Notes under the pieces: generated by a model
What the model was told of the DNA's origin: nothing
The model's input: only the letters and a program-made list of their open reading frames with translations
The model's database searches: none
NCBI GenBank assembly: GCA_003510435.1
Contig: DOMK01000013.1
Location: 12,135 to 76,134 of the forward strand
DNA length: 64,000 nt
Direction: 5' to 3'
Origin: Candidatus Magasanikiibacteriota bacterium
GTDB taxonomy: Bacteria; Patescibacteriota; Patescibacteriia; Magasanikbacterales; UBA922
Translations under genes and position numbers: made by a program
In this document: positions 1 to 64,000 of the stretch, piece by piece
How the letters are laid out: each line of letters begins with the position of its first letter
Position numbering within the stretch: the stretch's first letter is position 1

Positions 1-126
1 TCAACAGCAGAAAAAACCGCTTTTGACTCCACAGCTTCAACCATTCCTCCGCGTTGGCTATGAGTAAAACGTTTTGGTTCACCGCCTTTTCTCATCGCGC
101 CGGAAACTCTTCTAGTTTCTGACATA

Positions 127-1485
127 TTATTCTAAAATTATATTTTTAATTTCTTCTAATTTTTCTTCCATTAATTCTTTACTCTTGGCTTCTAAGTTAA
201 GACGTAAGACTGGATCATTGGCTGAGGGACGAACATTGAAATGCCAATCATCAAACTCAAAACTCATACCATCTTGATAAGAAATTTCTTTTGCATCAAA
301 ATATTTTTCTTTAATTTTTTCCATTGTCTTCATTGTACTTTGTACTTTATAATTACTTTCACCAGAAATATAATAATCACCCAGGTCTTTAATTAATTGT
401 GATAATGTTTTACCAGTTTTGGAAATCATTTCCATAATCATCAAGGCCGGTACAAACCCATTTTCCATATAAGCATTTTTGATAAAATAAAAATGCCCGC
501 TCACTTCTCCGCCAAAAATTGCTTTGGTTTCTTGCATGCGTTTTTTAATATAAGTATGTCCCACTCTTTCTATATATCCTTTTCCACCAAGCTTATTTAA
601 CCAATCCTTTACTACCCAACTCGCACGTAAATCATAGACTACACCAGTGCCAGGATTTTTTTCCAAAAAATTAATTGCCAATAAAGCTACAATGTAATCA
701 CAATTGATAAAATCTCCATTTTCATCCAAAAAATAAACCCGATCGCAATCAGCATCCCAAGCTACGCCCAAATCTGGTTTTATTTCTTTTGTCTTTGCCA
801 CCCAGTCAACTCGATTTTTTTCTTCAAACGGATTAGCTTGATGATTAGGGAAATTTCCATCTGGTTCAAAAAATAACTTAGTAATATCTAAGTCCATGTC
901 AGCAAAAACTTTATCAGCCACCACACCACCCATACCATTACCAGCATCCATTACCACTTTAAGTGGTTTAATAACATCCACATCAACAAAACTTTTAGAA
1001 AAATTCACAAAGTCAACCCAAACATCTTTTTGTTCTACCACACCATTTTTATCTGAATTTATATAATTACCAGACTGAGCAATGGCTTCCAATTCTTCCA
1101 TTCCTACCCCCTTACCTATTGGCGTCAACATTCCTTCTGTATTCAAACGTAAAAATTTAACTCCATTAAACTCCTTTGGCATGTGTGAAGCTGTAATCAT
1201 AAGACCACCATCAAATTTGTAATACCAGGTGGCAAAATACAAGACATCGGTTGAAACCATACCAATATCCATCACATCCACACCACTCTCAACCAAACCA
1301 CGAATAATTTCGTCTTTTAAAATTGGTGAAGAACTACGACAATCATAACCCACCACAACTTTTTTAGGTTGGGCATACTTTGCATAGGCTCTGGCAATTA
1401 TATAGCCTGCTTCAACAGTCAAATCAACCCCAAATTCCCCTCTAATATCATAGTTTCTAAACAAACTAGTGTCTACTTTTGTCAT
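127..1485 (-). CDS. phosphomannomutase/phosphoglucomutase (alpha-D-phosphohexomutase family)
   Basis: 452-aa ORF. Phosphoserine loop TASHMP; N-terminal FRNYDIRG motif and length fit the PMM/PGM (AlgC/ManB-like) family. Confidence 0.8.
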   Translation of the reverse strand: MTKVDTSLFRNYDIRGEFGVDLTVEAGYIIARAYAKYAQPKKVVVGYDCRSSSPILKDEIIRGLVESGVDVMDIGMVSTDVLYFATWYYKFDGGLMITASHMPKEFNGVKFLRLNTEGMLTPIGKGVGMEELEAIAQSGNYINSDKNGVVEQKDVWVDFVNFSKSFVDVDVIKPLKVVMDAGNGMGGVVADKVFADMDLDITKLFFEPDGNFPNHQANPFEEKNRVDWVAKTKEIKPDLGVAWDADCDRVYFLDENGDFINCDYIVALLAINFLEKNPGTGVVYDLRASWVVKDWLNKLGGKGYIERVGHTYIKKRMQETKAIFGGEVSGHFYFIKNAYMENGFVPALMIMEMISKTGKTLSQLIKDLGDYYISGESNYKVQSTMKTMEKIKEKYFDAKEISYQDGMSFEFDDWHFNVRPSANDPVLRLNLEAKSKELMEEKLEEIKNIILE

Positions 1486-1499
1486 ATTAGTATATTACT

Positions 1500-1528
1500 T
1501 TGTCTAAATAGTAAAAATAGTATATAAT
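1500..1528 (+). promoter_or_regulatory. sigma70-like promoter upstream of clpC (TTGTCT-N17-TATAAT)
   Basis: ttgtct, a 17-nt spacer, then tataat about 95 nt upstream of the clpC ATG. The leader contains a long imperfect hairpin built from caaca(c) words. Confidence 0.5.
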
Positions 1529-1624
1529 ATAGACATAAAAAATACAACAACACAGCAACACAAAAACACCCAACTTAGCCAGAAGTGTTGTTCTGTTGTA
1601 CTGTTTTAATGTTTATATGTTTTT

Positions 1625-4174
1625 ATGAATCCTGAACAACTTTTGGAACGCTTTTCTACCCATCTCCGTACTGTGGTCGCCAAAGCTATGGCGATGGCCA
1701 CTTCCCTATCACATGACAAGGTCACCCCAGCTCATTTGTTTGTGGTTTTGTTAGAAGAAAAAGGCTCGATTGCCAATGAAATTTTGAGTAAGCTCAATAT
1801 TAATCCTGATTTTATTTATAAAATTTTAGATAATAAGCCAGAACTAGTAAACCAAAATATAAAAATCCAAACCGCCACTCTGCCAGAATTAAATTTGATG
1901 AGTAAAAAAATCTTAGAGAAATCCATGCTCCTAGCTTATGAGAGAAACCATACCCATATTGGCACCGAGCATTTACTCTTGGGTATGATCTATAGTACAG
2001 ACAAAGATATAAAAGATATTTTGCATAATTTTAAAATTAATATTGCTGATATTGAAGAAGAGATAGAAAATATTCTCCAGAGCACATCCAAATTCCCAGA
2101 TATTGATGACGTCTCCAATATGATGGATCAATTAGAAGGCTTAGTTGGTGGCGACAATTCTTCGGCCATGCCTCTACCCCCTGCTTCGATGAATCAACCA
2201 GAACAAAATCAAATTAGTAGACCAAAAATGAAAAGACCTAGTGTGACGGCTTTGGATCTTTTTACTAATAATCTAACTAATCCGAGTAATCAAAAAAATA
2301 TTGATCCAGTCATTGGTAGAGAAAAAGAAATTGAACGCGTAATAAATATTTTGGCCAGACGAACAAAAAATAATCCAGTGTTGATTGGCGAACCAGGTGT
2401 AGGTAAAACTGCCATTGTAGAAGGCTTGGCCAGAAGAATTACCGAAGGTGATGTACCAGATGTTTTAAAACGCAAAAAAATTCTTTCTCTTGATCTCACT
2501 TTAATGCTTGCTGGCACTATTTACCGTGGTGAATTTGAAGCTAGACTCAAACAAGTAATTGATGAAGTGACCAAATCACCAGATTGTATCCTTTTTATTG
2601 ATGAACTCCACAATATTATTGGCGCTGGCTCTAGTCAAGGTGCTATGGATGCGGCTAATATTTTGAAACCCGCCCTAGCTCGTGGTAGCCTACGCTGTAT
2701 TGGCGCGACCACGATTGATGAATACAAAAAACATGTTAGCCACGACCCTGCTCTAGAAAGACGTTTTCAAGCTATCAATGTAGAAGAACCAAGTAAAGAG
2801 GAAACTGAACAAATTTTACAAGGCATCAAAAAATATTATGAAAATTTTCATAATGTAAAAATTACTGATGAAGCTATTACTACAGCTGTAGAATTGAGTG
2901 TTAAATATATTCATGATAATTTCTTGCCTGATAAAGCGATTGATCTCTTGGATGAAGCCTCGGCCGCCATAAAAGTAAAAAATAAATTATCCAATCATGA
3001 AATCAAACGACAAAAATTATTAGATGAAATTGATCATTATAACATTCAAAAAGAAGAGAGTATTAGAACCGAAAAATTTGATGACGCCAGTGTATGGAAA
3101 AAACGCCTGGAGGGAGTTAATAAAAAATTACAATCTTTGGAAAAAATTATTAGTAAAGCCAAACAGCCACTCCGAAAAAAAGTGATGGGTGCTGATATAG
3201 CCAAAATTTTGGAAAACAAACTTAATATCCAAGCTAATATTTTATTACAAAATGAATGGGATGAACTAGAGACTTTACCAAACAGATTAAAACAAAATAT
3301 TATTGGTCAAGACGAAGCTATAGAAAAGATCGTAAAATCTTTGAAACAATCATATTTGGGACTAAAGGACAATAAAAAACCTCTGGCATCATTTGCTTTC
3401 ATTGGCCCGAGTGGAGTAGGTAAAACTGAAATGGCCAAAATTTTGGCCAAAGAACTTTATCATGATGACAAAGCTCTAATAAAACTAGACATGAGTGAAT
3501 TTTCTGAACAACATAGTACTTCTAAATTACTTGGTTCGCCGGCTGGCTATATTGGTCATAAAGAACGTAACCATTTTACTGAGGAAATTAGAAAACGACC
3601 TTATTGTGTGGTTTTGTTTGACGAGGTTGATAAAGCCCATGCTGATGTAACCAAACTCTTGTTACAAATTTTGGACGAAGGCGAACTGACTGACAGTGCA
3701 GGCAAAAAAACTCATTTCCACCATGCTCTAATTATTCTCACCACAAATTTAGGCGCAGAACTATTCAAAACCACTGGCATTGGTTTTGGTAAAGTTGAAG
3801 CTAATAGTAAAGATCGTGATAAATCAATTGTAAATAAACTAAAAGAAGACCTCTCTTCAGCTCTAATCAACCGTTTGGACAATGTAATTATTTTTAATCC
3901 TCTGACTAAAGCTGATATAAAAAATATTGTGGCTAAAAATTTTAAATTAATCAATGAAAAATTACAAACCAATAATAAATTATCTATCAAAGCTACTAAC
4001 CAAATATTATTAGATCTAAGTAAAGATAGTTTTAATGTAGAAGAAGGTGCTAGACAAGTAGAAAGAATTTTGCAGGATATTATCCAAGAAGCCGTCATTG
4101 AAATCCTAAAGAAAAAACAAAATAAACAAAATTATTCTCTAGTGAAAAAAGCTGGGAAATATAGTCTAGTATGA
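1625..4174 (+). CDS. clpC: ATP-dependent Clp protease ATP-binding subunit, ClpC type
   Basis: 849 aa. Clp N-domain, two AAA+ modules with Walker A GEPGVGKT and GPSGVGKT, and a short middle region with a UVR-like segment ([12 protein letters not shown]) typical of ClpC rather than ClpB. Confidence 0.85.
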
Positions 4175-4545
4175 ACGTCCAAAATCAATTATCAAGTGAA
4201 AAAGCCAAAGCCATTGCCTTTAAAAAAGGACAACAAATTAGTTTGAAACAACAACAGACTGGTTTGTGGCAAGAAAAATTTGATATTGATGAACAACTAG
4301 AATATTATAAAAATAAATTAATGATTAATATAGAAAATAGACAAGTAGAGATGGTAGATAATAATTTAAAAAAACTATTAAGACTGCGCGCTAGACAAAC
4401 TGCTCTTAATATATCAGAAATAATAGGAGAAGATAAAGAAAAAAATACCCAACTTTTAAAAGAAGAAACCGAAAAATTTTACAGGGATTGTTTACTTCTC
4501 GGTATTACTTTAGATAAAATAATTGGCGAAGACAATATTATATGA
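4171..4545 (+). CDS. hypothetical coiled-coil protein, translationally coupled to clpC
   Basis: 124-aa ORF whose ATG overlaps the clpC stop (ATGA) and whose stop overlaps the next ATG. K/E-rich and helical-looking; no recognisable domain. Confidence 0.4.
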   Translation: MNVQNQLSSEKAKAIAFKKGQQISLKQQQTGLWQEKFDIDEQLEYYKNKLMINIENRQVEMVDNNLKKLLRLRARQTALNISEIIGEDKEKNTQLLKEETEKFYRDCLLLGITLDKIIGEDNII

Positions 4546-6395
4546 AAACTCCTCCGCCCAATTCAGACCAAAAAAGACAAATTATGGGAGCAATCCTTAG
4601 TCAGATTGTGGCCAAACAAATACTCCCGGCTTTATTAAAAGAAGAATTTGCTAAACATCTAATAAACCCAGCAAATTTTCTACCAAATTCAATAAATGAA
4701 ACTCTGGCCGTAGATCCAGCTCAATATATCAGCCCTGTCCTTTCTAATATAGGCATGCAAAACCCAAACATAAATCCTAAAGACATTGTTGGTAATTTTG
4801 GATCAAATAATTCTAGTTTACAACCATCAACCACAGCTGATTCAACTATTCCAAACCAAGGTGGTAATACTGGAACTTCAACTCCAGATACCACACCACA
4901 GGCAGATGCTGACCAAAATGGATCTCCTGCTAATAAAAATGGTCAATCAAAAAATGATTCAGACCAACCACAGGCAGATGCAGATGCAGATAAAGACAAA
5001 GAAAATCCTGATGACGATGATAAAAAAAATGAAGCCAAAAATCCAGAAGCAACGACTGATTTAAATAATCTTGATACGCCAGCTGATAAAGCTGTTAATA
5101 CAGATCAACCGACTGGTTCTGGTCAAAATCAAAATGTACCTGGATCAACCACCCAGCCTGGACAACAAGTTGGTCCTGGTGGTGTGGTAACCAATCCAAC
5201 TCAAGCAGGAGCACCTGGACAAAATACTCCTGGGAGTAATACACCAAATTCACCAACCACACCAGGAGCTAATGCTCAACCTGGTATGAATCCAAATGTT
5301 AGTAATCCAGATACAAAAGATGATAATGCAGATGCAGGCAAAGATGAAAATATTGATGAGGACGATAAAAAACCAGATGAAGACAAACTAGATGGTGAGG
5401 GTGATGATAAAAAAGAACCTGATGATAAAGATAAAGACGGTGACAAAAAAAATGATGAGAATGATAAAAATAGTGGTGACAAAACAAAACCAGATGAAAT
5501 ACCCTCAGGTTATTACGACCCTTATGCCAATTCAAAAGATGGTACGCATGCGGGATATTTTAATCCTGATGCGTCAAAAGAACAAACACCAGTCATAGAT
5601 GAAACAGGAAGAGACAGAGGAGCTACCATAACCCCAGAAAAAAAACCAGGGGATGGTTATTACGACCCTTATGCCAATTCAAAAGATGGTACGCATGCGG
5701 GATATTTTAATCCTGATGCGTCAAAAGAGGACGAAGATAGGGATGAAAGCAGTGACTCTCCATTTGGTGTTGAAAACCAAGACTTTGGCGGTATGAATAT
5801 GCCAAATCAACAAGAAGACCAGGAATCAGATGACGATACTCCACAAGATGGTAAAAGTGAACAACAGCCAGATAAAAAATCAGATTCTGATAATGACGAA
5901 CAAAAAGAAAAAAAACAAAAAATGGAAAACGAAAAAGGAAGCATGACTCAATTTATAAATCAAAATATAATAAACAGAACAAAGATAAACGGCCTAGAAC
6001 AAGAGATAAAAAATTTAGAAAACCAAGCTAATGATCTAAATAAAAAAAATGATGATTTAGATAAAAAAATTAAAGAATTGGAACCAGAATCAATTAAAAA
6101 ATTAAGGGGCATACAAACATTTATGGGAGGTTGTAGTTGTTGTTCTTGTATTTTTTTACCCATATCTCTTATTTCCTCAATATCAACAGCCTTAATTGAA
6201 TTATTTATCCAAATTAAAAAAAAGAAAGAACATGAAAATAAAGCTGAGATTGAAAAACTTGAAGAAGAAAAAAAAGCAAATACTAAAAATCTTAAACAAA
6301 TTAATAAACAAATTAATAAAATAGCTAGGGATATATACAATTTGCGAAACACAGGAATGATGAAAGGAATGGCCAATAATATGTTCAGACACTAG
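4542..6395 (+). CDS. hypothetical acidic low-complexity protein with an internal exact repeat and a C-terminal Cys-rich hydrophobic segment
   Basis: 617 aa, rich in P/T/G/D/K/N. The 25-aa unit GYYDPYANSKDGTHAGYFNPDASKE occurs twice. A C-terminal coiled coil flanks GGCSCCSCIFLPISLISSISTALIELF. Confidence 0.45.
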   Translation: MKTPPPNSDQKRQIMGAILSQIVAKQILPALLKEEFAKHLINPANFLPNSINETLAVDPAQYISPVLSNIGMQNPNINPKDIVGNFGSNNSSLQPSTTADSTIPNQGGNTGTSTPDTTPQADADQNGSPANKNGQSKNDSDQPQADADADKDKENPDDDDKKNEAKNPEATTDLNNLDTPADKAVNTDQPTGSGQNQNVPGSTTQPGQQVGPGGVVTNPTQAGAPGQNTPGSNTPNSPTTPGANAQPGMNPNVSNPDTKDDNADAGKDENIDEDDKKPDEDKLDGEGDDKKEPDDKDKDGDKKNDENDKNSGDKTKPDEIPSGYYDPYANSKDGTHAGYFNPDASKEQTPVIDETGRDRGATITPEKKPGDGYYDPYANSKDGTHAGYFNPDASKEDEDRDESSDSPFGVENQDFGGMNMPNQQEDQESDDDTPQDGKSEQQPDKKSDSDNDEQKEKKQKMENEKGSMTQFINQNIINRTKINGLEQEIKNLENQANDLNKKNDDLDKKIKELEPESIKKLRGIQTFMGGCSCCSCIFLPISLISSISTALIELFIQIKKKKEHENKAEIEKLEEEKKANTKNLKQINKQINKIARDIYNLRNTGMMKGMANNMFRH

Positions 6396-6440
6396 AAAAA
6401 TTTCTAAATAAATAATATAATATACTTATATTTATAATAT

Positions 6441-7664
6441 ATGGATAAAAAGAAAATCATTTATATTCTGGCATTTATAGTCATAGCTGGTTTATTGGCT
6501 TTTTTAATTTACCGAATATTTTTTTATACAAAACCAGAAACATTAATTATTGGTCCTGATGGTACAATTACTACTACTGGACAAACTGGCCTATTTCCTC
6601 AATCCGGTGAAGGCAAACCTAGTACCACTACTTCTGGAACTTCGGGACAAAAACTACCAACCGCTGGCACAATCAGTCCTACTAGCAAAAGACCTGGTGA
6701 AAGAACCGTAGAAAAGACGGTTGATATTCCAATAATCAGTGCTACCAAAGATATTTCTGGCAATGCTAGATTTTATAATGATGTGGATGGTAAATTTTAT
6801 CGCCTTAATAGTGACGGTAAAGTAGAAAGTCTAAGTGATGAGGTGTTTTATAATGTAAAAAATGTCACTTGGTCACCAGTCAATGAAGACGCTATTATAG
6901 AATATCCTGATGGTGCCAATATTTATTATAATTTTAAAACCAAGGAACAAGTCACCTTACCCAAACACTGGGAAGATTTTTCTTTTTCTGATACTGGAGA
7001 CAAAATTGCTTCCAAAAGTGTTGGCTTATCCCCAGAAAATCAATGGATAATTACTGCTAATCCAGATGGAAAAAATATAAAATTAATTGAACCAATGGGA
7101 GAAAATGCTGCCAAAGTAAATGTTGATTGGTCTCCAAACAAACAAATTGTGGCCACTTCCAGAACTGGTGATGCTCTTGGGGCTGACAGAGAAGAAATCC
7201 TAATGGTTGGCTTAAATGGCGAAAATTTTAAATCCATTGTCGTAGAAGGACGAGGTATACAATCTCAATGGTCAACCGAGGGTAAAAAACTTTTGTATAG
7301 TGTTTATAGCGAACGCAGTGATTTCAAACCAGAATTATGGATAGTAAATTCTTATGGTGATAAAATTGGTTCCGGTAGAAGTTATCTAAATTTGAATACT
7401 TGGGCAGAAAAATGTACTTTCCAAGATGAAAGATTTGTCTATTGTGCTGTTCCTACTCAATTGGAACGCGGAGCTGGTTTTGCCCCGGCTCTTTATGATA
7501 GCACTCCAGATCAAATTTATCGGGTTGACTTGCAGACTGGTATAAAAACCGAAATTCCCGTATCCGAGGATCGGACCATAACTAATATGTTTATTAGCTC
7601 AGATGGAAAAACACTGCAATTCACTGATGAAAATGAGGGTGGTTTATTTAGTATAGATTTATAA
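6441..7664 (+). CDS. membrane-anchored protein with a putative beta-propeller (TolB/WD40-like) ectodomain
   Basis: 407 aa. N-terminal TM helix, a T/S/G-rich linker, then repeated DG-containing beta-strand motifs. The fold assignment is a guess. Confidence 0.4.
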   Translation: MDKKKIIYILAFIVIAGLLAFLIYRIFFYTKPETLIIGPDGTITTTGQTGLFPQSGEGKPSTTTSGTSGQKLPTAGTISPTSKRPGERTVEKTVDIPIISATKDISGNARFYNDVDGKFYRLNSDGKVESLSDEVFYNVKNVTWSPVNEDAIIEYPDGANIYYNFKTKEQVTLPKHWEDFSFSDTGDKIASKSVGLSPENQWIITANPDGKNIKLIEPMGENAAKVNVDWSPNKQIVATSRTGDALGADREEILMVGLNGENFKSIVVEGRGIQSQWSTEGKKLLYSVYSERSDFKPELWIVNSYGDKIGSGRSYLNLNTWAEKCTFQDERFVYCAVPTQLERGAGFAPALYDSTPDQIYRVDLQTGIKTEIPVSEDRTITNMFISSDGKTLQFTDENEGGLFSIDL

Positions 7665-7667
7665 AAT

Positions 7668-8318
7668 ATGTATAAAAATAAATACGCCATATTAATAATC
7701 ATACCCGCCATTCTAATTGCCGGCTTTGCTTTATATGTCCGAATTTTACAATACGAACCCCTATTCCCTAGTTTAAAAGAAATAGAAGCTCAGGAAGATA
7801 AATTAAAAACCAATATAATTCCAATTTACAAAGAAGACCCTGTTGTTGGAAATAAAAAAGCCAAAAATCAAATTATTATGTTTGAAGATTTTGGTTGCGA
7901 AGCCTGTGAATACCAAATGGAATTATTAAAAGAACTACTAGTCAAGCATCCAGACAGTCTAAATATAATTTGGAAAGGTTTATCTGTTAGCACCTTCCCT
8001 TACTCCACAGAAATGGCTCATGCTTATGCTTACTGTGCCAATGAACAAAATAAATTTTCTCAATTTAAGGATCAAGCCTTTGCTAATTTTGACAACCTCT
8101 CTACAGATACGCTAAATAATATAAGCAAGACCATTGCTTTAAATGAAACTAAGACCAGTCAATGCATTACTAGCAATCAATGGAAATTATATATGAATAA
8201 AAATACTGCCTTGGCCCAACTCCTAAATATTCAATCTGTGCCAACTATTTTTATAAATAATGTCCAAACGAAAAATCCTCAGACATTGGAAGAATGGGAA
8301 GCAATTTTAAATCTATAA
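7668..8318 (+). CDS. DsbA-like thiol-disulfide oxidoreductase (thioredoxin fold)
   Basis: 216 aa. N-terminal TM helix, a CxxC active site (FGCEACEY), and a size and arrangement typical of DsbA/BdbD-like proteins. Confidence 0.6.
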   Translation: MYKNKYAILIIIPAILIAGFALYVRILQYEPLFPSLKEIEAQEDKLKTNIIPIYKEDPVVGNKKAKNQIIMFEDFGCEACEYQMELLKELLVKHPDSLNIIWKGLSVSTFPYSTEMAHAYAYCANEQNKFSQFKDQAFANFDNLSTDTLNNISKTIALNETKTSQCITSNQWKLYMNKNTALAQLLNIQSVPTIFINNVQTKNPQTLEEWEAILNL

Positions 8319-8336
8319 AAATTCGCGATAAGTTAT

Positions 8337-9533
8337 ATGCTTAAAAAAATATTTTTTACTCTAACTGTTTTTTCCTTTATTGCACTTAGTTGTTTTTTGG
8401 TACCAACCCAAACAAAAGCCCGCGAATTAATGGGGGGATTATTGGAATCTAGTGAAATAGAAACCATTTTAAAAGAAAATCAGCCAAATCTACAAATCAG
8501 AATTCCTGGTATAAAATTCACTGATCCAGCAGAATTAGAAAAATTACAAATAGAAGAAAACGGTATAAACTATTTACAAATCCCCTATTTAGGAGAATAT
8601 ATTGTCGCTGTTTACAAATATGGTATTATTATTATTGGAGTTTTAGCTCTTGTAATGATAATTGATTCTGGTTTGCAATGGGTGCTCTCTGCCGGCAACC
8701 AAGAAAAAATAACCAAAGCCAAAACAGGATTAAGTAATGCTATTTTTGGTTTAATTATTGCTTTACTTTCATATACTATTCTCTATGTTATTAATCCTAA
8801 TTTGGTTGAATTTAAAAGCTTAAAAATAGCCTATGTAGAACGACGAGAAGTGGATTCTCTTACCAATGATTTAGTACAAAGCGATAATGACAAACCTCCT
8901 CAATTAGAAATATTTGAAGATATAGATCCATCACCTCTACCCAATACCAGTGGATTAAATTATGGTTTTAATAATGTTCCTTATTATTACCAATGTTTCA
9001 GTGCCAATAGTCCATGGGGTAATGAAATATATGGTGAACAAAGTGATTGTTCTAATTTTTGTCATGGCGCCTGTGGTCCCACATCATTTGCTATGGTTTT
9101 TCGTTTTTATGAATTAGAAGTTGATCCAAGACATATAGCAAAAGTTGGCGTCTCGTCAGGAGCTAGAAAATGTGGAACACCTGGTGGTACAAACGGTAAT
9201 GTATTAATTACCGCTCTAAAAAAAGAAACTCCATTTAGTGAATTTAAAATTGATTGGATAACTGGAAATGACGCTCATGATAAAGCTTGGGAAATTTTAA
9301 AATCAGGTCAACCACTTATTCAATCTGGTGAACATATCGGCTTTACTAGCAAAGGTACCATAAAAACATACCGCGGACACTATATAGTTTTAACCGGCAT
9401 TGACAATATTGGCGGTCAAGAAGTCATCAGGGTTAATGATCCCGCTAGAATAAGCCCAACCCAAGGTATTGTTTATATGACACGGGAACAATTTAACGCT
9501 GCCCCTAGAAGCATGATTTATATACATAAATAA
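8337..9533 (+). CDS. secreted/membrane protein: signal peptide, a two-TM pilin-like hairpin, and a C-terminal C39-like (papain-fold) cysteine peptidase domain
   Basis: 398 aa. Signal-like N-terminus. A two-TM hairpin with a short polar loop (GIIIIGVLALVMII...SAGNQEKITKAKTG...IFGLIIALLSYTILYV) resembles TrbC/VirB2-type pilins. The C-terminal motif GACGPTSFAMV followed by a distal His resembles Peptidase_C39-like catalytic Cys/His. Confidence 0.5.
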   Translation: MLKKIFFTLTVFSFIALSCFLVPTQTKARELMGGLLESSEIETILKENQPNLQIRIPGIKFTDPAELEKLQIEENGINYLQIPYLGEYIVAVYKYGIIIIGVLALVMIIDSGLQWVLSAGNQEKITKAKTGLSNAIFGLIIALLSYTILYVINPNLVEFKSLKIAYVERREVDSLTNDLVQSDNDKPPQLEIFEDIDPSPLPNTSGLNYGFNNVPYYYQCFSANSPWGNEIYGEQSDCSNFCHGACGPTSFAMVFRFYELEVDPRHIAKVGVSSGARKCGTPGGTNGNVLITALKKETPFSEFKIDWITGNDAHDKAWEILKSGQPLIQSGEHIGFTSKGTIKTYRGHYIVLTGIDNIGGQEVIRVNDPARISPTQGIVYMTREQFNAAPRSMIYIHK

Positions 9534-9535
9534 AA

Positions 9536-12136
9536 CTACTCCAAATGTACTCCATCTTCCCAATCCCTCACTTTACTTACAAGTGAAGGATTTTTTTTGA
9601 AGTCAATTCCTCGTGCCAAATCACGTGATAATTTTATCAAATCCATATCCTGCATGGTGGCGAGTTTAAAAGGTGGTAGACCACTCTGGCTTGTGCCATA
9701 AACTTCACCCGGGCCACGAGTTTGGAGATCATACTCAGCAATTTTAAAACCATCAGTATTTTGAGAAAAAAATTGCAATCGTGCCAAAGATTTTTCATTG
9801 TCAGTGTCAGTAAATAAAAAACAATATGATTGATGTAAAGCTCTACCCACCCGACCACGGAATTGATGGAGCTGGGCCAAGCCAAACCTGTCTGCGCCTT
9901 CTATCATCATCACGACAGCATTAGGAATATTTACTCCCACTTCTACGACTGATGTGGAAACTAGTATATCTATTTTTCCACTCGCAAAATCAGCCATAGT
10001 GTTTTCTTTTTCATTTGGCTTTAATTTGCCATGTAAATAACCAACACGTAAATCTTTAAATATCTCCTCAGATAATTTTTTATATTCACTCATTACACTT
10101 TTTTTATCTAAGGAGTAAGGAATAAGGAGTAAGGAATTATTATCAACAAAATCATCATCACTTTTTCCTTTTTCCTTTTTCCTTTTTCCTTCATCAATCA
10201 ACGGACATATCACAAACACCTGTCTCCCCTGTTTAACTTGTGAACGAATAAAATCATAGGCCTTGTTTCTATTTTCACTATCTACCACTCTAGTATCAAT
10301 TGCTTTTCTACCCACTGGCATTTCATTAATAATAGATAAATCCAAATCACCATACAAAGTAAGAGCAAAGGATCTGGGAATCGGGGTCGCAGTCATAGAC
10401 AACAAGTGAGGCCTCATTGCTGACTGACGCAGACTAGACGCAGACTCATTATTACCACGGGCAATATCATAAACAATTCTTTGAATATCCACGCTCTCGT
10501 GAGAAAAATTTATTAACAAAGCCAACTTATACAGTGATCCTTTTAAATATGTCCAAACCTGTCTATTTTCTCTACTACCAACAAACGGAAGGGCTTTTAA
10601 TTCAATGATAATTTTATCTTCAACCACAAAATCTGGACGATAAATTCCTATTTTTTTATTTTCATATTTTATATCTAATACTTTTTCTTTTTCAAATTTT
10701 ATTCCTTCTTTTTTAAATTCCTCTTCCAATGCATTTTGATAAATTACTTCTTTATGTCCTAAACCTAAATTCTTTTTAACATTAAAAATACATCCTCTTA
10801 TTTTGTAAGTCAAATCTTTATATAAAAATCCACTTTTACTTTCCTTCTCCTGTTGTTCTTCCTCTTCTGCGTCGTCTGCGTAAGTCTGCGTAAGTCTGCG
10901 TCGTTGTTCTACTCCGAATCGATGTTGTTCATCTATAATTACTAAACCTAAATTTTTAAACTGTACTTTTTCTGATAATAGAGCGTGGGTTCCAATAATC
11001 AAGTTTATTTGCCCAGTTTTAATTTGTTTAAGTAAATCTTTTTTAATCAAAATACTAGAAGATCGGTGATCACTGATCACTGATTGAGAACGTGTCAACA
11101 GCGCTATTTTAACTTTATCTTCCAACAGCTTTGTCAGCGAATCAAAATGTTGCACGGCCAATATCTCGGTCGGCGCCATTATCACTGCTTGATAATTATT
11201 CAAAACTGTATTATAAAGCGCCATCGCTGCCACGACAGTTTTTCCACTTCCCACATCACCTTCTAACAATCGATTCATAGGTTCATTTTTTTCCAAATCA
11301 CGCAAAATATCCCAAGCCGACACTTTTTGGGCTTTGGTAAGCTGAAAAGGTAAAGAACTAACAAACTCTTTTATTTTTTCTTGCTGAAATTTTATTTCCC
11401 AAGCTTTTGATCGTTTCAAAGATTGACGAATCATTTCCGCGCGTAATTGTAAAATAAATAGTTCTCCAAATTTCAAACGCTTTTTTGCTTGATTTAAGTC
11501 TATTTCATCTATTGGAAAATGGATACCACGCACCGCTTCGGCCAGATAAATCAAATCTGCTTTTTCTAAAATTTCATCTGGTATCCATTCTTTTAGTAAA
11601 TCATGAGTCAAATAAATTATTTGACTAACTAAAAACCTTAATTGTTTATTAGTAACTCCAGTCGTGAGATGATAAATTGGGACAATCCTGGCAGTATGGG
11701 TAGTGTTTTTTTCTCCCAAAGCTTTTTGTTTGGTTTCTTTTTCATAAGACGGCGATGCCATTTGTTTGCCTAGTTTTCCAATTGATAATTTGCCTGATAG
11801 ATAAACTGTATCACCAGGTTTAAAATTCCGAGTAATAAAAGGCTGGCCAAACCAAACAATTTTTAATTTTCCAGTTTCATCATAAACAATCGCCTCTGTC
11901 ATAATTGTTCGTCTTTTAAAAATCCGCCGATTGGAAATAATCTCTATTTTCGCTTTAATTGTCACTTCTTCCCCTACTTCCAAATCAGCAATATTCTTGG
12001 TACTACTATAATCTTGATAGCGAAAAGGTAAATAAAACAACAAATCCTGAATAGTATTTATACCAAGATTTTTTAAATGCCTTTCCATCTTTTTGGCAAT
12101 ATGGTTGATTTGTCCAATAAGTGTGTCTAATTGCAT
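9536..12136 (-). CDS. recG: ATP-dependent DNA helicase RecG carrying an in-frame PD-(D/E)XK (GxxExxY-type) domain insertion
   Basis: 866 aa. Walker A GSGKT, DEQH box, MTATPIPR motif III and an N-terminal wedge region. About 165 extra aa lie between DEQH and motif III. Confidence 0.85.
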   Translation of the reverse strand: MQLDTLIGQINHIAKKMERHLKNLGINTIQDLLFYLPFRYQDYSSTKNIADLEVGEEVTIKAKIEIISNRRIFKRRTIMTEAIVYDETGKLKIVWFGQPFITRNFKPGDTVYLSGKLSIGKLGKQMASPSYEKETKQKALGEKNTTHTARIVPIYHLTTGVTNKQLRFLVSQIIYLTHDLLKEWIPDEILEKADLIYLAEAVRGIHFPIDEIDLNQAKKRLKFGELFILQLRAEMIRQSLKRSKAWEIKFQQEKIKEFVSSLPFQLTKAQKVSAWDILRDLEKNEPMNRLLEGDVGSGKTVVAAMALYNTVLNNYQAVIMAPTEILAVQHFDSLTKLLEDKVKIALLTRSQSVISDHRSSSILIKKDLLKQIKTGQINLIIGTHALLSEKVQFKNLGLVIIDEQHRFGVEQRRRLTQTYADDAEEEEQQEKESKSGFLYKDLTYKIRGCIFNVKKNLGLGHKEVIYQNALEEEFKKEGIKFEKEKVLDIKYENKKIGIYRPDFVVEDKIIIELKALPFVGSRENRQVWTYLKGSLYKLALLINFSHESVDIQRIVYDIARGNNESASSLRQSAMRPHLLSMTATPIPRSFALTLYGDLDLSIINEMPVGRKAIDTRVVDSENRNKAYDFIRSQVKQGRQVFVICPLIDEGKRKKEKGKSDDDFVDNNSLLLIPYSLDKKSVMSEYKKLSEEIFKDLRVGYLHGKLKPNEKENTMADFASGKIDILVSTSVVEVGVNIPNAVVMMIEGADRFGLAQLHQFRGRVGRALHQSYCFLFTDTDNEKSLARLQFFSQNTDGFKIAEYDLQTRGPGEVYGTSQSGLPPFKLATMQDMDLIKLSRDLARGIDFKKNPSLVSKVRDWEDGVHLE

Positions 12137-12180
12137 GCTGATATTTTAACACAAAACTCCCCAATTGGGGAGTTTATTTG

Positions 12181-12252
12181 TGCACTCGGCAAGAATCGAA
12201 CTTGCATTATCAGATCCGCAATCTGATGTCCTATCCATTGAACGACGAGTGC
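12181..12252 (-). tRNA. tRNA-Arg (anticodon read as GCG; an ACG/CCG misread is possible)
   Basis: 72-nt cloverleaf. 7-bp acceptor stem GCACTCG/CGAGTGC, T-loop TTCGATT, anticodon loop TTGCGGA, discriminator A. CCA is not encoded. A hairpin plus T-run follows the 3' end. Confidence 0.7.
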
Positions 12253-12489
12253 GTGTTTTTATTTAAAAATATTTTTACTTTTTTATTATATACGTTTCTC
12301 ACATCCTCTCGCCCCGTAAAGAACCCACAAGGTTCTTTTTTCGGGGTCCATTGAACGACGAGTGCTTAGATTTAAAAACGAAAATATTATAGTATAAATA
12401 ACTGGATAAGTCAAGTACAAAAGATCTAACCAAAACCACCTGAAAGGTGGTTATTTGTATTTTGTTACGTGTCTCGTGTATCGTGTTTA

Positions 12490-12993
12490 TTAGTGTATTT
12501 GCCAATTCCTTGCCATTCTATCACTTATTGGTTCATCTTCCTTTTCTGTGTCCTCTATTAAAAATTCTTTTAAACTAAATTTTATTTCCATTGGATCCAT
12601 GTCCAATAAAGGGATACTTATTAATGGCCGAAGAGCTGATTTTGTTTCCAAAAACAAAGTCTTTACTTCTGGGGGCTGATAAATAAGATAAAAACTACTA
12701 AATTCTGAATAACTATAAAACCGATTACCTAAAATTATACCCAACTCAGTGATTTGAAATAAAACTTGTGGTGGTACTTGGTGTGATTGTAAAAACAAAA
12801 TAATTGCCACCAAAACAATAATTAAAGAAAATAAAAAATTACCACTAATTATTCCATAAATTACTAAACCTAAACCCAAAAGTATCATCACCACATACCA
12901 AATCATCCCTCTATCATGCTGTTCATATTCTTGGATAGTCCACTTGTGTAATATATCTCCAATCAATGTATTTTCTGTAATTTTTTCTGGCAT
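12490..12993 (-). CDS. hypothetical small membrane protein
   Basis: Two or three predicted TM helices. The tabulated ORF extends to 13056 with a GTG inside tRNA-Val, so an internal Met start was chosen. Confidence 0.35.
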   Translation of the reverse strand: MPEKITENTLIGDILHKWTIQEYEQHDRGMIWYVVMILLGLGLVIYGIISGNFLFSLIIVLVAIILFLQSHQVPPQVLFQITELGIILGNRFYSYSEFSSFYLIYQPPEVKTLFLETKSALRPLISIPLLDMDPMEIKFSLKEFLIEDTEKEDEPISDRMARNWQIH

Positions 12994-13046
12994 ATAATTA
13001 ATTTTATAATTATAGACAAATTCTGATAAAATCAAAATTAATATTT

Positions 13047-13123
13047 TGGTAGCCACTACTGGGTTCGAACCAGTGACCCCTGCAATGTGAATGCAATGCT
13101 CTAGCCAACTGAGCTAAGTGGCC
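13047..13123 (-). tRNA. tRNA-Val (anticodon CAC)
   Basis: 77 nt including an encoded CCA. Acceptor GGCCACT/AGTGGCT, D-loop AGTTGGCTA, anticodon loop TTCACAT, T-loop TTCGAAC. Confidence 0.75.
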
Positions 13124-13272
13124 ATGACTAAAAGGTCTGACCTTCCCGATGTAAAATCGGGACGCTCTATAACCTCCGCCAAAGGCGGATCAGCCTATGG
13201 CTGAAACTGCCTGTCCGTCCGAAGTCCTCCGTAGCTTTAGCGAAGGAGGACGAAGGCGGAAGCTACAGATCC

Positions 13273-13281
13273 ATTATAGCA
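13273..13281 (-). promoter_or_regulatory. extended -10 promoter (TGcTATAAT) for a ~145-nt structured leader plus tRNA-Val
   Basis: The minus strand reads gtgcTATAATgg about 150 nt 5' of tRNA-Val. No good -35 box was found. Confidence 0.4.
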
Positions 13282-13364
13282 CAATTTTAACATAAAAACA
13301 CTCCAAAGGCAAATTAATCAACAACCATTGCCAAAAACCATAATTTACCTTATAATATCACTAT

Positions 13365-14795
13365 ATGAACGCCGAACACATAAATCTTTTACCCCAAGAA
13401 CCCTTATCACAAAATTATTCCCCTAAAAAACCCAAACGGTTTATTTTTTTAATTATTCTATTAAGCATACTATTGGTTGGTGGCTGTATTACCAAGGCAA
13501 TTATTGGTGAATATACCCCCGAAGATCCTAATAAATATGACCCTATAACTTTAGAACCGAAATCACCCGATGGATTATTTAAAAAGATTAGCTATTTTGT
13601 CTTTAGCAAAGAAAATGAACTTGATGGCTACAATGATGACCGAATTAATTTACTTCTCTTAGGTATGGGTGGACTAGGCCACGATGGCCCTTTCTTAACC
13701 GACACCAATATAATCGCCAGCATCAAACCATCAACTGGTCAAATTGCCATGATCTCAATCCCCCGCGATTTGAAAGTAAAAATTCCTGGACATGACTGGA
13801 ACAAAATTAATTCTGCTAATGCTTTTGGTGAAACAGAAAAAAGTGGCTATGGGGCAGAATTTGCCAGGCAAATAGTTGAAGATACTTTTGATTTACCAAT
13901 TCAATATTATGCCCGAGTAGATTTTGCAGCTTTTGCAGAAATAATCAATGAAATCGGTGGTGTAACTATAAATGTTGAACAATCATTTGCTGATCATATG
14001 TATCCAGCGGAAAATTATGAATACCAAACTGTAGAATTTTCTAAAGGTATCCAAACTATGGACGGAGATATGGCTTTAAAATTTGTCCGTTCTAGACATG
14101 GTAATAATGGTGAGGGTTCGGATTTTGCTCGTGCTCGTCGTCAACAAAAAGTTTTATCAGCCTTAAAAGAAAAAGTTTTATCATTTAGCACATTACTAAA
14201 CCCAATAAAAATAAACAATATAAAAAATAGTTTGGAAAAACACATTACCACCAACATGAACTTTGCCGACATAATGTCTTTTTTCAAATTAATAAAAGAA
14301 CTAGATACAAACAATATTACCAACTTAGTATTGGATGACAGTCCAGACAATTATTTACAAAATGGGTACACTGCCAACGGAGCTTTTATTTTGGAACCAA
14401 AAACAGGAGATTTTAAAAGCATTAACAACTTAATAAAAAATATTTTTGACCCAAATAAAATCACAAAAGATAATACTCCCCAACAACTGGAACCACCAAT
14501 CATGCAACCAACTAATATTGAAATTCAAAATGGCACTTGGAGTGTGGGTATGGCCGCTAGAATGAAAAAAAGATTAGAAGATAAAAATTTTAGTATCACT
14601 ACCGTTGGTAATACTACAGAAAAACCCCAAACATACAGCGGAATATTCAAAACTTCTGATAAAGACACCTCTGGTATTACCCAAGCCTTACAACAAGAAC
14701 TTCATATTCCAATTAAACAAACCTTACCTGCCAATATCCAACCCACGTCTACATCTGATATATTAATTTTATTAGGAGATGATTTAGAAGAATAA
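13365..14795 (+). CDS. LytR-CpsA-Psr (LCP) family cell-envelope protein
   Basis: 476 aa. N-terminal TM helix, then an LCP core (RINLLLLGMGG, DTNIIASI, ISIPRDL) and a C-terminal LytR_C-like region. Confidence 0.75.
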   Translation: MNAEHINLLPQEPLSQNYSPKKPKRFIFLIILLSILLVGGCITKAIIGEYTPEDPNKYDPITLEPKSPDGLFKKISYFVFSKENELDGYNDDRINLLLLGMGGLGHDGPFLTDTNIIASIKPSTGQIAMISIPRDLKVKIPGHDWNKINSANAFGETEKSGYGAEFARQIVEDTFDLPIQYYARVDFAAFAEIINEIGGVTINVEQSFADHMYPAENYEYQTVEFSKGIQTMDGDMALKFVRSRHGNNGEGSDFARARRQQKVLSALKEKVLSFSTLLNPIKINNIKNSLEKHITTNMNFADIMSFFKLIKELDTNNITNLVLDDSPDNYLQNGYTANGAFILEPKTGDFKSINNLIKNIFDPNKITKDNTPQQLEPPIMQPTNIEIQNGTWSVGMAARMKKRLEDKNFSITTVGNTTEKPQTYSGIFKTSDKDTSGITQALQQELHIPIKQTLPANIQPTSTSDILILLGDDLEE

Positions 14796-14799
14796 TAAT

Positions 14800-16200
14800 A
14801 TGACTACACCAGCCAAAATTGATTTACAAAAATTACCCGTGATCGCCCTCGTCGGTAGAGTTAATGTCGGCAAATCAACTCTTTTTAATAAACTAATTGA
14901 AAGTAACAAAGCCATTGTCTCCGATGTCCCTGGAACTACCAGAACCAATAATGAAGGCACAATTCTTTGGCGCGGAAAATATATAAAAATAATTGACACT
15001 GGTGGTCTCACTTTTGAAGATGATATTCCTCTAGAAGAAGACATTGTGATCCAAAGTGAACGGGCCATGAAAGAAGCAGATATTATACTTTTTATAGCTG
15101 ATGTTGAAGATGGCATCTTACCCCAAGAAAGAGAACTGGCCAAAAGAATGCGTCGAATAATTACCAAACCAGTAATCCTCGTGGCCAACAAAGTGGATAG
15201 TGAAAAAAAAGCTATAAATTTGAATGAGCCAGAATGGATGAAACTGGGTTTAGGTGAACCTTTTTCTATTTCAGCGGCCAATGGCAGAAACACCGGCGAC
15301 CTTTTGGATTATATATACAAAATTTTAGGAAAAATAAAAATTACTCCAAAAAAATTATCTCAAACCAAAGACAGACCAATTGATGTCAGCATTATTGGCA
15401 AACCAAATGTTGGTAAATCTTCTTTATTCAATAAATTAATTGGCCAAGAAAAAGTTATTGTCAATCCAATGGCTCACACCACGCGCGAACCACACGATAC
15501 TTTAGTAGATTATGAATATAAAGTAGGGGCAAAGCTCGTAAACCAAAAAATAAATTTTATTGATACCGCTGGTATAAGAAGAAAAGCCAAAGTAAGTGGC
15601 AAACTAGAAAAAGAAGGCATTAGTAAGAGTATCCAATCAGCCGAACAATCTGACATTATTCTTTTGATAATAGATGGGGCAGAAATTATTTCCTCTCAAG
15701 ATATGCAATTGGCCGGATTACTAGAAAAAAGATCCAAAAGCGTTATAATAATAGTAAATAAATGGGACTTGGCCGAAGATAATTCTGAAACCGCACGTAA
15801 TAAAGTAAAAAGAATGGTTTATTCATTTTTCCCTCATCTAGATTTTGCTCCCATGGTTTTTACTAGTGGCAAAACAGGCTATCGCGTTCATGATATTTTT
15901 CCACTATTAATTCAGGCTTGGAATGCCAGACAAACTTCTATCCCCAATCCTGTTTTGGATAAATTTATTCAAACTGTTCAAGCGACCCACCTACCATCAC
16001 GTGGTAAGGGTACCAGACAACCTACTCTACTGGGTATGACTCAAGTGAATATTGCTCCACCAGTTTTTCAAATTATTGTAAAATATAGAACATCTCTGCA
16101 CCGGTCTTATCTAAATTTTGTAGAAAACAAATTAAGGGAGCAATTTAATTTCTTTGCCTGCCCAATTGTGATAAAATTAAGTAAGAGTAAAAAAGTATAA
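14800..16200 (+). CDS. der: ribosome-biogenesis GTPase Der (EngA)
   Basis: 466 aa. Tandem GTPase domains (GRVNVGKSTLFN and GKPNVGKSSLFN, each with DTAG) plus a C-terminal KH-like domain. Confidence 0.9.
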   Translation: MTTPAKIDLQKLPVIALVGRVNVGKSTLFNKLIESNKAIVSDVPGTTRTNNEGTILWRGKYIKIIDTGGLTFEDDIPLEEDIVIQSERAMKEADIILFIADVEDGILPQERELAKRMRRIITKPVILVANKVDSEKKAINLNEPEWMKLGLGEPFSISAANGRNTGDLLDYIYKILGKIKITPKKLSQTKDRPIDVSIIGKPNVGKSSLFNKLIGQEKVIVNPMAHTTREPHDTLVDYEYKVGAKLVNQKINFIDTAGIRRKAKVSGKLEKEGISKSIQSAEQSDIILLIIDGAEIISSQDMQLAGLLEKRSKSVIIIVNKWDLAEDNSETARNKVKRMVYSFFPHLDFAPMVFTSGKTGYRVHDIFPLLIQAWNARQTSIPNPVLDKFIQTVQATHLPSRGKGTRQPTLLGMTQVNIAPPVFQIIVKYRTSLHRSYLNFVENKLREQFNFFACPIVIKLSKSKKV

Positions 16201-16245
16201 AATAATACTAATAATAAATACGAATTATACTGATGCTATACAAAT

Positions 16246-16647
16246 ATGAATAATACTGGAGAAAAATTAATTTATCCGGATTTATCTTATAAAATAAATG
16301 GAATCCTCTTTGCCACCCATAATGAATTAGGCCCCTATGCCAGAGAAAAACAAATTGGTGATGTAATAGAAAAATTATTAAAAGAACAAGAAATACCCTA
16401 CCTCAGAGAATGTCAAATTGGCAATAGCGGAAATGTATTGGACTTTATTATAGATAATAAAATTATTCTTGAACTAAAATCAAAACGTTTTATAATAAGA
16501 GCAGATTATGAACAAACACAAAGGTATCTGCAAGCCACCCAGCTTAAACTTGCGATCTTAGTCAATTTTAGGACACAATATCTTAAACCAATCAGGATAG
16601 TAAAAATAGATACTCAATTTAAAGAAAAATTCATAAAAAAATATTAG
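16246..16647 (+). CDS. PD-(D/E)XK nuclease-like protein of the GxxExxY type; paralogue of the recG insert
   Basis: 133 aa with a D..ELK core (DFIIDNKIILELK). It aligns along its length with the domain inserted in RecG (for example YKINGILF~YKIRGCIF and LAILVNF~LALLINF). It is bracketed by inverted repeats. Confidence 0.55.
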   Translation: MNNTGEKLIYPDLSYKINGILFATHNELGPYAREKQIGDVIEKLLKEQEIPYLRECQIGNSGNVLDFIIDNKIILELKSKRFIIRADYEQTQRYLQATQLKLAILVNFRTQYLKPIRIVKIDTQFKEKFIKKY

Positions 16648-16686
16648 TATAGCATCAGTATTATTAGTATAAATTAGTATATTAGT
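16648..16686. repeat. 39-bp A/T-rich repeat (tatagcatcagtattattagtat...attagt), copy 1, directly upstream of pth
   Basis: Near-identical to 17340-17380. Its core ctgatgctatac also occurs inverted at 16226-16241, upstream of the GxxExxY gene. Confidence 0.7.
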
Positions 16687-17226
16687 ATGAAACTAATCAT
16701 CGGCCTAGGCAATCCAGGCAAACAATACCAAAAAACCCGTCATAATATTGGTTTTATGGTTCTTGATGTTTTATTAGAAAAATTAGCGTCTGAAGCCAAA
16801 TGGGAATTGTCAAAAAAATTCAATGCCGAAATCTGTGAACTAAATTTTAATAACAACAAAATTATTCTCGCCAAACCCATGACCTTTATGAATGCTTCAG
16901 GCGAAGCTACTCAACTAATCACTCACTTTTACAAACTGACTCACGAAGATCTAATTGTAATTCATGATGACAAAGATTTGAAACTTGGTGATATTCGTGT
17001 TCAAACCGACAGATCCGATGCCGGCCACAATGGTATCAAATCGATTATTCAACACTTGGGTACACAAAATTTTACCAGAGTAAGAATTGGTATTGCTAGT
17101 GCCAATGAAAAAAAGATGAAAGATACGGCTGATTTCGTTTTAGGAAAATTCGGCCTTTTAGAAAAAAAAAAGGTGCAAGAAATAATAAACAAAAGTATTG
17201 AAGAAATAAAGACATTAATCATGTAA
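16687..17226 (+). CDS. pth: peptidyl-tRNA hydrolase
   Basis: 179 aa. N-terminal GLGNPG..Y..TRHNIGF signature and a conserved HDD region. Confidence 0.9.
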   Translation: MKLIIGLGNPGKQYQKTRHNIGFMVLDVLLEKLASEAKWELSKKFNAEICELNFNNNKIILAKPMTFMNASGEATQLITHFYKLTHEDLIVIHDDKDLKLGDIRVQTDRSDAGHNGIKSIIQHLGTQNFTRVRIGIASANEKKMKDTADFVLGKFGLLEKKKVQEIINKSIEEIKTLIM

Positions 17227-17339
17227 CATATATCACTTATCACATAACAAATTTAAAATCAAAATCCGCTGGTTAGACGGATTTTATTTTTTCCTTACAT
17301 GCTTTCTAAAAACCAATTTTTATGCTATTATAATATTCG

Positions 17340-17380
17340 TATAGCATCAGTATTATTAGTATTAATTCGTATATTAGCAT
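17340..17380. repeat. copy 2 of the 39-41 bp repeat, directly upstream of dprA
   Basis: gtatagcatcagtattattagtattaattcgtatattagcat matches 16648-16686 with a few substitutions. Confidence 0.7.
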
Positions 17381-17384
17381 CGAA

Positions 17385-18464
17385 ATGCGCAAAGAAATCC
17401 TCCTCTCCTACTTCCCAAAAATTACTTCCCGACGCTACCAGCAATTGGTGGCCGTTTTTGATAATTTAGATAATGTTTGGAATGCAAATAGAGATGAAAT
17501 TATAAAAACTGGCTGGAAAGAAGACATTGTTGATCAATTTTTTATTTGGAAAGAAAAACTGGATGAAAACAAAATAGAACGAATTATAGAACAAGAGGAA
17601 ATATATTGCATAACAAAAGATGATGATAATTATCCAGCTTTGCTTAAAGAAATTTATGATCCCCCATTTTGTTTATTTGTCCGCGGTGAATTCAAGCCTG
17701 ATGACTTTTCTTTGGCCGTGGTTGGTACCAGAAAATTTTCTCCCTATGGTAAACAAGTGACAGGAGAATTAGTTTCTGAATTGGCTCACCAAGGCATCAC
17801 TATTATTAGTGGATTAGCCATTGGCATTGATTGCCTAGCTCATGAAGCTACTCTCAAAGCTGGTGGAAAAACAATTGCTGTGCTTGGCAGTGGTATAAAT
17901 AAACAACATATTTATCCTGGACAAAATAAAGATCTAGCCGAAAGAATAATCAAGTCTGGTGGAGCTCTGATATCAGAATATCCCCCGGGAACTCTGCCTT
18001 CAAAATTTACTTTTCCCCGTCGAAACCGCATTGTGGCTGGCATGTCCTTAGGAACACTGGTAATTGAAGCCCCAGAAGGCTCTGGAGCACTAATTACGGC
18101 TCAATGTTCACTTGATAATGACCGCGAAGTCTTTTCTGTACCACAAAATATAAATAGTGCCAATTCCTCAGGCCCAAATGAACTAATCAAAAATGGCGCC
18201 CAATTGGTCACCAAAGCTAGTGATATTTTAGACGCTCTAAATTTACAAGATGTAAAAAAGTATATTTCTAACCAAGCCATCATTCCTGATTCTCCTGTAG
18301 AAGCCAAAATATTGGACAACCTAACCCGCGAACCAATCCATATTGATGAACTAACAAAAAAATGTGAACTTGACAGTTCTAGTACAAATGCTACACTTAT
18401 ACTTATGGAAATGAAAGGTAAAGTGAGGAATCTGGGTGGAATGATGTACGTTTTAGGGCGATAA
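17385..18464 (+). CDS. dprA: DNA-processing protein DprA (Smf)
   Basis: 359 aa. Rossmann-like DprA core (GLAIGIDCLAHEATLKAGGKTIAVLGSGI) and a C-terminal winged-helix-like tail. Confidence 0.85.
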   Translation: MRKEILLSYFPKITSRRYQQLVAVFDNLDNVWNANRDEIIKTGWKEDIVDQFFIWKEKLDENKIERIIEQEEIYCITKDDDNYPALLKEIYDPPFCLFVRGEFKPDDFSLAVVGTRKFSPYGKQVTGELVSELAHQGITIISGLAIGIDCLAHEATLKAGGKTIAVLGSGINKQHIYPGQNKDLAERIIKSGGALISEYPPGTLPSKFTFPRRNRIVAGMSLGTLVIEAPEGSGALITAQCSLDNDREVFSVPQNINSANSSGPNELIKNGAQLVTKASDILDALNLQDVKKYISNQAIIPDSPVEAKILDNLTREPIHIDELTKKCELDSSSTNATLILMEMKGKVRNLGGMMYVLGR

Positions 18465-18471
18465 CACTTGT

Positions 18472-18536
18472 CATTCCGAGCGAAACCGATTCGCATCGGC
18501 TGACGAGGTCGAAGATACCCGTAAGGGTGAATCCCT
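18472..18536. repeat. GC-rich short structured element (cattccgag ... acgaggtcgaagata ... gtgaatcc) with an internal hairpin ccgattcgcatcgg
   Basis: Sits just after the dprA stop. Shares blocks with the element after the secY start (about 50598-50641). GC-rich against an AT-rich background. Confidence 0.55.
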
Positions 18537-18639
18537 TTCTTAAATTTACAATTCTAATTACTAATTTAAAAATATAAATCAATTCTATGATTTAATTATA
18601 ATTATTTAATCTTCTAATCATTAAATCCTAAATATTTTT

Positions 18640-19311
18640 ATGAAAAATCTAACCACCAAACAAACAATCTTCACAATTTTATTCATCCTCGCTGGTTTTG
18701 GCCTCATGCAAATCCCGTTTACAAAAATTATTGGTTCTAGTTTAAAATTTTCCTTATTTGATTTTTACGGTCCAATTGCTGGCAGTTTTGTTGGGTCAAT
18801 CTGGGGTCTAATTGTCGTGGGTGCGATGCAATTAATTAATTGGGGTTGGCATGGTTTTACTTTGGACGTTTCAACTATAATTCGTCTTTTCCCAGTTTTA
18901 TTTTCTGTTCTTTACTTTGCTCGCAAATCAAAATGGATGATACTTGTTCCAGCGGTTTGTATGATTGCTTTTTGGGCCAATCCTGAAGGAAGAAATGCTT
19001 GGCCATATGCGCTGTATTGGTTAATTCCAATCGCTTCATATTTCTGGCATGAAAAATCAATTATCCTCCGCGCCCTTGGTACCACTTTTACTGCTCACGC
19101 TGTGGGTGGAGCTCTGTGGGTTTGGTTCATTGGTATGAAATCTGAAATCTGGATGAGTCTAATTCCAATCGTTTGGAAAGAAAGAGGTCTCATGGCCATT
19201 GGCATTGTCGTCACTTACATTGTATTCAACTATTTATTTAGTATGGTAGTTAATAAATTTCACATTCAATTGCCATTTGTAAAATTGAATCCAAAATATT
19301 CATTAAAATAA
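18640..19311 (+). CDS. polytopic membrane protein, possibly an ECF-transporter S component
   Basis: 223 aa with about 6 TM helices. Lies immediately upstream of a folC-like gene; the S-component idea rests on size, topology and adjacency only. Confidence 0.3.
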   Translation: MKNLTTKQTIFTILFILAGFGLMQIPFTKIIGSSLKFSLFDFYGPIAGSFVGSIWGLIVVGAMQLINWGWHGFTLDVSTIIRLFPVLFSVLYFARKSKWMILVPAVCMIAFWANPEGRNAWPYALYWLIPIASYFWHEKSIILRALGTTFTAHAVGGALWVWFIGMKSEIWMSLIPIVWKERGLMAIGIVVTYIVFNYLFSMVVNKFHIQLPFVKLNPKYSLK

Positions 19312-19323
19312 AAAAATAAAAAA

Positions 19324-19355
19324 CACCCCGACAACAGATCGGGGTGATTTAATTT
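19324..19355 (+). terminator. hairpin (caccccg-N9-cggggtg) plus T-rich tail
   Basis: 7-bp GC stem followed by atttaattt, between the membrane gene and the folC-like ATG. Confidence 0.4.
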
Positions 19356-20738
19356 ATGAATTTTGATCAAGCCTACAATTTCATTCTTTCTTTAAGCAAC
19401 CTACCACGAAAAGAATACATGACCGATCCACGACATTGTGGTTGGTATCTTAAACGTCTACAATTTTTTTTAGATTTAATAGGCAATCCAGAAAAGAAAA
19501 TCCCCCACTATATTCATGTGACCGGTACGAGTGGTAAAGGTTCGGTGACAGCCTATCTACATTCTATTCTTCAGGCTTCTGGAAATAAAGTTGGTTCCAC
19601 CTACTCTCCCCACCCCACCATAATTACTGAACGCTGGAAAGTGGAAAACAAATTCATGACCAAAAAAGAATTTGCTGAGATTGTTGAATATATAAAGCCA
19701 AAACTTGATGAATACATTGCCAAAACTCCTTATGACATGTTATCTTTTTTTGAAGTCACAGAAGCGATTGGTCTATTATTTTTTGCAAGAAAAAAAATAA
19801 AATGGGCCGTAATGGAAGTAGCTTGTGGCGGTCGAACTGATGCGAGTAATATTATTCCTTGGAAAGATGTAGCTATAATAACAAATATTGGCGTAGACCA
19901 TATCGGAGTTCTAGGTAATAACAAAAAAGAAATTGCCTATGAAAAAGCTGGCATAATCAAAAAAGGCTCCAGTGTTTTTACCATGGAAAAAAATTCTCAG
20001 ATAAGAAAAATGATTGAAAATGAATGTAAAATACAAAAAATTAAAAACTACTATTATATAAAATCTGGCAAGTTATCAAATGCTGGCATAAACTCAAATG
20101 GCAGTACTTTCGCTTATCATGACGAAACTTTTCAGACTCACGCTCTTGGCCAACATCAAATAAAAAACATTATTCTCTGTATAGAAGTAGCCAAACATTT
20201 AAAAATTTCTACTCATGACATCCAAAAAGGCTTGGGCCATGTCTACCAGCCACTAAGAATGGAAGTCATAAACAAACATCCATTAATAATCTTAGATGGT
20301 GCCCACAATCCTGACAAAATGAGAACCACAGTTGATACACTCAAGCACCTTAGCACCCAAACACCCGAGCACCAGTCTAAAAACTATAACCTACCTGCCC
20401 GCGATGCTAATGCAAGCGTTGCAGGCGGGAAACCTAAAACCTGTAATCTACATTTAATCGTCGGTTTTTCTGGAGACAAAAATATTTCTAAAATGATAAA
20501 ACAACTAGCAACTCTTAAACCAAAAACTATTGCTATTACCAGAAATACCACTAACCCTTTTCGCAAGGTCGCTGATCTACAAATAGTGACCAAATCATTT
20601 AAAAAGTTATTACCAAAAGCTCAAATAAAAATATTTCTTGATCCTCAGACAGCGTTTGACTGGAGTAAAAAACAAACCAAAAAAAATGATATTCTTCTCT
20701 CTACTGGTTCTATCTTTACCAGTGGACAATTGAGGTAA
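19356..20738 (+). CDS. Mur-ligase family protein, folylpolyglutamate synthase/dihydrofolate synthase-like
   Basis: 460 aa. P-loop HVTGTSGKGS and the Mur ligase central and C-terminal layout. Contains a 36-bp in-frame GC-rich element (aa 347-358). Confidence 0.7.
   Translation: MNFDQAYNFILSLSNLPRKEYMTDPRHCGWYLKRLQFFLDLIGNPEKKIPHYIHVTGTSGKGSVTAYLHSILQASGNKVGSTYSPHPTIITERWKVENKFMTKKEFAEIVEYIKPKLDEYIAKTPYDMLSFFEVTEAIGLLFFARKKIKWAVMEVACGGRTDASNIIPWKDVAIITNIGVDHIGVLGNNKKEIAYEKAGIIKKGSSVFTMEKNSQIRKMIENECKIQKIKNYYYIKSGKLSNAGINSNGSTFAYHDETFQTHALGQHQIKNIILCIEVAKHLKISTHDIQKGLGHVYQPLRMEVINKHPLIILDGAHNPDKMRTTVDTLKHLSTQTPEHQSKNYNLPARDANASVAGGKPKTCNLHLIVGFSGDKNISKMIKQLATLKPKTIAITRNTTNPFRKVADLQIVTKSFKKLLPKAQIKIFLDPQTAFDWSKKQTKKNDILLSTGSIFTSGQLR
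20394..20429. repeat. 36-bp GC-rich element inserted in frame (encodes PARDANASVAGG)
   Basis: cctgcccgcgatgctaatgcaagcgttgcaggcggg. A second copy lies in reverse orientation at about 34416-34454, encoding PARNASASVAGG. Confidence 0.7.
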
Positions 20739-20778
20739 AATTGACAATTCATTCTAAACCAGGTAAACTGGATGTCAT

Positions 20779-23049
20779 ATGTCAAAACTTGTCATAGTAG
20801 AATCTCCTACTAAAGCCAAAACAATTTCCAAATTCTTGGGTTCAGGATTCGTGGTCGAATCCTCTTTTGGTCATTTACGCGATTTACCAAAAAGCAAAAT
20901 GGGAATTGATATTGAAGGTGGCACTTTTGAACCAGACTATGTCATTCCTAAAGATAAAGCTCCTCAAGTAAAAAAACTAAAAGATTTAGCCAAAAAAAGC
21001 AGTGAAATCATATTCGCCACTGACGAGGATCGCGAAGGTGAAGCCATTTCTTGGCATTTAGCCAAGATTTTTGAAGTAGACCCTAGCCAGGCCAAAAGAA
21101 TTGCTTTTCATGAAATTACCAAAACTGCCATAGAAGAAGCTTTGGCACATCCTAGAAATATTGATCAAAAACTGGTAGATGCTCAACAAGCACGGAGAAT
21201 CTTGGATCGTTTGGTTGGTTATGAACTATCACCAATGCTTTGGAAAAAAGTGGCTCGCGGTCTATCGGCCGGACGGGTTCAGTCTGTAGCTGTCAGATTG
21301 GTAGTAGAAAAAGAACGAGAAATTAAAAAATTTGTACCAGAAGAATATTGGTCTTTGGATGGAATTTTTAACAAACTTAATGATGAACAAACATTTTTGG
21401 CCAAGCTATATTCAGTTGCGGGCAAAAAATTAGATCATCTAGATTTAAAAAACGGTGAGGAAGTAGATAAAATTATAACTGATTTAAAAACTGCTGAATA
21501 TTTTATTTCTGATATTAATGAGAGAGAAGCTAAACGTACTCCCCCGCCACCATTTACCACTTCCACTTTACAGCAGGCTGGCAATCAAAAATTAGGCTAT
21601 TCTTCCAAACAAATTATGCGTTTGGCCCAACAACTTTATGAAGGTGTAGAAATTGGTACTGGTGGCCAAGTTGGTCTCATCACCTACATGCGCACAGATT
21701 CATTAAATCTATCTGACAAATTTATTGATGAAACTAATAATTTTATCAAACAAAATTTTGGTGCAGACTACTGTCTAGACAAAGCCAGGCGTTATAAAAA
21801 CAAAAGTAAGAATGCTCAGGAAGCTCATGAAGCCATTCGCCCCACTGACCCAAACATAAAACCAGACGCGATTAAAGACTATCTATCTCCTCAACAATAT
21901 AGACTTTATTCTCTAATTTGGAAACGAGCTGTCGCTACCCAGATGGCTGTCGCTCAACTAAACAAAGTCTCGGTTATAATTTCTGCCAATCAATACCAAT
22001 TTAAAGCTTCTGGTCAATCTATTAAATTTGCTGGCTGGTTAAAATTATACCCAGACAGTATCAAGGAAGAAATGCTCCCCAATCTTGAATTGAAAGAAAA
22101 AATCAATTGTGCCGAATTAAAATCTGAACAACATTTTACTGAACCACCTGCTCGCTATTCTGATGCGACATTAGTAAAAATTATGGAAGAATATGGCATT
22201 GGCCGACCATCTACCTATGCCCCAACTATTGCGACGATTGAAGCCCGTGGTTATGTAGAGAGGGATGAAAATAAAAAACTTAAACCAAATGATATTGCTT
22301 TTGTAGTTAATGATCTGCTAGTAGAACATTTTTCTAAAATTGTAGACTATCAATTTACGGCTCAACTAGAAGAAAACTTGGATGAAATTGCTCTGGGTAC
22401 AAAAGATTGGCAACCAATCATTGCGACTTTTTATTCTGAATTCCACAATAACTTAGTCCAAAAAAATGATGAACTAACCAAAGAAAATACTGTTGGCATG
22501 CGAGAACTGGGCACTGATCCAAAATCTGGCAAACCAATTTATGTGCGCATTGGCCGGTTTGGACCATACGTCCAAAAAGGTTCAAAAGATGACGAGGAAA
22601 AACCAGCCTTTGCTTCTCTAAAAAAAGATCAGAGCATAGAAACTGTCACTCTAGCTGATGCTTTGGAATTATTCAAACTCCCCCGAATTTTGGGACAAGA
22701 TGAAGATGGACATGATATTATTGCTAATATTGGACGTTATGGACCGTATGTTCAAGTAGAAAAAAAATATTACTCTATAAAAGAAAAAGATCCTTACACA
22801 ATAGAATTGGCTGATGCCTTACAAATTATTAAAGATGCTAAAGAAGTAGAGGCTAATAAAATTATTAAAGCATTTACTGACTCAACCATTCAAATATTAA
22901 ACGGACGTTATGGTCCATACATTACTGACGGCACAAAAAATGCCAAAATCCCCAAAGATAAAGAACCGTCTGAACTTACTCTGGAAGAATGTGATGACCT
23001 AATAAAAAATGCCCCGGATAAAAAAACAAAATGGAGACGAAAAAAATAA
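20779..23049 (+). CDS. topA: DNA topoisomerase I
   Basis: 756 aa. TOPRIM N-terminus (ESPTKAK...DEDREGE), the catalytic Tyr region and a C-terminal Zn-ribbon-like repeat region. Confidence 0.9.
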   Translation: MSKLVIVESPTKAKTISKFLGSGFVVESSFGHLRDLPKSKMGIDIEGGTFEPDYVIPKDKAPQVKKLKDLAKKSSEIIFATDEDREGEAISWHLAKIFEVDPSQAKRIAFHEITKTAIEEALAHPRNIDQKLVDAQQARRILDRLVGYELSPMLWKKVARGLSAGRVQSVAVRLVVEKEREIKKFVPEEYWSLDGIFNKLNDEQTFLAKLYSVAGKKLDHLDLKNGEEVDKIITDLKTAEYFISDINEREAKRTPPPPFTTSTLQQAGNQKLGYSSKQIMRLAQQLYEGVEIGTGGQVGLITYMRTDSLNLSDKFIDETNNFIKQNFGADYCLDKARRYKNKSKNAQEAHEAIRPTDPNIKPDAIKDYLSPQQYRLYSLIWKRAVATQMAVAQLNKVSVIISANQYQFKASGQSIKFAGWLKLYPDSIKEEMLPNLELKEKINCAELKSEQHFTEPPARYSDATLVKIMEEYGIGRPSTYAPTIATIEARGYVERDENKKLKPNDIAFVVNDLLVEHFSKIVDYQFTAQLEENLDEIALGTKDWQPIIATFYSEFHNNLVQKNDELTKENTVGMRELGTDPKSGKPIYVRIGRFGPYVQKGSKDDEEKPAFASLKKDQSIETVTLADALELFKLPRILGQDEDGHDIIANIGRYGPYVQVEKKYYSIKEKDPYTIELADALQIIKDAKEVEANKIIKAFTDSTIQILNGRYGPYITDGTKNAKIPKDKEPSELTLEECDDLIKNAPDKKTKWRRKK

Positions 23050-23107
23050 ACACGGAAATCACGGAAAATAAGGAGCATACGGAAAAAAATAAAAGAATAT
23101 TTGAGAG

Positions 23108-23130
23108 CAGACAAACATGTCTGTTCTTTT
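23108..23130 (+). terminator. hairpin cagaca-aaca-tgtctg plus T-rich tail, after topA
   Basis: 6-bp stem followed by ttctttt. It is nested inside a longer inverted repeat (cacggaaat ... atttccgtg) spanning 23051-23166. Confidence 0.4.
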
Positions 23131-23495
23131 ATTCCGTGCAATTCCTATCTTCCTTATTTCCGTGTATAAAAAACACCACTACAAGTGGCGTCCTTTAGTA
23201 GCGGCGAGGAGGATGCCTCAATGCCATTGGTGATGTTAAGGCTCTCTTACCGCTACGGTCATAACTATAACAATAAATTCTCAAAAAAGCAAGATTTGAC
23301 CAAAAACACCAGTAATTTTAAAAAAATACAAAAGAAAAACCCCCGTCATACGACTGGGGTTTATCTTAGGCTTTTAGGTTTCCTGACCTTAACATCACTG
23401 ACCACAATATACCATATTTTTACCAGTTTGTCAAGATCTTGCACCTCATCTTAAGTAAAAATTATGTATTTTTAGCCTAATTTTATATATAAAAC

Positions 23496-25019
23496 TTGCA
23501 AAATTCATTAAAATTTGATACAAATAAAGGTATGCCAAACAAAAAACAAACAATTGAATCTTTACTCGAAAAAGTAAAAACATACACAAAAAAAGCTGAT
23601 CTAGATATAATCCGCCTAGCTTATGATTTTGCTGATAATGCCCACAATGGTCAGACTAGAAAATCTGGCGAACCATACATTGTTCATCCTTTAGCTACGG
23701 CTCACTTTTTGGCGGACATGCGGATTGACCCCGTCATCTTAACTGCCGCCCTACTCCATGATGTCCCAGAAGATACTGATGTCACGTTGGATGAAATAGA
23801 AAAAAACTTTGGCTCAGAAATTGCGTCACTAGTTCAAGGAATTACCAAATTAGGAAAATTAAAATATCGCGGAGTGGAACGCTATATCGAAAACCTGCGT
23901 AAAATGTTTGTGGCTATGGCCGAAGATGTTCGCGTTATGATTATCAAATTTGCTGATCGGATCCACAATCTGACAACTTTGGGAGCACTACCACCCCAAA
24001 AACAATACCGCATTGCCTTGGAAAGTTTAGAAATTTATGCGCCAATTGCTAATCGTTTGGGTATAGGAGAAATCAAGGGTATTTTAGAAGATCTGTCTTT
24101 TGAATATGTCTACCCAAAAGAATATCAGAGAGTAAAACAAATTAGAGATGAAAAACTCAAAGGCAAGGATGAATTTTTAAGACAAATTCAAGAAGATATA
24201 AAAAATGAATTGTTAAATACTGGTATAAAGACAGTTTCGATTGACGGCAGAAATAAAAGATTATATAGTTTATACCAAAAACTCCAACGTAAAGATCATG
24301 ATATTACTCAAGTTTATGACTTGGTGGCTATTAGAATTATTGTTCCAACCATTGCCGATTGTTATGCTTCCTTAGGTATATTACACAAACATTGGCGACC
24401 ACTAAAAGGCAGAATAAAAGATTATATTTCCCAACCAAAACCAAATGGTTACCAATCACTCCACACCACTGTCTTTTCTGATAATGGAGAAATTATTGAA
24501 TTTCAAATTAGAACTCCAGAGATGCATGATGATGCTGAATATGGTGTTGCTGCTCATTGGCACTACGACGAACATTGTTCAAAACGTCCGGCCAGAGAAA
24601 TCACTTGGATAAAAGAACTAGCTGAAATTCAAAAGGATATTTTAAATAAATTATCAGATTTAGAAGAAATAAAAATAGATTTTTTACAAAATAGAATTTT
24701 CGTTTTCACCCCCAAAGGTGACGTGATTGATTTACCTGAAGGTGCCACTCCAGTTGATTTTGCTTATCATATTCACACCGACATTGGTGATAAATGCAAT
24801 GGCGCCAGAATAAATGAACAAATGGCTAGTCTAGATACTGAATTAAAAAATGGTGACGTAATAGAAATTGTGATAGATAAAAATCGCAAAGGCCCTAGCC
24901 AAGATTGGTTAAATTTTATAAAAACTCATACTGCCAAAACTCATGTGACCAATTATCTAAAAGACAAACAAAAAGGCAAAATTGCTGACTGGTTTAAATA
25001 TGTTCTGCCAAAAAAATAG
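23496..25019 (+). CDS. RelA/SpoT-homologue (p)ppGpp synthetase/hydrolase, short form
   Basis: 507 aa. HD domain (HPLATAHFLA, HDVPED), a synthetase domain (YQSLHTTV) and a TGS domain. No ACT domain. Confidence 0.85.
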   Translation: MQNSLKFDTNKGMPNKKQTIESLLEKVKTYTKKADLDIIRLAYDFADNAHNGQTRKSGEPYIVHPLATAHFLADMRIDPVILTAALLHDVPEDTDVTLDEIEKNFGSEIASLVQGITKLGKLKYRGVERYIENLRKMFVAMAEDVRVMIIKFADRIHNLTTLGALPPQKQYRIALESLEIYAPIANRLGIGEIKGILEDLSFEYVYPKEYQRVKQIRDEKLKGKDEFLRQIQEDIKNELLNTGIKTVSIDGRNKRLYSLYQKLQRKDHDITQVYDLVAIRIIVPTIADCYASLGILHKHWRPLKGRIKDYISQPKPNGYQSLHTTVFSDNGEIIEFQIRTPEMHDDAEYGVAAHWHYDEHCSKRPAREITWIKELAEIQKDILNKLSDLEEIKIDFLQNRIFVFTPKGDVIDLPEGATPVDFAYHIHTDIGDKCNGARINEQMASLDTELKNGDVIEIVIDKNRKGPSQDWLNFIKTHTAKTHVTNYLKDKQKGKIADWFKYVLPKK

Positions 25020-25127
25020 CATTGATTTCACTGATTAATAAATGATTACACAGAAAAACTCCTCAACAAATGTTGAGGAGTTTTTTAATCTGCGAAATCA
25101 TTTTTCAAAATCAGTGAAATCAATGTT
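25020..25127. repeat. TIR-bounded spacer element (gcattgatttcactgatt ... aatcagtgaaatcaatg), family copy A
   Basis: The termini are inverted repeats of each other. The same termini recur at 36381-36470, 41489-41532, 48480-48552, 52760-52844, 54564-54661, 55518-55626 and 58459-58565. Confidence 0.65.
25054..25086. terminator. bidirectional intrinsic terminator between convergent genes
   Basis: aaaaa-ctcctcaac-aaat-gttgaggag-tttttt: a 9-bp stem with A- and T-runs on either side. It lies at the centre of the 25020-25127 repeat element. Confidence 0.65.
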
Positions 25128-25991
25128 TTAACTCAATTCGCTTATCAATCTCTTCAACTCTTCTTTAGAATAATATTCCACCACAATTGTCCCCTTTTCA
25201 CCTTTTTGGGTTATGTAAACCTTAGTACCCAATCTCTCTTCCAAAACTTGCTCAGCCGATATTAAATTTGGATCACGCCGAACAGAACCCTTGCGTGAAC
25301 CTGGTCCTTTTTGCGCTATTACTTGTTCCACATCTCTCACAGTCATCTTCTCACCCATCATACTGGCAAAAACATCTAGTTGTTCTTTTTCATCTCTAAG
25401 ACTTAAAAGAGACTTGGCTTTACCGACACTAATTTTATTATCAATCAAAGCTTTTTGAATTACTTCTGGCAAAGACAACAGACGAACTAAATTGGCAACC
25501 GAAGAACGACTCTTACCAACTTGTTCAGACACATCTTCTTGAGTAAGACCAAATTCATCAATTAACCTCTGATAAGCAAAAGCTTCTTCAACTGGATTAA
25601 GATCTTGACGTTGAATATTTTCTATCAAAGCTAATTCTAATTTTTGCTGTTGATTGGCACTGCGAACAATTGCTGGGACAGTGGCCAAACCAGCAATGGC
25701 AGACGCTCGTAAACGCCTTTCACCAGCAATCAATTCATAACCACCGTCAGACTTTTCTGTCACGACTAGTGGTTGTAAAATGCCGTGTTTTTTAATTGAA
25801 GCTACCAAATCTTCCAAATCAGAATGAGAAAATTCTCGACGTGGCTGTTCAGAATTAGGTACGATTTCTGAAATTGGAATATGCCAAATTTTATCATTAT
25901 CATTATTAAGAATACCTGTTTCGCGATGAATCATTTTTCTAAAAGTGCTTTGCTGTGGTATAAGTGAATTGAGTCCTTTACCTAGAGCCAT
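25128..25991 (-). CDS. parB: chromosome partitioning protein ParB (Spo0J)
   Basis: 287 aa. ParB N-terminal box (GERRLRAS), an HTH and a C-terminal dimerisation region. Confidence 0.85.
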   Translation of the reverse strand: MALGKGLNSLIPQQSTFRKMIHRETGILNNDNDKIWHIPISEIVPNSEQPRREFSHSDLEDLVASIKKHGILQPLVVTEKSDGGYELIAGERRLRASAIAGLATVPAIVRSANQQQKLELALIENIQRQDLNPVEEAFAYQRLIDEFGLTQEDVSEQVGKSRSSVANLVRLLSLPEVIQKALIDNKISVGKAKSLLSLRDEKEQLDVFASMMGEKMTVRDVEQVIAQKGPGSRKGSVRRDPNLISAEQVLEERLGTKVYITQKGEKGTIVVEYYSKEELKRLISELS

Positions 25992-26198
25992 ATTTTTTAC
26001 TAATCCCGAACCCGCCGTAGTCCGTCAGCTGACGGACGAAGGTGGGGAGGGATCCCTTTTCTATGAATCAAAGGCTGGATTACACCCAAACCTTCGTACC
26101 AGTCGAAAGCGAGATCTCTCCACTCGGAGTTAAATTTATTAATTAATTATTCTATGAAAGTTTTATTATTATTTGGCGTCATGATGACACGGAAAAGG

Positions 26199-26226
26199 GA
26201 TTCCTCACTGACGTTCGGAATGAAGG
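26199..26226. repeat. GC-rich cattccga...ggaatc element overlapping the parA 3' end
   Basis: gattcctcactgacgttcggaatgaag. Its reverse complement encodes the last residues HSERQ and the stop of ParA. Confidence 0.5.
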
Positions 26227-27014
26227 GAAATAATCTCTCTTGCTAGTCTTTCATAAGCCTTAGCGCCTTTTCCATTGGGATCATAATGAAATATTGACTG
26301 ACCAAAACTTGGGGCTTCGGCCAGACGAACGGTACGAGGAATTACTGTACGAAAAATTGTATCAGGAAAATATTTATACAATTCATTCATAATATCCTCT
26401 GACAATTTGGTTCGTTTATCAAACATAGTAATCACGGCTCCCAAAATACCAAGCTCAGGCTTGATATGAGTTTGGATAAGATTGATTGTTTTTAATAACT
26501 GACCTAAACCCTCTAAAGCATAATATTCTGCCTGAACTGGAATAAGAAGTTCGTCAGCTGCCACCAAACTATTGATAGTCAACAAACCCAAAGACGGCGG
26601 ACAATCAATAATAATATAATCATAAGCATGCTTTAATTCTTCTAATAAATCAGCCAATTGAAATTCACGCCTCTCAACATCCACCAGTTCAATATTAGCC
26701 CCAGCTAGATTTTCTGTACTAGGAGCAATTCGCAAACCTTCATGGGCAGTATTTTTTATAATATCATGAATCCTTTTCTGTTTTGCTAGAGCCTCATAAA
26801 TACCATATTCCACATTATCTTTATTTAAACCCAAACCACTAGAAGCATTAGCTTGTGGATCCATGTCAACCAATAACACAAAATAGCCCAATTCTGATAA
26901 AACAGCGGCCAGATTCATGGCAGTAGTCGTCTTTCCTACTCCGCCTTTTTGATTAACAACAGAAATTACTTTTCCCATATCACATATTATAGCAAATATT
27001 GACAAAAAAACCAA
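26205..27014 (-). CDS. parA: chromosome partitioning ATPase ParA (Soj)
   Basis: Deviant Walker A KGGVGKTT. The tabulated ORF starts with TTG at 27014; ATG at 26978 (MGKVISVVNQKGG) is the more likely start. Confidence 0.85.
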   Translation of the reverse strand: MVFLSIFAIICDMGKVISVVNQKGGVGKTTTAMNLAAVLSELGYFVLLVDMDPQANASSGLGLNKDNVEYGIYEALAKQKRIHDIIKNTAHEGLRIAPSTENLAGANIELVDVERREFQLADLLEELKHAYDYIIIDCPPSLGLLTINSLVAADELLIPVQAEYYALEGLGQLLKTINLIQTHIKPELGILGAVITMFDKRTKLSEDIMNELYKYFPDTIFRTVIPRTVRLAEAPSFGQSIFHYDPNGKGAKAYERLAREIISLHSERQ

Positions 27015-27027
27015 GATAACTTATAAT
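26999..27027 (+). promoter_or_regulatory. consensus sigma70-type promoter TTGACA-N17-TATAAT reading toward tRNA-Leu
   Basis: ttgaca aaaaaaccaagataact tataat about 145 nt upstream of tRNA-Leu. A divergent TATAAT for parA lies at about 26986-26991 on the other strand. Confidence 0.55.
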
Positions 27028-27170
27028 GTATCCACAAAAGATATGCCCAGATGCCTGCCTGCCGACGAGGCAGGGCGGAACTGGTACCATGAACCACAAG
27101 GATTCATGACCATACACCCCACGTGGTGCATGGGACGCACAGTATTATTTACAAGAACACAACCAAATAT

Positions 27171-27257
27171 GCCCAGATGGCGGAACTGGTAGACGCACTG
27201 GACTCAAAATCCAGCGGTCGCAAGACCATGAGGGTTCGATTCCCTCTTTGGGCACCA
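27171..27257 (+). tRNA. tRNA-Leu (anticodon CAA), class II with a long variable arm
   Basis: 87 nt ending in an encoded CCA. Anticodon loop CTCAAAA, long extra arm CGGTCGCAAGACCAT, T-loop TTCGATT. The 3' end lies 7 nt before the next ATG. Confidence 0.8.
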
Positions 27258-27264
27258 CAATATT

Positions 27265-28233
27265 ATGCAACTATTTTTTGACCTACTAATTGCTATAATA
27301 ATTATTATAACTGCATTCCCTGCGGTTATTTTATTGTATTCTAGAAAAATTAGAAAGAATTGCTGGGAATATAAGCACAAAAAATCTTCACTAACTATCT
27401 CTATTATTCTACTATTTTTTACTGCTTTAACCGTTTATGGGAGTTTTGTAGAACCAAATTTTCTGATTGTAAATAAGTATAACATTGATTTGCCTAATAT
27501 AAATGAACCAATAAAAATTGTTCTAATCTCTGATCTACAAGCTGGAAAATATAAACAAACAAATTGGACAAAAAAAGTAGTAAATAAAATTTTAACTCTA
27601 ACGCCTGACTTGATATTTATTGGTGGCGATCAAATAGATAATGAAAATTATAATTTTATTGAATTAAGTTATTTGGAACCTTTTAAAAAATTAAGCAACC
27701 AGATCCCTACTTATGCTATTAACGGCAATCATGAATATGGTGTCTCGTGTTTTTATGGTATAAACGAAAAATGTTCTCAAACTGGTGATATGAGTGCAGA
27801 AACCAAAAATGTTTTTGAAAAATTAAACATCAAATATTTAATAAATCAAACTGAAAAAATTACTATAAACAGTTCATCATTTTATCTTTTTGGTGGAGAT
27901 GAATATTGGGCCAAAAAACTAGATTTTTCTAATCTAAAAAATAGAAAAGAAAACATTCCAACCATTGCTCTAATTCACAATCCCTCTTTTATTTTAGACA
28001 ATCATCCATTTTTTGATCTAGTCTTATCGGGCCATACTCATGGCGGACAAATTCGTTTGCCTTTTGTCGGTCCAATTGGGAGAGTAGATAATATTTTACC
28101 AAGTAAATATTATCAAGGAGTACAAGAACTAAGTGACAATACAAAATTATTAGTGACGAGTGGTGTAGGTGAAACTGGAGTACGAGCTAGATTATTCAAT
28201 CCGCCAGAAATTGTATTAATTACTATAAAATAA
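27265..28233 (+). CDS. membrane-anchored calcineurin-like metallophosphoesterase
   Basis: 322 aa. N-terminal TM helices, then GDQID...GNHEYG...GHTHGGQ metal-binding motifs. Confidence 0.75.
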   Translation: MQLFFDLLIAIIIIITAFPAVILLYSRKIRKNCWEYKHKKSSLTISIILLFFTALTVYGSFVEPNFLIVNKYNIDLPNINEPIKIVLISDLQAGKYKQTNWTKKVVNKILTLTPDLIFIGGDQIDNENYNFIELSYLEPFKKLSNQIPTYAINGNHEYGVSCFYGINEKCSQTGDMSAETKNVFEKLNIKYLINQTEKITINSSSFYLFGGDEYWAKKLDFSNLKNRKENIPTIALIHNPSFILDNHPFFDLVLSGHTHGGQIRLPFVGPIGRVDNILPSKYYQGVQELSDNTKLLVTSGVGETGVRARLFNPPEIVLITIK

Positions 28234-28258
28234 ATCCCGATCTTATCGGGATTTTTTA
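28234..28258. terminator. bidirectional terminator hairpin atcccgat-ctt-atcgggat plus T-run
   Basis: Perfect 8-bp stem between two convergent genes, followed by tttttt. Confidence 0.6.
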
Positions 28259-28292
28259 ATCAAATATTCTGGCCAAACTTTTTTCTTTATTA

Positions 28293-29228
28293 TCATATTT
28301 TTCCAAAATATTCTTTTACTAAAGGCAAAATTTCTTTGCGCATTAATATTCCTTCTCTTTTGGCCACACTATCAACAAAATCAATATTTAAAATGTCTCT
28401 AACTATTTTTTCCGTATCTTTATCAATCACCAAAAACTTATTAAAACCTTTTTCAATATCAATACAACTCAAAAAAATAAAATCATTTTTTTCATCAATC
28501 TTAATTTTTTGTAAAACATTTTTTAACTCTTGTAAATTATTAGCAAAAAATTTATCTACTTCTACCATTTCTAACTGGGCAATACTGATTTTCTTATTAT
28601 CAAAAACATAAAACGCCATATCCCCCAAAATAACTTGTTCCAGTGGTTTATCAAATTGAGATTTATTAATAAACATCTGGTGAACATAATCCTGTGGCAA
28701 TTTTATTTTATTCTTCAACCACTCGGCCATTTTAATATCTCTGTCTGTTGTCACTTTAGCTTGAAAATTTACAGTATTAGAAACAATCGCTGAATACAAC
28801 AATACCACACTTTCTTTACTAATATTAACCTGATTATTATAAAATTTTTCTGCAATCAAAGTGGCACACGAACCTACCAATTCTATTTGGGCTTTAGCCT
28901 GAGGAAATTTACCCACATCATGAGATTTTCTATGGTCTATAACTTCTATTACTTGGTCTGGTTTTATCAGACTAGACAGACCTTCCAATTCACTTGTATC
29001 TACTAAAATAATTTTTTGATCTTTTAATTTTTCTTCCAAATTAACAAATCCTTCTATAGAAAATTTATCCAAGACAAATTGGGCTTCTTTTTGTATAATT
29101 CCAGAAATTGCTGGATAAATTTTTTTGCCTTGACCATTCAAAAACTCAGCATAAGCAAACATGCAAGCTGTTCCATCCAAATCTTGATCCTCATAAGAAG
29201 TAATTAAAATTTCATCTGACATATTCAA
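28293..29228 (-). CDS. DHH-family phosphoesterase-like protein (possibly related to family II inorganic pyrophosphatase)
   Basis: 311 aa. N-terminal DxD (DQDLDG) and a DH-containing motif. The size matches DHH/DHHA2 proteins but not every motif was found. Confidence 0.45.
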   Translation of the reverse strand: MNMSDEILITSYEDQDLDGTACMFAYAEFLNGQGKKIYPAISGIIQKEAQFVLDKFSIEGFVNLEEKLKDQKIILVDTSELEGLSSLIKPDQVIEVIDHRKSHDVGKFPQAKAQIELVGSCATLIAEKFYNNQVNISKESVVLLYSAIVSNTVNFQAKVTTDRDIKMAEWLKNKIKLPQDYVHQMFINKSQFDKPLEQVILGDMAFYVFDNKKISIAQLEMVEVDKFFANNLQELKNVLQKIKIDEKNDFIFLSCIDIEKGFNKFLVIDKDTEKIVRDILNIDFVDSVAKREGILMRKEILPLVKEYFGKI

Positions 29229-29260
29229 TCAAAATTGATTAATGTTACATGATTCATGTT

Positions 29261-30277
29261 TTATGTATCGGGCCACTTATAATTAGCAAACACCCATTCA
29301 GCAATATCTCTCGCCTCAGTAAAACGCCCTTCATGAGTTTTTGCTCCCAATATTACCACATTTACAGTATGAACATTACCATCCCCTACTTGCATAGTAA
29401 AATTATAATCTGACAATGTAATATAACCAGTCTTACCACCACGAAAATCCACAAAAGTATGTGGCACCCAGCCCAAAAGTAACCAATCAGTATTCCAAAT
29501 ATGATGACTCTTGCCTCGTTCTTCGGAATACAAACTAATTTCTTTTGTTAATAATGTTTGTTTAATTTTATCTTGTTTCATGGCTTCATTTATTAAAATA
29601 GCTACATCCGAAGCTGAAGCTACATCTGTACTATCGAGGCCGGTTGGATCAGTAAAATAAGTCTCAGTCATACCTAATTCCAAAGCTTTCTGATTCATTC
29701 TCTCTACAAAAGCTTCCTCTGGCCAATCCAAAGCATTAGCGAGAGATAAAATAGCTTTATTTGAAGATCCAACTAAACCGGCTAGCCATAAATCTTCCAG
29801 AGTGTAAGTATCACCAGCATAAACATGCGTATCAAGTGAATCAGCCCCAACCACGACTGTGCTTGTTGTCCAATCAGGATTCTTTTCTAAAAGAATCAAA
29901 GCACTCATCAATTTTGTAATACTCGCAATTGGCCACTTATCATATTCATTTTTTCTATACATCACCATCCCAGTTTTGACATCTTTGACTATAATACTAT
30001 GAGCAGTAAAATCTTCGGCTGATTTCATTGTCCCGGTTAATTCTGGCAAACTTGGTTTAACTGGCCGAGGTGGTTCCACTATCACATCACCACCACCACC
30101 ACCAATTTTAATATTTTGCAAAGGTTGTAAAACCTTATTCAACATTTCTCTTTCTGATGAAAAACTATTGGTACGATAAATCACACTGCCAATTGCAACT
30201 AATATCAAAAAAACTGCCACCACTCCGCGCCAAGTATTTGATTTATCTTTAAAATTTTCAATTTCTAAAAAATTCAT
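29261..30277 (-). CDS. D-alanyl-D-alanine carboxypeptidase (serine-type, PBP5-like)
   Basis: 338 aa. N-terminal membrane anchor and SxxK (SITK), SxN (SSN) and KTG motifs. Confidence 0.75.
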   Translation of the reverse strand: MNFLEIENFKDKSNTWRGVVAVFLILVAIGSVIYRTNSFSSEREMLNKVLQPLQNIKIGGGGGDVIVEPPRPVKPSLPELTGTMKSAEDFTAHSIIVKDVKTGMVMYRKNEYDKWPIASITKLMSALILLEKNPDWTTSTVVVGADSLDTHVYAGDTYTLEDLWLAGLVGSSNKAILSLANALDWPEEAFVERMNQKALELGMTETYFTDPTGLDSTDVASASDVAILINEAMKQDKIKQTLLTKEISLYSEERGKSHHIWNTDWLLLGWVPHTFVDFRGGKTGYITLSDYNFTMQVGDGNVHTVNVVILGAKTHEGRFTEARDIAEWVFANYKWPDT

Positions 30278-30300
30278 AATAATTATTTTGCTTACCTTGC

Positions 30301-30837
30301 TTACTCTGCTGTTAAAGCTGTTTCAATAAATTCGTGCTTATGCAAATTTTCATAATCTGGCAATTCGGTTGCTGAATTAATTCCTAAATGACGCAAAGCT
30401 TCCAAAGAAATCCGATAAACTGGTAAAATTTTATTTTCATCTTCCCCCTCTTCAACCAAACCACGCATTAACAAATTTCGCACTATAACGGCACAATTAA
30501 CTCCTCTGATTTGTTCCAATTCTGGTCTTGTAATTGGCCCTCTATAAGCAACCACCGTCAAAGTCTCAAGCTGAGCCTTAGTCAATTCACCCGAGACTTC
30601 ATCTTTTATAAATAAATCAACCACAATACTATTTTCTCCAGCCGTCGCCATTTGATATTCGTCACCTTCATGTAAAATTCTAATACCAGAATTATCTTGA
30701 TTATATTTCATTTGCAAAGTTGACAAAGCTTCTGCCACTTCTATTTCATTTTTTTGTACGGCTTTGGCAATTTGTTTTGTCTTTAGTGGTTTAGAAGCCA
30801 CAAATAAAATTGATTCAATTTGTGAAAGTAAGTTCAT
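30301..30837 (-). CDS. scpB: segregation and condensation protein B
   Basis: 178 aa with tandem winged-helix ScpB signature (ILFVASKPL...). Lies adjacent to scpA. Confidence 0.8.
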   Translation of the reverse strand: MNLLSQIESILFVASKPLKTKQIAKAVQKNEIEVAEALSTLQMKYNQDNSGIRILHEGDEYQMATAGENSIVVDLFIKDEVSGELTKAQLETLTVVAYRGPITRPELEQIRGVNCAVIVRNLLMRGLVEEGEDENKILPVYRISLEALRHLGINSATELPDYENLHKHEFIETALTAE

Positions 30838-30847
30838 ATTGTTAATT

Positions 30848-30894
30848 CATTCCGACCCGCCGATGAGGCGAGGGAGGAATCTTTCCCACCTCGG
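30848..30894. repeat. GC-rich element cattccgacccgccgatgaggcgagggaggaatc in the scpA-scpB spacer
   Basis: About 40 bp, near-identical in reverse complement to 50705-50745 (cattccgaacccgccgatgaggtgaggtgaggaatc). Confidence 0.6.
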
Positions 30895-30912
30895 ATTATT
30901 TAATAAAAAAAA

Positions 30913-31608
30913 TTATACTTTATTTATCATGATATCACTAAAATTATCTCCCTGATTCAATACAACAGTTTTTTGTTTTACCAATTCCAATAAAGCCAAA
31001 AAAACCACGATCACCTCTGTCTTATTCTTACTATCATTTAATATTTGAGAAAAACTAGCTGACTGGCCTTTTTTTAATAAGTTTCTAATCTGATCAATCT
31101 TTTCTTTTATAGTTATAGACTTATCAATATGAGTTCTTGGCAACGGCTTGGGTGGAGTAAGACGATACAACAATTTATTAATAGACTCTTTTAGACTTTC
31201 AAAACTAAAATTACTTGGTGGTAAAAACCCACTAGGTTTTTTGGGTGGTTCCACTCTAAAAACTGACCTAATACTAGAATCAAGCCATGATTTATTTAAT
31301 TTTTTACTGGCTTCTACAAAAGCTTTATATAAACGAAGTTGCTCTTCCAAACTTGGACCTTCATCTTCTTCCACTCCAAATTGAGGCAACAAAAGACGAG
31401 ATTTCAAAAACAACAATTTAGTGGCTACTACCAAAAAATCCGCTAAATCTTCAGGTTTTTTCTCTTCAATTTTGTCCAAATGACGAAGATATTGCTCGGT
31501 CACTTGGGATAAAGCCAGCTCAGAAATATTCAATTTTTCATCATCAATCAAACCTAAAAGCAAGTCTAGCGGTCCTTCAAATTGTTCCAATTTAAAACTA
31601 GTATTCAT
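30913..31608 (-). CDS. scpA: segregation and condensation protein A (kleisin)
   Basis: 231 aa with the N-terminal FEGPLDLLL motif typical of ScpA. Confidence 0.8.
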   Translation of the reverse strand: MNTSFKLEQFEGPLDLLLGLIDDEKLNISELALSQVTEQYLRHLDKIEEKKPEDLADFLVVATKLLFLKSRLLLPQFGVEEDEGPSLEEQLRLYKAFVEASKKLNKSWLDSSIRSVFRVEPPKKPSGFLPPSNFSFESLKESINKLLYRLTPPKPLPRTHIDKSITIKEKIDQIRNLLKKGQSASFSQILNDSKNKTEVIVVFLALLELVKQKTVVLNQGDNFSDIMINKV

Positions 31609-33317
31609 AATTTTGGTTCCAAAATAACATAATCTTTATTTTCAAACTTTTTTACAAAATATTCTTCCGAAAACAGCTTTTTTGGGATATCAATCACGGC
31701 TTCCCTTATTTCATTGGGGAAATTATCTAAATTGAAAAACAAAGAATAATTTTCTCCATTTTTAAACAAAATTAATAAATTTACTTGACCAAATGGAGTG
31801 TCCACTATTTTACCATAAAAATCATTTTCTGTCTTTAGCAAAGATAAATCTTTTAAATAATAAAAACGTGAAGAAAAATTGGCTGCGGGGTGAGAATTGT
31901 GTTGGTTAAAATAAATAAAATCACTAAATGGTAAGAAGGCGTGCAACTCCGGTATGCCTGATTGTAAGATTGTTAACTTGTTAATATCTGAATAATTTTG
32001 TCCTAAAAAATCTATAATTTCTTTAGCTTCTCTACGCACCATAGCTGAACGTGTTTTAACTGCCAAAACATCTCTATTATCAACAAATACACCAAATATT
32101 AATTGTGTTGCTAATACTAAAATCCCAATTAAAGCCAAACTTTTTTGCCAAGCTAGATTAGGATACTTGTTTTTCAACCATATCCACAATTGGGCAATTC
32201 CATAAGCGGCAGATAAAGCCAAGATAGTATGATTAAAAAAATAAAAACCTTTTGATTCTTGTAAAGGTGAGGCAAAGAAAAATATTGTTACCAGACCCAT
32301 GATCTGCCAAATGTATGAAGCGACAAACAAACTTAGCAAAATTCGTATATAAAACCTTTGTCGATAAATAATCAAACTCACAAAACCAATTAAGCAGATT
32401 AAACCGACCAAATTAAATTGCAACAATGGGACTTCGGTACTTAACCAGTCTAAAGTAAGAAAGCCTAATTGCCAATTCTCTGTTCCAAACATGCTATAAC
32501 TTTTAGCCAAAGGTAACCAAAATGGTAAAGCAAATAATAATGTAAAAACACCAATAATTAACAAGCTACCGTAATCTTTTAATTTAACCCTATTACCAAA
32601 TAAATTAAATAAACTAATACCAATCGCTGCCAAAAAAAACCAAAAATAAAATAACATAAACAATATTCCACCCGTAATACCAAATACCAACCAACCTTTC
32701 CAATTCATTCCTTTTTTTAATTCATTTAACAAAAATATAGTCCACAAAATAACTAAGCTAGCACTGACTAATTCATATGGCTTAGTAATAGTGACGTCCC
32801 AACTAATCAAAACAAACAAAAATATTGTGCCCAAAAACCAAATCAGTGGTTCTAAACTATTTTCGCCTTCCATTTTTCTTTTTACCCAATACCATTTTTG
32901 TAATAAATAAAATATAGCTGGATAAACCAAAATTGTGCTAAAACTAGCTATTTTTGCTATTTGCACGCCATTCAAATTAATAACCCTGCCAAGCAAACCA
33001 AATAACCAAAACCATAAAGGTGGATAAAAAGGTGGTAAACTGGTATAAGCAAAATCTGATAAACAAGAACCATGAGCAAACATTTCGTACATAGCCGCGA
33101 TCGTAATCTCATCAGCTTTTAACCCCCACAACATTAGAGCTGTATCTTTGACTAAAAAATAATAAGCTAGCGCTGAAGTAACACTCATTAAAATTATAAA
33201 AAATAATGATTTCCATTTTTTGTATATTCCTATTATTCCAAAAATAACAAACACAAAAAAACATAGCTTTACCAAAACTATGTCTTGTAAATTGGCAATA
33301 GAAAAAATATAATCCAT
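31605..33317 (-). CDS. large polytopic membrane protein (function unknown, glycosyltransferase-like topology)
   Basis: 570 aa with about 12 or more TM helices. No motif recognised. Confidence 0.35.
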   Translation of the reverse strand: MDYIFSIANLQDIVLVKLCFFVFVIFGIIGIYKKWKSLFFIILMSVTSALAYYFLVKDTALMLWGLKADEITIAAMYEMFAHGSCLSDFAYTSLPPFYPPLWFWLFGLLGRVINLNGVQIAKIASFSTILVYPAIFYLLQKWYWVKRKMEGENSLEPLIWFLGTIFLFVLISWDVTITKPYELVSASLVILWTIFLLNELKKGMNWKGWLVFGITGGILFMLFYFWFFLAAIGISLFNLFGNRVKLKDYGSLLIIGVFTLLFALPFWLPLAKSYSMFGTENWQLGFLTLDWLSTEVPLLQFNLVGLICLIGFVSLIIYRQRFYIRILLSLFVASYIWQIMGLVTIFFFASPLQESKGFYFFNHTILALSAAYGIAQLWIWLKNKYPNLAWQKSLALIGILVLATQLIFGVFVDNRDVLAVKTRSAMVRREAKEIIDFLGQNYSDINKLTILQSGIPELHAFLPFSDFIYFNQHNSHPAANFSSRFYYLKDLSLLKTENDFYGKIVDTPFGQVNLLILFKNGENYSLFFNLDNFPNEIREAVIDIPKKLFSEEYFVKKFENKDYVILEPKL

Positions 33318-33320
33318 AAA

Positions 33321-34169
33321 TTATTCTTTATCCAAACCTAATTCTTCCCAATGATCTTTTAAAAATTCTACGGAAAAATCATCGGCCTCTTTTTCATTTT
33401 TAAACCCTTCCTGTTTTTGTTGATGATCCGAAAGCATAATATCCATTTTACTTTCATCACCAAAAACTCCATACTGATAAAGATTAGCTTTAAATAATTC
33501 CTCATTAAATTTCATCCCTTTACCATGCCCAGTGTCAGAAAAATAATTTAACTTTATCTTTCTAATCATGTCCTTTACTTTATCAACAGTATTATCTCCT
33601 TGACTCTTCTGCCAATATTGTTTAGCTGCTTGACCTAAGACACCTGGCACAGGCAAAGAATCATAGCGTCGTTGATAATCAAGTCTATTTTGTTTAAAAG
33701 CTTTTTCATACGACAAACCCTTGTACTTTTCTAAATATTTTTTTGCGTGTTCTAATTCATGCAAAAACATTACAATTTTTAAAATTTTAGGATTCAATTC
33801 AGTAAATTTATCACCCAATCTTTGTTTTAAAATATCAGATAATCTATTTACCTTTTCTATTCTTTCTTTTCTCATCCAATTCCACAAGTCATTTTCATCT
33901 TCCATTCTAGCACTAAGAGAAATCCTAGGCTGATAACCTCTTTTATCTTCCGGCCCAAAAATAACGGGGTGACTTTTTAAAGCTGTATCCACTTCAGGAT
34001 CACCAATATCAATAATTACATGTTCTAAAATTTCTGGATATTCATCAAAAAACAAACCTTCAATTTTTTTAAAATCAGGATCAGAAATCTCTCTCGTCTC
34101 ACCAAGACTTTGTTCTTTTTCTTTTTTTAAAAAAAATCTTGCTAATTTTTCTCTAGCTTCTCCAATCAT
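33321..34169 (-). CDS. hypothetical protein with an HExxH motif (possible zinc metallopeptidase)
   Basis: 282 aa. FLHELEHAKKY contains HELEH; nothing else was recognised. Confidence 0.3.
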   Translation of the reverse strand: MIGEAREKLARFFLKKEKEQSLGETREISDPDFKKIEGLFFDEYPEILEHVIIDIGDPEVDTALKSHPVIFGPEDKRGYQPRISLSARMEDENDLWNWMRKERIEKVNRLSDILKQRLGDKFTELNPKILKIVMFLHELEHAKKYLEKYKGLSYEKAFKQNRLDYQRRYDSLPVPGVLGQAAKQYWQKSQGDNTVDKVKDMIRKIKLNYFSDTGHGKGMKFNEELFKANLYQYGVFGDESKMDIMLSDHQQKQEGFKNEKEADDFSVEFLKDHWEELGLDKE

Positions 34170-34172
34170 ATA

Positions 34173-34508
34173 TTATTTTAATGGCAATTTTTCTTGCCGT
34201 TCATTTAATAAATCTTGACTAATTTTAACCCCTTTTTTTGTTAAGCTAACATGGGTAATAAACCATTTGTGTGGCGTCCGTCGACCAAAACCAGTCATAA
34301 ATTCTCTATCAATCAAATGTTCCAAACTTCTAGTAATAATACTTTCTTGATATTTTTCTTTGGCTGGTTCAATTGTCTTACCATAAAAACTCCGGAATAT
34401 TTTCCTGTCTATTTTCCCCCCGCCTGCGACGCTTGCACTAGCATTGCGGGCAGGTCCTTTGTCTAAACACATTAATAAAATATGTTTTTGCAGTAAACTC
34501 AATCTCAT
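34173..34508 (-). CDS. small hypothetical protein whose N-terminal region is encoded by the 36-bp GC-rich element
   Basis: 111 aa, basic. Residues PARNASASVAGG come from the same element found in the folC-like gene. M13 is an alternative start. Confidence 0.35.
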   Translation of the reverse strand: MRLSLLQKHILLMCLDKGPARNASASVAGGGKIDRKIFRSFYGKTIEPAKEKYQESIITRSLEHLIDREFMTGFGRRTPHKWFITHVSLTKKGVKISQDLLNERQEKLPLK

Positions 34509-34586
34509 AAATTTAGGAATTAGGAGTTAGGGCTAGATGCGAGAAAAAATTCCCGCATCTCATTCCTTATTCCCTACTCCCAATAT
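34509..34586. repeat. structured spacer element (taggaattaggagttaggg ... gatgcgagaaaaaattcccgcatc ... ccttattccctactccc)
   Basis: A related copy lies at 46051-46135 (ttaggatttaggaattag ... gatgcgggaat ... ccctaactcctaattcc). Confidence 0.55.
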
Positions 34587-36380
34587 TTATTCCACAATTT
34601 TTATATGCAAATCTTTCAACTGTTTTTCATCTACTTCACTCGGACTGCCCACCATTGGTTCTTCCGCTTTTTGATTTTTTGGGAACGGTACAACAGAACG
34701 AATATTCTTTTCTCCCAAAAGCAACATCACCAATCTTTCAATCCCAGGAGCAAAACCACAATGTGGCGGTGCCCCAAATTCAAATGCATCAATCATGTGT
34801 CCAAACTTTTTATTTACTTGTTCTTTTGTATAACCAGCAATCGCAAATGCTTTGTACATAATTTCTGGATCCATATTACGCACGGCACCAGACGAAAGTT
34901 CAAGACCATTGGCAATAATATCATATTGATCAGCCAAAATATCTAATGGATCTTTGGTATTCAAGGCTTCTAGTCCTCCCTGTGGCATAGAAAATGGATT
35001 GTGACCAAAATCTATTCCACCTTTCTTGTCACTTGCCCCGAGAGAGTCCGTAGACTCTTTTTCGGGGCTCCATTCAAACATAGGAAAATCTACAATCCAC
35101 GCCCAAGCAATCAAATTTGGATCTTTTAAATTCAATTTATCTCCAGCCAAATCTCTCACCCCGCCCAAAGCTAGACAAGATACACGCCAGTTATCCGCCG
35201 AGAAAAATAATATACTATTTTGTTTTAATGATACTAATTGTTCTAATTGTTTAAGTTGTTCCTCACTGAAAAATTTCGCCACCCCACCATCAAATTTTCC
35301 GTCTAAATATTTCATCCAAGCTAAACCTTTAGCGCCAGCTCGTTTGGCTTTGTCAGTAAATTCTTCATCAATTTCTTTACGAGTAAAATTCTCTCCACCA
35401 GGCACAGCCAAAACTCTAATAAATTCGGCATCTTTAAAAACTTTAAAATCAGTCTGTTTTGCCCATTCGCTTACATTGGCAATTTTTAAATCAAAACGCA
35501 AATCTGGCCGATCTGATCCGTAAGTCTCCATGACTTCTTTAAAAGGAATTCTCGGAAATGGTTTTTGCCAAACTTTTTTGCCAGTTAATTTTTCAGTTAA
35601 TTCAATAAATAATGGTTCCATTAAATTAAAAAATTCTTCACGTTCCAAAAAGCTAGTTTCACAATCCAGCTGATAAAATTCACCTGGTGACCGGTCGGCT
35701 CGTGGGTCTTCATCGCGCATACAAGCCGCAATTTGATAGTATCTATCAAAACCAGCCACCATTAACAACTGTTTGTATTGTTGTGGGGCTTGAGGAAGAG
35801 CATAAAATTTCCCTGGGTGTATTCTGCTTGGGATTAAAAAATCTCTAGCGCCTTCTGGGGAAGATACAGTTAAAATTGGTGTCGCAATATCAATAAAACC
35901 GCGCGAATCCATATACTCACGAATCTGTTTTACCATTTTGGCGCGAAACAAAATATTATTTTTTAATTTTTCCCGACGCAATTCCAAATAACGATATTTC
36001 AAACGCAATTCTTCATCCTCTTCTTCTTTTCTCGCATCAAAAATTTCAAATGGCAAAGTCTTGGCTTTACTAATTATCTTTACCTCACTAGCAATCAATT
36101 CAATTTCTCCCGTGGCTAATTCTTTATTAACATTTTCAGACTTTCTATTTTCAACTTTCCCTTTTACACTTATTACATATTCGTACTTTAAACCTTCAGC
36201 TACATCAAAATTACTCATCTGGTCAGGATTAAAAACTACTTGGGTAATACCATAGCGATCACGCAAATCAACAAACATAAGACCACCCATTTTTCGATGT
36301 TTGTGTACCCAACCAGAGAGCATTACTTCCTCTCCAGCTTGTTTTTTGGTTAATTCTCCACAAGTGTGTGTACGATACAT
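34587..36380 (-). CDS. aspS: aspartate--tRNA ligase (bacterial type)
   Basis: About 597 aa from MYRTHTCGEL. N-terminal OB anticodon-binding domain, class II motifs and a GAD insertion domain. The tabulated ORF has a 17-codon upstream extension. Confidence 0.9.
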   Translation of the reverse strand: MYRTHTCGELTKKQAGEEVMLSGWVHKHRKMGGLMFVDLRDRYGITQVVFNPDQMSNFDVAEGLKYEYVISVKGKVENRKSENVNKELATGEIELIASEVKIISKAKTLPFEIFDARKEEEDEELRLKYRYLELRREKLKNNILFRAKMVKQIREYMDSRGFIDIATPILTVSSPEGARDFLIPSRIHPGKFYALPQAPQQYKQLLMVAGFDRYYQIAACMRDEDPRADRSPGEFYQLDCETSFLEREEFFNLMEPLFIELTEKLTGKKVWQKPFPRIPFKEVMETYGSDRPDLRFDLKIANVSEWAKQTDFKVFKDAEFIRVLAVPGGENFTRKEIDEEFTDKAKRAGAKGLAWMKYLDGKFDGGVAKFFSEEQLKQLEQLVSLKQNSILFFSADNWRVSCLALGGVRDLAGDKLNLKDPNLIAWAWIVDFPMFEWSPEKESTDSLGASDKKGGIDFGHNPFSMPQGGLEALNTKDPLDILADQYDIIANGLELSSGAVRNMDPEIMYKAFAIAGYTKEQVNKKFGHMIDAFEFGAPPHCGFAPGIERLVMLLLGEKNIRSVVPFPKNQKAEEPMVGSPSEVDEKQLKDLHIKIVE

Positions 36381-36561
36381 ATAGCATTGATTTAAACAGA
36401 TTAAAACTGATTCAGACAAAAAATTTACCACAAAATCTCTGTGTAATTCTGTCTAAAACAATGCTTATATCTTAGCAAAAACTAACCGATTTGGCAAGCA
36501 AAAAACACACCAATTTTGATGTGCTTTTGAGTCGTCCCGAAGGCGCAGACGACCTTCGGGT

Positions 36562-36771
36562 TCATTCCTTCTTCCTCCTCGAGGGGAATGCCTCCTTGAT
36601 GACACGGTACTCGGACCACGTCATCCACTGACCAGGCACAACACCGAAGATCTCACTGGGTGTTCGCCTGCCACCCGTCTTCTCCGACGGAATGCACTCA
36701 TCCAGCGCTTCCGGCGGGTAACGACGCAGTTCGTCCGTCTGAACAGATTTTAGTGCAAACACCTTGGGCAT
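36562..36771 (-). CDS. GC-rich 69-aa hypothetical protein (mini-cassette 3)
   Basis: MPKVFALKSVQTDELRRYPPEALDECIPSEKTGGRRTPSEIFGVVPGQWMTWSEYRVIKEAFPSRRKKE. It has its own TATAAT (plus 36799-36804) and a GGAG RBS, followed by a GC-rich double hairpin and a T-run (36494-36560). GC content is clearly above the surroundings. Confidence 0.5.
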   Translation of the reverse strand: MPKVFALKSVQTDELRRYPPEALDECIPSEKTGGRRTPSEIFGVVPGQWMTWSEYRVIKEAFPSRRKKE

Positions 36772-36873
36772 GTTGTTCTCCAAATCTATGTTTATTTTAT
36801 TATACACCCACAAAATTTTTATGCAACAAAAAAACACACTAATTTTAATGTGTTCACCATTTCCGTGTTCTCC

Positions 36874-37905
36874 TTATTTTATTCCGTATAATCCGTGTTT
36901 CTGCATCTTCACCATAAAAAACCCTTCAATCTCTTTACTTGGTATTATCCGTAAGGCTTTTTTAACTACTTCTTTATTAATCTCTCTTTCCTTCCATGTT
37001 CTAACAATCGGCAATTTATTAACTCCACTCAACTCAATTGGCAACAACTCACAATTTGTATTTTGCTCCATGAATTTTGTTATTTGCAGTTCATTCTCTT
37101 CTGGCGCAAACGTACAAGTTGAATAAACCAAAATTCCCCCTGGTTTTAACATTTGCCAAGCTGAGAACAACAACTTGCGTTGTAAATAAGCTGTATCTTT
37201 AATATTTCGTTCTTGCCAAAAACCATATGTGGTTGGTTTGTCTAAAATAATTCGCGCTTCGGCAGTACAGGGCGCGTCAAGTAAAATCTTATCAAAATAA
37301 TTTGGGTATAATTTAGTCAATTCTACTCCATTTTCATTTTTTAATTCTAATTTCCAATTGTTATTATCACCTATTACACCCAACAATTCCAAATTATGTT
37401 CTAATTTTTGAAATCTAACTTTATCTACGTCATTGGCCACAAGTTCACCTTTTGGTTTTCTTCCGCCCAAGGCGGATTCGTCTGGGTCGAACATCAACGC
37501 AGCAATCTGCGAAGTTTTACTCCCTGGAGCAGCCGTCAAATCTAAAACCTTTTCGCCAGATTGCGGATTCAAAACTAAAGGTGGTACCATACTCGCCAAA
37601 CTTTGTACATAAATTTTTCCTTGTTTATACAAATCCAAATCCTGCAGTTCACGCAGAGTTTTATTTTTCAAAATAAAAGCATCTTTATACCAAACAACAT
37701 TATCTGTTTTAAATCCCAAATCAAACAAAGCCTGTCTAATTTCATTTTTATCAGCTTTAATAGTATTTACCCGAAAAGTTGTCGGTCGTTCTACAAATGT
37801 CTGCTGAATTTGGGTACACAAAGAAACGCCGAACATTTCTGTTAGGCGTTCAATAAATTTTTCTGGTAAATTATGACTATGTTTTTTATTCATTTTATGG
37901 TTCAA
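36874..37905 (-). CDS. 16S rRNA m5C methyltransferase, NOL1/NOP2/Sun (RsmB-like) family
   Basis: 343 aa. SAM-binding motif DLTAAPGSKT and catalytic DAPCT region (DKILLDAPCTAE). Confidence 0.75.
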   Translation of the reverse strand: MNHKMNKKHSHNLPEKFIERLTEMFGVSLCTQIQQTFVERPTTFRVNTIKADKNEIRQALFDLGFKTDNVVWYKDAFILKNKTLRELQDLDLYKQGKIYVQSLASMVPPLVLNPQSGEKVLDLTAAPGSKTSQIAALMFDPDESALGGRKPKGELVANDVDKVRFQKLEHNLELLGVIGDNNNWKLELKNENGVELTKLYPNYFDKILLDAPCTAEARIILDKPTTYGFWQERNIKDTAYLQRKLLFSAWQMLKPGGILVYSTCTFAPEENELQITKFMEQNTNCELLPIELSGVNKLPIVRTWKEREINKEVVKKALRIIPSKEIEGFFMVKMQKHGLYGIK

Positions 37906-39187
37906 TTCTATTTAACATTCTAGGGAATGCAGATGTCTCTCGAATATGATGTATCCCTGCTATCCACCTTGTAACTCTTTCTATACCAATACCAAAACCA
38001 CAATGTGGTACAGAGCCATATTTTCGCAGATCTAGGTACCACTCAAAAATATCAACTTGTAAACCAGCAGACTTGATATTTTGTAAAATAATTTCATAAT
38101 CATCTTCACGCTGTGAACCACCAATTATTTCTCCAAAACCACGTGAGGCCAACACATCAGCATTCAAAACTAATTTTGAATCAATCGGGTGTTTTTTCAT
38201 GTAAAACGGTTTTATATCTTTTGGCCAATTCTTTACAATTACTGGTACATCTGAATCATTTGTCAATAATTCTTCATCCTCAGCACCCAAATCTTTACCA
38301 TATTCTATACTAGAACCACGTTTTTTTAATTCTGCAATCGCATCACCATATTCATAGTGAACAAATGGTTTTTCCACTACCGCCTGCAATTCTGACAAAT
38401 CACGTTCTAACAAAGCCAATTCTTCACCGCCATGTTCCAAAACATATTTTACAACATGCTTGATACTGGCTTCTTGAATTTTTAAACTTTCCTCATGTTC
38501 AATAAAAGCAATTTCGGGATTAAGAGACCAAAATTCAGTTAAATGTTTACGGGTCTTGGATTTTTCCGCTCGAAAATTTGGACACAAATCATAAACTCTT
38601 CCAAAAGCCATACACATAGCCTCTAAATATAATTGACCATTCTGAGTAAGATAAGCCTTGCGATCAAAATAATTAACTTCAAATAAATCAGTCGTACCCT
38701 CACATGAAGTTGGTGTAAAAATTGGTGTATCCAACTCAATATAACCTTGATTATTAAAATAATCCTGCAAACCTGCTTTAACCAAATGTCGTATCCGTAA
38801 AATTGCCCATTGTTTTTTGGAACGCAACCATAAATGACGATTATCCATTAAAAATTCTGGACCATGTTCTTTGTTACCAATCGGATAATCAATCGCCTGT
38901 TGAACTAATTGATATTTAGTAATTTGCAATTCAAAAACATCAGTCTTTTTTGGATGTTGGGTCACCTTACCTGTCACAATAATAGAAGATTCCTGAGTAG
39001 AATTTTCTACTAAGTTCCAAACATCTTCTGCTAATTCTTTTTTATTAGCTACACACTGGATAAAACCATTACCATCACGCAATTCCAAAAAAGCAATTGA
39101 ACCAGAGGAACGAATATTATTTAACCAACCTTTTAAAACTACTTCTTCTCCTACATGTTTTGATAAATCTTTTATAAATGTTTGCAT
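37895..39187 (-). CDS. asnS: asparagine--tRNA ligase
   Basis: 430 aa class IIb aaRS. Motif 2 FRAEKSKTRKHLTEFWSLNPEIAF is close to AsnRS FRAENSNTSRHLAEFWM.EPE. Sits next to tRNA-Asn. Confidence 0.8.
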   Translation of the reverse strand: MQTFIKDLSKHVGEEVVLKGWLNNIRSSGSIAFLELRDGNGFIQCVANKKELAEDVWNLVENSTQESSIIVTGKVTQHPKKTDVFELQITKYQLVQQAIDYPIGNKEHGPEFLMDNRHLWLRSKKQWAILRIRHLVKAGLQDYFNNQGYIELDTPIFTPTSCEGTTDLFEVNYFDRKAYLTQNGQLYLEAMCMAFGRVYDLCPNFRAEKSKTRKHLTEFWSLNPEIAFIEHEESLKIQEASIKHVVKYVLEHGGEELALLERDLSELQAVVEKPFVHYEYGDAIAELKKRGSSIEYGKDLGAEDEELLTNDSDVPVIVKNWPKDIKPFYMKKHPIDSKLVLNADVLASRGFGEIIGGSQREDDYEIILQNIKSAGLQVDIFEWYLDLRKYGSVPHCGFGIGIERVTRWIAGIHHIRETSAFPRMLNRIEP

Positions 39188-39239
39188 AATAATTTACAAT
39201 AAAGCATTAAATCAAAAAAACAAAATTTGTTTTTTTGAT

Positions 39240-39914
39240 TTATTGTTTTTTTGATTCTTTATATCCTACTTCCTGACTATAAAAATTAATACTATCTGCG
39301 ATTAAATGCATATCATCCATACCATAAGTCACCAACCCAAACCAAATTGAACCATAGGCATATGAATTAACAAGCATTGGATTCCAAACTTTATGCTCTT
39401 TGATAAACAAATCCAATGATAAACTCGCCCCATCATCCCCCAGATATGAATGATTAACTATCGCTCCACTCATAACTGACCAAGGAATAAAACAACTACG
39501 AAAATAATCTTTTCTAAGAATCCCTTCTGGACCAATATAAATAAAATAATGATTTATTTTCTTTTGTAACCAACTAGGAAAAAACCAGTAGCAAAGCAAT
39601 GAATAATAAAAAAAATAAATAATTAATAATATTGCAACTGGTATAAACCACTTCATTTTTAACCAGACATAAGTTAAAAAAGAAACTCCACCGCCCAAAA
39701 CAAAAATAAAAACAATTAAAAATGCAAAGAAAAAACTAGTCATTAAAATTGTCATGAACAAACTTTTTTGTGGATTGGGTCTAAAAACCTTACCGGAAAC
39801 TTGTTCGTTTTTAACAATTTTTTCGCTTAAACTACGCAAATTCTCTGGTAGTTTTTGCCATTTACCAATCTCAATTTCTTTGTAAAATAAGCTGTAAAAC
39901 CAAAGTGAAAACAT
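39240..39914 (-). CDS. hypothetical membrane protein
   Basis: 224 aa with 3-4 TM helices. No motif recognised. Confidence 0.35.
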   Translation of the reverse strand: MFSLWFYSLFYKEIEIGKWQKLPENLRSLSEKIVKNEQVSGKVFRPNPQKSLFMTILMTSFFFAFLIVFIFVLGGGVSFLTYVWLKMKWFIPVAILLIIYFFYYSLLCYWFFPSWLQKKINHYFIYIGPEGILRKDYFRSCFIPWSVMSGAIVNHSYLGDDGASLSLDLFIKEHKVWNPMLVNSYAYGSIWFGLVTYGMDDMHLIADSINFYSQEVGYKESKKQ

Positions 39915-40048
39915 ATATTCAATAAAACATCAAAACACAAAAACAATAAAACATCTACAAAAATATTACCATTTTTTGCTTAATTTAGCAAGTTACAAAT
40001 CCTCTCCAACATGGAGAGGATTTGTTTTGCTTGTTACAAGATAACGAT

Positions 40049-41380
40049 CTAATAAACTTCCAAATATCTTTCCCTTTCCCACTCTGACACATGGAGTCTA
40101 AAGTCATCCCATTCACTCATTTTTATTTCATAATATCTTTTAGCCATTTCCTTACCTAAAACATCATTAATCATTTTATCATCTTTCATGGCAAGCAGAG
40201 CACTATATAAATCTCTAGATACAGTATCAATTCCCCGATTCACGATTTCTTCTGGTGTCATTTCATAAGTTGATTCTTCAATTGGTTCTGGCGCTTGAAG
40301 TTTATTTTCAATACCATCCAAACCAGCTGATAACATCACCGCATAAGCTAAATATGGATTACATGTTGGATCTGGACAACGTAATTCACACCGTGTAGTC
40401 TGTGGCTTATCTGGATTGACCCGAGGAATACGCATGAGAGCTGATCTGTTTGTTTGACCCCAAGAAATATAAACTGGAGCTTCATAACCTACTACTAAAC
40501 GCTTATAAGAATTTACTGTTGGATTAATAATCGCGTTCATACCCTTGATATGACCCAGTTGGCCAGCGATAAACTGTAAAGCATAATCTGACAAGTGATA
40601 CTTTTTATCATCAGAATAAAAAGCATTTTTTCCTTCACTAAACAAACTCTGGTTAGTATGCATACCAGAACCATTAATCCCATAAAATGGTTTGGCCATG
40701 AAAGTCGCATGCAAACCCATTTTCTTGGCTACCATTTTTAAAGCATATCTAAAGGTAATAGTATTATCTGCAGCACACAAGGCATCAGAATATTTAAAGT
40801 TGATTTCATGCTGACCATTGGCTACTTCATGATGCAGGGCTTCCACTTCCATTCCAAATCCAGCCAAGGCTGTGCCCATAGCATGACGAACAGCCGTCGC
40901 GCCATCAATTGTCTGATCAAAATAACCCGCTTTATCATGTGGTAAAGGTTCAATTGTACCATCTTCTTTACGCTTCATGAGAAAAAATTCTAACTCTGGT
41001 GCCACATAATAATCAAAACCTAATTTCTTCGCTCTAGCCAATTGTTTTTTCAAAATATAACGTGGATCACCAGTAAATGGTTCACCATCTGGTGTAAATA
41101 CATCACAAATTACTCTCGCTTCGGTATAACCATTTCCTCTTGTCCAAGGAATTACACAGAAAGTTTCCAAATCTGGTTTTAAAAACATATCAGATTCAGA
41201 AATCCGTGCAAAACCTTCAATTGAAGAACCATCAAACCACTTACCATGTTTGATAGTATCACCAAACTGCTGTACTGGAATAGTGACAGCCTTTAATACC
41301 CCCAATAAATCTGAAAACTGTAGGTGAATAAATTTCACCTTGTGTTTAACAATTTCCTCCCTAATTTGTTCTGTTGTCAT
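40049..41380 (-). CDS. glnA: glutamine synthetase type I
   Basis: About 443 aa from MTTEQIREEI. GS beta-grasp and catalytic domains. The tabulated ORF runs further, into tRNA-Asn. Confidence 0.9.
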   Translation of the reverse strand: MTTEQIREEIVKHKVKFIHLQFSDLLGVLKAVTIPVQQFGDTIKHGKWFDGSSIEGFARISESDMFLKPDLETFCVIPWTRGNGYTEARVICDVFTPDGEPFTGDPRYILKKQLARAKKLGFDYYVAPELEFFLMKRKEDGTIEPLPHDKAGYFDQTIDGATAVRHAMGTALAGFGMEVEALHHEVANGQHEINFKYSDALCAADNTITFRYALKMVAKKMGLHATFMAKPFYGINGSGMHTNQSLFSEGKNAFYSDDKKYHLSDYALQFIAGQLGHIKGMNAIINPTVNSYKRLVVGYEAPVYISWGQTNRSALMRIPRVNPDKPQTTRCELRCPDPTCNPYLAYAVMLSAGLDGIENKLQAPEPIEESTYEMTPEEIVNRGIDTVSRDLYSALLAMKDDKMINDVLGKEMAKRYYEIKMSEWDDFRLHVSEWERERYLEVY

Positions 41381-41415
41381 AATTTTATAATTATGAATTA
41401 ATGAATTAAATTTTG

Positions 41416-41488
41416 CTCCGAGGGCTGGACTCGAACCAGCGATATCCGCGTTAACAGCGCGGTGTTGTACCAACTCAACTACCTCGGA
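41416..41488 (-). tRNA. tRNA-Asn (anticodon GTT)
   Basis: 73 nt. Acceptor TCCGAGG/CCTCGGA, anticodon loop CTGTTAA, T-loop TTCGAGT, discriminator G. CCA is not encoded. Confidence 0.8.
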
Positions 41489-41799
41489 ATAAATTACATC
41501 AATTTTAATCTGTTTAAATCTGTCTAAATCAATGCCAAAATTAAAGACTCTCCCGTCGGGGAGAGTCGTTTGTAGTGTTAGTCTGTTTTAGGACACTAAA
41601 AAACTCGCCCGCCGGGTTGGGGTGTATTATTATTAGTATTACTTGTCTGCCGTAGAGGCAGATTTGTTCGAAACATTTGTCTCATATGTTTAAATAATAC
41701 AACTACTTTTGAATAACGTCAAATAACTTATCCACACCGCACTAGAACCTCCTTACAGTCGGTTCGGTGCAGTGCAAGCACCTTTAAACAAAAGCACCA

Positions 41800-41828
41800 T
41801 TGACAAAACTACTTTTCTGTGATATAAT
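41800..41828 (+). promoter_or_regulatory. consensus sigma70 promoter TTGACA-N17-TATAAT (mini-cassette 1)
   Basis: ttgaca aaactacttttctgtga tataat. An AGGAGG RBS at 41901-41906 lies 7 nt before the ATG at 41914. Confidence 0.6.
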
Positions 41829-41913
41829 ATTTTGTTAAAAAACAGTTGAAAAACTAGATTTATTTGGCTAAATATAGACAAATTTGTCCGGTCTTTCAAC
41901 AGGAGGAAACGCC

Positions 41914-42084
41914 ATGGAATTAATCCTGGCAATAATCCTCGGCCTGATTGGGTTTGCCATCCTGAAGCTGATTCTTCGCACCGCTCTGTTCGGTGTAAAG
42001 ATCGGCTGTGGGTTGCTCACCCTCGCCATAATACTCGCGATCGTGTCGGGCCTGTGGCTGAAAGCCGGGGAGGGGTTCGTGTGA
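41914..42084 (+). CDS. GC-rich 56-aa hydrophobic peptide with two predicted TM helices (mini-cassette 1)
   Basis: MELILAIILGLIGFAILKLILRTALFGVKIGCGLLTLAIILAIVSGLWLKAGEGFV. Strong RBS. The stop codon sits in the loop of the hairpin gggttcg-tgtgaa-cgaaccc. Codon usage is GC-rich, unlike neighbouring genes. Confidence 0.5.
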   Translation: MELILAIILGLIGFAILKLILRTALFGVKIGCGLLTLAIILAIVSGLWLKAGEGFV

Positions 42085-42131
42085 ACGAACCCGCCCATTA
42101 TTAATTTTATATTTTAAAATTAATATAGGAT

Positions 42132-42160
42132 AAAAAATTCTGTTTTACACAGAATTTTTT
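42132..42160. terminator. bidirectional terminator aaaaaa-ttctg-ttttaca-cagaa-tttttt
   Basis: Hairpin flanked by A- and T-runs between recO (minus) and cassette 1 (plus). Confidence 0.55.
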
Positions 42161-42770
42161 ATTTTAATATTTTGCCCCAATCATTAACTTTTCTATCTGT
42201 ATTATACAATAAAAATTTATATATAAAATCATGCACTGATTTTTTGTATTCTAGTTTATTTATGATTTCCCAATTTTCTTTACTTAACATTTCTAAATCA
42301 TTTTTTATTCCAGTCGGAATTTTATCAGACTCAACAATATCTAAACCAAGATAAGACAATAACCTTACAACATAAGAATCTAACAAGTGTATACCGTATA
42401 CTGTATACTGATTATCAACATATTCCAACCAACTCACAATCAAATCAAATATTCTCTCATCTTTCTCTCCTTCGTGTAAAAGTTTATCCAAAGTTGAAAC
42501 CAAAAATCCCGCGGCCAAACTTTTTTGCAATTTTTTTCTAATACTAACAAAATAATTTATTGGTTGAACTGCTCCTAAATAATTTAATTCCTTACCAAGA
42601 ATAACTTCTGCTTCTACCAAAGAAAACGGCTCTAAATGAGCCGAATTTTTTGAAGTAATTTTTTTTACCCCTCTCGTCAAAATTTCCATTTTTCCTTTTT
42701 CCAAAGTATAAAATGAGATAATTTGATCAGCCTCGCGAAAATCACGGCGATAGAGGACAAATGCTAACAT
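42159..42770 (-). CDS. recO: DNA repair protein RecO
   Basis: 203 aa. N-terminal OB-fold signature (YRRDFREADQIISFYT...). No Zn finger, which is common in short RecO forms. Confidence 0.75.
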   Translation of the reverse strand: MLAFVLYRRDFREADQIISFYTLEKGKMEILTRGVKKITSKNSAHLEPFSLVEAEVILGKELNYLGAVQPINYFVSIRKKLQKSLAAGFLVSTLDKLLHEGEKDERIFDLIVSWLEYVDNQYTVYGIHLLDSYVVRLLSYLGLDIVESDKIPTGIKNDLEMLSKENWEIINKLEYKKSVHDFIYKFLLYNTDRKVNDWGKILK

Positions 42771-42772
42771 AA

Positions 42773-43027
42773 TTACTTTTTATATTTAAACATTAAACCT
42801 AACTGAAAAATACTTAAAATGAGAGATAAACCATTTGTTATTATTATTGGCCAGCTAACTATAAAATAGGCATATACAACCCACAATAGCATGCTAATAG
42901 CATAAGTTATTATAAGCAAAAAAGATAATTCATCAACTTTTTTTAATTTATAAGTTTTAACAATCTGAGGCAACATATTTAACAAAGTAAAAATTCCTGC
43001 CACATACCCGATTAATTCAACAAACAT
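42773..43027 (-). CDS. SemiSWEET/PQ-loop family small transporter
   Basis: 84 aa, 3 TM helices, PQ motif (LPQIVKTYK). Confidence 0.55.
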   Translation of the reverse strand: MFVELIGYVAGIFTLLNMLPQIVKTYKLKKVDELSFLLIITYAISMLLWVVYAYFIVSWPIIITNGLSLILSIFQLGLMFKYKK

Positions 43028-43036
43028 AGATATTTA

Positions 43037-44293
43037 TTAATAAATAAAAGATGATATTACTAAAATGACTGTCGCAGCAATAATTCCACCAACAGTTAAC
43101 CAAGCAATAATATTTCCAATGGGTTTATTTACATGTTCCCCCATAATTTTTTTATCATTAATAATTTTAAGTACAAAAATCAAAATGATTGGCAATAAAA
43201 TTCCATTAACATCTTGAGATAAAATCATCACTTTAATTAATGGTAAACCTGGTATTAATACTAAAATTGCGGGGATAATAATCCCGACCAAAATAATACT
43301 ATAAAAAATTCTCGCTTCATACCATTTTTTATTAAAACCATATTCCCAACCAAAGGCTTCACAAATCGCATAGGCTGTGGCAGTTGGTAAAATAAAAGCC
43401 CCAAGCATTGAAGCTACAAACAAACCAAAAGCAAATAAAATTAAAGAAAATTGGCCAGCCAATGGTTTCAAGGCCATGGCCGCATCTTTGGCATCAGTAA
43501 TGTGAATTCCGTGTTTATAGAGAGTATAAGCAGTACTAATAATAATAAAAAAACTAACAATATCTGTAATAAAAGCACCTAAAAAAACTTCGAGTTTTTC
43601 GGCTTTATAGTGTTTGATATCCAAACCCTTGTCAACTACATATGATTGAATAAAAAATTGCCCCCAAGGAGTAATAGTTGTACCAATCAAAGCAATCATG
43701 GTAAGTAAAAATGGCGCGCTAAATTCTAATGTTGGTTGAAATAATGACCGAGTGGCTTCTCCAAAATCTGGGCCTACCAAAAAACCATTAACTATATAAA
43801 CAACATAAAATGCTGAAAATATTAAAAATATTTTTTGGGTAAGTTTAAAAGAACCTTTGTACAAAATTAACCACACAGCCAAAGCTGCCACTGGCACTGA
43901 CCAATATTTTGATATATTACCAATTTCAAAAGATGACGCAATCCCAGCAAACTCAGCTGTAATTGTACCCAGATTGGCAATAAGCATGGTCACCATGGCA
44001 AACAAAGTCCATTTTACCCCAAATTTTTCTCTAATAATGCCACCTAGTCCCTGTCTAGTGACCAAACCAATGCGCACGCCCATTTCTTGAGTAATAGCCA
44101 AAGAAAAAGTAATTAAAAACAAAACCCAAAGCATTTTGAGACCAAAGTGAGCACCAACAATTGAATAGGTAGAAATACCACCCGCATCATTATCAGCATT
44201 GGCAGCAATAATCCCTGGACCAATCACGCTCAAAAAAAATAAAACTTTGGCCCACCAAATTGATTTTTTACTAACAATCTTTTTCTCTGACAT
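43037..44293 (-). CDS. mntH: NRAMP-family divalent metal transporter
   Basis: 418 aa with about 11 TM helices. NRAMP signature GPGIIAANADNDAGGISTYSIVGA. Confidence 0.85.
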   Translation of the reverse strand: MSEKKIVSKKSIWWAKVLFFLSVIGPGIIAANADNDAGGISTYSIVGAHFGLKMLWVLFLITFSLAITQEMGVRIGLVTRQGLGGIIREKFGVKWTLFAMVTMLIANLGTITAEFAGIASSFEIGNISKYWSVPVAALAVWLILYKGSFKLTQKIFLIFSAFYVVYIVNGFLVGPDFGEATRSLFQPTLEFSAPFLLTMIALIGTTITPWGQFFIQSYVVDKGLDIKHYKAEKLEVFLGAFITDIVSFFIIISTAYTLYKHGIHITDAKDAAMALKPLAGQFSLILFAFGLFVASMLGAFILPTATAYAICEAFGWEYGFNKKWYEARIFYSIILVGIIIPAILVLIPGLPLIKVMILSQDVNGILLPIILIFVLKIINDKKIMGEHVNKPIGNIIAWLTVGGIIAATVILVISSFIY

Positions 44294-44384
44294 AATAATT
44301 TAATGATCCGTCAATTATAAATATCCGTAAATCAAGATTACTCGCCTCGTTGAAGCTGTGGCGAAGCTGGTCAGTAATCCGTAA

Positions 44385-45620
44385 TTAGGCATTAGGTATT
44401 AGACAGCGCATAATGTCATCAATCGTCACTATTCCTAACAAATGATTATCATTATCTATAACAGCTACTGACAACAAATTATATTTTGTCATAATAGTAG
44501 CGATTTTGGTTAGATTAGCGTCTACTTTAACACCAGGAATACCAGCAATTCTTTTCATCACTTCCCCGACTTTTCTTTTTTCGTCACTAATCATCAATCG
44601 TCTCATAGAGACTACACCCAGATAATGATTTTCTGTATCAACTACATACACAAAAAATATTGAACGATGCAAATGAGAATATTTTTTAATTTTTTCAATT
44701 GTCTCACCAACAGTGTCCTCTGAACTAGCAGTCAAATATTCAGTTGTCATAAGACCACCAGCTTCATCTTCATCATATTCCAAAATTTTTCTCAAACTCT
44801 TAGCATCTTTATAAGATGGTAGCCTCTCAATAAGTTGCACTGACTCACGAGCGGGAAGAAGTTGGATCAAATCAACCAATTCATCGGCTGACATCTTACC
44901 AACAATATCCATCGCTCTTTCTGGACCCAAATGTTGAACCAAAATTTTCTGAATTTCCGGCTGAACTTCTTCCAAGACTTTGGCCGCCGTCCTCTCGTCA
45001 AGTGAATCTAACAACGTACTACTTTGATTTAAATTCAATTTTTCCACAATATTGGCAATATCAGCTGGATGCAATTTTACCAAATCATCTTTATTTATAT
45101 CAAATTGTAATTTATCTCCGACAATATGAATATCTTTCCATTCCAAAAGATGAGGTTTAAAAAATCTAAATAATGATCCATGAAAACCAAGACGACGCAA
45201 TAAACCACTAGTAGATACATCAATTGCCAACAAACTCATTATTCCTTGTACTATGCTAAACTGTAAATCATTTACCCTAACTACTTTCACACCAGACAAA
45301 TCTACAATCTGTTTGTCTACTATATGACGATTTAAAAACAACAAATGATCTTCTTTTGGTATTGATAACATTTTTTCATTTAAGACGCAACGTAAAAAAA
45401 TACCACCAGAACTCCAATTGGAAACATTTTTTATTTCTACATAATATTCTTTGTTATTTTTGCCTTTCACTAAAATTCCCACCACCGGCGGGTACTGTTT
45501 CTTATCATCACTGTCAACGGCAATGTCTACTAAATGACCAACAATTTCATCATTTTTATCACGAATTTTTTTGTTAAATAAATTGCTAAAGTAAAACATA
45601 CAGATAAGCAGATTATGCAA
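44385..45620 (-). CDS. MgtE N-terminal domain plus CBS-pair protein (no membrane domain)
   Basis: 411 aa. MgtE_N helical region (DIANIVEKL...LLP), a tandem CBS pair at the C-terminus and a PRC-barrel-like N-terminus. The transporter TM module is absent. Confidence 0.6.
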   Translation of the reverse strand: MHNLLICMFYFSNLFNKKIRDKNDEIVGHLVDIAVDSDDKKQYPPVVGILVKGKNNKEYYVEIKNVSNWSSGGIFLRCVLNEKMLSIPKEDHLLFLNRHIVDKQIVDLSGVKVVRVNDLQFSIVQGIMSLLAIDVSTSGLLRRLGFHGSLFRFFKPHLLEWKDIHIVGDKLQFDINKDDLVKLHPADIANIVEKLNLNQSSTLLDSLDERTAAKVLEEVQPEIQKILVQHLGPERAMDIVGKMSADELVDLIQLLPARESVQLIERLPSYKDAKSLRKILEYDEDEAGGLMTTEYLTASSEDTVGETIEKIKKYSHLHRSIFFVYVVDTENHYLGVVSMRRLMISDEKRKVGEVMKRIAGIPGVKVDANLTKIATIMTKYNLLSVAVIDNDNHLLGIVTIDDIMRCLIPNA

Positions 45621-45669
45621 ATTAAGCAGAATAAGCAGAAATGTTATTTGCTTACTCTGCTTATCCTGC

Positions 45670-46050
45670 TTATTGCTTTCTTAGCTTCACTTGTTCTAAG
45701 TAACCTTCAAGTATTAACATCGCTGCCTTCTCATCCAAACTAGCCCGACCACCCATCTCCTCTGCCTCAGCTGTGGTTAGTCTTTCATCGGCAAAATCAA
45801 TTTCTAGATTCGTAGACTTTTTTATTTCTTCGGCAAACTTCCTAATCCGCCTTGTGTTATCATTTTCACTAGAATCTTCCAAACCAAAAGGTAAACCAAA
45901 AATAACTTTATTTATTTTCTCTTTTTTTATCAATTCTATTAATTCATCTTTATTACCTACTACACCAAAAGGTAAAACTACATCCAAACCAGTCTGTGCC
46001 CAAGCCAAACCAATTCTTTTACGGCCATAGTCCACTCCGAGTATATTCAT
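45670..46050 (-). CDS. ruvX: Holliday-junction resolvase-like / pre-16S rRNA nuclease YqgF (RuvX)
   Basis: 126 aa starting MNILGVDYGRKRIGLAWAQ. Confidence 0.85.
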   Translation of the reverse strand: MNILGVDYGRKRIGLAWAQTGLDVVLPFGVVGNKDELIELIKKEKINKVIFGLPFGLEDSSENDNTRRIRKFAEEIKKSTNLEIDFADERLTTAEAEEMGGRASLDEKAAMLILEGYLEQVKLRKQ

Positions 46051-46135
46051 AATTAATTAGGATTTAGGAATTAGTAATAAGATGCGGGAATTTCTCTCGC
46101 CTCAAGCCCTAACTCCTAATTCCTTTTTTATATAA
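46051..46135. repeat. second copy of the taggaatt / gatgcgggaat / cctaattcc spacer element
   Basis: See 34509-34586. Confidence 0.55.
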
Positions 46136-46951
46136 CTAAAATTTTTCATTTGGTCTTCGAGTGACCACCATTGGCCCATCCTTTGTAATAACAATCGTAT
46201 GTTCTTGATGAGCACAAAGACTATTATCAGCTGTGGAAATACTCCAACCATCATCAGCTGTAATTACATGGTAATCGCCTATAGTCACCATTGGTTCAAT
46301 CGCAATTACCACTCCTTCCCTCAAAATATAATTTTCTAAACTCTTATCATAATAATTTGGTACGCGTGGATCTTCGTGTACTGCATGGCCAACACCATGA
46401 CCAACCAAATCACGCACTATACCATAACCCTGTGGTTCTACCCAGTCCTGAATAGCTTTACCAATGCTCGCTACAGTATTACCTACTTGAGCTTGAACAA
46501 TACCAATTTCTAGACATTTTTTTGTCACATTTAATAATTGTTTGGTTTTTTCTGGTATTTTCCCCACCGCAACAGTCAAAGCTGTATCAGTAAAAAATCC
46601 ATTACCATTTTCTCCTTTACCACATTTGATTGGATATTGCATGCCAATATCAATACTAAAAATATCACCATCATTCAAAATTTTTTCTTTGGTGGCAATA
46701 CCATGAACTAGTTCTTCATTTTTGGAAGCGCAAATCGTTGAAGGAAATGGTGGTTCACTTTTTCTTCCTCTGTAACCTTTAAAAGCTGGTCGCCCACCAG
46801 CTTCTTTTATCATTCTTTCTGCCTCCTGATCAATTTCCCAAGCTGAAATACCGGGTTTGACCATGCCGGCTAATTTTTCTAAAATTTTACCTAAAATTGC
46901 CCCACCTTCAGTGATCAAAGCAATTTCTTCTGCTGATTTTATATAGGCCAT
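46136..46951 (-). CDS. map: methionine aminopeptidase type I
   Basis: 271 aa with a pita-bread fold and conserved metal ligands (D, D, H, E, E context: FSIDIGM, GHGVG). Confidence 0.9.
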   Translation of the reverse strand: MAYIKSAEEIALITEGGAILGKILEKLAGMVKPGISAWEIDQEAERMIKEAGGRPAFKGYRGRKSEPPFPSTICASKNEELVHGIATKEKILNDGDIFSIDIGMQYPIKCGKGENGNGFFTDTALTVAVGKIPEKTKQLLNVTKKCLEIGIVQAQVGNTVASIGKAIQDWVEPQGYGIVRDLVGHGVGHAVHEDPRVPNYYDKSLENYILREGVVIAIEPMVTIGDYHVITADDGWSISTADNSLCAHQEHTIVITKDGPMVVTRRPNEKF

Positions 46952-47191
46952 ATGGTTAATATTTTACCCTAAAATAAGGAAAAAAGCAACCAAAAACTCC
47001 CTATTCAAGGGAGTTTTTATTTTTTTAAATTTTGTAAATCTTTTACTTCTTTTTCTAAATTTTTTATTAATTTTTTCTGTTCATCTGGTTCTAAATCTGG
47101 AAAAAGCTTAAGCCAAAAATTGAGTTCTGTTTCATTCTCGCCTAATTGAATAAGTTTTTTAACTAAATCACTAATTGATAATGACATATTA

Positions 47192-47815
47192 TTATGCTAA
47201 TTCTTCTTTTCCACTTAATTTTCTATATGGTTTAGCCACTATTAACTTTTCATAATTAACTGAAATAAAATCACCAACAGTTTTCAATATACTAGACAGC
47301 TTCGGCATTTTATCTTTTAAAACTGCAGAGACTTTGTCTAAAGCCATAGGTAAAGCGTCAAAATTGGCCATATAATAAGAAACTGTTCCTCCAACACCAG
47401 CGGCTGCATATTCACCAACATAAGCAGCTGCATAAGCAAATATTGCAGCTGTAGTTGCTACCATGTAGTTAAATTGTTCAGTTACTTCCAAATCTCTACC
47501 ACCTTCTTTTTCAGTGATTGTTCCTTTGGCTAAATTATACTCACCATAAAACGGCGCATTATTTATAAGCTTTAAAAATAAAGGGGCTTTTACCAATTGC
47601 ATAATGCGATCTAAAAAAATCTTTCTAAGTAACCTTAATCTTTCTCCTCTTGCTTTCTCTTTAACCTTTTCCACTGTTTTTGGTCCTTCAGATAATTCCA
47701 AATTACCCAACTCTGTACTAGTAGATTCGACAATTAAATCATCGGCTGTATCATCTACTGGATTTTCTTTTTCCCAAGGTGTCATAAATTGTCTCATGTC
47801 TGATTCTGATCTCAT
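47192..47815 (-). CDS. hypothetical protein between map and adk
   Basis: 207 aa with an acidic N-terminus and an Ala/Gly/Tyr-rich hydrophobic stretch. No motif recognised. Confidence 0.35.
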   Translation of the reverse strand: MRSESDMRQFMTPWEKENPVDDTADDLIVESTSTELGNLELSEGPKTVEKVKEKARGERLRLLRKIFLDRIMQLVKAPLFLKLINNAPFYGEYNLAKGTITEKEGGRDLEVTEQFNYMVATTAAIFAYAAAYVGEYAAAGVGGTVSYYMANFDALPMALDKVSAVLKDKMPKLSSILKTVGDFISVNYEKLIVAKPYRKLSGKEELA

Positions 47816-47819
47816 AGAT

Positions 47820-48479
47820 TTATTTCAAAATTTTTTCAATTTCCTTATCAACTTTATCAATATCAATCTCACCATCTACAGTTTTTAAGACTCCCAAATC
47901 TTGGTAATAATCCAAAATTGGTCTAATGGCTGTATTCCCTTGTTCAATAATTCTCTTTTTGGCTGACTCGGGATTATCATCTTCACGAATTATTAATTTA
48001 CCCCTACATTCTGGACAATCAAACTTGGCTTCATTTTCTAGAGAATAAGGCAATATATATCCACAATCTGGACAAATTTTACGTCGAGTCAAACGATTAA
48101 AACTAGTCTTGTCAGATAAAGCAATTTCAATTACCAAAATTTCATTTTCTAAACGCTTGTTAGTAAAATATTCTTGGTATTTTTTGGCTTGCTCTACATT
48201 GCGAATCGCCCCATCTAACAAAACCCCTCTACCTGAATCTAAATTTTTATCCATAGCCGAAAAAGCTAGCTTGTATATCAAATCATCAGCTACTAGTTTA
48301 CCAGCTTTCATGTCATCTAATTTTTGTTTATCTGTTGGGTCAGCATTTGGATCTTTATCCAAAGCGCGCAATAAATCTCCAGTGGAAATATGCGCCAAAT
48401 CATATCGACCAACTAATTTTCTTGCTTGGGTGCCCTTACCACTCCCGGGGACGCCCATTAATATTATTACTTTTTTCAT
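47820..48479 (-). CDS. adk: adenylate kinase with a Zn-lid
   Basis: 219 aa. P-loop GVPGSGKGTQ and lid cysteines CPDCG...CPEC. Confidence 0.9.
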   Translation of the reverse strand: MKKVIILMGVPGSGKGTQARKLVGRYDLAHISTGDLLRALDKDPNADPTDKQKLDDMKAGKLVADDLIYKLAFSAMDKNLDSGRGVLLDGAIRNVEQAKKYQEYFTNKRLENEILVIEIALSDKTSFNRLTRRKICPDCGYILPYSLENEAKFDCPECRGKLIIREDDNPESAKKRIIEQGNTAIRPILDYYQDLGVLKTVDGEIDIDKVDKEIEKILK

Positions 48480-48552
48480 AGCATTGATTAAAACTGATTT
48501 AGACTGATTTAAACGATTAAATTTCTGTTTTAATCTGTCTAAATCAATGCTT
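48480..48552. repeat. TIR-bounded spacer element, copy D (gcattgattaaaactgatttagactgattt ... ctgtctaaatcaatgc)
   Basis: Near-identical to 52760-52844 over about 70 bp. Confidence 0.7.
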
Positions 48553-48834
48553 TTACAATTGATTATAATAATTTTTAAACACTGTCATTAATCCTTCTTT
48601 ATCATCATGACTTATTTTTCCACTAACACGTAAATGATGCAACACATCACGAATCTTTTGCAAAGAAATCATATGCTGACCATCACGAGCAGCCAAAATA
48701 GCCAATTCTACGGTTTGTTCATCATGATAATTTAAAGAAGCTACTTTATGTTGTGAAACCAAATGTCTGACAGCTTCACTATGTAGATGATGTCCTGTGG
48801 TAGAATATTTTGTACTAGAGCCAAATATTGACAT
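48553..48834 (-). CDS. hypothetical His-rich small protein
   Basis: 93 aa with many His residues (HHLHSE, HHLRV). No motif recognised. Confidence 0.35.
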   Translation of the reverse strand: MSIFGSSTKYSTTGHHLHSEAVRHLVSQHKVASLNYHDEQTVELAILAARDGQHMISLQKIRDVLHHLRVSGKISHDDKEGLMTVFKNYYNQL

Positions 48835-48892
48835 ATTTTAATAATTAATTTTGCTTAAATTAGCAAATTTATTCTATCATAAAACAAAGGCA

Positions 48893-48921
48893 TTGACAAA
48901 TATATATATGTGTGATAAAAT
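48893..48921 (+). promoter_or_regulatory. promoter TTGACA-N17-TAAAAT (mini-cassette 2)
   Basis: ttgaca aatatatatatgtgtga taaaat. A 5'UTR hairpin tgtgggt...acccaca follows, then RBS GGAGGG at 48976-48981 and the ATG at 48988. Confidence 0.55.
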
Positions 48922-48987
48922 AATTTGTCTTGTGGGTTACTTACACCCACAGATAGCATACAACCGATCTTACCTGGAGGGAAGAAA

Positions 48988-49176
48988 ATGCAAATTCGTT
49001 TTCTAGACATCGTTGCCTTGGTCGTTCAGGTACTAGTGGTCCTAGGTGGTTTGTTACTCACAATACTCAGTGAGACCGTGTGGGATCTGTCGGTTGGAAT
49101 CGCGACAACCTACAGCGGAGTACGGGCGATAAAAGGCATCTTCAAAGAAATGAGGACGCCTCCACCAGCCGATTAA
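48988..49176 (+). CDS. GC-rich 62-aa hydrophobic peptide (mini-cassette 2)
   Basis: MQIRFLDIVALVVQVLVVLGGLLLTILSETVWDLSVGIATTYSGVRAIKGIFKEMRTPPPAD. One long hydrophobic span. GC-rich codons. Confidence 0.5.
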   Translation: MQIRFLDIVALVVQVLVVLGGLLLTILSETVWDLSVGIATTYSGVRAIKGIFKEMRTPPPAD

Positions 49177-49256
49177 GTGAGGGGGCAGTCAGTTCCAAGC
49201 CCCCCAGAGCAATAAAACATTTATTTTTCTGGGGGACTGATTGCCTTAATAATAAA

Positions 49257-49286
49257 ACCAGCTGTTTTTAAACGGCTGGTTTTTTT
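49257..49286 (+). terminator. intrinsic terminator accagc-N12-gctggt plus a T7 run
   Basis: Downstream of the cassette-2 ORF. Preceded by G/C-tract hairpins (gggggc...gccccc). Confidence 0.6.
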
Positions 49287-49319
49287 GTTTTGTGTTATGT
49301 GTTTTGTGACTCGTGTCGA

Positions 49320-50591
49320 TTACATCCTATCATACTCATGTACCTCAATCTGAGAATCAATCTGCTTGGCAGTTTCAATCGCTACTGACACAACGATCAA
49401 AAGTGAAGTACCACCGATTACTAATGACTGAGTACCAGTAAAAGCCCGAAGAACTAATGGCATAATCGCAATTAAACCCAAGAACAAAGCACCAACGAAA
49501 ATTAATCGATTCATGGTCTTGCCTAAATATTCTTCAGTTTGTTTACCAGGACGAATCCCAGGAATAAAACCACCCTGTCTTTGTAAATTTTCAGCCATTT
49601 TTTGAGGATGAAAAATGACAGCCGTATAAAAATATGTAAAACCAAATACTAAAATAAAATAGAGTAAAGCGTAAAATAGCTGATTATTAAAAATATTCAC
49701 TATAAACTTAGCAGCTGTGGCAGAAAAACCAGCGCCATTTACAAAAAACTGAGCAATCATTGGCGGAAACAAAACCACTGAGATAGCAAAGATAATCGGA
49801 ATTACACCAGCCATATTTACGCGCAAAGGTAAATGGGTGCTATTGCCACCATAGGTTTTATTACCCCGAATTTGTTTGGCATAACTAACAGGAATATTTC
49901 TTTGTCCTTCACTAATGATAACCACACCAACAATCGTACCAACAGCAATAGCTACAAATAACAAATAAGTAACTAAATCAGCTGGATTATAATTTATTAC
50001 CAAATTTTGTACAACGTTTGGTAAATTGGCTACGATACCAGCAAAGATAAGAAGTGAAATACCATTGCCAATTTTCTTTTCAGTTATTAATTCACCAATC
50101 CACATTAAAAATACTGTACCCGCAGAAATTATAATCATGATGGAAGCTAATTTCCAATAGGTTAAATCTGGAATAATATTATTTTGTGATTGATTCAAAA
50201 GCTTGATCATACCAAAAGCTTGCAACAAAGCCAAAGGCACAGTTGCCAGTCTGGTATACATATTGATTTTTTGTTGACCCGCTTCACCCTCTTTTTGCAT
50301 TTCTTCCAAACGAGGAATAACCATGGCTAACAACTGAAAAATAATTGAAGATGTAATATATGGTGACACACCCATGAGCACAATAGAAAAATTTTCCATG
50401 GTGCCACCAGAAAAAACATTTAATAAACCTAAAATTTGATTACCAGATAAAAATTTTGCCAAAGCCACTGTGTCTACCCCTGGAATCGGAACATGAGCTG
50501 CAAATCTAAAAACAATAAGCAGTCCTAAAACAAATAGGACTCGATTGCGTAAATCTTTAATTTTCCAAATTCGTCTTATCTTTTCCCACAT
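49320..50591 (-). CDS. secY: preprotein translocase subunit SecY
   Basis: 423 aa, 10 TM helices, conserved SecY motifs. Confidence 0.9.
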   Translation of the reverse strand: MWEKIRRIWKIKDLRNRVLFVLGLLIVFRFAAHVPIPGVDTVALAKFLSGNQILGLLNVFSGGTMENFSIVLMGVSPYITSSIIFQLLAMVIPRLEEMQKEGEAGQQKINMYTRLATVPLALLQAFGMIKLLNQSQNNIIPDLTYWKLASIMIIISAGTVFLMWIGELITEKKIGNGISLLIFAGIVANLPNVVQNLVINYNPADLVTYLLFVAIAVGTIVGVVIISEGQRNIPVSYAKQIRGNKTYGGNSTHLPLRVNMAGVIPIIFAISVVLFPPMIAQFFVNGAGFSATAAKFIVNIFNNQLFYALLYFILVFGFTYFYTAVIFHPQKMAENLQRQGGFIPGIRPGKQTEEYLGKTMNRLIFVGALFLGLIAIMPLVLRAFTGTQSLVIGGTSLLIVVSVAIETAKQIDSQIEVHEYDRM

Positions 50592-50595
50592 ATCA

Positions 50596-50745
50596 TCGTT
50601 TCATTCCGAGTTTACGAGGTCGAAGATACTCTTGAGTGAATCTTTTTTACCCCGCGACTCTTTAAAACCATTGGCTAATAATTTGAAAAAGTTTATTTTA
50701 GAAAAGATTCCTCACCTCACCTCATCGGCGGGTTCGGAATGAACT
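50596..50745. repeat. two GC-rich short elements in the rplO-secY spacer
   Basis: About 50598-50641: cattccgagtttacgaggtcgaagatactcttgagtgaatc, related to 18472-18536. About 50705-50745: gattcctcacctcacctcatcggcgggttcggaatgaac, the reverse complement of 30848-30894. Coordinates are within about 3 nt. Confidence 0.6.
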
Positions 50746-51187
50746 AAAAAACTATTTTTGAACCACTCTTTTCTATCAATTCAACGGCTTTCTTACTTGC
50801 CAAACAACTTTTAATAGTAATTTTCTTTTTCAATTCACCTTTAGCAACAATTTTTACTCCCTTAGTAGGATGGCCAATTACACCTTTTTTATCAAGATAG
50901 CGTGGAGTAACCAAATCACCTTCTTTAACAATTCTTTCCAAAGTATCCAAGGTAACAGTTTCTTTCTTACTATAAATACTCTTGAAACCACGAAGTTTTG
51001 GTACTTTTAATAAAGAAGCTTTAAAAGCTCTAATTTGGGTCCGACTCTTGCCACCAGAACGAGATCTCTGACCTTTCAAACCACGCGCTGAATAAGTACC
51101 TTTACCAGAGGCATTACCACGACCAACTCTTTTTCCTTTTCGTTTTATTCCTGTACCAGGTTTAATTGTACTAGCAGTTAATACCAT
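50744..51187 (-). CDS. rplO: 50S ribosomal protein L15
   Basis: 147 aa, Gly/Arg-rich N-terminus. Lies between rpsE and secY. Confidence 0.9.
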   Translation of the reverse strand: MVLTASTIKPGTGIKRKGKRVGRGNASGKGTYSARGLKGQRSRSGGKSRTQIRAFKASLLKVPKLRGFKSIYSKKETVTLDTLERIVKEGDLVTPRYLDKKGVIGHPTKGVKIVAKGELKKKITIKSCLASKKAVELIEKSGSKIVF

Positions 51188-51199
51188 ATTTAATATTTA

Positions 51200-51802
51200 T
51201 TATTGTTTATCATTATCTTTGTTGACTTTCTTTACAACCTCTTTTTTACCTTCATCCACATTGACATTGCTTATATTAGTATCCAGCTTAACTGCAACTG
51301 GTTCAACTTTTTTTGGTAAACTATTCTTTTTAAACATTTGCAAACAATCAAAAGTAGCTTTCACATTACTAATTTTATTATTAGTTCTACCAATCATCTT
51401 AGCAGAAGCATTTGGTACTCCAGCTAATTCTAACACTACTCTGATTGAACCACCAGCAATAATACCACTCCCCTTTGGAGCTGGTTTAATAAAAACCTTG
51501 GCCGCTTTATATTTGGCTTGAACAGTATGAGGAATAGAATCAGCATTCATTGGTACAGTAATAATATTCTTTTTAGCTTGATTCACGGCTTTTTCTACGG
51601 CCATTTGAACATCTTTACCTTTATCAACTCCGTAACCAACCCGGCCTTTTCTATCACCAATCACAACAGTGGCGCGAAAACTCAATTGTTTTCCACCTTT
51701 TGTCACACGAGTCACACGAGCCAAATCAACAATTTGTTGATCAAACTCTGGCTTCTCTTTTTTTGGTTTTTGACCTGATTTTCCTTTACCTTTGTATGCC
51801 AT
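51200..51802 (-). CDS. rpsE: 30S ribosomal protein S5 (with a K/V/E-rich C-terminal extension)
   Basis: 200 aa with S5 dsRBD and C-terminal domains. About 35 extra C-terminal residues. Confidence 0.9.
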   Translation of the reverse strand: MAYKGKGKSGQKPKKEKPEFDQQIVDLARVTRVTKGGKQLSFRATVVIGDRKGRVGYGVDKGKDVQMAVEKAVNQAKKNIITVPMNADSIPHTVQAKYKAAKVFIKPAPKGSGIIAGGSIRVVLELAGVPNASAKMIGRTNNKISNVKATFDCLQMFKKNSLPKKVEPVAVKLDTNISNVNVDEGKKEVVKKVNKDNDKQ

Positions 51803-51824
51803 ATATTATTAAAATTATTTATTT

Positions 51825-52199
51825 TTAAAATTTCAAACCGGCTTCTCTAGCTCCGTCAGCAGCGGCTTGCACCCGACCCTGATATTTGTAACCAGCCCGA
51901 TCAAATACTACTTTGGTAATACCAGCTTCTTTAGCCTTAGCACCAAGACTCTTACCAACTAAAAATGCAACAGCTGTCTTTCCTTTTCTTTCACCAACAT
52001 CTTGTTTTTTATCAACACTCTTGCTGTGAACCGCTACTAAAGTTTTACTATTATTATCATCAATCAATTGAGCATAAAAATTTACCAAACCTTTAAAAAC
52101 ATTAAAACGAGGACAGTCGGCTGTACCAGAAACTCTAGTACGAACGCGTTGTTGTCTTCTTTGTCTTCTGTCTGATTTTGTTTTTAATCTTTTTACCAT
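51825..52199 (-). CDS. rplR: 50S ribosomal protein L18
   Basis: 124 aa. Identified by position in the operon and an Arg-rich N-terminus. Confidence 0.9.
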   Translation of the reverse strand: MVKRLKTKSDRRQRRQQRVRTRVSGTADCPRFNVFKGLVNFYAQLIDDNNSKTLVAVHSKSVDKKQDVGERKGKTAVAFLVGKSLGAKAKEAGITKVVFDRAGYKYQGRVQAAADGAREAGLKF

Positions 52200-52210
52200 A
52201 TCTTTATTTA

Positions 52211-52759
52211 TTAACTAGCAGATTTAGCCGCTGTCTTACCTTCTTTACGGCGGATAACTTCTTCAAGATATTTAATTCCTTTACCTTTGTAAGGTTCTGG
52301 TTTTCTAATTTTTCTTACTTCGGCTGCTACATTACCCAACAATTCTTTATCAGAACTTTCCAATGTAATTAGATTCTTTTCTACCCCAGCTGTCACCGTG
52401 TTTGGAATTTTGTAAATTACTGAATGGGAAAAACCAACTTCCAGTTTCAAATCTTTACCTTGCATGGCCACTTTATAACCCACACCATTAATTTCTAATT
52501 GTTTTTTAAATCCAGTTGTTACACCAGTCACCATATTTTGGATGTGAGAAGAAAAAGTTCCCCACAAAGAACGTTCCGATTTTTCATCTTCATTTTTAAC
52601 TGATACAGAAATAACGTTGTCCTCAATCTTAACACTCACTTTATCATTAAGCTTGCGAGTCAAAGTTCCTTTTGGACCTTTTACCAAAATTTCATCTGCT
52701 TTTAGATCAACGGTTACTCCAGCTGGAATTTGAATTGTTCTTTTGCCTATACGTGACAT
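52211..52759 (-). CDS. rplF: 50S ribosomal protein L6
   Basis: 182 aa starting MSRIGKRTIQIPAGV. Confidence 0.9.
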   Translation of the reverse strand: MSRIGKRTIQIPAGVTVDLKADEILVKGPKGTLTRKLNDKVSVKIEDNVISVSVKNEDEKSERSLWGTFSSHIQNMVTGVTTGFKKQLEINGVGYKVAMQGKDLKLEVGFSHSVIYKIPNTVTAGVEKNLITLESSDKELLGNVAAEVRKIRKPEPYKGKGIKYLEEVIRRKEGKTAAKSAS

Positions 52760-52844
52760 AGCATTGATTAAAACTGATTTAGACTGATTTCAGATAATTA
52801 AACATCTGTTTTAATCTGTCTAAATCAATGTTTATTTAGTTTAT
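52760..52844. repeat. TIR-bounded spacer element, copy E, between rpsH and rplF
   Basis: gcattgattaaaactgatttagactgatttcagataattaaacatctgttttaatctgtctaaatcaatg. Confidence 0.7.
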
Positions 52845-53237
52845 TTAATATACTGAACAAATAATTTCTCCACCAATACCCAATTTACGAGCTTGCTTAT
52901 TAGTCATAAAACCTTGTGAAGTGGATATAACCGCCACACCAAAGTCATTCAAAATTCTCGGCATTTCCTCGGATTTGCGATAAATACGATAACCTGGCTT
53001 ACTCACCCGAACCAAAGATCTAATTTGTGGTTCTCGGTCATTGTATAAAAGCTCAATGGTTAATTTCTTTACTGGCTTTTCTTCCACAATTTCAACTTTG
53101 CCCACATATTTTTCTTGAGCCAAAATATCAGCAATCGCTTTTTTTACCTTTGAAAAAGGTAACACAATATTTGCCCGTCTTGATAATTGGGCATTGCGTA
53201 TGCGAGTTAACATGTCTGCGATAGGATCGGTCATCAT
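52845..53237 (-). CDS. rpsH: 30S ribosomal protein S8
   Basis: 130 aa starting MMTDPIADMLTRIRNA. Confidence 0.9.
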   Translation of the reverse strand: MMTDPIADMLTRIRNAQLSRRANIVLPFSKVKKAIADILAQEKYVGKVEIVEEKPVKKLTIELLYNDREPQIRSLVRVSKPGYRIYRKSEEMPRILNDFGVAVISTSQGFMTNKQARKLGIGGEIICSVY

Positions 53238-53392
53238 AGTTTTTGAGTAATTTTATTTATTGTACATTTATTTACTTACTAAAGTTTTACCACTTCTATA
53301 TTATAATTATTTTTCACCTTACCACCTCACCACTTAACCACATATACAAATTTGTGATTGAGTGATTAAGTGATAAAGTGGTTAAGTGATTT

Positions 53393-53578
53393 TTACCAGC
53401 TTGACTTTCTTACACCCGGTAACTTTCCTTGGTTAGCTAATTCCCGGAAACAAATTCTACATAAACCAAATTTACGCATAAAACCATGCTTACGGCCGCA
53501 TTTCCAACAACGACGTACAATTCTAGTCGTATATTTTGGTGTTCTATTTGATTTTGCAATTTGTCCTTGTGTCGCCAT
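53393..53578 (-). CDS. rpsZ: 30S ribosomal protein S14, Zn-binding type Z
   Basis: 61 aa with a CxxC...CxxC motif. Confidence 0.9.
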
Positions 53579-53616
53579 ATATAACTTATTCTTTAAAAAA
53601 CATTTATTATATAATT

Positions 53617-54162
53617 TTATTTATCTCTAAATGGGAAACCAATCATCTTCAATAAAGCCAAACCTTGTTCTTTATTCTTGGCAGAAGTAGTAATAACTAC
53701 TTGTAAACCATGAATTTTATTGACAGCATCACTCTTTACTTCGGCAAATGGTAGTTGTTCTTTAAAACCAATACTGTAATTACCTTGTTTATCAAATGAT
53801 TTTGGACTAATACCACGGAAATCTTTTACCCGAGGTAAAACTATATTAGCCATTTTATCCAAAAAGTCATACATTCTCTTGCCATGTAAAGTAACTGACA
53901 CGCCAATTTCATTGCCTTCACGAATCTTAAAATTGGAAATAGACTTGGTAGTCTTGTTGTGAACTGGCTTTTGACCAGTAATCACTGTCAATGTCTTGGT
54001 TACATTTTCTATATAAGCACCATCTTTTATAAAACGTCCATAACCAACATTTACGGTCACTTTTTTAATTTTTGGTACTTGCATGACATTTTTGAAACCA
54101 AACTCTGCCATCAGGGCTGGAACAACTTTTTCTTTATAAATTTTATTTAATCTTGATTCCAT
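53617..54162 (-). CDS. rplE: 50S ribosomal protein L5
   Basis: 181 aa. Operon position and L5 signature. Confidence 0.9.
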
Positions 54163-54242
54163 ATTTTATTCACTTTTTAGCACTTTAGCACTTTAGCACT
54201 TAAAACATTTTTTTGCTTAGGTGCTTGAGTGTTCAAGTGTTT

Positions 54243-54563
54243 TTATTCTATATATTCACCACTAACTTTAGCAACACGTTTTTTTTCATTACCTTCCTGC
54301 TTGTAACCAACTCTAGTCGCCTTACCTGATTTTGGATCCAACAACATTACATTGCTGATACTAATTGGCGCTGGTAATTCGATTATTTGTCCTTTTTCAC
54401 CTTGTTTTCTAGTTCGCATGTGTTTCTTTAAAATATTCACATCTTCAATAACCACAAATAATTTTTGACTAGATTTATTTTTTAAAACCTGAATAACCTT
54501 GCCAGTCTTTCCACTGTCTTTTCCTTTTATAACTTTTACTTTGTCACCGGTTTTAATTTTCAT
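54243..54563 (-). CDS. rplX: 50S ribosomal protein L24
   Basis: 106 aa with a KOW motif ([20 protein letters not shown]). Confidence 0.9.
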
Positions 54564-54661
54564 AACATTGATTTCACTGATTTATTATATTTGATTACAC
54601 TGATTTGGAGGATGTCTTTTATATCTGTGAAATCCATTTCCAAATCTGTGCAATCAATGTT
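54564..54661. repeat. TIR-bounded spacer element, copy F, between rplN and rplX
   Basis: acattgatttcactgattt ... tgtgcaatcaatgtttta. Confidence 0.65.
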
Positions 54662-55033
54662 TTATAAGACTTCAGGCGCTAATGAAATAATTTTTTGGAA
54701 ACCTTTGGTTCTAAGCTCTCTAGCGACTGGTCCAAAAATACGTGTTCCTTTTGGTTCTTTACTTTTTTTGTCAATAATTACAGCGGCGTTATTATCAAAA
54801 CGGATATATGTACCATCCTTACGACGCATTTCTTTTCTTTGACGAACAATCACAGCATGAACAACATCACCTTTCTTTATGGCGGCACGTGGAGCAGCTT
54901 CTTTGACAGCACAAGTAATTACATCACCAAGGAAGGAATAACGTTTTTTATACCCACCCAAGACACGAATACATTGTAATTTTTTTGCGCCAGAATTGTC
55001 TGCCACTTCTAACATTGATCTATGCTGGATCAT
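54662..55033 (-). CDS. rplN: 50S ribosomal protein L14
   Basis: 123 aa starting [18 protein letters not shown]. Confidence 0.9.
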
Positions 55034-55056
55034 ACTTTAATAATTTATATATATAT

Positions 55057-55323
55057 TTAATTGGCAATTTTTATTAAACGCCATTTTTTGGTCTTGCTAA
55101 AAGGACGACACTCTTCAAAAATTACTTTATCACCAACTTTAGCAGTATTATTTTCATCATGCACGGCATATTTCTTACTAGACATATACTGTTTTCTGTA
55201 TTTGGCATGCATTTTTTTAATTTTTACCAAAACATGAATTGTCTTATTTTCTACAGTACTCAAGACCTCGCCTTCAAAACGACGGTGAATTACAACTTTT
55301 GTTTTATTAGCTTCATTTGTCAT
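55057..55323 (-). CDS. rpsQ: 30S ribosomal protein S17
   Basis: 88 aa with an OB fold. Operon position. Confidence 0.9.
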   Translation of the reverse strand: MTNEANKTKVVIHRRFEGEVLSTVENKTIHVLVKIKKMHAKYRKQYMSSKKYAVHDENNTAKVGDKVIFEECRPFSKTKKWRLIKIAN

Positions 55324-55325
55324 AT

Positions 55326-55517
55326 TTACTTCTTATTTTTAGCATTTAACAAAGTCAAAATTTGAGCAACTATTTTTTTATTATTACGAATTTCTCTTAC
55401 TTTTTTTAGCTGATTCTCACTAGCTTTAAAACGTAACTCACGAACTTCTTCTCTCTTTTCTGATAATAGATCTTGAAGTTCTTTTATACTTTTATTTTTT
55501 AAGTCCTTAAAATCCAT
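55326..55517 (-). CDS. rpmC: 50S ribosomal protein L29
   Basis: 63 aa, helical. Operon position. Confidence 0.85.
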   Translation of the reverse strand: MDFKDLKNKSIKELQDLLSEKREEVRELRFKASENQLKKVREIRNNKKIVAQILTLLNAKNKK

Positions 55518-55626
55518 ACAACATTGATTTAACTGATTTATATTGATTTCACAGATTACTTACGTATTTTTTGATTATCAATTCGTATTCAGTGTAATCT
55601 ATTTTCTTAATCTGCGCAATCAATGT
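55518..55626. repeat. TIR-bounded spacer element, copy G, between rplP and rpmC
   Basis: acattgatttaactgattt ... atctgcgcaatcaatgttt. Confidence 0.65.
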
Positions 55627-56040
55627 TTAGTCCTTTTTAATAAATTTAACTTTGGTTGGTAATTTATAACCACTCAAGAGTAAAGCTGTTCTAGCTTCGC
55701 TTTCCAAAATACCATCCATTTCCATCATTACTGTACCTGGTTTGATAGTACAAACATAATGATCCGGTGCACCTTTACCTCCACCCATTGGAACTTCGCT
55801 ACCTTTTTTTGTTACTGGTCTATCAGGAAAAATTCTAATCCAGATCTTACCACCACGACGAACATAACGAGTCAGTACACGACGAGCTGCTTCAATTTGA
55901 CGAGAGGTCACCCAAGCATGATCAAGAGCAACAATACCAAAAGCGCCAAAAGCTAAAGTGTTTATACGGCTGGCCACTCCTCTATTCTTATGACGTGGCT
56001 TGTGCCATTTTCTATGTTTTACTTTCTTGGGTAACAGCAT
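55627..56040 (-). CDS. rplP: 50S ribosomal protein L16
   Basis: 137 aa starting [14 protein letters not shown]. Confidence 0.9.
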
Positions 56041-56077
56041 ACCTTTTATAAAATTTCTTATGTATAATTTTCAAAAT

Positions 56078-56773
56078 TTAATCCTTTTTTATTTCTTTTT
56101 TGGTATCAGTATCACTGGTTTCAGTAAACTTATCTTTTCTACCAAATATTTCACCATGACAAATCCAGACTTTTACACCAATTTTACCATAGATTGTATC
56201 AGCTTCTACCAAGGCGTAATCAACATCACTTCTTAGGGTAATTAACGGCACTGTTCCAGCGGCTAATTTTTCGGTTCTAGCAATTTCTACCCCATTCAAT
56301 CTTCCAGCCATACAAATTTTTACTCCTTTGGCGCCAGCTTTCATTACTCTCTCAATCGTTTGCTTCATGATACGACGGAAAGGAATACGTTTCTCCACGT
56401 CAGCGGCACAAGTCTGGGCAACAATGGAAGCTGATAAAGCTGGAGATTTCACTTCTTTGATATTCAATTTAACTTTGAGTGACATTTGTAAAAATTTTCT
56501 TTCAATTTCTTTTCGTAAATCATCCAAAGACTTACCACCACGACCGATTATAAAACCTGGCTTACCAGCAAATACTGTAACGGTCATATTCTTTGGTCCA
56601 CGTTCTACACCAATTGAATCAATATGGGCATCTTTAAATTTTTTTGTCAAAAATTCACGAATACTAATATCCTGTTCTGCCATTTTTGGATAATTGTTTT
56701 TTCCAAACCACTTTGAATCCCAAGTATAAATAACTTGTGTTCTATGTGCTCTTGGATGTACTTTATGACCCAT
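56078..56773 (-). CDS. rpsC: 30S ribosomal protein S3
   Basis: 231 aa with a KH domain, plus a C-terminal extension. Confidence 0.9.
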   Translation of the reverse strand: MGHKVHPRAHRTQVIYTWDSKWFGKNNYPKMAEQDISIREFLTKKFKDAHIDSIGVERGPKNMTVTVFAGKPGFIIGRGGKSLDDLRKEIERKFLQMSLKVKLNIKEVKSPALSASIVAQTCAADVEKRIPFRRIMKQTIERVMKAGAKGVKICMAGRLNGVEIARTEKLAAGTVPLITLRSDVDYALVEADTIYGKIGVKVWICHGEIFGRKDKFTETSDTDTKKEIKKD

Positions 56774-56799
56774 ATAAATTAATTTCCAATTAACTAAAA

Positions 56800-57252
56800 T
56801 TACTTATTTTCTGTTTTTTTATCAACTTTTTCTTCATTCTTTACAGCCTTGTCTTCTTTTTTATCTTCTTTAGCAACTTTTTTATTTTCTTTCTTTACTT
56901 TTTTACCCTCATTAGCTTCCCCTTCCAAAACAACTGTCACATGAGAACCACGCTTTTTTAGTGGTGAAGCTGAACCCATAGCTCTTGGCATCCAACGATG
57001 TAAGGCTGGAGCTTCGTCTACAAAAGCAGTCTTAACAACCAAAGTTTCTTCTTTTAAATTATTATTTTCTCTAGCATTGGCCACAGCAGACAACAAAAGC
57101 TTCAAAACTGGACGAGAAGCATGCTTTTGATTATTTTCCAATTGGGAAACAGCTTCATCCACTTTTAAACCACGAATAAGACCAATAAGCAAACGAACTT
57201 TTCGTGGGCTCATTCTCAAATGTCTTAATTTTGCTGTGACTTGCTCTTTCAT
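56800..57252 (-). CDS. rplV: 50S ribosomal protein L22 (with a K/E-rich C-terminal tail)
   Basis: 150 aa. L22 core plus about 40 lysine/glutamate-rich residues. Confidence 0.9.
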   Translation of the reverse strand: MKEQVTAKLRHLRMSPRKVRLLIGLIRGLKVDEAVSQLENNQKHASRPVLKLLLSAVANARENNNLKEETLVVKTAFVDEAPALHRWMPRAMGSASPLKKRGSHVTVVLEGEANEGKKVKKENKKVAKEDKKEDKAVKNEEKVDKKTENK

Positions 57253-57258
57253 ATATTA

Positions 57259-57555
57259 TTATTCAGATTTCTTTTGTTCTTTGGCCATTTTTCCACCATG
57301 ACCAAGGAATTTTCTAGTTGGAGAAAATTCTCCCAACTTATGTCCAACCATATTCTCTTCTACAAAGACATTGATAAAATCTTTTCCATTGTGGACTAAA
57401 AAAGTCAAACCAATAAATTCTGGTGCAATTGTACAGGCTCGTGCCCAAGTCTTGATTGGTGTATTGTCTTTTGTTTCTCTGGCCTTGACTGCTTTTTTCA
57501 TCAATTTTTCATCAATATAAGGCCCTTTTTTTAAACTTCTTGACATAGTCCACAA
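57259..57555 (-). CDS. rpsS: 30S ribosomal protein S19
   Basis: Starts [12 protein letters not shown] (a 3-codon upstream extension appears in the table). Confidence 0.9.
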
Positions 57556-57615
57556 AAATTATTTTCTTTTTTAGTTATATAATCGTTTTTTTAATTTACT
57601 ATTTTATTATAAAGT

Positions 57616-58458
57616 TTATTTGCTTTTCTTTCGTCTCTGTACAATAAACTTATTACTCCATTTACTTCTCTTTCTTGTCTTAACACCCAAAGCTTTCTTG
57701 CCCCATGGAGTTTTTGGACCACCACGTAAACCGATCGGACTGTGGCCCTCTCCACCACCATGTGGGTGATCAATTGGGTTCATATTCTTACCTTTTACGA
57801 TTGGTCTCCAACCAAGCATTCTTCTGCGACCGGCCTTACCCCATCTTACCAAAGATTTGTCTTGATTGCTAATTGTTCCAACAGTCGCAGCACACTCTTT
57901 CTTTATCATTCGCACTTCTCCAGAAGGCAATTTCAATTGAGCATATTTACCTTCCATAACTTGTAATTGAGCACAATTACCAGCTCCTCTTACCAATTGT
58001 CCACCTTTGCCAGGAGTCATTTCTACATTGTAAACAAATAAACCAATTGGGATAAATTCTAATGGCATTCTGTTGCCAACTTTGGCTTCAATTTTATTCT
58101 TACTAGACATTACTTTATCACCAACTGTAATTCCTTTTGGAGCAATAAAGTAAGCTTTTTCACCACCAGTATATTCTACAAGCATAATCCGAGCGCCACG
58201 ATTTGGATCATATTCAATCGTCTTTACTTCGGCTTCAATATCAAATTTAGTACATTTAAAATCAACAACTCTATAAAGTCTCTTTACCCCACCACCACGA
58301 TGGCGGACGGTAATCTTACCAGTATTATTTCTTCCGGAATGTTTTTTAAGAGTCGTCACCAAAGATTTTTCTGGTACAATATTTGTTATATCAGAAAAAT
58401 CCTGCACGCTTGATTTGCGTCTACCTGGTGTAGTTGGTTTGTAGACTTTAATTCCCAT
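57616..58458 (-). CDS. rplB: 50S ribosomal protein L2
   Basis: 280 aa starting [14 protein letters not shown]. Confidence 0.9.
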
Positions 58459-58565
58459 ATTTTATAACACAGATTTCACAGATTATTTAGAATGATTCCA
58501 CAGATTTGATAGATTTGGCTCGTTTACATTCAGTGAAATCTATTTTAATCCGTGTAATCAATGTT
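58459..58565. repeat. spacer element, copy H, between rplW and rplB (cacagattt words plus the right terminus gtaatcaatgtttt)
   Basis: Shares the right TIR and the word structure with copies A-G. Confidence 0.55.
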
Positions 58566-59024
58566 TTAAACCCCTTCATGGACATTGACTGTCTCACCTT
58601 TTGCCAAGGTGACAATCGCTTTTTTCCAATCACTGGTTCTACCTTTTTTTCCTCTGGTATTTTTAGCTTTACCTTCTCGATTCATTATTCTTACTTTTAG
58701 TACCTTTACATTATAAATTTGTTTTATAATATTTCTTACATCCACTTTGGTCGCAGCTTTTTCTACAGAAAAAGTATAAGAATTATGACTTTCAGCAATC
58801 GCAGCTTTTTCACTTATCACAGAAGAAAGTAAAACCTTATAAGCCTGTCCATTTATTTTTTTTGTTAAATCACTTTTTTTAACTTTGTTTACTGTTTCAG
58901 TAGCATTATTATCAACTACAGCCTCAACTTTTTTCTCAACCTTAACTTTAGCAGTCGCTTGTTTAGGAGCAACGGCTTTGGCTTCAGCAGTACTTTTCTT
59001 TTTAAATTTATCTAATAAACCCAT
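58566..59024 (-). CDS. rplW: 50S ribosomal protein L23 (with a K/A-rich N-terminal extension)
   Basis: 152 aa. The L23 core lies in the C-terminal 95 aa. Confidence 0.85.
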   Translation of the reverse strand: MGLLDKFKKKSTAEAKAVAPKQATAKVKVEKKVEAVVDNNATETVNKVKKSDLTKKINGQAYKVLLSSVISEKAAIAESHNSYTFSVEKAATKVDVRNIIKQIYNVKVLKVRIMNREGKAKNTRGKKGRTSDWKKAIVTLAKGETVNVHEGV

Positions 59025-59025
59025 A

Positions 59026-59655
59026 TTATTTTGCTAATCTTTTTTCTAACTGTTCAATACCTTTTTTTGTAGTAATAACAAATTGGTGATGTAATAAATC
59101 TACGACATTTACATCCTTAGCCTGTTGCATATCAAATCTCTTGATATTTCTAGTAGCCAAATTCACTTTTTCATCATTTACATGAGCTAACAATAAGGTG
59201 GTTTTACCAAATCCTGGTAAACTCTTGCGCAACTTGGACATACCACTGGTTTTACCATCACTTTGTAAATCTTCTAACACTACCAACAAACCATTTTTTG
59301 CCTTGTCAGTCAAACACATCCGCACAGCAGTTTGGTTCATTTTTTTATTAATTTTTTGTTTATAATTTCTTACGTTAAGAGGTCCGAATGTCACACCACC
59401 GCCCACCCACAATGGTGAACGAATAGAACCATGACGAGCGCGACCAGTCCCTTTTTGTTTCCATGGCTTTCTACCACCACCGCGCACTTCACCTTTATTT
59501 TTGGTGTGAGCCCAAGGTTCTCTGGCATTGGCCATAATAGCATTGTAAACTTGGTACAAAACAGAAGATTTAGCTTTGACACCAAAAACTTTGTCATTCA
59601 ATTCCAAATCACCCACTTCTTTACCTTCTTGATTGTACAATTTAACTTTTGCCAT
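59026..59655 (-). CDS. rplD: 50S ribosomal protein L4
   Basis: 209 aa. Operon position and L4 signature. Confidence 0.9.
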   Translation of the reverse strand: MAKVKLYNQEGKEVGDLELNDKVFGVKAKSSVLYQVYNAIMANAREPWAHTKNKGEVRGGGRKPWKQKGTGRARHGSIRSPLWVGGGVTFGPLNVRNYKQKINKKMNQTAVRMCLTDKAKNGLLVVLEDLQSDGKTSGMSKLRKSLPGFGKTTLLLAHVNDEKVNLATRNIKRFDMQQAKDVNVVDLLHHQFVITTKKGIEQLEKRLAK

Positions 59656-59657
59656 AC

Positions 59658-60437
59658 TTATTTAGTTTCTTCTACTTTAATTTCTTCTGCAACAGCAACC
59701 TCGGCTGGAGCTGAATCAACGGCTGTTTTTTCTTCAGAAGCATTTTCCACAACTTCAACAACTTCTGGCTTTACTTCTTCTTTTTTATTATTAATAATTG
59801 TCACTTCACCCGCATCAGTTGAAATCAACAAAAGTCCACCGCGTGCGCCAGGAACAGCCCCTTTAATCAAAATTTCATTTAAATCTGAATCAATTTTCAT
59901 TATTTCTAAATTTTTAACTGTCACTTGATCATCACCCATATGTCCGCCCATTCTCTTACCTTTAAAAACTCTTTGAGGACCAGTAGCACCAATACTACCA
60001 GGCATGCGTAATTGATCTTTGTTACCATGTGAAGCATGACCACCATGAAAACCATGTCTCTTGACTACACCTTGGAAACCTCTTCCTTTGGAAGTACCAA
60101 TCACTTTTACCTTTTCACCCAAAGAAAAACTGCTGGCATCAAAAACATCACCACGATTAAATTCTACACCTTCGCCAGTTTTGAATTCGCGTAAAAAACG
60201 CACAGTCAAACCATTATCATTATTAACACTAATATTATTCAAATGTCCGGCTTTGGCCTTATTCAAACGAAATTTCTTTTGGACACCAAAACCAATTTGA
60301 ATGGCATTAACATTTTTTTCTTTTCTTACTTGGGTTATAACACATGGTCCTACCTGAATTCGGGTAACAGGAACAACAGTGCCATCCTCTCGGAAAACCT
60401 GTGTCATATTTTGCTTTGTACCTAATATAAATTTCAT
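59658..60437 (-). CDS. rplC: 50S ribosomal protein L3 (with an acidic C-terminal extension)
   Basis: 259 aa. L3 core plus about 45 E/V/A-rich residues. Confidence 0.9.
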   Translation of the reverse strand: MKFILGTKQNMTQVFREDGTVVPVTRIQVGPCVITQVRKEKNVNAIQIGFGVQKKFRLNKAKAGHLNNISVNNDNGLTVRFLREFKTGEGVEFNRGDVFDASSFSLGEKVKVIGTSKGRGFQGVVKRHGFHGGHASHGNKDQLRMPGSIGATGPQRVFKGKRMGGHMGDDQVTVKNLEIMKIDSDLNEILIKGAVPGARGGLLLISTDAGEVTIINNKKEEVKPEVVEVVENASEEKTAVDSAPAEVAVAEEIKVEETK

Positions 60438-60990
60438 ATCTATTTTGGTAACAAAAAACTAGAAGTGATATCTCAAAACAAGATTTAAAATATCGCTTCT
60501 AGCCTTTATAAAAAAATGATTATATTGGCTTGTAAATTATAATTTTTAATATTCACCTCACTGTACACCATTTGCCTTCTTGCAGATGTTTTCTTTCTTG
60601 AAAGTTCACGGAAAATTATTTTACAATTATAATCCGTAACCCTTAGTAAAATCCGTAATCATAGATCTTATCTGCTCGAATTTTTGGTGTTGTTCCTAAT
60701 ACTTTAGGAAGTGGCCATATTTTACCTCAAAACAAAAACAATGTCAAGGGGTTTTATACAACCGTTATCCACATGTAAATATGATTTACAAGATTCAAAC
60801 CCCTAACCAAATTTTATGACAAAACCATTGTCAAATTGTCTCATTGACACATTGTTATTGCTACACATATATAACAACTTTTCAAAAAAACAATGGCAAC
60901 AATTTAACAATGTGACAATAATATTTAAAAGGCATTAACCAAATATCTACACAAAATATTTTTTTATCTCAAAAAACCTACTTTTTTACC

Positions 60991-61425
60991 TTAATTCATT
61001 TTAATTTCTATATCCACACCAGCTGGCAAACTCAAATTCATAAGAGCATCAATCGCTTTTGGGGTTGGATTTAAGATATCAATCAAACGTTTGTGAGTAC
61101 GCATTTCAAACTGTTCCGAAGATGTCTTGTGTACAAAAGTAGAACGATTGACAGAAAACTTATTCTTCTCAGTTGGCAATGGTACTGGACCTACGACTTT
61201 GGCGCCATTTCTCTCAGCCGTGTCAATAATTGTCTTAGCAGCTTGATCAATAATCTTACTATCATAAGCTCTAATTTTGATTCTAACTTTTGGGCCAGCA
61301 GTTTGAGCAATATCAGCTGTTTTATCGGCTACTTTGTCTGTTGTCTTGTCAGTTGTTTTGTTTATTGTTGTCATAAAATATTTAAAAGAACAAAGGGAGA
61401 GGACACTTGTCTGTCCCCTCCCCAT
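60991..61425 (-). CDS. rpsJ: 30S ribosomal protein S10 (with an N-terminal TDKTTDK repeat extension)
   Basis: The S10 core ([19 protein letters not shown]...THKRLIDI) is preceded by about 25 extra residues. The true start is probably MTTINK. Confidence 0.85.
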
Positions 61426-61433
61426 TATTAAAG

Positions 61434-62621
61434 TTAGTTGATAATCTTGGTTACAACACCAGAAGCGACTGTTCTACCACCCTCGCGGATAGCAAAACGG
61501 ACTTTTTCTTCCATGGCAACTGGTACGATAAGCTTAATTTTTAGATTAAGAGTATCACCAGGCATTACCATTTCAGTACCTTCTGGCAAAGTGACTTCAC
61601 CAGTCACATCGGTAGTACGGATATAAAATTGTGGCTTATAACCATTGAAAAATGGTTTATGACGGCCACCTTCTTCTTTGGTAAGAGTATAAACTTCAGC
61701 TTCAAACTCTGTATGAGGAGTAATCGAACCAGTTTTAGCCAAAACCATACCACGTTCAACATCTTCTTTCTTTGTACCACGAAGCAAAATACCAGCATTG
61801 TCACCAGCCTCACCTTGGTTAAGAGATTTGTTAAACATTTCTACGCCTGTAACGGTAGTTTTGCTAGTTTCTGGTCTAATACCAACGATTTGAACCTCGT
61901 CACCAATCTTGACAATACCTCTTTCAATACGACCAGTTACTACAGTACCACGGCCTTCAATTGAGAAAACGTCTTCAATTGGCATCAAGAAATCCTTGTC
62001 CAAATCACGTTGTGGCTGAGGAATGTATTCATCCAAAGTGTTCAAAAGTTTCATAATGGCTTCACTGTATTCACCATTTGGATCTTCTAGAGCTTTTAGA
62101 GCTGAACCACGGATAATTGGAGTAGTATCTCCAGGGAAATCATATTTCTTTAGTAAATCTTTGATTTCTTCTTCTACCAAGTCAATCAATTCTGGATCTG
62201 TCACTTGGTCAACCTTATTTAAGAAAACAATGATATAAGGCACACCTACCTGGCGAGCCAACAAGATGTGTTCGCGAGTCTGAGGCATAGGACCATCAGC
62301 AGCAGACACTACCAAAATAGCACCGTCCATTTGAGCAGCACCAGTAATCATGTTCTTGACATAATCAGCATGGCCTGGACAATCAACGTGAGCATAGTGA
62401 CGTTTTTCGGTTGCATACTCCACATGAGCTGTGGCAATAGTAATACCACGAGCTTTTTCTTCTGGAGCAGAATCGATTTCGTCAACGCTTTTGGTTTGAG
62501 CGATCAAACCTCTAGCTGCAGCTACCTTCAAAATAGCAGCTGTAAGTGTAGTTTTACCATGATCAACGTGACCAATAGTACCTACGTTTAAGTGTGGCTT
62601 GGACCTATCAAAGTCTACCAT
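61434..62621 (-). CDS. tuf: elongation factor Tu
   Basis: 395 aa with [17 protein letters not shown] and NKVD motifs. Confidence 0.95.
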
Positions 62622-62750
62622 ACTTCTAAAATTTACCGCACTGTCTCCGAGTGGTCAGGACAGATTTTTAATCCAGCGGACTTGATTATAATTTTAGGCT
62701 ATATTTAGCCAAATTTTTGATTAACAAAAATGCGTACTTTTACGCGTGAT

Positions 62751-62780
62751 AATTATATACAAATCTTAAGTATAAGTCAA
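62751..62780 (-). promoter_or_regulatory. near-consensus promoter TTGACT-N17-TATAAT upstream of tuf
   Basis: The minus strand reads cttgact tatacttaagatttgta tataat about 130 nt upstream of the tuf ATG. A small hairpin gcgta...tacgc lies near the start site. Confidence 0.5.
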
Positions 62781-62853
62781 GGGGATATGGTGGGGACAAA
62801 CCCTAATCCTGAGCGTAGTGAAGCGAAGCGAAACGGAGCCGAAGGATCCCCTT
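62779..62853. repeat. GC-rich element with 8-bp palindromic ends (aaggggat ... atcccctt)
   Basis: About 75 nt. Its right part (cgaaggatcccctttttct) resembles 26040-26075 (cgaaggtggggagggatcccttttct). Confidence 0.5.
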
Positions 62854-63062
62854 TTTCTCTGCACTAAAAAAGTCTTAAATTTCTAATATCTAATTTCTAA
62901 TTAACCTAATAAAATACCAAATAACAAAATCCAAATTCCAAATCAATTTTAAACTTAAGATTACTAAATTAATATCCACACCACTTACATTGACAACTCT
63001 CTCTCTCTGTTTGTTAGGATAAGATGTCGTGCATCGAACGCACGAAGATGAAGGAGGCAGAC

Positions 63063-63395
63063 ATGGCGATTGTCACCATCCGGTTGTACCGGAAAAATGG
63101 CAAAAGGGGGGTTGAGGTAATCAAAAAAAAGCATTACCCGCGCCTCCAACGGTCACTTACCCGCTACATGGCCTCGGTCGATGGAGAACACCTCGCCCGC
63201 TCATGGAACACAGCAGGGCTGGCCGAGGTAGACGGTGAATGGTTTGTCACCGTCGATGGAGATGGTAAGGCCAGCATGCCGGAAAAACTGAGAAGCCATC
63301 TCTGGATCTACTATGGCTTCAACAGGTTCCTAGCAAGGATCTACAAGGGCCTAACCAGTGACGATGAACACCTTCCCGCCTTTCGCCCCTCCTAG
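63063..63395 (+). CDS. GC-rich 110-aa hypothetical soluble protein (mini-cassette 4)
   Basis: MAIVTIRLYRKNGKRGVEVIKKKHYPRL.... RBS AAGGAGG 5 nt upstream. A TTGACA box lies at 62990-62995, with a weak -10 TAGGAT after a 19-nt spacer. Very GC-rich relative to its neighbours. An alternative upstream ATG at 63024 lacks an RBS. Confidence 0.45.
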   Translation: MAIVTIRLYRKNGKRGVEVIKKKHYPRLQRSLTRYMASVDGEHLARSWNTAGLAEVDGEWFVTVDGDGKASMPEKLRSHLWIYYGFNRFLARIYKGLTSDDEHLPAFRPS

Positions 63396-63654
63396 CGTTC
63401 GCTTCGCCCCGGTTCAGGGGCAACATGCCGGTTGCGCGTCAGCCGATGACCGAGAGGGAAAACCCTCCGGGTGTCGGAGGGTGTGAGCATGCGGACAATA
63501 CAACGAAAGAATCGTCCACCACAGCTAGATTTTCATTATTGAAAATTTAACTAAGGAGTTTGGGACGATTTTTTTGTTTACACAAGCAATCCTATCCCCT
63601 AACCCCTTTCCCCTACAAAAGGGCAAGGGGAATTAAAGCCCCTCCACTTTTTAA

Positions 63655-63674
63655 GGGGAGGGGTTGGGGTGGGG
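63655..63674 (+). other. canonical G-quadruplex-forming motif GGGGAGGGGTTGGGGTGGGG, with complementary C-tracts 60 nt upstream
   Basis: Four G4 tracts separated by 1-2 nt loops, directly seen. It is preceded by cccctaacccctttcccct and cccctcc tracts that can pair with it. Confidence 0.6.
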
Positions 63675-63708
63675 TTTTATTCCTTATTCTTTATTCCTTA
63701 TTCCTTTT

Positions 63709-63927
63709 TTACACCGGTTCCTCATAAAACACCGGCTCTTCATTTTCTCCCAAAGGTTCTTCTAGCCAATCAGCTGTGTTTTCTTCAGTTTTTTTATAAG
63801 GAATATTTTGTGGTCCAGTAATACTCTCTTCACCAATGTCATTATAATTAAAATCAAAATCTGGTATGTCCTCTACTTTAATTTCATCAGCATCTTTTTT
63901 TGAAAAAAATTCACTTGGTATCTCCAC
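63709..63927 (-). CDS. acidic hypothetical protein, likely N-terminally truncated by the window edge
   Basis: D/E-rich. The open frame continues to the end of the window. Confidence 0.3.
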   Translation of the reverse strand: MEIPSEFFSKKDADEIKVEDIPDFDFNYNDIGEESITGPQNIPYKKTEENTADWLEEPLGENEEPVFYEEPV

Positions 63928-64000
63928 ACCCTCATCGTCTTCATCTTCATTATCAAAATCAAAAGAATCATCTTCATCATCTAACCAATTTGGTGTATTG

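Follow-up and report, generated by a model that had tools for sequence, protein, structure and literature searches.

A putative GC-rich small-peptide gene in a variable slot after secY in Candidatus Magasanikbacteria

The spacer downstream of secY in a Candidatus Magasanikbacteria genome carries pep62, a GC-rich open reading frame (ORF) of 62 codons set between its own putative promoter and terminator. The unit was analyzed within a stretch of 64,000 nucleotides, referred to here as the window. We hold it probable, with considerable reserve, that pep62 is an accessory, independently transcribed gene for a small membrane peptide that occupies a variable slot between operons in the manner of a phage moron. 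Judged by codon usage and by its occurrence among relatives, the coding part is compositionally foreign and species-specific. Transcription would start at ~48928 from a strong sigma-70-type promoter, which would be one arm of a resident bidirectional promoter whose other arm would drive orf93-adk. The mRNA would carry a small 5' hairpin, a strong ribosome binding site, the ORF, a very stable hairpin, and an intrinsic terminator. The cargo of the slot would turn over fast, since related species have other GC-rich genes there, unrelated to pep62, whose products are small membrane or secreted proteins.

Layout of the pep62 unit

The host is a Candidatus Magasanikbacteria organism (Patescibacteria/CPR) from groundwater. 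The closest genome found is a Magasanikiibacteriota MAG, and NCBI names the neighboring proteins Magasanikbacteria. The same SecY is also encoded on ENA contig ERZ5996431 NODE_108 (102 kb) and in other assemblies. The ribosomal superoperon runs on the minus strand, and the pep62 unit lies within the 485-nt secY-orf93 spacer, convergent with secY. An earlier note on this DNA had described a promoter, a 5' hairpin, a Shine-Dalgarno sequence, a 62-codon ORF, a 3' hairpin, and a terminator between secY and adk. All of these elements are present where the note placed them (Table 1). The unit does fall in the secY-adk interval, but its immediate neighbors are secY and orf93, not adk. The strands also need correction from the earlier description: the unit is on the plus strand, opposite to secY, adk, and map on the minus strand. 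The secY-adk-map stretch had been taken as otherwise conserved, which does not hold: the window has orf93 and orf207/orf56 in it, and the sister species has an 822-aa gene. The locus shows that the spc-alpha ribosomal cluster is split after secY by a terminator and a promoter in this clade.

Table 1 Features of the pep62 locus and of the other GC-rich mini-genes in the window
Feature	Positions	Strand	Description
map	46136-46951	-	
Two more ORFs		-	Listed after adk, before map
adk	47820-48479	-	
orf93	48553-48834	-	Conserved 93-aa gene without family match, precedes adk
orf93(-adk) promoter	48871-48899	-	TTGTCA-17-TAGAAT with TG; -35 overlaps the cassette -35 on the opposite strand
Segment missing in the sister species	48880-49280	+	58 unrelated bases with a small hairpin there instead
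Cassette promoter	48893-48921	+	TTGACA-17-TAAAAT, 11/12 match, extended -10 TG at 48913-48914
5'-end transcript hairpin	48930-48952	+	tgtgggt/acccaca, 8 bp, 7-nt loop
Shine-Dalgarno sequence	48976-48981	+	GGAGGG, 6 nt 5' of the ATG at 48988; read from the sequence
pep62 ORF	48988-49176	+	62 aa, MQIRFLDIVALVVQVLVVLGGLLLTILSETVWDLSVGIATTYSGVRAIKGIFKEMRTPPPAD
Long 3'-UTR hairpin	49182-49247	+	66 nt; basal stem, 7-nt bulge, inner G/C stem, AT-rich tip
Intrinsic terminator	49248-49290	both	Stem 49254-49283, A run and T run flanking
secY	49320-50591	-	
Cassette D	36470-36870	-	69 aa; duplicated terminator sequence on the flanks
Cassette C	41800-42150		56-aa two-TM peptide; perfect 12/12 promoter with TG
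Cassette A	62989-63580		110 aa, soluble

The composition changes sharply at the unit, as would be seen if the region were an assembly chimera or a contaminating fragment. This explanation is effectively refuted because 7 contigs, drawn from several assemblies and sequencing runs made independently, have the 485-nt spacer at 100% identity. The control elements are also homologous to those in related genomes.

The predicted signals for expression are strong. Eight promoter sites that match at 11/12 positions or better occur in the whole 64-kb window on both strands, and three of the eight carry the TG of an extended -10 compared to 0.27 expected from shuffles. The transcription start of the pep62 unit is predicted at ~48928. 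The hairpin that follows may stabilize the 5' end of the mRNA, and the 5' region as a whole folds no better than shuffled sequences (z -0.7). The overlap of the cassette and orf93-adk -35 boxes suggests that the two promoters would compete for RNA polymerase. The pep62 frame is nested in an 83-aa ORF with a TTG start (48925-49176) in the ORF listing. When the transcribed core is shuffled by dinucleotides, 1% of the shuffles contain an ATG-initiated ORF of at least 62 codons preceded by a Shine-Dalgarno sequence (p ~0.01). The pep62 ORF is known as one sequence variant, without a pattern of substitutions to show coding. The arrangement of these signals suggests that the pep62 unit is transcribed and translated.

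The peptide has a single strongly hydrophobic span (residues 8-27), followed by an amphipathic stretch and a basic/proline tail. Its Kyte-Doolittle maximum over 19 residues is 2.83 at residues 8-26, and its C-terminus reads RTPPPAD-stop, which places Arg-x-Pro-Pro-Pro near the stop codon of this putative membrane peptide. The one long hydrophobic span and the basic/proline tail reported previously are thus borne out. The structure prediction that the earlier note had called for was run with AlphaFold and gives one long helix, residues 2-55, with a pLDDT of 86. The peptide would insert in the membrane.

The G/C hairpins and the clean intrinsic terminator described after the ORF are also confirmed, and together they form a 3' module that folds far better than shuffled sequences (z -6.65 to -6.9). 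The terminator can be read on both strands and lies 37 nt past the secY stop on the minus strand; therefore it probably ends the secY transcript as well. A terminator shared in this way would probably keep the two convergent transcripts apart. The long hairpin on its 5' side is likely to stabilize the pep62 mRNA.

Relatives and the resident slot

The secY loci of 80 related genomes were used for comparison; contigs reached via Nramp homologues ended short of the secY spacer. The SecY of the sister species (L004/L088) is 96.9% identical to that of the window, and its spacer holds 58 nt in place of the window's 401 nt, with flanks ~90% identical on both sides. Several more distant relatives have orf93 directly after secY, with a spacer of 132-165 nt that contains a small terminator hairpin alone. 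pep62 is encoded in none of the 80 genomes examined. The spacer comparison proposed in the earlier note therefore upholds its description of a lineage-specific GC-rich unit, and the same peptide gene with matching GC, looked for at this position in the relatives, was not found.

Database searches identified pep62 as an orphan. A search of 5.8 billion proteins returned only the identical sequence, and phmmer, run exhaustively against 1.84 billion representatives, found a single, spurious repetitive protein. We did not detect a match to pep62 in JGI metagenomes and viral contigs, or in phage and plasmid DNA records, including by phage tblastn. The Pfam, NCBIfam, PADLOC, and PHROGs profiles, searched in answer to the suggestion of an HMM check, contain no family for pep62, and they gave no match to the three sibling cassettes of the window or to the cargo of the relatives. 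A PDB sequence search also gave no match. At the gathering score, Rfam 15 identified only tRNAs in the whole window; with E values up to 10, the best sub-threshold matches in the pep62 region hit the terminator only, and the GC islands of the relatives had no match. Neither the terminator pattern nor the cassette D hairpin was found in viral contigs. Neither a donor nor a homologue of the pep62 cargo was found in these searches, which is unusual for transferred genes.

The control elements have a different distribution from the ORF. The cassette -35 (TTGACAA) and the orf93 -35 are reverse complements of each other. This TTGACAA/TTGTCAA core is unchanged across four species, represented by the window, L004, L092, and L090. 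L090 (GCA_000990355) and L092 (a JGI contig) are each at ~80% SecY identity to the window. A homologous -10 on the cassette side is present in both L090 and L092 and is absent in L004. From this conservation, the cassette promoter appears to be one arm of a resident bidirectional promoter, with orf93 on the other arm. Positions 49184-49292 of the window align with L090 5984-5877, the 3' end of a peptide gene, with nhmmer E values of 1.6e-4 to 3.2e-4. Both 3' modules have the same two-hairpin architecture with compensatory changes in both stems (A-U to G-C and C-G to U-A), and the terminator is nearly identical to that of L090 at 5915-5885.

The cargo between these elements is different in each species. 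The L090 slot encodes a 54-aa single-TM peptide with a proline-rich tail, followed by a second unit that encodes a 109-aa membrane protein. The L092 slot encodes an 88-aa lipoprotein-like protein with a GC of 0.67-0.70. In both species the cargo is GC-rich, lies on the strand opposite to secY, and follows the homologous promoter. The pep62 peptide and the slot peptides of L090 and L092 are not homologous to each other, and their ORF regions retain no similarity, although the flanks can be aligned. The slot is empty in the sister species, and it is absent in L005 (79% SecY) and in more distant relatives. Since the promoter and 3' module are common to species with different ORFs, the slot and its control elements are, by this comparison, older than the cargo.

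These data revise the picture of a self-contained cassette, inserted whole from promoter to terminator, that the earlier note had given. The part that stands is the lineage-specific GC-rich unit. The control elements are resident and only the cargo differs, as seen in the -35 shared by four species, the -10 common to L090 and L092, and the homologous 3' module of L090. No integrase, attC core site, or convincing target duplication was found at the locus. A 10-nt flanking direct repeat (ATCATAAAAC/ATAATAAAAC) was considered as a target duplication and rejected; it is also found in L090 and is therefore a resident feature.

Composition and the other GC-rich mini-genes

The promoter has a GC content of 0.17. 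Between the predicted start and the 3' hairpin the value is 0.45-0.49, and it drops to 0.28 at the terminator; the window mean is 0.346. The rise begins exactly at the predicted transcription start, and the values in the unit compare with 0.32-0.35 in secY and orf93. Codon adaptation, another check that had been proposed, was computed and shows foreign usage, with a CAI-like value of 0.44 for pep62 compared to 0.69 ± 0.03 for the host. By codon position, the GC of pep62 is.57/.38/.51 compared to.47/.34/.25 in the host. The GC3 of pep62 (0.51, with 0.25 in the host) is not above its own mean GC, unlike in cassettes A, C, and D.

The window contains at least four GC-rich mini-genes including pep62, each with a promoter, a Shine-Dalgarno sequence, a small ORF, and a terminator. 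In all four, the Shine-Dalgarno sequence and ATG open an ORF that spans the GC-rich core. The four have no similarity to each other beyond their own terminators. The cassette A protein is an orphan except for an identical NCBI entry; its AlphaFold model has low confidence (pLDDT 62) and no structural match in the PDB. Cassette C, like pep62, is absent in the sister species. GC3 is 0.66-0.72 in cassettes A, C, and D, with clear periodicity. Cassette D has a homologue in the same place in L090, with 22/58 residues identical (z 5.4), and the homologue is equally GC-rich (GC3 0.66) and has a 3' hairpin 100% identical over 40 nt. Judged from this pair of sequences, GC-richness can persist for a long time in these genomes and need not mean recent import. 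The cargo of the slot had been called foreign-looking. The codon usage of pep62 agrees with that description, but the equation of GC-rich with foreign is weakened by the conserved, GC-rich cassette D. Because cassette D is conserved and GC-rich in long-diverged species, a simple recent import that has yet to ameliorate is insufficient as an account.

Related genomes have comparable units. The sister species carries a two-gene GC-rich unit of its own in a different spacer, and other GC-rich units are found in relatives at the same positions, after RecO, GlnA, and RsmB. One of these, in L094, again lies on the opposite strand behind a strong promoter and encodes a hydrophobic peptide of ~61 aa. 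The same spacers contain many GC-rich hairpin repeats.

These features bear on whether the gene evolved locally. pep62 could be an ancestral gene that diverged past recognition, or a gene that arose de novo from GC-rich hairpin repeats, and was lost in the sister species. The promoter and 3' module are common to species at ~80% SecY identity, so the slot is old, and cassette D is a GC-rich small gene that has persisted in place while diverging to 38% identity. The complete orphan status of pep62 and the cassette A protein, and the abundance of the hairpin repeats, would also fit. We nevertheless consider a local origin improbable. When the window is compared with L090 and L092, the flanks can be aligned but no similarity remains between the ORFs. 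The cargo differs in kind as well as length (a TM peptide, a lipoprotein, and a 109-aa membrane protein), and no piece of the cassette matches a repeat in the ~0.9 Mb of related DNA searched.

A small RNA, either non-coding or with a dual function, was also evaluated. The unit would then serve to make the GC-rich transcript itself, with the ORF as a secondary or incidental feature. Structured RNAs typically form GC-rich islands in AT-rich genomes, and the coincidence of the GC rise with the predicted transcription start, together with a pep62 GC3 that is not raised, would be expected of such an RNA. The whole transcript folds at z -5.86, but the excess structure comes almost wholly from the 3' module. 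That 3' hairpin-terminator, and not the ORF, is the only part conserved with another species, which favors an RNA; no Rfam family was found even at permissive thresholds. The Shine-Dalgarno sequence is strong and stands at an ideal distance from the ATG of the sole long frame through the GC-rich core, a combination rare among the shuffles. The non-coding reading is weakened further because this geometry is common to all four cassettes, three of which have clear GC3 periodicity, and we give it little chance.

The main functional rival to an accessory membrane-peptide gene is a type I toxin-antitoxin-like system. pep62 would damage membranes, its structured mRNA would be silent, and an antisense RNA would counteract it; the antisense RNA might come from read-through of the secY operon or be a small RNA that overlaps the 3' end. 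The size and hydrophobicity of pep62, its charged tail, its intergenic location, and its very stable mRNA fit a toxin of this type. In the full-length fold, the Shine-Dalgarno sequence pairs with CCUCCA of the Pro codons or with codons 12-14. Hydrophobic peptides of 54-61 aa with strong promoters are found repeatedly in inter-operon spacers, on the opposite strand (cassette C, the L090 peptide pep54, and the L094 peptide), and the pep62 unit and the convergent secY share their bidirectional terminator. However, an antisense promoter was not found inside or next to the unit, where the best minus-strand site scores 8/12 and none inside reaches 9/12, and a minus-strand terminator is absent inside the unit. 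pep62 matches no toxin family in Pfam, NCBIfam, or PADLOC, and the 5' region shows no excess folding over shuffles. The class is not specific to toxins, given that the cargo of the other cassettes is soluble proteins or a lipoprotein. On this evidence, we regard a type I toxin as unlikely.

By itself, the pep62 cassette adds one more to the orphan genes for small proteins. It belongs, however, to a set of several mini-genes, GC-rich and with strong promoters, that are found at the same inter-operon positions across a CPR clade, and this clade-wide pattern is of more interest than the single unit. The pattern combines fast turnover of cargo with conserved control elements and, in one case, GC-richness kept from one species to another. 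The genomes of CPR bacteria are tiny, and these organisms rely on other cells. Small membrane or secreted proteins that differ from one sister species to the next could plausibly mediate interactions with hosts or phages. For the origin of orphan genes in these lineages, the pattern is a tractable case as well. An extension that we treat as speculative and on the whole unlikely is that the slots are fixed, each bounded on one side by a bidirectional promoter that is resident and on the other by a 3' hairpin-terminator that is conserved, and that unrelated GC-rich orphan mini-genes, many of them for small membrane peptides, are swapped, born, or lost within them while their GC-richness is actively maintained in a 35% GC genome. 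If true, this would constitute an undescribed form of cassette exchange or gene birth in CPR bacteria that proceeds without an integrase.

Comparison with known systems

A RAPP-like motif close to the C-terminus of a small membrane or secretory protein is a mark of translation-arrest peptides (PMC12992588). pep62 resembles this type in being a small membrane peptide, encoded beside a Sec gene (secY), with Arg-x-Pro-Pro-Pro five residues from its stop codon. As an arrest sensor, its N-terminal membrane segment and RTPPP would stall the ribosome according to Sec activity, and stalling would control the 3' structures and read-through antisense to secY. The end of the ORF (49164-49176) is complementary to the 3' arm of the terminator at 12/13 positions, as an antiterminator would be. 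This pairing is rejected as unsupported by folding; it does not occur in the minimum-energy or centroid fold, and it is not conserved in L090. pep62 also differs from the RAPP type in its non-canonical motif, which is RTPP and not RAPP, RGPP, RAPG, or RAGP. The ORF is followed by a terminator and by no co-directional gene that could be a target, secY being convergent. The unit is not conserved either; it is absent in the sister species, and elsewhere the slot holds unrelated proteins. An arrest sensor is therefore very improbable.

Type I toxins, for which a survey exists (PMC2887945), include the Hok, Ldr, Fst, TxpA, and AapA classes. pep62 is like these in forming a small hydrophobic single helix with a charged tail, in its intergenic position and structured, stable mRNA, and in having several analogous peptide genes per genome. 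It differs in the absence of an evident antitoxin RNA or family match and in having sibling cassettes that encode soluble proteins, and its 62 aa are at the upper size limit.

Integron gene cassettes similarly have an imperfect hairpin behind a small ORF that is often an orphan, and the cargo at one position can be exchanged. The pep62 unit differs from them in having its own strong promoter and in being a single unit that is neither in an array nor beside an integrase. An integron cassette was rejected on the basis of this promoter and the absence of the attC core sites RYYYAAC/GTTRRRY on both strands of 48880-49300.

Chromosomal integration hot spots hold accessory cargo between core genes. 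Genomic islets between core genes are also known, for example in the Listeria pan-genome (PMC3556495). The secY slot is like a hot spot in carrying different accessory cargo in each species and being empty in others, and several such positions recur (after secY, RecO, GlnA, and RsmB). The differences are that the cargo is tiny, consisting of one small ORF of 54-110 codons, that it is uniformly GC-rich in AT-rich genomes and lies under a resident bidirectional promoter, and that neither a recombinase nor a tRNA attachment site is involved at the secY slot.

The searchable literature gave no description of GC-rich mini-genes that occupy fixed slots between operons in CPR genomes, which is weak evidence of novelty. 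The closest likeness is to phage morons, which are independent transcription units added between conserved genes (PMC3594210). Like a moron, the pep62 unit has its own promoter and terminator, deviates in GC from its neighbors, is present in one genome and missing at the same position in a close relative (401 compared to 58 nt), and is a small accessory gene between conserved genes that are left undisturbed. In contrast to a moron, it lies between secY and adk, outside a phage or prophage, has no phage gene nearby, and has no PHROG, phage-DNA, or viral-contig match or found donor; its promoter and 3' hairpin-terminator are resident and shared between species, with the ORF alone differing. The pep62 unit also fits the idea of small gene insertions that invade the inter-operon regions of the ribosomal cluster (PMC8046335).

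The secY-adk-map stretch and the end of pep62

The stretch containing secY, adk, and map carries two lineage-specific insertions besides the unit encoding pep62, the predicted 62-residue membrane peptide. The first is the orf207/orf56 pair; both genes have a composition like that of the host and both are missing from the sister species. The second is the gene for an 822-aa protein in that sister species. In a subset of Magasanikbacteria, orf93 is kept immediately after secY and ahead of adk, and an alignment of nine sequences has 15 invariant positions. We did not detect a family match for orf93. Because orf93 has its own promoter, the break in the spc-alpha cluster of this clade comes directly after secY.

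The closing codons of the pep62 ORF, stop included (ACCAGCCGATTAA, 49164–49176), are complementary at 12 of 13 positions to the 3′ arm of its terminator (49268–49280). This pairing could act as an antiterminator. It is not part of the minimum-energy fold, and it is not conserved in L090, a relative with about 80% SecY identity.

Other GC-rich mini-genes

Cassette C, a GC-rich mini-gene, occupies the opposite strand in the spacer that separates RecO from tRNA-Asn. The sister species lacks it, having 38 nt in place of window positions 41739–42176, and the same slot in the related locus L094 is occupied by a different hydrophobic peptide unit. The spacer after GlnA also varies: the GC-rich units located there differ between the sister species (L088) and the related locus L097, and the window spacer is only 57 nt.

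Cassette D is bracketed by a 24-nt direct repeat of terminator sequence (36500–36523 and 36829–36852). Its homologue in L090 is equally GC-rich and 38% identical in amino acid sequence, and across 40 nt of the 3′ hairpin (CCCGAAGGTCGTCTGCGCCTTCGGGACGAC...) the identity between the window and L090 is 100%.

Cassette A sits on the upstream side of the divergent tuf gene, and a long structured region follows its ORF. The protein was an orphan in a search of 5.8 billion proteins; its AlphaFold model has low confidence and gave no PDB match.

Coordinates of mini-genes, insertions, and RNA elements (window positions unless a related locus is named)
Feature	Position	Strand	Description
orf93	48553–48834	−	93-aa protein
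orf207 + orf56	47017–47815	−	adk-map interval, lineage-specific insertion
822-aa protein gene	L088 3979–6447		sister species, orf93-adk interval, lineage-specific insertion
Cassette C	41800–42150	+	GC-rich mini-gene unit
Cassette C promoter	41800–41828	+	perfect 12/12 match, with TG
Cassette C ORF	41914–42084	+	GC-rich; 56-aa two-TM peptide, MELILAIILGLIGFAILK...
Cassette C terminator	near 42128–42150	+	downstream of ORF
GlnA-downstream GC-rich unit	L088 13660–14400		107-aa ORF and overlapping 84-aa ORF
GlnA-downstream GC-rich unit	L097 6432–6888		124-aa ORF
Cassette D	36470–36870; L090 counterpart 14900–15280	− (window)	
Cassette D ORF	36562–36771	−	GC-rich, 69 aa, RsmB-AspRS interval
Cassette A	62989–63580	+	GC 0.53
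Cassette A ORF	63063–63395	+	110 aa, soluble; NCBI DEB09_03765
Candidate small RNA	23330–23434	−	promoter TTGACA-17-TATATT with TG, 11/12
Perfect 12/12 promoter	26999–27027	+	ahead of GC-rich leader; whole region 26999–27257
Palindromic hairpin elements	13124–13270, 25990–26130, 41540–41660, 62780–62850, 63590–63690; L090 4680–5900		

Candidate RNAs and hairpin elements

The minus-strand transcript predicted within 23330–23434, after the promoter, is about 75 nt long and ends in a clean terminator (ccccagtcgtatgacggggg plus a T run). It contains no ORF and has no Rfam match, and it is therefore a candidate small RNA. The GC-rich leader within 26999–27257 repeats the 5′ portion of the tRNA-Leu that follows it (tgcccagatg...gcggaactggta), with a hairpin breaking up the repeat. 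It is possibly a pseudo-copy of tRNA-Leu, or else a leader that undergoes processing.

Palindromic hairpin elements are scattered across this AT-rich genome and its relatives, and they often adjoin the GC-rich mini-genes. These short, GC-rich elements of intergenic spacers, exemplified by ctcccgtcggggagag and cccctccactttttaaggggagggg, are REP- or MITE-like.

What the first reader, a model, noticed from the sequence alone, without database searches (positions are those of the whole stretch)
50592..50745. Two GC-rich short elements of the 'cattccga...ggaatc' family fill the rplO-secY spacer
The 150-bp spacer contains, at about 50598-50641, cattccgagtttacgaggtcgaagatactcttgagtgaatc. This shares blocks with 18472-18536. 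The dprA-side copy additionally carries an inserted mini-hairpin, ccgattcgcatcgg.

At about 50705-50745 it contains gattcctcacctcacctcatcggcgggttcggaatgaac. This is the reverse complement of 30848-30894 (cattccgacccgccgatgaggcgagggaggaatc), and a shorter relative overlaps the parA stop at 26199-26226.

The family is modular: attcc/ggaat termini with variable GC-rich cores, sometimes carrying extra hairpins. This resembles REP/BIME or Correia-type elements.
Basis: seen in the sequence. Interest (0 to 1): 0.6.

Follow-up and report, generated by a model that had tools for sequence, protein, structure and literature searches.

The report
Hairpin repeats of a GIY-YIG nuclease element
The gap between the rplO and secY genes of this groundwater Patescibacteria genome is filled by a back-to-back pair of short hairpin repeats of a known class (CGTC-type REPs, also called Ssn-related motifs) that elsewhere flank a tiny GIY-YIG single-strand DNA nuclease gene, so it is a real but ordinary small mobile-element relic, here seen in a lineage where the class had not been reported.

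Summary
Two related GC-rich units lie in the 152-bp rplO-secY spacer: L at 50706-50743 (-) and K at 50600-50642 (+). Five relatives lie elsewhere in the window: B, F, D, C and M. The genome is a Candidatus Magasanikbacteria (CPR) genome with about 34% GC.

K and L point outwards. Their ends form a perfect 10-bp inverted repeat, TTCATTCCGA...TCGGAATGAA. L starts right after the rplO stop codon, and K ends 9 nt before the secY ATG.

The sister species (SecY 97% identical) has an unrelated spacer here. It carries a homologous head-out dimer in a different spacer, ruvX-mgtE, so the composite comes and goes.

The units fit the CGTC-tagged REP / Ssn-related-motif class (Di Nocera 2013; Chenal 2025). 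In that class the hairpins flank a roughly 95-125 aa GIY-YIG nuclease (Ssn), which cuts them as single-stranded DNA.

- The window's parA-parB spacer is a decayed unit-ssn-unit cassette.
- Six intact or nearly intact CPR examples are flanked on both sides by such units. One carries an L/F-type left unit.

No RAYT or other transposase was found in the 20 ORFs scanned. The units are not Correia-like and match no Rfam family. K itself is a degenerate unit that folds poorly.

Verdict: a new member of a known kind, of modest interest.

The parts
50706..50743 (-). Unit L, the 'left' unit. It reads TTCATTCCGA-ACCCGCC-GATGA-GGTGAGG-TGA-GGAATC, starts at the base after the rplO stop codon and is in the sense orientation of the operon.
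   Evidence: As ssDNA it folds at -6.1 kcal/mol, z = -1.9. Its ATTCCGAACCCGCC and GGTGAGGAATC blocks match the left unit that flanks an intact GIY-YIG gene in L528.
50643..50705 (-). Inner spacer of the dimer, AT-rich. Its ends extend the inverted repeat (GAATCTTTT / AAAAGATTC).
   Evidence: It aligns with the inner spacer of the sister species' dimer at another locus: score 14 against shuffles of -6.1 +/- 4.3, reached by 0 of 2000 shuffles. No remnant of an ssn ORF was detectable.
50600..50642 (+). Unit K, the 'right' unit, pointing the opposite way. It reads TTCATTCCGAG-TTTACGAGGTCGAAGATAC-TCTTGAGTGAATC. It is a degenerate B-type copy that lacks B's inner hairpin. Its head ends 9 nt before the secY ATG.
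   Evidence: It folds poorly as ssDNA (-3.3 kcal/mol, z = 0.03).
18470..18535 (+). Unit B, the fuller relative of K. It has a TGTC tag and starts 5 nt after the dprA stop codon.
   Evidence: ssDNA fold z = -3.2. dprA identity from Pfam. Absent from the sister species L497.
30846..30881 (+). Unit F, the same subtype as L. It sits in the scpA-scpB spacer with its head 9 nt before the scpB ATG.
   Evidence: ssDNA fold z = -2.1. Absent from L497. A 95% identical copy lies upstream of rpsL in another organism (L495).
26199..26224 (-). Unit D, the left unit of a decayed cassette. It replaces the last codons of parA, so that ParA ends ...SLHSERQ*.
   Evidence: A D-like unit sits 15 nt after the parA stop codon in L499.
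26057..26182 (-). Remnant of a GIY-YIG (ssn-like) gene. It consists of a start stub MTPNNNKTFIE* (26182-26147) followed, from 26146, by the 3' part LINKFNSEWRDLAFDWYEGLGVIQPLIHRKGIP..., which reads on into unit C (26056-26000).
   Evidence: Aligned to the L499 cassette. The remnant is 76% identical over 37 aa to the C-terminus of intact protein P0122, E = 6e-21. Coordinates.
26000..26056 (+). Unit C, the right unit of the decayed cassette. It has an extra inner hairpin. Its head CTA is the reverse complement of the remnant ORF's TAG stop codon, 8 nt before the parB ATG.
   Evidence: ssDNA fold -16.1 kcal/mol, z = -4.0.
62803..62851 (+). Unit M (CTAATCCTGAGCG...GAAGGATCCCC), upstream of the tuf promoter region.

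Best explanation
The rplO-secY spacer is occupied by one composite element: a head-out dimer of two hairpin repeats of the CGTC-tagged REP / Ssn-related-motif (SRM) class.

**The full-length element.** In its full form, a left unit and an inverted right unit flank a 95-126 aa GIY-YIG nuclease gene (ssn). In Neisseria and Wolbachia the nuclease binds the hairpin only as single-stranded DNA, on one strand only. It cuts a few nucleotides 5' of the tag (PMC11893778).

**What K/L is.** It is a nuclease-less miniature copy or relic of such a cassette. It replaced the whole spacer, from the rplO stop codon to 9 nt before the secY ATG.

**Shown here:**
- family membership by sequence, hairpin and head/tail covariation;
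- the head-out architecture;
- recent gain or loss relative to the sister species;
- a homologous dimer at another site in the sister species;
- physical linkage of such units to GIY-YIG genes in CPR genomes;
- a decayed cassette in this window.

**Inferred:**
- that an Ssn enzyme of this lineage recognises these particular units;
- that it, or host replication and repair acting on the cut ssDNA, spreads them;
- that K/L is now passive.

**Likely present-day effect.** The pair is co-transcribed inside the spc-operon mRNA. There L forms a hairpin followed by a U-rich stretch just after rplO, which might damp read-through or stabilise the rplO 3' end. K is probably too degenerate to be a working site.
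For: **1. Family.** Seven window units share the head (T)TCAT/TAAT + YCYGA and the tail GRGGRATC(CC)TTT.
- The terminal stem co-varies.
- In metagenomic copies, head triplets TCC, CCC, TCT and TGC are followed by the complementary tails GGA, GGG, AGA and GCA in 27, 27, 52 and 110 cases. A different tail follows in 2, 7, 6 and 4 cases.
- The C immediately after the palindrome is the base most crucial for SsnA binding (PMC11893778). It is present in all seven window units.

**2. Architecture.**
- K and L have their tags on the outside and a 63-nt spacer. This is the 'HH dimer' with a 20-100 bp spacer that predominates among CGTC REPs (PMC3733652).
- Identical architecture appears in viral-contig copies such as L134.

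**3. Turnover.**
- Alignment with the sister species breaks exactly at 50592 and 50745. Its spacer is unrelated.
- B, C, D and F are also absent there.
- The sister species has a homologous dimer in its ruvX-mgtE spacer, where the window has none.

**4. Enzyme link.**
- GIY-YIG ORFs flanked on both sides by such units occur in L058, L344, L499, L524, L528, L529 and L535. The GIY-YIG assignment is from Pfam PF01541.
- The left unit in L528 is of the L/F subtype.
- The window's parA-parB spacer is a deletion derivative of such a cassette.

**5. Published association.** The SRM-ssnA-SRM arrangement and the ssDNA cleavage are described in PMC11893778.
Against: - K folds no better than shuffled sequence (z = 0.03). 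M and D are also weak.
- Only B has a published tag variant (TGTC). The other units have TTC or CTA in place of GTC.
- The published degenerate SRM pattern matches none of the window units. It also matches none of the units flanking the CPR GIY-YIG genes. Membership therefore rests on resemblance and linkage, not on the authors' own criterion.
- No intact ssn gene lies in the 64-kb window. The rest of the genome could not be searched.
- The K/L inner spacer carries no recognisable ssn remnant.
- Assignment of the CPR GIY-YIG proteins to CDD family cd10448 was not testable. NCBIfam gave no match.
- No biochemistry exists for any CPR Ssn.
- Only one of about 216 metagenomic units examined had a GIY-YIG gene next to it.
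Confidence: 0.7

Rival explanations
1. The units are locally evolved RNA-level signals in the spc-operon transcript. These could be intrinsic terminators or attenuators, or 3'-end stabilising hairpins. They would not be copies of a mobile element.
For: - Every unit is followed by a T-rich stretch.
- L lies in the sense orientation directly after rplO. One stem position in L is kept as a G-U pair where F has G-C, which reads well only on that strand.
- Many relatives carry unrelated long hairpins in the same rplO-secY spacer. A hairpin there may therefore be selected, or at least tolerated.
Against: - Orientation relative to the flanking genes is mixed: 3 sense, 3 antisense and 1 in a divergent spacer.
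- The terminator scan did not report K or L. It picked only small end-hairpins inside B and C.
- The clearest terminator-like sites in the window are site-specific simple stems flanked by A and T runs.
- The same head and tail recur at unrelated loci and in unrelated organisms, and they flank GIY-YIG genes.
- The sister species lacks the units at all five sites that could be compared.
- A terminator between rplO and secY would also cut off secY, and no convincing promoter lies in the 63-nt gap.
Confidence: 0.15
2. The 147-bp composite is a conventional MITE, mobilised in trans by a DDE or other IS transposase through its 10-bp terminal inverted repeats. This is the Correia-like model.
For: - The terminal inverted repeat TTCATTCCGA/TCGGAATGAA is perfect over 10 bp.
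- The composite is homologous, including its inner spacer, to an element at a different locus in the sister species.
Against: - No target-site duplication is seen at either copy.
- The 'inverted repeats' are simply the heads of single units. Those units also occur alone (B, F, M) and are hairpins themselves.
- No transposase appears among the 20 window ORFs scanned, which include those next to the units, and the Pfam labels recorded for the genes around the units in L497, L499, L524, L528, L529 and L535 include none.
- The only gene found between such ends is a GIY-YIG nuclease.
Confidence: 0.08
3. The units are classical REP/REPIN elements spread by a REP-associated tyrosine transposase (RAYT).
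For: The units are short palindromes arranged as inverted doublets, as in REPINs.
Against: - There is no GTAG tag.
- No Y1 or RAYT gene was found among the 20 window ORFs scanned or in the Pfam labels recorded for genes around the units in L497, L499, L524, L528, L529 and L535.
- CGTC-type REPs are reported to lack any associated tyrosine transposase (PMC3733652).
- The gene that is linked to them is GIY-YIG.
Confidence: 0.04

Closest known systems
Ssn-related motifs (SRM; NTS in Neisseria) with the GIY-YIG ssDNA nuclease SsnA (Chenal et al. 2025, Nat Commun 16:2388, PMC11893778)
   Same: - A directional hairpin repeat: a GTC-type 5' tag, a palindrome that starts AT...AT, and a C right after the palindrome. 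The NTS is CGTCATTCCCGCGMAVGCGGGAATCYRG.
- Units flank a small single-domain GIY-YIG gene on both sides. This is seen here in seven loci (six CPR loci and one high-GC viral contig) and as a decayed copy in the window.
- Many units occur without the gene.
   Different: - The window units have a 5-bp terminal stem plus variable, modular cores, and run 26-66 nt. The NTS has an 8-bp stem and a 4-nt loop.
- The tag is TTC or CTA in 6 of the 7 units.
- The published SRM search pattern matches none of them.
- Some CPR proteins are 123-126 aa long. Their C-terminal extension is encoded by the right unit, and the right unit's tag doubles as the stop codon.
- The host is Patescibacteria, which is not mentioned in the parts of that paper read here.
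- There is no biochemistry for this lineage.
CGTC-tagged REP superfamily, families CGTC-1 to -4, including Neisseria dRS3 and Rickettsia RPE-4 and RPE-6 (Di Nocera, De Gregorio, Rocco 2013, PMC3733652)
   Same: - The tag is CGTC, TGTC or CCTC, and the stems begin with A-T and T-A pairs.
- There is a short 3' tail.
- Dimers are mostly of the 'HH' type, with tags on the outside and 20-100 bp spacers, and are often heterodimers.
- Units lie close to or overlap the 3' ends of genes, and are occasionally intragenic.
- No associated transposase is known.
- Published peptides such as VIPAKAGI back-translate (my own back-translation of the peptides) to GTCATTCCCGCGAAGGCGGGAATC.
   Different: - The published families have 8-9 bp stems and 4-5 nt loops. 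Here the stem is interrupted and the cores vary.
- The tail here is CCC or CTT, not CCA.
- Those families were reported from Proteobacteria, Chlorobi, Bacteroidetes, Spirochaetes and Thermotogae, not from CPR.
REPIN / RAYT system of Pseudomonas and enterobacterial REP/BIME
   Same: Inverted doublets of short palindromes that form a larger hairpin. A nuclease gene is flanked by the repeats it is thought to act on, as in the REPtron idea.
   Different: Those systems have a GTAG tag and a Y1 (HUH) transposase. Neither is present here.
Correia elements (CREE) of Neisseria
   Same: A small composite with terminal inverted repeats, about 150 bp long, sitting in intergenic DNA.
   Different: From my own knowledge of them, Correia elements have 26-bp inverted repeats, a TA target duplication and an IHF site. 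None of these is seen here, and there is no sequence resemblance.

Membership tests
Ssn-related motif (SRM) / NTS | A hairpin-forming palindrome of 20-50 nt | tested here: met
   L, F, C and B fold as ssDNA hairpins with z from -1.9 to -4.0. K, D and M fold weakly. The terminal stem co-varies.
Ssn-related motif (SRM) / NTS | A conserved non-palindromic 5' tag (GTC) that gives the unit an orientation | tested here: inconclusive
   B has TGTC. K, L, F and D have NTTC. C and M have CTA. The orientation is clear, but the tag differs from GTC in 6 of the 7 units.
Ssn-related motif (SRM) / NTS | A cytosine immediately 3' of the palindrome, the base most important for SsnA binding | tested here: met
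   All seven units read ...GRAT-C. The criterion comes from PMC11893778.
Ssn-related motif (SRM) / NTS | A match to the published degenerate pattern HGTCWYN(0-2)YYVSBRHN(0-5)WNVSBRGN(0-2)RNCYNB | tested here: not met
   None of the seven window units matches, and none of the units flanking CPR GIY-YIG genes matches. The NTS control does match.
Ssn-related motif (SRM) / NTS | Physical association with a small single-domain GIY-YIG gene flanked by the units | tested here: met
   A decayed cassette lies in the window at 26000-26224. Intact or nearly intact cassettes occur in L058, L499, L524, L528, L529, L535 and L344. The GIY-YIG assignment is Pfam PF01541.
Ssn-related motif (SRM) / NTS | The partner protein belongs to CDD family cd10448 and cuts the motif as ssDNA only | not testable with these tools
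   No CDD library is available. NCBIfam gave no hit. The only PDB relatives are UPF0213 proteins, with E = 3e-7. Biochemistry would be needed.
CGTC-tagged REP superfamily | A terminal CGTC, TGTC or CCTC tag, with stems starting with complementary A/T pairs at positions 1 and 2 | tested here: inconclusive
   AT...AT is present in all seven units. A published tag variant appears only in B.
CGTC-tagged REP superfamily | An 8-9 bp stem and a 4-5 nt loop | tested here: not met
   The terminal stem is 4-5 bp, followed by internal loops and inner stems. Units are 26-66 nt long.
CGTC-tagged REP superfamily | Predominantly HH dimers (tags outside) with 20-100 bp spacers | tested here: met
   K/L has a 63-nt spacer. 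The L005 dimer has 64 nt. L529 and L535 carry dimers on both sides of the gene.
GTAG REP / REPIN (RAYT-linked) | A GTAG tag and an associated Y1 transposase | tested here: not met
   No unit has a GTAG tag. No Y1 or RAYT domain appears among the 20 window ORFs scanned.
Correia-type MITE | Long terminal inverted repeats with a TA target-site duplication | tested here: not met
   The flanks are ...TAG| and |aacgatgat in the window, and ...TAG| and |tgtttaat in L005. There is no duplication.
Any Rfam RNA family | A covariance-model match | tested here: not met
   The window yields only four tRNAs at gathering score. In the spacer nothing scores below E = 1.

The most novel reading that the evidence does not exclude
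In Patescibacteria, the unit-ssn-unit cassettes and their nuclease-less head-out dimers may be site-selective 'operon-spacer' elements.

**Placement.**
- They occupy the junction between two co-directional housekeeping genes. Pairs seen here are rplO-secY, ruvX-mgtE, parA-parB, scpA-scpB, atpA-atpG, ftsW-murG and murG-murC.
- The left end starts at or within the upstream gene's last codons.
- The right end stops 8-9 nt before the next ATG in 6 of the 8 right ends measured.
- The tag of the right unit serves as the nuclease gene's stop codon.

**Repeated invasion.** The parA-parB spacer has been taken over by different unit subtypes in different lineages.

**What it would imply.** This would suggest homing to a structural feature of gene junctions. 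One possibility is ssDNA exposed during transcription or replication and cut by Ssn. That would supply the missing spreading mechanism for the 'transposase-less' CGTC REPs.
Probability: 0.3. Interest if true: 0.6.

Novelty: new member of a known kind. Interest (0 to 1): 0.38.

Why it matters
The finding places a CPR/Patescibacteria genome inside the Ssn/SRM (CGTC-REP) system that was characterised biochemically only in 2025.

- It shows that the published search motif misses a whole set of variants: a 5-bp stem with modular cores, and the widespread GTCAT-xyz-GAGCGAAGCGA-z'y'x'-ATC form.
- It provides matched filled and empty sites between sister species. These are the raw material for working out how these repeats spread without a transposase.

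For annotating this genome, it explains three things: the odd 152-bp gap inside the spc operon, the altered ParA C-terminus, and the spurious small ORFs that read through the repeats. The K/L pair itself is most likely an inert relic.

Tried and rejected
- **Rfam.** A gathering-threshold search and a permissive search of the spacer and of the whole window found only tRNAs.
- **Consensus terminator scan.** K and L were not reported, and unit orientations are mixed, so a pure terminator reading was dropped.
- **Paper searches for the literal sequences.** No papers were found.
- **B/K core in viral contigs.** ACGAGGTCGAAGATAC gave 20 hits. All lie inside coding sequence with no unit context, so they are chance matches.
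- **L/F core.** It gave nothing in viral contigs. In metagenome contigs it gave two hits, one real (L495) and one a chance hit in coding sequence.
- **Units in relatives' loci.** A first scan with a GC filter found essentially no units in the 76 relatives' ribosomal loci. That scan missed the L005 dimer, which a later scan found.
- **Phage-encoded GIY-YIG relatives.** Of 24 viral loci, none is flanked by units except L500, which is the same contig as L344. Phage homing-endonuclease genes are therefore a different context.
- **Published SRM regex.** It gave no matches to the units.
- **NCBIfam and PDB sequence searches.** These could not place the CPR GIY-YIG proteins more finely.
- **ssn remnant inside the K/L spacer.** A short-word blastn search found none.
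- **Pfam scan for a transposase or RAYT.** Twenty window ORFs were scanned and none matched.

Full report
**What is there.**

The window is AT-rich, about 34% GC. Around the finding the genes lie on the minus strand: rplO at 50744..51187 and secY at 49320..50591. Pfam labels on an identical groundwater contig confirm both genes. SecY-based retrieval of relatives places the organism in Candidatus Magasanikbacteria, within Patescibacteria/CPR.

- Unit K is at 50600-50642 on the plus strand.
- Unit L is at 50743-50706 on the minus strand.

The motif CATTCCGA occurs five times in the window against 1.5 expected, and none of 100 shuffles reached five. All five occurrences lie in short GC-rich units. 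GAGGTCGAAGATA is shared exactly by K and by B at 18470-18535.

A GC-island scan and a structured scan added two more members, C at 26000-26056 and M at 62803-62851. Aligned in one orientation, the seven units share three features:
- a head (T)TCATTCCGA or CTAATCCYGA;
- a variable core;
- a tail GRGGRATC(CC)TTT.

The terminal stem co-varies as attcc/ggaat, atccc/gggat and atcct/aggat. Folded as single-stranded DNA, C and B are strong hairpins (z = -4.0 and -3.2) and L and F are moderate (about -2). D, M and K are weak, and K folds no better than shuffled sequence. K is best read as a B-type unit that has lost B's inner hairpin.

**Architecture in the spacer.**

K and L point away from each other. 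L starts at the base after the rplO stop codon TAG. The two tails, GAATCTTTT and AAAAGATTC, face each other across 63 nt. K's head ends 9 nt before the secY ATG.

The outer ends form a perfect 10-bp inverted repeat, TTCATTCCGA...TCGGAATGAA. The whole spacer, folded as RNA, closes on that stem (-45.3 kcal/mol, z = -2.4). No Rfam family matches it.

**It comes and goes.**

The closest relative is MAG JBAQFA01, represented by loci L005 and L497. Its SecY is 97% identical and its ParB 94% identical to the window's, and its DNA is about 82-95% identical across the aligned blocks.
- Its alignment with the window breaks exactly at 50592 and 50745.
- Its 113-bp spacer is unrelated, an AT-rich hairpin built from short tandem words.
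- It also lacks B, C, D and F at the orthologous sites.

Conversely, it carries a head-out dimer in its ruvX-mgtE spacer, where the window has only 49 nt. That dimer has the same geometry as K/L: TAG|TTCATCCCGA..., a 64-nt spacer, then ...TCGGAATGA, 9 nt and ATG. Its inner spacer aligns with that of K/L with a score of 14, against -6.1 +/- 4.3 for shuffles, reached by 0 of 2000. The roughly 150-bp composite is therefore a repeated unit sitting at different sites in sister genomes.

A near-identical F-type unit lies upstream of rpsL in an unrelated 42%-GC contig.

**What family.**

Scans of viral contigs with head variants showed a very widespread form, GTCAT-xyz-GAGCGAAGCGA-z'y'x'-ATC. The tail triplet tracks the head triplet, with 27, 27, 52 and 110 concordant cases against 2, 7, 6 and 4 cases with a different tail. 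These copies are often arranged as head-out dimers.

The literature supplies the name.
- Di Nocera et al. 2013 (PMC3733652) described CGTC-tagged REPs. Their features are a CGTC, TGTC or CCTC tag, stems starting AT, a short tail, mostly 'HH' dimers with the tags outside and 20-100 bp spacers, and no associated transposase. The class includes Neisseria dRS3 and Rickettsia RPE-4 and RPE-6.
- Chenal et al. 2025 (PMC11893778) showed that the Neisseria version (NTS, CGTCATTCCCGCGMAVGCGGGAATCYRG) and related 'Ssn-related motifs' flank a 94-aa GIY-YIG gene, ssnA.
  - The protein binds the hairpin only as ssDNA, on one strand, and cuts a few nucleotides 5' of it.
  - The three bases before the palindrome matter for cutting.
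  - The C after the palindrome matters most for binding.

**The link is visible here.**

In L499 (ParB 80% identical), the parA-parB spacer holds three parts in order:
- a D-like unit;
- a GIY-YIG ORF interrupted by one stop codon;
- an inverted C-like unit.

The window's own parA-parB spacer aligns to it. In the window it reads D, a start stub MTPNNNKTFIE*, and then the 3' part LINKFNSEWRDLAFDWYEGLGVIQPLIHRKGIP..., which runs into C. That 3' part is 76% identical to the C-terminus of the intact protein P0122, with E = 6e-21. The window therefore carries a cassette whose catalytic core has been deleted. D has also replaced the last codons of parA, so that ParA ends ...SLHSERQ*.

Intact GIY-YIG genes flanked on both sides by such units were found in every CPR locus examined:
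- L058;
- L524, between ftsW and murG;
- L528, between atpA and atpG;
- L529;
- L535, between murG and murC.

The same arrangement occurs on a high-GC viral contig, L344/L500. The left unit in L528, AATTCCGAACCCGCCACAGCGGGTGAGGAATCCC, is of the L/F subtype.

In the 123-126 aa proteins, the right unit encodes the C-terminus (...RKGIPxxxRD*). Its tag is the reverse complement of the stop codon, so TCA, TTA and CTA correspond to TGA, TAA and TAG. Another relative, L539, has a head-out dimer of a different subtype in its parA-parB spacer.

**Caveats.**

- The authors' degenerate SRM pattern matches none of these units.
- Only B has a published tag variant.
- The stems are shorter and the cores longer than in the published families.
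- CDD assignment and biochemistry could not be done.
- No intact ssn gene and no transposase was found in the window: Pfam scans of 20 ORFs found none, and the six-frame GIY-YIG search returned no window ORF.
- Most metagenomic units have no GIY-YIG neighbour.

**How it most likely works.**

The units are ssDNA hairpin sites of an Ssn-type GIY-YIG nuclease. Cassettes and their nuclease-less dimers lodge in spacers between co-directional genes and are lost again. K/L is such a dimer, and K has decayed. The enzymatic steps are inferred from Neisseria and Wolbachia, not shown for this lineage.

On the mRNA, L gives a hairpin plus a U-rich stretch directly after rplO and could affect read-through. 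The mixed orientations of the family, the absence of the units from the sister species, and the linkage to a nuclease gene all argue against a primary terminator role.

One regularity remains unexplained. The head of the right-hand unit lies 8-9 nt before the next gene's ATG in K, F, C, L499, L528 and the L005 dimer. The genome shows no Shine-Dalgarno motifs upstream of its genes.

**Verdict.**

The 'REP-like' reading is right in kind but wrong in its specific analogies to RAYT, BIME and Correia elements. This is a new member, with variant features, of a known and recently characterised system, now seen in a candidate-phyla bacterium. The interest is modest.

Noticed in passing
window 20389-20430 and 34402-34459: A second repeat family consists of a GC-rich hairpin of about 36 nt, CCTGCCCGCRATGCTARTGCAAGCGTYGCAGGCGGG. 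It is inserted in frame, in the sense orientation, in two protein-coding genes: the folC/Mur-ligase-like ORF 19356..20738 and ORF 34173..34508. Each insertion adds about 12 aa (PARDANASVAGG and PARNASASVAGG) that the sister-species orthologues lack. This resembles the in-frame palindromic elements of Rickettsia. The sister orthologue of the second gene instead carries an SFDSAQDK...SFSFAQDK insert.
   Followed up: partly
window 27038-27146, next to tRNA-Leu at 27171-27254: This GC-rich island begins with a copy of the 5' part of the adjacent tRNA-Leu, interrupted by a 21-nt hairpin. On the minus strand it folds at -51 kcal/mol. It is absent from the sister species. In relatives L538 and L539, a GIY-YIG ORF that resembles YhbQ/UPF0213 proteins by eye (family not tested) lies next to the same tRNA. 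In L538 it comes with a similar partial tRNA duplication.
   Followed up: partly
window 41739-42176, 47021-47826, 48879-49281; also 36440-36870 and 62900-64000: The first three segments are absent from the sister species, and two of them carry GC-rich islands in this 34%-GC genome. Their ORFs have no Pfam match: a 66-aa hydrophobic ORF at 41884..42084, a 207-aa ORF at 47192..47815, an 83-aa ORF at 48925..49176, a 91-aa ORF at 36562..36837 and a 123-aa ORF at 63024..63395. No Rfam family matches these regions.
   Followed up: partly
L005 9887-10000; L008, L010, L018, L054, L060, L077 just upstream of position 10001; window spacers such as 48480-48520 and 52760-52800: Many relatives carry long imperfect inverted repeats in the rplO-secY spacer. 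These are built from short AT-rich tandem words and are unrelated in sequence between genomes. In the window, the 31 nt upstream of adk and of rplF are identical (aaatcagtctaaatcagttttaatcaatgct ATG). Several other spacers share word-repeat motifs.
   Followed up: no
window, upstream of all 61 listed ORFs: Hardly any gene has a Shine-Dalgarno-like motif. The starts are preceded by AT-rich stretches such as aataatat ATG. The GGAGG-like strings inside the units are therefore unlikely to act as ribosome-binding sites.
   Followed up: no
viral-contig loci L085-L474, for example L134 752-840 and L368: The very widespread form GTCAT-xyz-GAGCGAAGCGA-z'y'x'-ATC contains GCGAAGC. From my own knowledge, this heptamer is an unusually stable DNA mini-hairpin, and here it is flanked by tandem G-A mismatches. 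The form is not captured by the published SRM pattern. It occurs as singles, as head-out dimers and as tandem arrays.
   Followed up: partly
L053 17150-17700: A GIY-YIG ORF that resembles YhbQ/UPF0213 proteins by eye (family not tested) in a Buchananbacteria contig is flanked by 22-bp inverted repeats of a different kind, ACCCCGTAGTAGAATTTCCAAT...ATTGGAAATTTCACTACGGGGT. These contain GTAG. This suggests that other small GIY-YIG genes also sit in inverted-repeat cassettes.
   Followed up: no
window 28232-28254: A plain bidirectional terminator-like hairpin, AAATCCCGAT-aag-ATCGGGATTT, lies between convergent genes. It shares the ATCCCGA string with the family but has no tag, core or tail. It was counted as a false positive of the structured scan.
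   Followed up: yes

Follow-up and report, generated by a model that had tools for sequence, protein, structure and literature searches.

A dyad-symmetric interspersed repeat family filling gene junctions of ribosomal-protein operons in Candidatus Magasanikbacteria

Background

ERIC elements of Enterobacteria and Yersinia are palindromic insertions of 100-150 bp that are co-transcribed with, and affect, the neighbouring cistrons; they duplicate a TA target and are simple inverted repeats of ≥26 bp. MIRUs are direct tandem repeats with small ORFs that overlap the flanking stop and start codons, and in the phage T4 genes 38 and 25 a hairpin loops out between the ribosome-binding signal and the AUG. 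The MIRUs of Mycobacterium tuberculosis reportedly (Supply et al. 1997) sit exactly between stop and start codons in operons, in one orientation relative to transcription and with translational coupling possible. In Neisseria, CREE are palindromic insertions of 100-150 bp beside or between genes and are co-transcribed with them; promoters may arise from their ends, RNase III acts on the RNA hairpin, and expression and stability of neighbouring cistrons are affected (PMC2649163). REPINs are approximately 89 bp long and consist of two inverted conserved ends around an unconserved hairpin spacer, with A/T runs at the flanks; they are mobilised in trans by a single-copy RAYT (PMC3337134).

We report a previously undescribed, lineage-specific, dyad-symmetric interspersed repeat family of Candidatus Magasanikbacteria, whose nearest counterparts, on our best reading, are REPINs (REP doublets) and bacterial MITEs. 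Few bacterial loci are packed as tightly or conserved as strongly as ribosomal-protein operons, yet here many of their junctions are filled. Genomes of the Candidate Phyla Radiation (CPR) are small, approximately 1 Mb, and our literature search turned up nothing published on intergenic repeats of either Magasanikbacteria or the CPR.

Results

The 64-kb window (i.e., the whole stretch of DNA that was analysed; GC 34.6%, Candidatus Magasanikbacteria) holds seven full copies and one half copy of a non-coding, palindromic repeat of 70-125 bp; all are intergenic and five lie within the S10/spc/adk cluster. The host is an uncultivated groundwater bacterium. The word CATTGATT was counted 20 times against 6.6 ± 2.6 in shuffles (≥20 in 0 of 100 shuffles). 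An nhmmer profile made from the window copies, and then used to re-find each of them, gave E-values of 3e-17 to 3e-10 for the full copies and 0.04 for the half copy at tRNA-Asn; all six loci that an earlier note on this DNA had grouped are in this way copies of one family, and its gene assignments (rsh, parB, aspS, tRNA-Asn and the ribosomal proteins) were right.

Three long-type copies occupy ribosomal-protein spacers on the minus strand. The rplN|rplX copy (54564-54661; nhmmer E 3e-17; RNA fold -26.1 kcal/mol, z -4.95) begins right after the rplN TAA and stops right before the rplX ATG, and the same junction measures 1-29 nt in L007-L013, L016, L018 and L019 (L numbers denote the other loci compared). 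The rplP|rpmC copy (55518-55626; E 2.5e-15) lies 0 nt from the TAA and 2 nt short of the ATG; related copies occupy this junction in L007 and L130, and it is 1-4 nt long in L008, L009, L011, L014, L015 and L018. The rplW|rplB copy (58459-58565, the element proper being 58466-58565; E 6e-17; z -4.4) has a variant ATG-proximal terminus, ...AATCTGTGTT, followed by 7 nt and the ATG; L007 has a half-copy remnant here and nine relatives have 3-23 nt. These three spacers had been described as sharing their termini, which for the last one applies to a single end (aatcaatg, 58556-58563), the second being the variant aacacagatt that starts at 58466.

Two short-type copies in the cluster, also on the minus strand, had escaped the earlier note. 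The rpsH|rplF copy (52760-52832; E 3e-11; z -4.95), flanked by S8 and L6 as judged by Pfam, stops right before the rplF ATG, and L007 retains its ATG-proximal arm only. It is 91% identical (blastn) to the copy between a 93-aa ORF (orf93) and adk (48480-48551; E 3e-10; z -5.8; Pfam ADK). A third short-type copy forms the aspS leader (36383-36466, minus strand; E 6e-12); it is preceded by TTGCCA-17 nt-TGcTAAGAT and 5 nt and ends 2 nt before the aspS ATG (36380); in L153, L161 and L148, too, aspS-type genes have a copy in the equivalent place. The half copy (41489-41535, minus strand; one arm of the TAGAC word type, E 0.04 for that arm) had been placed after tRNA-Asn (41415-41488, minus strand); on the strand of the gene it lies 5' of it, its inner end being approximately 19 nt upstream of the tRNA 5' end. 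Finally, the long-type copy at the convergent rsh|parB junction (25018-25127, assigned to neither strand; Pfam RelA_SpoT and ParB) touches both stop codons with its ends and has 17-nt arms that are 100% complementary. Its centre (25054-25086) forms a bidirectional terminator, a G+C-rich hairpin accompanied by T-runs, and the copy folds at -52 and -55 kcal/mol (z -12); terminator-like centres are also present in L087, L092 and L114.

The termini have the form A[A/G]CATTGATT ... AATCAATG[C/T]T. Within each arm the conserved word GATT-n-CAC/AAC-n-GATT is present twice in direct orientation, behind an invariant terminus and at a distance of 6-10 nt, specifically A[A/G]CATTGATT-n(C/A)ACn-GATT, the spacer, and GATT-nCACn-GA. 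The centre varies freely, and some copies have a terminator hairpin there. The elements thus have the terminal inverted repeats of a MITE and, being extragenic with two conserved inverted units around an unconserved hairpin-forming spacer, the organisation of a REPIN. A REP unit is itself a short imperfect palindrome, and the arms were found to be without an internal dyad.

A tenth copy lies just beyond the window at the rpsG|fusA junction (L201, 1774-1860); for the approximately 84 kb of host genome comprising the window and its extension the tally is nine full copies and one half copy. The rplX|rplE (54163-54242) and rpsN|rpsH (approximately 53310-53392) spacers hold palindromes with the same tandem-word architecture built from different words; in total at least 11 str/S10/spc junctions in this lineage hold palindromic word-repeat elements of at least five families.

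The copies span the untranslated gap completely. Of 39 copies, 23 have one end 0-4 nt ahead of an ATG when ORFs of ≥60 aa are considered, and 27 if a conserved 32-aa gene is counted; the genes with an abutted ATG are mostly ribosomal-protein, tRNA-synthetase and nusA genes. The opposite end follows a stop codon by 0-4 nt or lies immediately past a -10-like box or operator. Genes downstream encode L11, S7, S11, L22, L29, L2, L24, L6, EF-G, NusA, AspRS, a ThrRS-type protein, Adk and tRNA-Asn, and other copies precede hrcA, a clpB-like gene, ftsK and the 32-aa peptide gene. Copies are asymmetric, and by hand tally one orientation to the downstream gene outnumbers the other 11 to 2. This family is not peculiar in abutting coding sequence, since elsewhere in the genome many palindromic families unrelated to it fill junctions up to the start codons. 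A Shine-Dalgarno-like motif precedes only 5 of 69 host genes.

In a set of 80 ribosomal-protein operon loci drawn from many phyla, matches were obtained only in five that belong to the Magasanikbacteria-like group (L007, L010, L012, L014 and L015). Five related species (L008, L009, L011, L018 and L019) have 1-25 nt at the corresponding junctions; L010, L012, L014 and L015 carry related copies at different junctions, and L007 has remnants. In relatives other than those five, some of the palindromes at different junctions are related and some unrelated, or decayed remnants are left, and in some lineages the copies have decayed to half elements. Because the junctions are short in relatives, with other palindromes or remnants elsewhere, the comparison shows that the spacers arose by insertion into what, judged from the related species, would have been junctions of 1-25 nt. 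In metagenome contigs with a GC content of 35-53% we identified approximately 40 true copies among 106 pattern matches, with termini identical to the base and variable centres. Dispersed copies together with filled and empty orthologous sites are a further property of MITEs. The earlier note's statement that the corresponding spacers are short elsewhere, and its MITE-like insert, are hence borne out by the empty junctions of the five relatives, the copies at other junctions, the decayed remnants and the roughly 40 dispersed copies. It had also named equally long, unrelated spacers in relatives as an observation that would speak against it, and such spacers do occur in part: some relatives are short-spaced and others have long palindromes, related or unrelated, at other junctions.

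Identity of orthologous elements compared with that of fourfold-degenerate sites in the flanking genes was 89% vs 67% (L010/L012), 83% vs 52% (L014/L015), 95% vs 55% (L106/L174) and 86% vs 40% (L106/L175). With 83-95% of the positions identical in the elements at a fourfold-site identity of 40-67%, these alignments indicate that intact orthologous copies are under constraint, for which "tolerated parasite", as the earlier note had it, is too weak a term. Copies within the host genome are no more alike than copies from different genomes, and there is therefore no sign of a recent burst. The rplP|rpmC copies of the window and L130 were considered as orthologues; their arm similarity is 78%, vs 82% for the pair c55/L112, which is not above the non-orthologous level and makes them useless for dating the insertion. 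Every contig that carries the same proteins matches the window at 99.96-100% identity, which makes strain-level insertion polymorphism uninformative.

Comparison of the flanks of 77 ends revealed no direct repeat at a fixed offset that would represent a target-site duplication. TA is present within 1-5 nt of most copy ends because stop codons adjoin them and start codons usually have a T in front (TATG). IS200-type HUH transposition leaves no target-site duplication. A transposase partner elsewhere in the genome, for which a search had been proposed, was not found: no ORF of the window has a Pfam match to a transposase or integrase, the 20 kb beyond it likewise yielded none, no RAYT or any other HUH gene is present in the approximately 84 kb of host genome read, and in approximately 2.2 Mb of loci a search for paired termini around a larger segment such as a cognate IS had no result. 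A viral scan for phage carriage returned chance matches only. The words were also compared with the motifs of oriC, DnaA-box, parS, CRP/FNR and IHF sites; these have 4-6 bases in common with them or the half-site spacing is wrong, and the GC skew does not switch within the window.

Folding is better than that of shuffled sequences for most copies (z -3.5 to -12), which agrees with the earlier proposal of a hairpin in each spacer except at rplP|rpmC, where the weak fold is no better than in shuffles (z -1.8 alone and -1.3 in context). For three of the five operon copies a slipped register, with the AUG-proximal word unpaired, gives the best fold. In the short-type copies c48 and c52 the outer 5' word has its complement at the innermost place of the 3' arm; this order, not mirror-symmetric as judged by eye, recurs in L201 and L107. 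Tests for selection on the RNA hairpin gave negative results: arm complementarity at variable positions is at the chance level, with no arm-to-arm covariation (identity of the arms at variable columns 0.11-0.37 vs 0.33-0.48 expected), G.U pairs number 36 on the sense and 34 on the antisense strand, and the folding energy is equal on both strands. No element matched Rfam at the gathering threshold or at E≤1, and none of the five operon copies has an intrinsic terminator (G+C-rich stem plus U-tract), for which the nested rsh|parB centre alone qualifies. Processing or attenuation sites, the other role suggested earlier, thus gain no direct support from terminators, Rfam, covariation of the arms or a sense-strand excess of G.U. 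An internal promoter was also considered; a consensus scan gave 55 sites vs 55.1 in shuffles, with no consistent place within the copies and a few 9-of-12 matches overlapping individual ones.

Discussion

The REPIN/REP-BIME and RAYT systems of Pseudomonas and Enterobacteria (PMC3116915, PMC3337134) resemble the Magasanikbacteria family in their size of approximately 90 bp, their extragenic and (here presumed) transcribed state, their inverted conserved ends and unconserved spacer forming a long imperfect hairpin, and their flanking A and T runs; in both, positions turn over whereas the consensus is kept between species, some copies are joined to terminators and, at the Magasanikbacteria copies, no target-site duplication is visible. 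The arms differ in being two tandem direct words rather than short self-palindromes and lack a GTAG-like 5' motif; moreover, the sequence read has no RAYT/HUH gene, the copies hug start codons instead of 3' ends, and the host is a CPR bacterium. CREE (PMC2649163) are likewise palindromic insertions next to or between genes, but they duplicate a TA target, have simple inverted repeats of ≥26 bp and carry an IHF site. Neither a target duplication nor an IHF-type core or promoter has been shown in the Magasanikbacteria copies, the sequences of which are unrelated to CREE and ERIC. With the MIRUs they have in common an oriented insert exactly between stop and start codons; unlike MIRUs they are palindromes, and no ORF through the copies was noticed by eye. 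The likeness to the T4 hairpins is mechanistic only, in that a stable hairpin keeps two translation signals adjacent and extra nucleotides are tolerated; those are, however, single gene-specific structures in a system that uses Shine-Dalgarno pairing and not a dispersed repeat family.

We favour, at slightly better than an even chance, a REPIN/MITE-like element that is co-transcribed as an imperfect hairpin looping out between stop codon and AUG, with a candidate function. It would have been spread in trans by an enzyme encoded elsewhere, which probably works on single-stranded hairpin DNA in the manner of RAYT and IS200-type HUH transposases; single-strand transposition would account for the missing target duplication, the orientation bias and the consensus that is constant across species. 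Once inserted, the element would be transcribed within the operon mRNA and fold into an imperfect hairpin, the base of which would set the upstream stop codon (or the 5' end) beside the following AUG. Since Shine-Dalgarno motifs are hardly used, looping out would keep termination-reinitiation coupling intact. In addition, the hairpin could serve as an intercistronic stabiliser or processing site.

A role as double-stranded DNA is possible but unlikely. Four binding words arranged with dyad symmetry would then be recognised by a protein of their own that coordinates or insulates translation genes (e.g. a regulator, a domesticated transposase or a factor of the nucleoid or gyrase type), and the hairpin would be a by-product. 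Such a site agrees with conserved blocks (GATT 94-99%, AC 96%) that alternate with free, non-covarying positions, with GATT intervals of approximately 9-10 and 12-14 nt, with the lack of a strand difference in G.U pairs and folding energy, with constraint over entire copies and with downstream genes mostly for translation or transcription; the orientation bias (again by hand tally) is, however, unexpected for a symmetric site, the five or more other word families with the same architecture at equivalent junctions of the host and its relatives would each need a protein of their own, copies also precede hrcA, the clpB-like gene, ftsK and the peptide gene, and no candidate binding protein was identified.

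That the copies are plain MITEs, neutral or slightly harmful selfish DNA seen at gene boundaries only since deletion bias in a streamlined genome has stripped away all other spacer sequence, we consider improbable: presence or absence does vary between species, with truncated remnants, unrelated families likewise reach start codons and no host function could be shown, but the slow change of orthologous copies relative to fourfold sites, a consensus exact to the base across contigs of 35-53% GC and the enrichment of translation genes downstream argue against it. We give a similarly poor chance to a mobile, host-constrained cis-regulatory module, in which a dedicated factor would read the oriented four-word cassette as DNA or as a hairpin. 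The cassette would have spread to positions just 5' of ribosomal-protein, tRNA-synthetase, EF-G, NusA, adk and tRNA gene starts, and CPR bacteria that do without Shine-Dalgarno motifs would co-regulate their translation mRNAs by it or process them into near-leaderless units. Finally, a cis-regulatory RNA of ribosomal-protein genes (an autoregulatory leader, an attenuator or a two-state switch via tandem-word registers) would fit the copies directly 5' of ribosomal-protein start codons, the slipped register that frees the AUG-proximal word and the non-mirror word order, but is very unlikely given the same element before functionally unrelated genes and between two stop codons, operon copies without terminators or U-tracts, no covariation or Rfam match, and empty junctions in sister species with the same ribosomal proteins.

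Should a function or a mobilising enzyme be found, this would be the first repeat/enzyme system of its type described in the CPR and would bear on how cistrons are initiated and coupled without Shine-Dalgarno pairing; failing a function, the family is still evidence that hairpin inserts in essential operons are tolerated by streamlined genomes. The copies are in addition useful markers for strain and species typing of uncultivated Magasanikbacteria. As a minor observation, offset arithmetic by hand suggests that the ATG contained in the CAATG terminus and the downstream gene are in most cases in different reading frames.

Copies of the element in this genome and their anatomy

The window (G+C content 34.6%) derives from a clonal groundwater population that was assembled in several samples (PRJNA292723 and others), and contigs encoding the same proteins are all 99.96-100% identical to it. 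The nearest species representatives belong to Candidatus Magasanikbacteria (CPR/Patescibacteria) and have L24 identities of 63-77%. The S10/spc/adk genes are located on the minus strand, and the three spacers described in the earlier note as structured inserts indeed separate rplN and rplX, rplP and rpmC, and rplW and rplB. These repeat inserts were confirmed and extended: a profile generated from the copies re-finds seven full copies and one half copy, all intergenic. Four full copies are of the long type (25018-25127, 54564-54661, 55520-55627 and 58466-58565), three are of the short type (36383-36466, 48480-48551 and 52760-52832), and the half copy is positioned at 41489-41535. Those at rpsH|rplF and orf93|adk had not been listed before, and one further copy is present at rpsG|fusA, just beyond the window edge. 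The genes downstream of the copies in this genome encode L2, L29, L24, L6, Adk, EF-G, AspRS and tRNA-Asn. The terminal word CATTGATT is over-represented threefold, a count reached in no shuffle, and most copies fold better than their shuffles, the exception being the rplP|rpmC copy, which folds no better.

Alignment of 70 arms from 35 distinct copies gave the arm consensus CATTGATT, n, (A)[C/A/G]AC, n, GATT, an A+T spacer of 6-10 nt, GATT, n, CAC, n, GA. Of these blocks, the search pattern itself prescribed the terminus and one GATT; the remaining ones were free and are conserved at 70-99%. The words occur in a 9-nt (nCACn) and a 10-nt (nA[A/G]ACn) form, which can be mixed within a single element. 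The centre of the element shows no conservation. A terminator-like hairpin occupies it in at least four copies (the one at rsh|parB among them), and G+C-rich hairpins of other kinds in further copies. Nested CCTGCCTGCCGGCAGGCAGG-like hairpins are found at this central position in CATTGATT copies of L153, L177 and L015. Half copies elsewhere (L010 15101 and 16190; L013 15148; L148 2124-2186; L171 9280-9330; L189 1414-1463) are found in two fixed contexts, i.e. stop codon, one arm and terminator hairpin, or one arm and then a start codon. L010 has the unit of 28-nt gene end, arm and terminator-like hairpin twice, approximately 1.1 kb apart.

Insertion at gene junctions

The ribosomal-protein genes were placed in 14 related operons for comparison of the junctions. 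The four junctions are only 1-25 nt in L008, L009, L011, L018 and L019, e.g. TAA-T-ATG. Family copies are present at rplF|rplR in L010 and L012 and at rpsH|rplF in L014 and L015, and L015 carries an additional copy at rplX|rplE with termini identical to those in the window. In L007 the copy at rplP|rpmC is complete and those at rplW|rplB and rpsH|rplF have decayed to halves, and in L017 nine junctions are occupied by a different palindrome family, GTTCATAGCCAATAG. A neighbour-joining tree based on 13 ribosomal proteins indicates that copies were gained or lost several times. In a set of 80 ribosomal-protein loci spanning many phyla, matches are confined to five Magasanikbacteria-like loci (L007, L010, L012, L014 and L015). 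The comparison with relatives supports the earlier reading of the spacers as inserts and shows that the copies originated by insertion.

Distribution and proximity to start codons

When metagenome contigs were scanned with a two-ended pattern, 106 loci were obtained, of which approximately 40 are true members as judged by profile score. Their downstream genes encode L11, S7, S11, L22, L29, NusA, AspRS, a ThrRS-type protein, HrcA (named by eye; no Pfam match), a ClpB-like protein and FtsK. In 23 of the 39 distinct full copies, the distance from one end to a downstream ATG that begins an ORF of 60 aa or more is 0-4 nt; with the conserved 32-aa gene that follows lepA, the number rises to 27. This gene encodes a hydrophobic peptide (MYGSKKLKALWTV...) in L106, L107, L174 and L175, and one copy of the element is all that separates it from lepA. 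The opposite end adjoins a stop codon in part of the copies; a TGnTAnAAT-like box plus 5 nt precedes the copies at aspS and ftsK, and a CIRCE-like operator, recognised by eye, those at hrcA and the clpB-like gene. Since other repeat families of the genome in the window likewise extend to start codons, the abutment may in part be a product of deletion bias in an organism with few Shine-Dalgarno-like motifs.

A Shine-Dalgarno-like motif precedes only five of 69 genes in the window. Many genes carry a TATAAT- or TGnTAnAAT-like box whose end is 6-9 nt from the ATG (examples lie upstream of 26978, 12136 and 13365), and this suggests that leaderless or very short-leader mRNAs are widespread.

Constraint on the copies

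Orthologous copies are far more alike than the fourfold-degenerate sites in the flanking genes: 89% (95/107, one gap) compared to 67% for L010/L012, 83% to 52% for L014/L015, 95% (79/83, ungapped) to 55% for L106/L174, and 86% to 40% for L106/L175. The pattern is similar for an rplN|rplX palindrome of another family (80% vs 52%); unrelated spacers subjected to the same alignment procedure give approximately 60%. Arm similarity reaches 84% between non-orthologous copies of different genomes, and copies sharing a genome are no closer to each other than to copies elsewhere. The family is therefore held near a consensus and was not born of recent genome-specific bursts. To call the elements parasites, as had been considered, is too weak; a role as processing or attenuation sites, likewise suggested earlier, is hypothetical.

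Does the element act as DNA or RNA?

The observations do not all point in one direction. Over the aligned arms, complementarity at variable positions is not above chance, in fact below, and the mismatches are chiefly A.A and U.U. Complementarity, G.U counts and strand folding energies provide no positive evidence for selection on RNA structure, since G.U pairs number 36 on the sense and 34 on the antisense strand and both strands fold equally well. Conserved blocks alternating with free positions would also fit recognition by a protein. Equivalent places hold several word families of the same architecture, and this speaks against a specific DNA-binding protein for each family. The elements are asymmetric and oriented relative to the downstream gene: at 11 of 13 informative loci (hand tally) the TAGAC-type/9-nt word is ATG-distal and the AAAAC-type/10-nt word ATG-proximal. 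Folded in context, three of five operon copies adopt a slipped register in which the AUG-proximal word remains single-stranded.

Relationship to known repeats

The elements have no Rfam match, and we found no literature report of such repeats in CPR. No target-site duplication was detected when the flanks of the copies were compared, no transposase was found among the window genes, and neither termini enclosing a larger segment in the retrieved loci nor true phage copies were found. The closest described kind are REPINs, which share with the element a size of approximately 90 bp, inverted conserved ends, an unconserved hairpin spacer, flanking A and T runs and long persistence. REPINs also have a trans-acting single-copy RAYT; none was seen for the element. 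Because its arms are not self-palindromic and neither a RAYT nor a target-site duplication was found, we file the element as a new variant of small palindromic interspersed repeats that belongs to neither REPINs nor MITEs. The most likely mechanism, to which we give slightly better than even chances, is that hairpin DNA mobilised in trans would insert between genes, be transcribed there into an intercistronic hairpin that loops out, and be retained under constraint.

Other repeats and features

Many junctions of this genome are filled by palindromes of the same build (two to four tandem 8-10 nt words, loop, inverted words) with other words: CACTTAAG, CACTTAAC, GATAAGCAG, TTAGGA, CACGGAAAT, CAAGGCTTA and AAAGGCC. 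They are positioned at 54163-54242, ~53310-53392, 45603-45673, 46042-46134 and 34509-34586, 23050-23184, ~1540-1624 and 39915-40048, and beyond the window in L201 (660-760, 1185-1295 and 3944-4000). Relatives carry additional palindrome families, such as that in L017. A second, G+C-rich repeat class (18465-18560, 25992-26060, 27040-27075, 30838-30900 and 50592-50743) has the sequences …CATTCCGA… / …TCGGAATGA… together with CCTGCCTGCCGGCAGGCAGG-like hairpins.

The rpsJ-rplC spacer (60438-60990, minus strand; also L007-L019) is 220-550 nt in 14 of 14 relatives and has a conserved promoter-like site, CTTGACA-17 nt-TAAAAT (60747-60719). The conserved leader 3' of this site comprises the blocks CAGATAAGATC, GAAAACATCTG, GAGGTG and AAGGCTAGAAG and terminates in CTTCTAGTTTTTT immediately before rplC. 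RNAalifold predicts 25 pairs, eight with compensatory changes and a terminator-like stem included. The leader has no Rfam match and is a candidate for a new ribosomal-protein leader or attenuator. Between tuf and rpsJ there is an intrinsic-terminator-like hairpin (61394-61423, minus strand), and hence the rpsJ ORF as called mechanically, with its start at 61425, extends too far; in public gene calls S10 has 127 aa.

The 617-aa ORF at 4542-6395, which has no Pfam match, contains two identical 74-nt repeats (5508-5581 and 5655-5728). A PD-(D/E)XK_3 nuclease domain is inserted into RecG (9536-12136) at aa 440-553, an ORF that consists of PDDEXK_3 on its own (16246-16647) is located 4 kb from the RecG gene, and a 23S_rRNA_IVP-family gene lies just beyond the window (L198 15445-15879). 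Finally, the otherwise minus-strand secY-adk stretch has three plus-strand features at 48835-49319: TTGACA-17 nt-TAAAAT with TG (48893-48921), which resembles a strong promoter, a 62-aa ORF (48988-49176) that has a Shine-Dalgarno-like motif, one of the few here, and a terminator (49254-49283) in a strongly folding region.

Follow-up and report, generated by a model that had tools for sequence, protein, structure and literature searches.

A GC-rich one-gene unit upstream of tuf in Candidatus Magasanikbacteria, a candidate moron-like expression cassette with a dinucleotide repeat in its promoter

Phage morons, as reportedly described by Hendrix and colleagues, are transcription units of their own that have been inserted among the conserved genes of a prophage. 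Chromosomal integrons hold cassettes with species-specific attC repeats, for example, the Vibrio cholerae repeats, and 3′ retroregulators and stabilizers are exemplified by lambda sib and the B. thuringiensis cry terminator. Where an AT-rich genome has a GC-rich intergenic region, this is often a structured RNA. As for promoters of SSR contingency loci, hifA/hifB of H. influenzae carries a (TA)9–11 tract between −35 and −10 (PMC2651432).

The locus compared here with these systems lies in a stretch of DNA of 64,000 nucleotides (hereafter designated the window) from an uncultured groundwater bacterium, a member of Candidatus Magasanikbacteria in the CPR/Patescibacteria lineage. The window has a GC content of 34.6%, and its genes are housekeeping ones, namely, the S10/spc ribosomal-protein cluster, secY, adk, recO, glnA, and aspS, together with topA, parAB, clpB, and recG. 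Its longest and strongest GC-rich segment, standing out as a compositional outlier, is an island of 558 bp with 53% GC (Table 1). The cassette at this island is located 369 nt upstream of tuf, which is followed by rpsJ and rplC, and tuf and the cassette are transcribed divergently. On the contig that runs past the window (L001), the order is rpsL-rpsG-fusA-trmD, a tRNA-like element, a second GC-rich island, 16S rRNA, the gene of an acidic 253-aa protein, the studied island, and tuf; the acidic-protein gene is convergent with the cassette, and GC-rich hairpin elements are found on both sides of the latter. A chimeric assembly was ruled out as the origin of the cassette because its junctions are identical in four independent assemblies (ENA, JGI, and Logan) obtained from different samples.

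Comparison with related sequences revealed a family of such units. Thus, the second island (L001 5120–5810), situated just beyond the window, 3.9 kb from the window cassette and in the same orientation, encodes an unrelated 120-aa orphan but has ends homologous to those of the window cassette, that is, a TTGACAA −35 hexamer, an (AG)4 tract, a TGn-extended −10, and a Shine-Dalgarno sequence (SD) at the 5′ end and a 3′ module of ~190 nt after the ORF. In a sister strain (L029/L030), in which the flanks are 92% (16S and acidic-gene region) and 97% (tuf leader) identical to those of L001 at the DNA level, the tuf-upstream site holds a cassette with the common promoter, 5′UTR hairpin stem, SD, and 3′ module, whose ORF of 71 aa is unrelated to the window ORF; homology begins at −35, is absent from the interior, and sets in again at the stop codon. 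The three 3′ modules are mutually about equidistant, with an identity (71–75%) far below that of the flanking genes (92–97%), and the site is therefore considered to hold different members of the family, not a diverged orthologue. In a relative with an 89% identical Tuf (assemblies L031 and L033), the site holds a 185-aa GC-rich ORF behind a promoter of the homologous type, TTGACAA-(CT)n, and the 3′ end is different and shorter, consisting of a hairpin with AAGGAG in its loop and a following terminator, and it resembles that of the cassette of the sister strain between trmD and 16S. Since these assemblies share the promoter type and carry the other 3′ end, promoter and 3′ modules reassort. In three further, more distant relatives (L032, L040–42, and L043), the interval from the upstream gene to tuf is free of a cassette. 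The view of the cassette as an accessory insertion is supported.

The initial annotation had counted the cassette as the fourth of its kind in the window and had suggested a family. The three other GC-rich cassettes do exist, and the family stands as far as shared ends connect the window cassette with the second island and the sister strain; the four cassettes of the window, however, have no common boundaries, as the end sequences of the window cassette were not found in the other three and searches with the 5′ and 3′ module profiles yielded no other copy in the 64 kb. Nor did nhmmer profiles of the 5′, 3′ type-1, and 3′ type-2 modules detect extra copies in the relatives' loci examined. Scans for the invariant core of the 3′ module (see below) returned 14 loci in GTDB genomes and 8 in JGI metagenomes, all of them chance matches in GC-rich genomes without extended similarity. 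These scans missed the known copies too, and therefore the collections scanned probably lack these genomes, the absence of further members from them being weak evidence.

Table 1 Positions of the cassette features and of neighboring elements in the window
Feature	Position	Strand	Description
tuf	61434–62621	−	
GC-rich hairpin element	62776–62860		tuf side of the cassette
AT-rich tract	62860–62989	+	Upstream of promoter; AATTTCTAAT twice, at 62878 and 62892
−35 hexamer	62990–62995	+	TTGACA; exact start of homology among family members
GC-rich island	62992–63549		
(CT)6 repeat	62997–63008	+	Within promoter spacer; candidate slipped-strand switch
Extended −10	63012–63020	+	TGtTAGGAT; TG at 63012–63013, TAGGAT at 63015–63020
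5′UTR hairpin	63028–63046	+	TCGTGC-ATCGAAC-GCACGA
Shine-Dalgarno sequence	63051–63057	+	AAGGAGG, 5 nt before ATG 63063
Cargo ORF	63063–63395	+	110 aa; basic (pI 9.9), orphan
3′ module hairpin H1	63406–63421	+	GCCCC-GGTTCA-GGGGC
3′ module hairpin H2	63424–63491	+	Long irregular stem
3′ module H3	about 63502–63581	.	Predicted compound terminator hairpin, then T-run; arms 63502–63517/63563–63578 enclose an inner AT hairpin with an AAGGAG motif
GC-rich hairpin element	63585–63680		Far side of the cassette
GC-rich small ORF	36562–36771	−	
GC-rich small ORF	41914–42084	+	
GC-rich small ORF	48988–49176	+	Between secY and the gene before adk

The TTGACA hexamer, the TAGGAT after 19 nt, the hairpin, the AAGGAGG, and the start codon listed by the initial annotation were all recovered at the positions given in Table 1. 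Its claim that the cassette has expression signals of its own agrees with their conservation, since the −35, the spacer tract, the extended −10, the hairpin, and the SD are all kept in homologous cassettes, TTGACA, the extended −10, and the SD being conserved in three. In the alignment, the counterparts of TGtTAGGAT are TGtTATTAT (L029) and TGaTAAGGT (second island of L001), the hairpin of L029 (TCGTGC-ACCAGAA-GCACGA) has kept the stem and changed the loop, and an SD is present in the corresponding place in L029, the second island of L001, and L031. Moreover, part of the AT-rich tract upstream of the promoter (L001 9664–9762, corresponding to window positions 62860–62958) is 89% identical to L029 4180–4278, which precedes another cassette, that of the trmD-16S locus, and a comparable tract also precedes the L031 cassette; judged from these alignments, the tract travels with the cassettes and not with the locus. 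The promoter was missing from the output of a simple consensus promoter scan because of its 19-nt spacer, and promoter-like matches were not enriched in the cassette region; the scan gives no support, and statistical support therefore comes from the shuffles of reading frame and GC described below. By its conserved signals, the cassette is taken to have its own promoter upstream of a single ORF. The TG that makes the −10 an extended one and the (CT)6 repeat in the spacer had gone unnoticed in the initial annotation.

This (CT)6 repeat makes up most of the 19-nt spacer between TTGACA and TAGGAT and is the sole non-AT dinucleotide repeat of at least five units in the 64-kb window; in the relatives' sequences, CT/AG repeats of at least five units occur only in cassette promoters. 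The homologous promoter of L029 has (CT)5 and a 17-nt spacer to TGtTATTAT. Furthermore, L031 and L033, which are independent assemblies from different sources, are identical at 1449/1449 aligned nt of the tuf-upstream region except for one CT unit in the tract, and (CT)6 is found without length variation in 4/4 assemblies of the window's own population. The one-unit difference between L031 and L033 could in principle be an assembly artefact; it would also be the pattern expected of slipped-strand mispairing, and, being the only difference between the two, suggests a phase-variable promoter. Presumably, the tract changes its length through slipped-strand mispairing, by which the spacer would move between 17 and 19 nt. 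Expression of the cassette is thus probably phase-variable, and the window copy, with its 19-nt spacer, is probably in the low state.

As in hifA/hifB (PMC2651432), the dinucleotide repeat is placed exactly in the spacer between −35 and −10. Homologous promoters vary in the number of repeats (6 versus 5 units, giving 19 versus 17 nt), and the otherwise identical sequences of L031 and L033 are one unit apart, which would be in line with an SSR contingency promoter. Unlike the host of hifA/hifB, however, the host of the cassette is not a host-adapted pathogen but a free-living or episymbiotic groundwater CPR bacterium, and, unlike the genes at SSR contingency loci, the gene is that of a cytoplasmic orphan, not of a surface structure or a restriction-modification enzyme. 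Our literature search turned up one paper naming both terms but, as judged by title and abstract, no study on a contingency locus in CPR/Patescibacteria; if the repeat truly switches expression, the cassette would be a contingency locus in this phylum.

The stop codon is followed by a structured module of 190 nt, to which the strong structure of the cassette is confined (fold z: sense strand, −6.15; antisense strand, −4.0). In the second of its three hairpins, a core, GATGACCGAGAGGGAA ... CCCT.CGGG.GTCGGAGGGTG, is invariant in 3/3 copies of the module, which suggests sequence-specific recognition and not stability alone. If a protein recognizes this core, it could point to a new mechanism of exchange or RNA control. 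An alignment fold of the three copies, in which the H3 hairpin extends over 63506–63575, gave 53 pairs, of which 9 are compensatory (8/9 in H3), the covariation resting on the three known copies and H2 being conserved in sequence, not covarying. H2 has one compensatory pair and several G-U pairs that are valid only on the sense strand and would become A-C mismatches on the opposite one. Because H3 has an A-run on its 5′ side and a T-run on its 3′ side, it can be read as a bidirectional terminator common to the cassette and the convergent acidic-protein gene. Like 3′ retroregulators and stabilizers, the cassette has long GC-rich hairpins on the way from stop codon to terminator, which, judging from their position and fold, could set the mRNA half-life; in contrast to the similarity in layout, the module has no sequence relationship with lambda sib or the B. 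thuringiensis cry terminator.

At the level of sequence, the window unit is confirmed as a real, self-contained one-gene unit, and it displays there the features of a moron, that is, its own promoter, its own intrinsic terminator, a single ORF with a composition unlike that of the flanks, and a site that is empty in relatives. In addition, it sits between genes that are adjacent in relatives, and the cargo of such cassettes is diverse and mostly without assigned function. Although it would work like a moron, the cassette is by definition not one, as it is located outside a prophage, its neighbors being 16S rRNA, tuf, and ribosomal-protein genes; in further contrast to morons, its family members share the promoter/5′UTR and the 190-nt structured 3′ module; and the GC contrast is extreme and towards GC-rich. 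The initial annotation had proposed comparing the cargo with phage and plasmid proteins; blastn and tblastn searches of phage and plasmid sequences gave no significant match, and scans of IMG/VR by protein and by pattern gave none either.

Collectively, we favor the reading, with a probability of roughly 55%, that the unit is an autonomous single-gene expression cassette, phage-moron-like but chromosomal, and horizontally exchanged, as its distribution and composition suggest. For such a cassette, we infer the following course of transcription, translation, 3′-module action, phase switching, and exchange. A sigma-70-type promoter, switched by the length of the (CT)n tract, would start the transcript at about 63027, and the 5′ hairpin and the strong SD would lead to translation of the 110-aa orphan protein. 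Last in the 3′ module of three hairpins, the bidirectional intrinsic terminator would end the transcript, probably protect the mRNA 3′ end, and insulate the convergent acidic-protein gene. The promoter/5′UTR and the 3′ module would form a reusable chassis around unrelated GC-rich ORFs, and at two hot spots between genes, trmD-16S and acidic gene-tuf, one cassette would take the place of another as a whole, probably by homologous recombination via the conserved flanking genes or the chassis ends. The genomes of CPR/Patescibacteria are tiny, and the source of their strain-level variation is poorly known; at this locus, small orphan genes with strongly foreign codon usage turn over at fixed intergenic sites beside 16S rRNA, tuf, and secY.

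The nature of the cargo bears on what such a cassette may do. The cargo protein, annotated as HBU07176.1/DEB09_03765, is hydrophilic (GRAVY −0.53), and no family was assigned to it, or to seven other cassette ORFs, in Pfam, PHROGs, PADLOC, and NCBIfam. Homologue searches returned only the protein itself among 5.8 billion clusters and again, by HMMER, among 1.84 billion representatives; two repeat proteins that matched were ruled out as homologues, as they share a short VDGxW..DGDG motif alone. A sequence search of PDB gave E values of about 0.5–1 at best, and the AlphaFold single-sequence model (pLDDT 62, pTM 0.55), a β-hairpin followed by helices, had no fold match in PDB. The cassette proteins showed no relationship to one another in an all-against-all BLASTP comparison; since they are diverse (basic, acidic, and membrane proteins), the cargo probably stands for several accessory functions and not for one.

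One function that could be envisaged is addiction or defense, in which the cargo, be it a toxin, an effector of abortive infection, or an anti-phage protein, would be costly to express and be held in check by the SSR switch and the structured 3′UTR, the latter acting through hok-like mRNA folding or RNase III retroregulation. Strain-specific presence, an orphan cargo, a promoter of the phase-variable type, and highly structured mRNA ends would all fit such a module, two of the other window cassettes encode hydrophobic peptides of 56 and 62 aa that are like type I toxins, and the cassettes adjoin essential genes that are hard to delete. We nevertheless consider this function rather unlikely, as the present cargo is a hydrophilic protein of 110 aa, no antisense promoter was predicted inside the cassette by the promoter scan, no complementarity between the 5′ and 3′ parts was noticed by eye, and none of the cargos matched a family in the databases mentioned above. 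A type I toxin-antitoxin system, which pairs a hydrophobic toxin of <60 aa with an overlapping antisense RNA, was rejected on account of the length and GRAVY value of the ORF and the lack of a predicted antisense promoter.

Capture of the cargo by site-specific recombination, integron-like or otherwise, would make the 3′ module a recombination site, an attC-like folded strand, at which a recombinase encoded elsewhere inserts and excises the cargo, and the promoter/5′UTR the platform for its expression. Conserved ends surround unrelated orphan ORFs, with homology beginning at −35 and returning at the stop codon, the 3′ module, an imperfect palindrome, folds strongly and has an invariant core, and two 3′-end modules and two promoter types reassort. 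Moreover, as in integrons, and in the superintegron of Vibrio with its conserved repeats and orphan cargo, a small and mostly orphan ORF is followed by a conserved folding repeat of about 100–200 nt, and the cargo varies between strains. In contrast to integrons, however, a regex search of the three 3′ modules on both strands found no pair of R″/R′ core sites (RYYYAAC ... GTTRRRY), no attI was found, the copies in the window and its continuation are single, dispersed 3.9 kb apart without a tandem array, and each has its own promoter. Genes for an integrase, a transposase, or a reverse transcriptase (RT) were found neither among the 30 largest ORFs of window positions 1–38 kb (Pfam) nor among the called genes of the remaining window and of the 10 kb upstream. 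In addition, unlike attC, the 3′ module folds best as sense-strand RNA, as the G-U pairs of H2 also indicate, and the divergence of the chassis by 25–30% is better explained by old paralogues exchanged as whole units than by recent swaps at a specific site. On these grounds, capture of this kind appears distinctly improbable, and in the regions covered the unit lacks the marks of an integron gene cassette.

Other signs of mobility were likewise scarce. Only one inverted-repeat pair, a 25-nt, 72% AT-rich match (I3), extends across the unit, and no flanking direct repeat exceeded chance as a target-site duplication; a MITE or IS-derived element was rejected for want of terminal inverted repeats and target-site duplication. 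The suggestion of the initial annotation that the cassettes are selfish, autonomously mobile elements therefore finds no backing in the regions scanned, where terminal inverted repeats, target-site duplications, attC cores, integrase, transposase, and RT were all missing. Its interpretation as a whole is partly supported.

A wider idea, that Magasanikbacteria may own a new gene-cassette system in which a conserved chassis, interchangeable GC-rich orphans, and a dedicated mechanism of capture or exchange are combined, is in our opinion doubtful. Such a system may comprise an SSR-switched promoter, the 5′UTR hairpin, and the 3′ module with its invariant core acting as RNA or DNA, with hot spots beside rRNA and translation genes; if true, it would serve an organism with a minimal genome as a phase-variable store of accessory proteins, integron-like in function.

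Returning to the exchanged one-gene cassette as the preferred reading, we asked of the sequence whether its ORF behaves as a coding one. The translation of the 110-aa ORF is exactly as reported in the initial annotation, and an alternative version of 123 aa from ATG 63024 has no SD. The GC contents at codon positions 1/2/3 are.55/.42/.65 in the cargo ORF, compared with.57/.38/.29 in tuf and.54/.35/.21 in rplC. The description of the cassette as compositionally foreign is thus borne out by its GC3 of 0.65 versus 0.21–0.29 in host genes. Only 0.87% of shuffles kept the frame from the ATG behind the SD open over 110 codons, and 0.045% attained the observed difference between GC3 and GC2 (0.225). 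All five chassis-bearing ORFs (the cargo ORF, that of the second island of L001, two in L029, and one in L031) show the coding signature, with GC3 of 0.65–0.81 and GC2 of 0.37–0.45. Such GC-rich codon usage fits genes shaped in a background of 55–62% GC, and no GC-rich donor of the cargo was found. Homologues in core genomes with native composition, which the initial annotation had regarded as the argument against its own reading, did not turn up, because no homologues were found at all and the searches returned only self-matches.

These values also bear on the view that the island is a structured non-coding RNA gene, the 110-codon frame being a by-product of GC richness. The island equals the neighboring 16S rRNA in GC content (53% and 48–57%, respectively), folds as a whole with z values of −5.3 on the minus and −2.6 on the plus strand, and lacks protein homologues, and some gene callers skipped the cargo ORF, as in L001, several cassette ORFs being missed in this way. 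Nevertheless, Rfam gave no match at the gathering threshold in the window, none at E ≤ 10 in 62600–64000, and none at E ≤ 1 over the L001 copies; the interior is unconserved between sister strains whose flanks are 92–97% identical; codon periodicity and open frames are present in 5/5 chassis ORFs, each following an SD and oriented with the promoter; and the interior of the ORF is only modestly more structured than its shuffles (z −2.1 and −2.8), strong structure being found in the 3′ module alone. RNase P RNA, tmRNA, a group I/II intron, and a large non-coding RNA were ruled out specifically, as Rfam and ARAGORN searches were empty and the interior is unconserved. From the coding signature, the weak fold of the interior, and the strong 3′ structure, we therefore conclude that the 110-codon ORF is, by these measures, a real gene with a structured 3′ region behind it, and a non-coding RNA gene is very improbable. 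For annotation, this would mean that a GC-rich island between the genes of an AT-rich genome need not be a non-coding RNA.

The least probable reading, a de novo or fast-evolving native gene made of GC-rich sequence of local origin, for example, expanded palindromic hairpin elements, could draw on the absence of a detected homologue, on the GC-rich hairpin elements that flank the cassette and are also present in relatives with empty sites, and on the long ORFs favored by GC-rich sequence, but GC3 > GC1 > GC2 with differences of 0.22–0.37 indicates a GC-rich mutational background and not hairpin arrays, the ORF has no internal repeat in common with the flanking hairpins, and unrelated ORFs on one chassis in strains that are 92–97% identical require replacement, not drift.

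The three other GC-rich cassettes of the window follow a common design, consisting of a promoter, an SD, a GC-rich ORF, GC-rich 3′ hairpins, and a terminator, and the GC3 of their ORFs is 0.51–0.72. In the promoter of the one between secY and the gene before adk, an (AT)5 tract accompanies TTGACAA and a TGn-extended −10, and the spacer is 17 nt long.

The promoter type and the 3' module (the structured region of ~190 nt that follows the stop codon) of the GC-rich cassette upstream of tuf were both found again in a second cassette of the same genome, located on L001, the contig that runs past the end of the window. This second copy carries a different cargo, that is, a 120-aa orphan protein (HBU06838.1) unrelated to the protein of the tuf-upstream cassette, and is flanked by a tRNA-like element on one side and the 16S rRNA gene on the other. 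The tRNA-like element has an acceptor stem of 8 bp including G3:U, a T-arm reading GGGGTTCGATTCCCC, and an encoded CCA; it was not called by ARAGORN and scored weakly with the Rfam models of tmRNA (13 bits) and of a viral tRNA-like element (16 bits). The 16S rRNA gene (L001 6450–7946, with flanks) and trmD lie between fusA and tuf, breaking the usual rpsL-rpsG-fusA-tuf order, and no 23S or 5S rRNA gene adjoins it. In relatives, the gene after 16S always encodes an acidic protein of ~250 aa, for which no Pfam match was found.

Features within and beyond the window (window coordinates unless a locus is named; L031 and L043 are loci of relatives)
Feature	Position	Strand	Context
Second GC-rich cassette, 58–60% GC	L001 5120-5810		3.9 kb past the end of the window
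tRNA-like sequence, 74 nt	L001 4963-5036		
Cassette	41801-42160		between recO and tRNA-Asn/glnA
Cassette	48893-49290		flanked by secY and a 93-aa gene that comes just before adk
GC-rich ORF, 69 aa	36562-36771	minus	between aspS and rsmB (region 36500-36853)
GC-rich palindrome GGGGAT ... ATCCCC, internal GAAGCGAAGCGAAACG	62776-62860; L031 ~2255-2330; L043		
Short GC-rich hairpin repeats, CCCC...GGGG type	63585-63680; 13130-13270; 26000-26060		dispersed, intergenic
RecG	9536-12136	minus	
Separate PD-(D/E)XK_3 protein, 133 aa	16246-16647	plus	4 kb from the RecG gene

Within the window, the recO-glnA cassette has a canonical promoter (TTGACA-17-TATAAT) and a very hydrophobic 56-aa ORF (41914-42084; GC3 0.72), whose stop codon is directly abutted by a GC hairpin and then a terminator; judging by its resemblance to type I toxins, the product is a candidate of that kind. 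The secY-adk cassette comprises a promoter with TTGACA, (AT)5 within the spacer, and a TGn-extended -10, a leader with a 5'UTR hairpin followed by an SD, a hydrophobic 62-aa ORF (48988-49176) with a gene call in none of six assemblies, and a 3' end of nested GC-rich hairpins plus a terminator. A terminator-like hairpin occurs on both sides of the aspS-rsmB ORF (~36500-36524 and ~36828-36853), in imperfect copies of the same orientation, as if the rsmB terminator had been duplicated by the insertion.

The palindrome lying directly 5' of the predicted tuf -35 is kept in relatives both with and without the cassette, and could be an insulator/terminator or a tuf regulatory site. At the sites of the CCCC...GGGG-type repeats, relatives have different hairpins at the same positions. 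In the region 27040-27170, just upstream of tRNA-Leu(CAA) (27171-27257), the first ~25 nt of this tRNA (ATATGCCCAGATG..GCGGAACTGGTA) are duplicated with a GC-rich hairpin inserted, which may represent an integration remnant or a disrupted tRNA copy. RecG has an inserted PD-(D/E)XK_3 nuclease domain (residues 440–553), which lies between the DEAD and Helicase_C domains.
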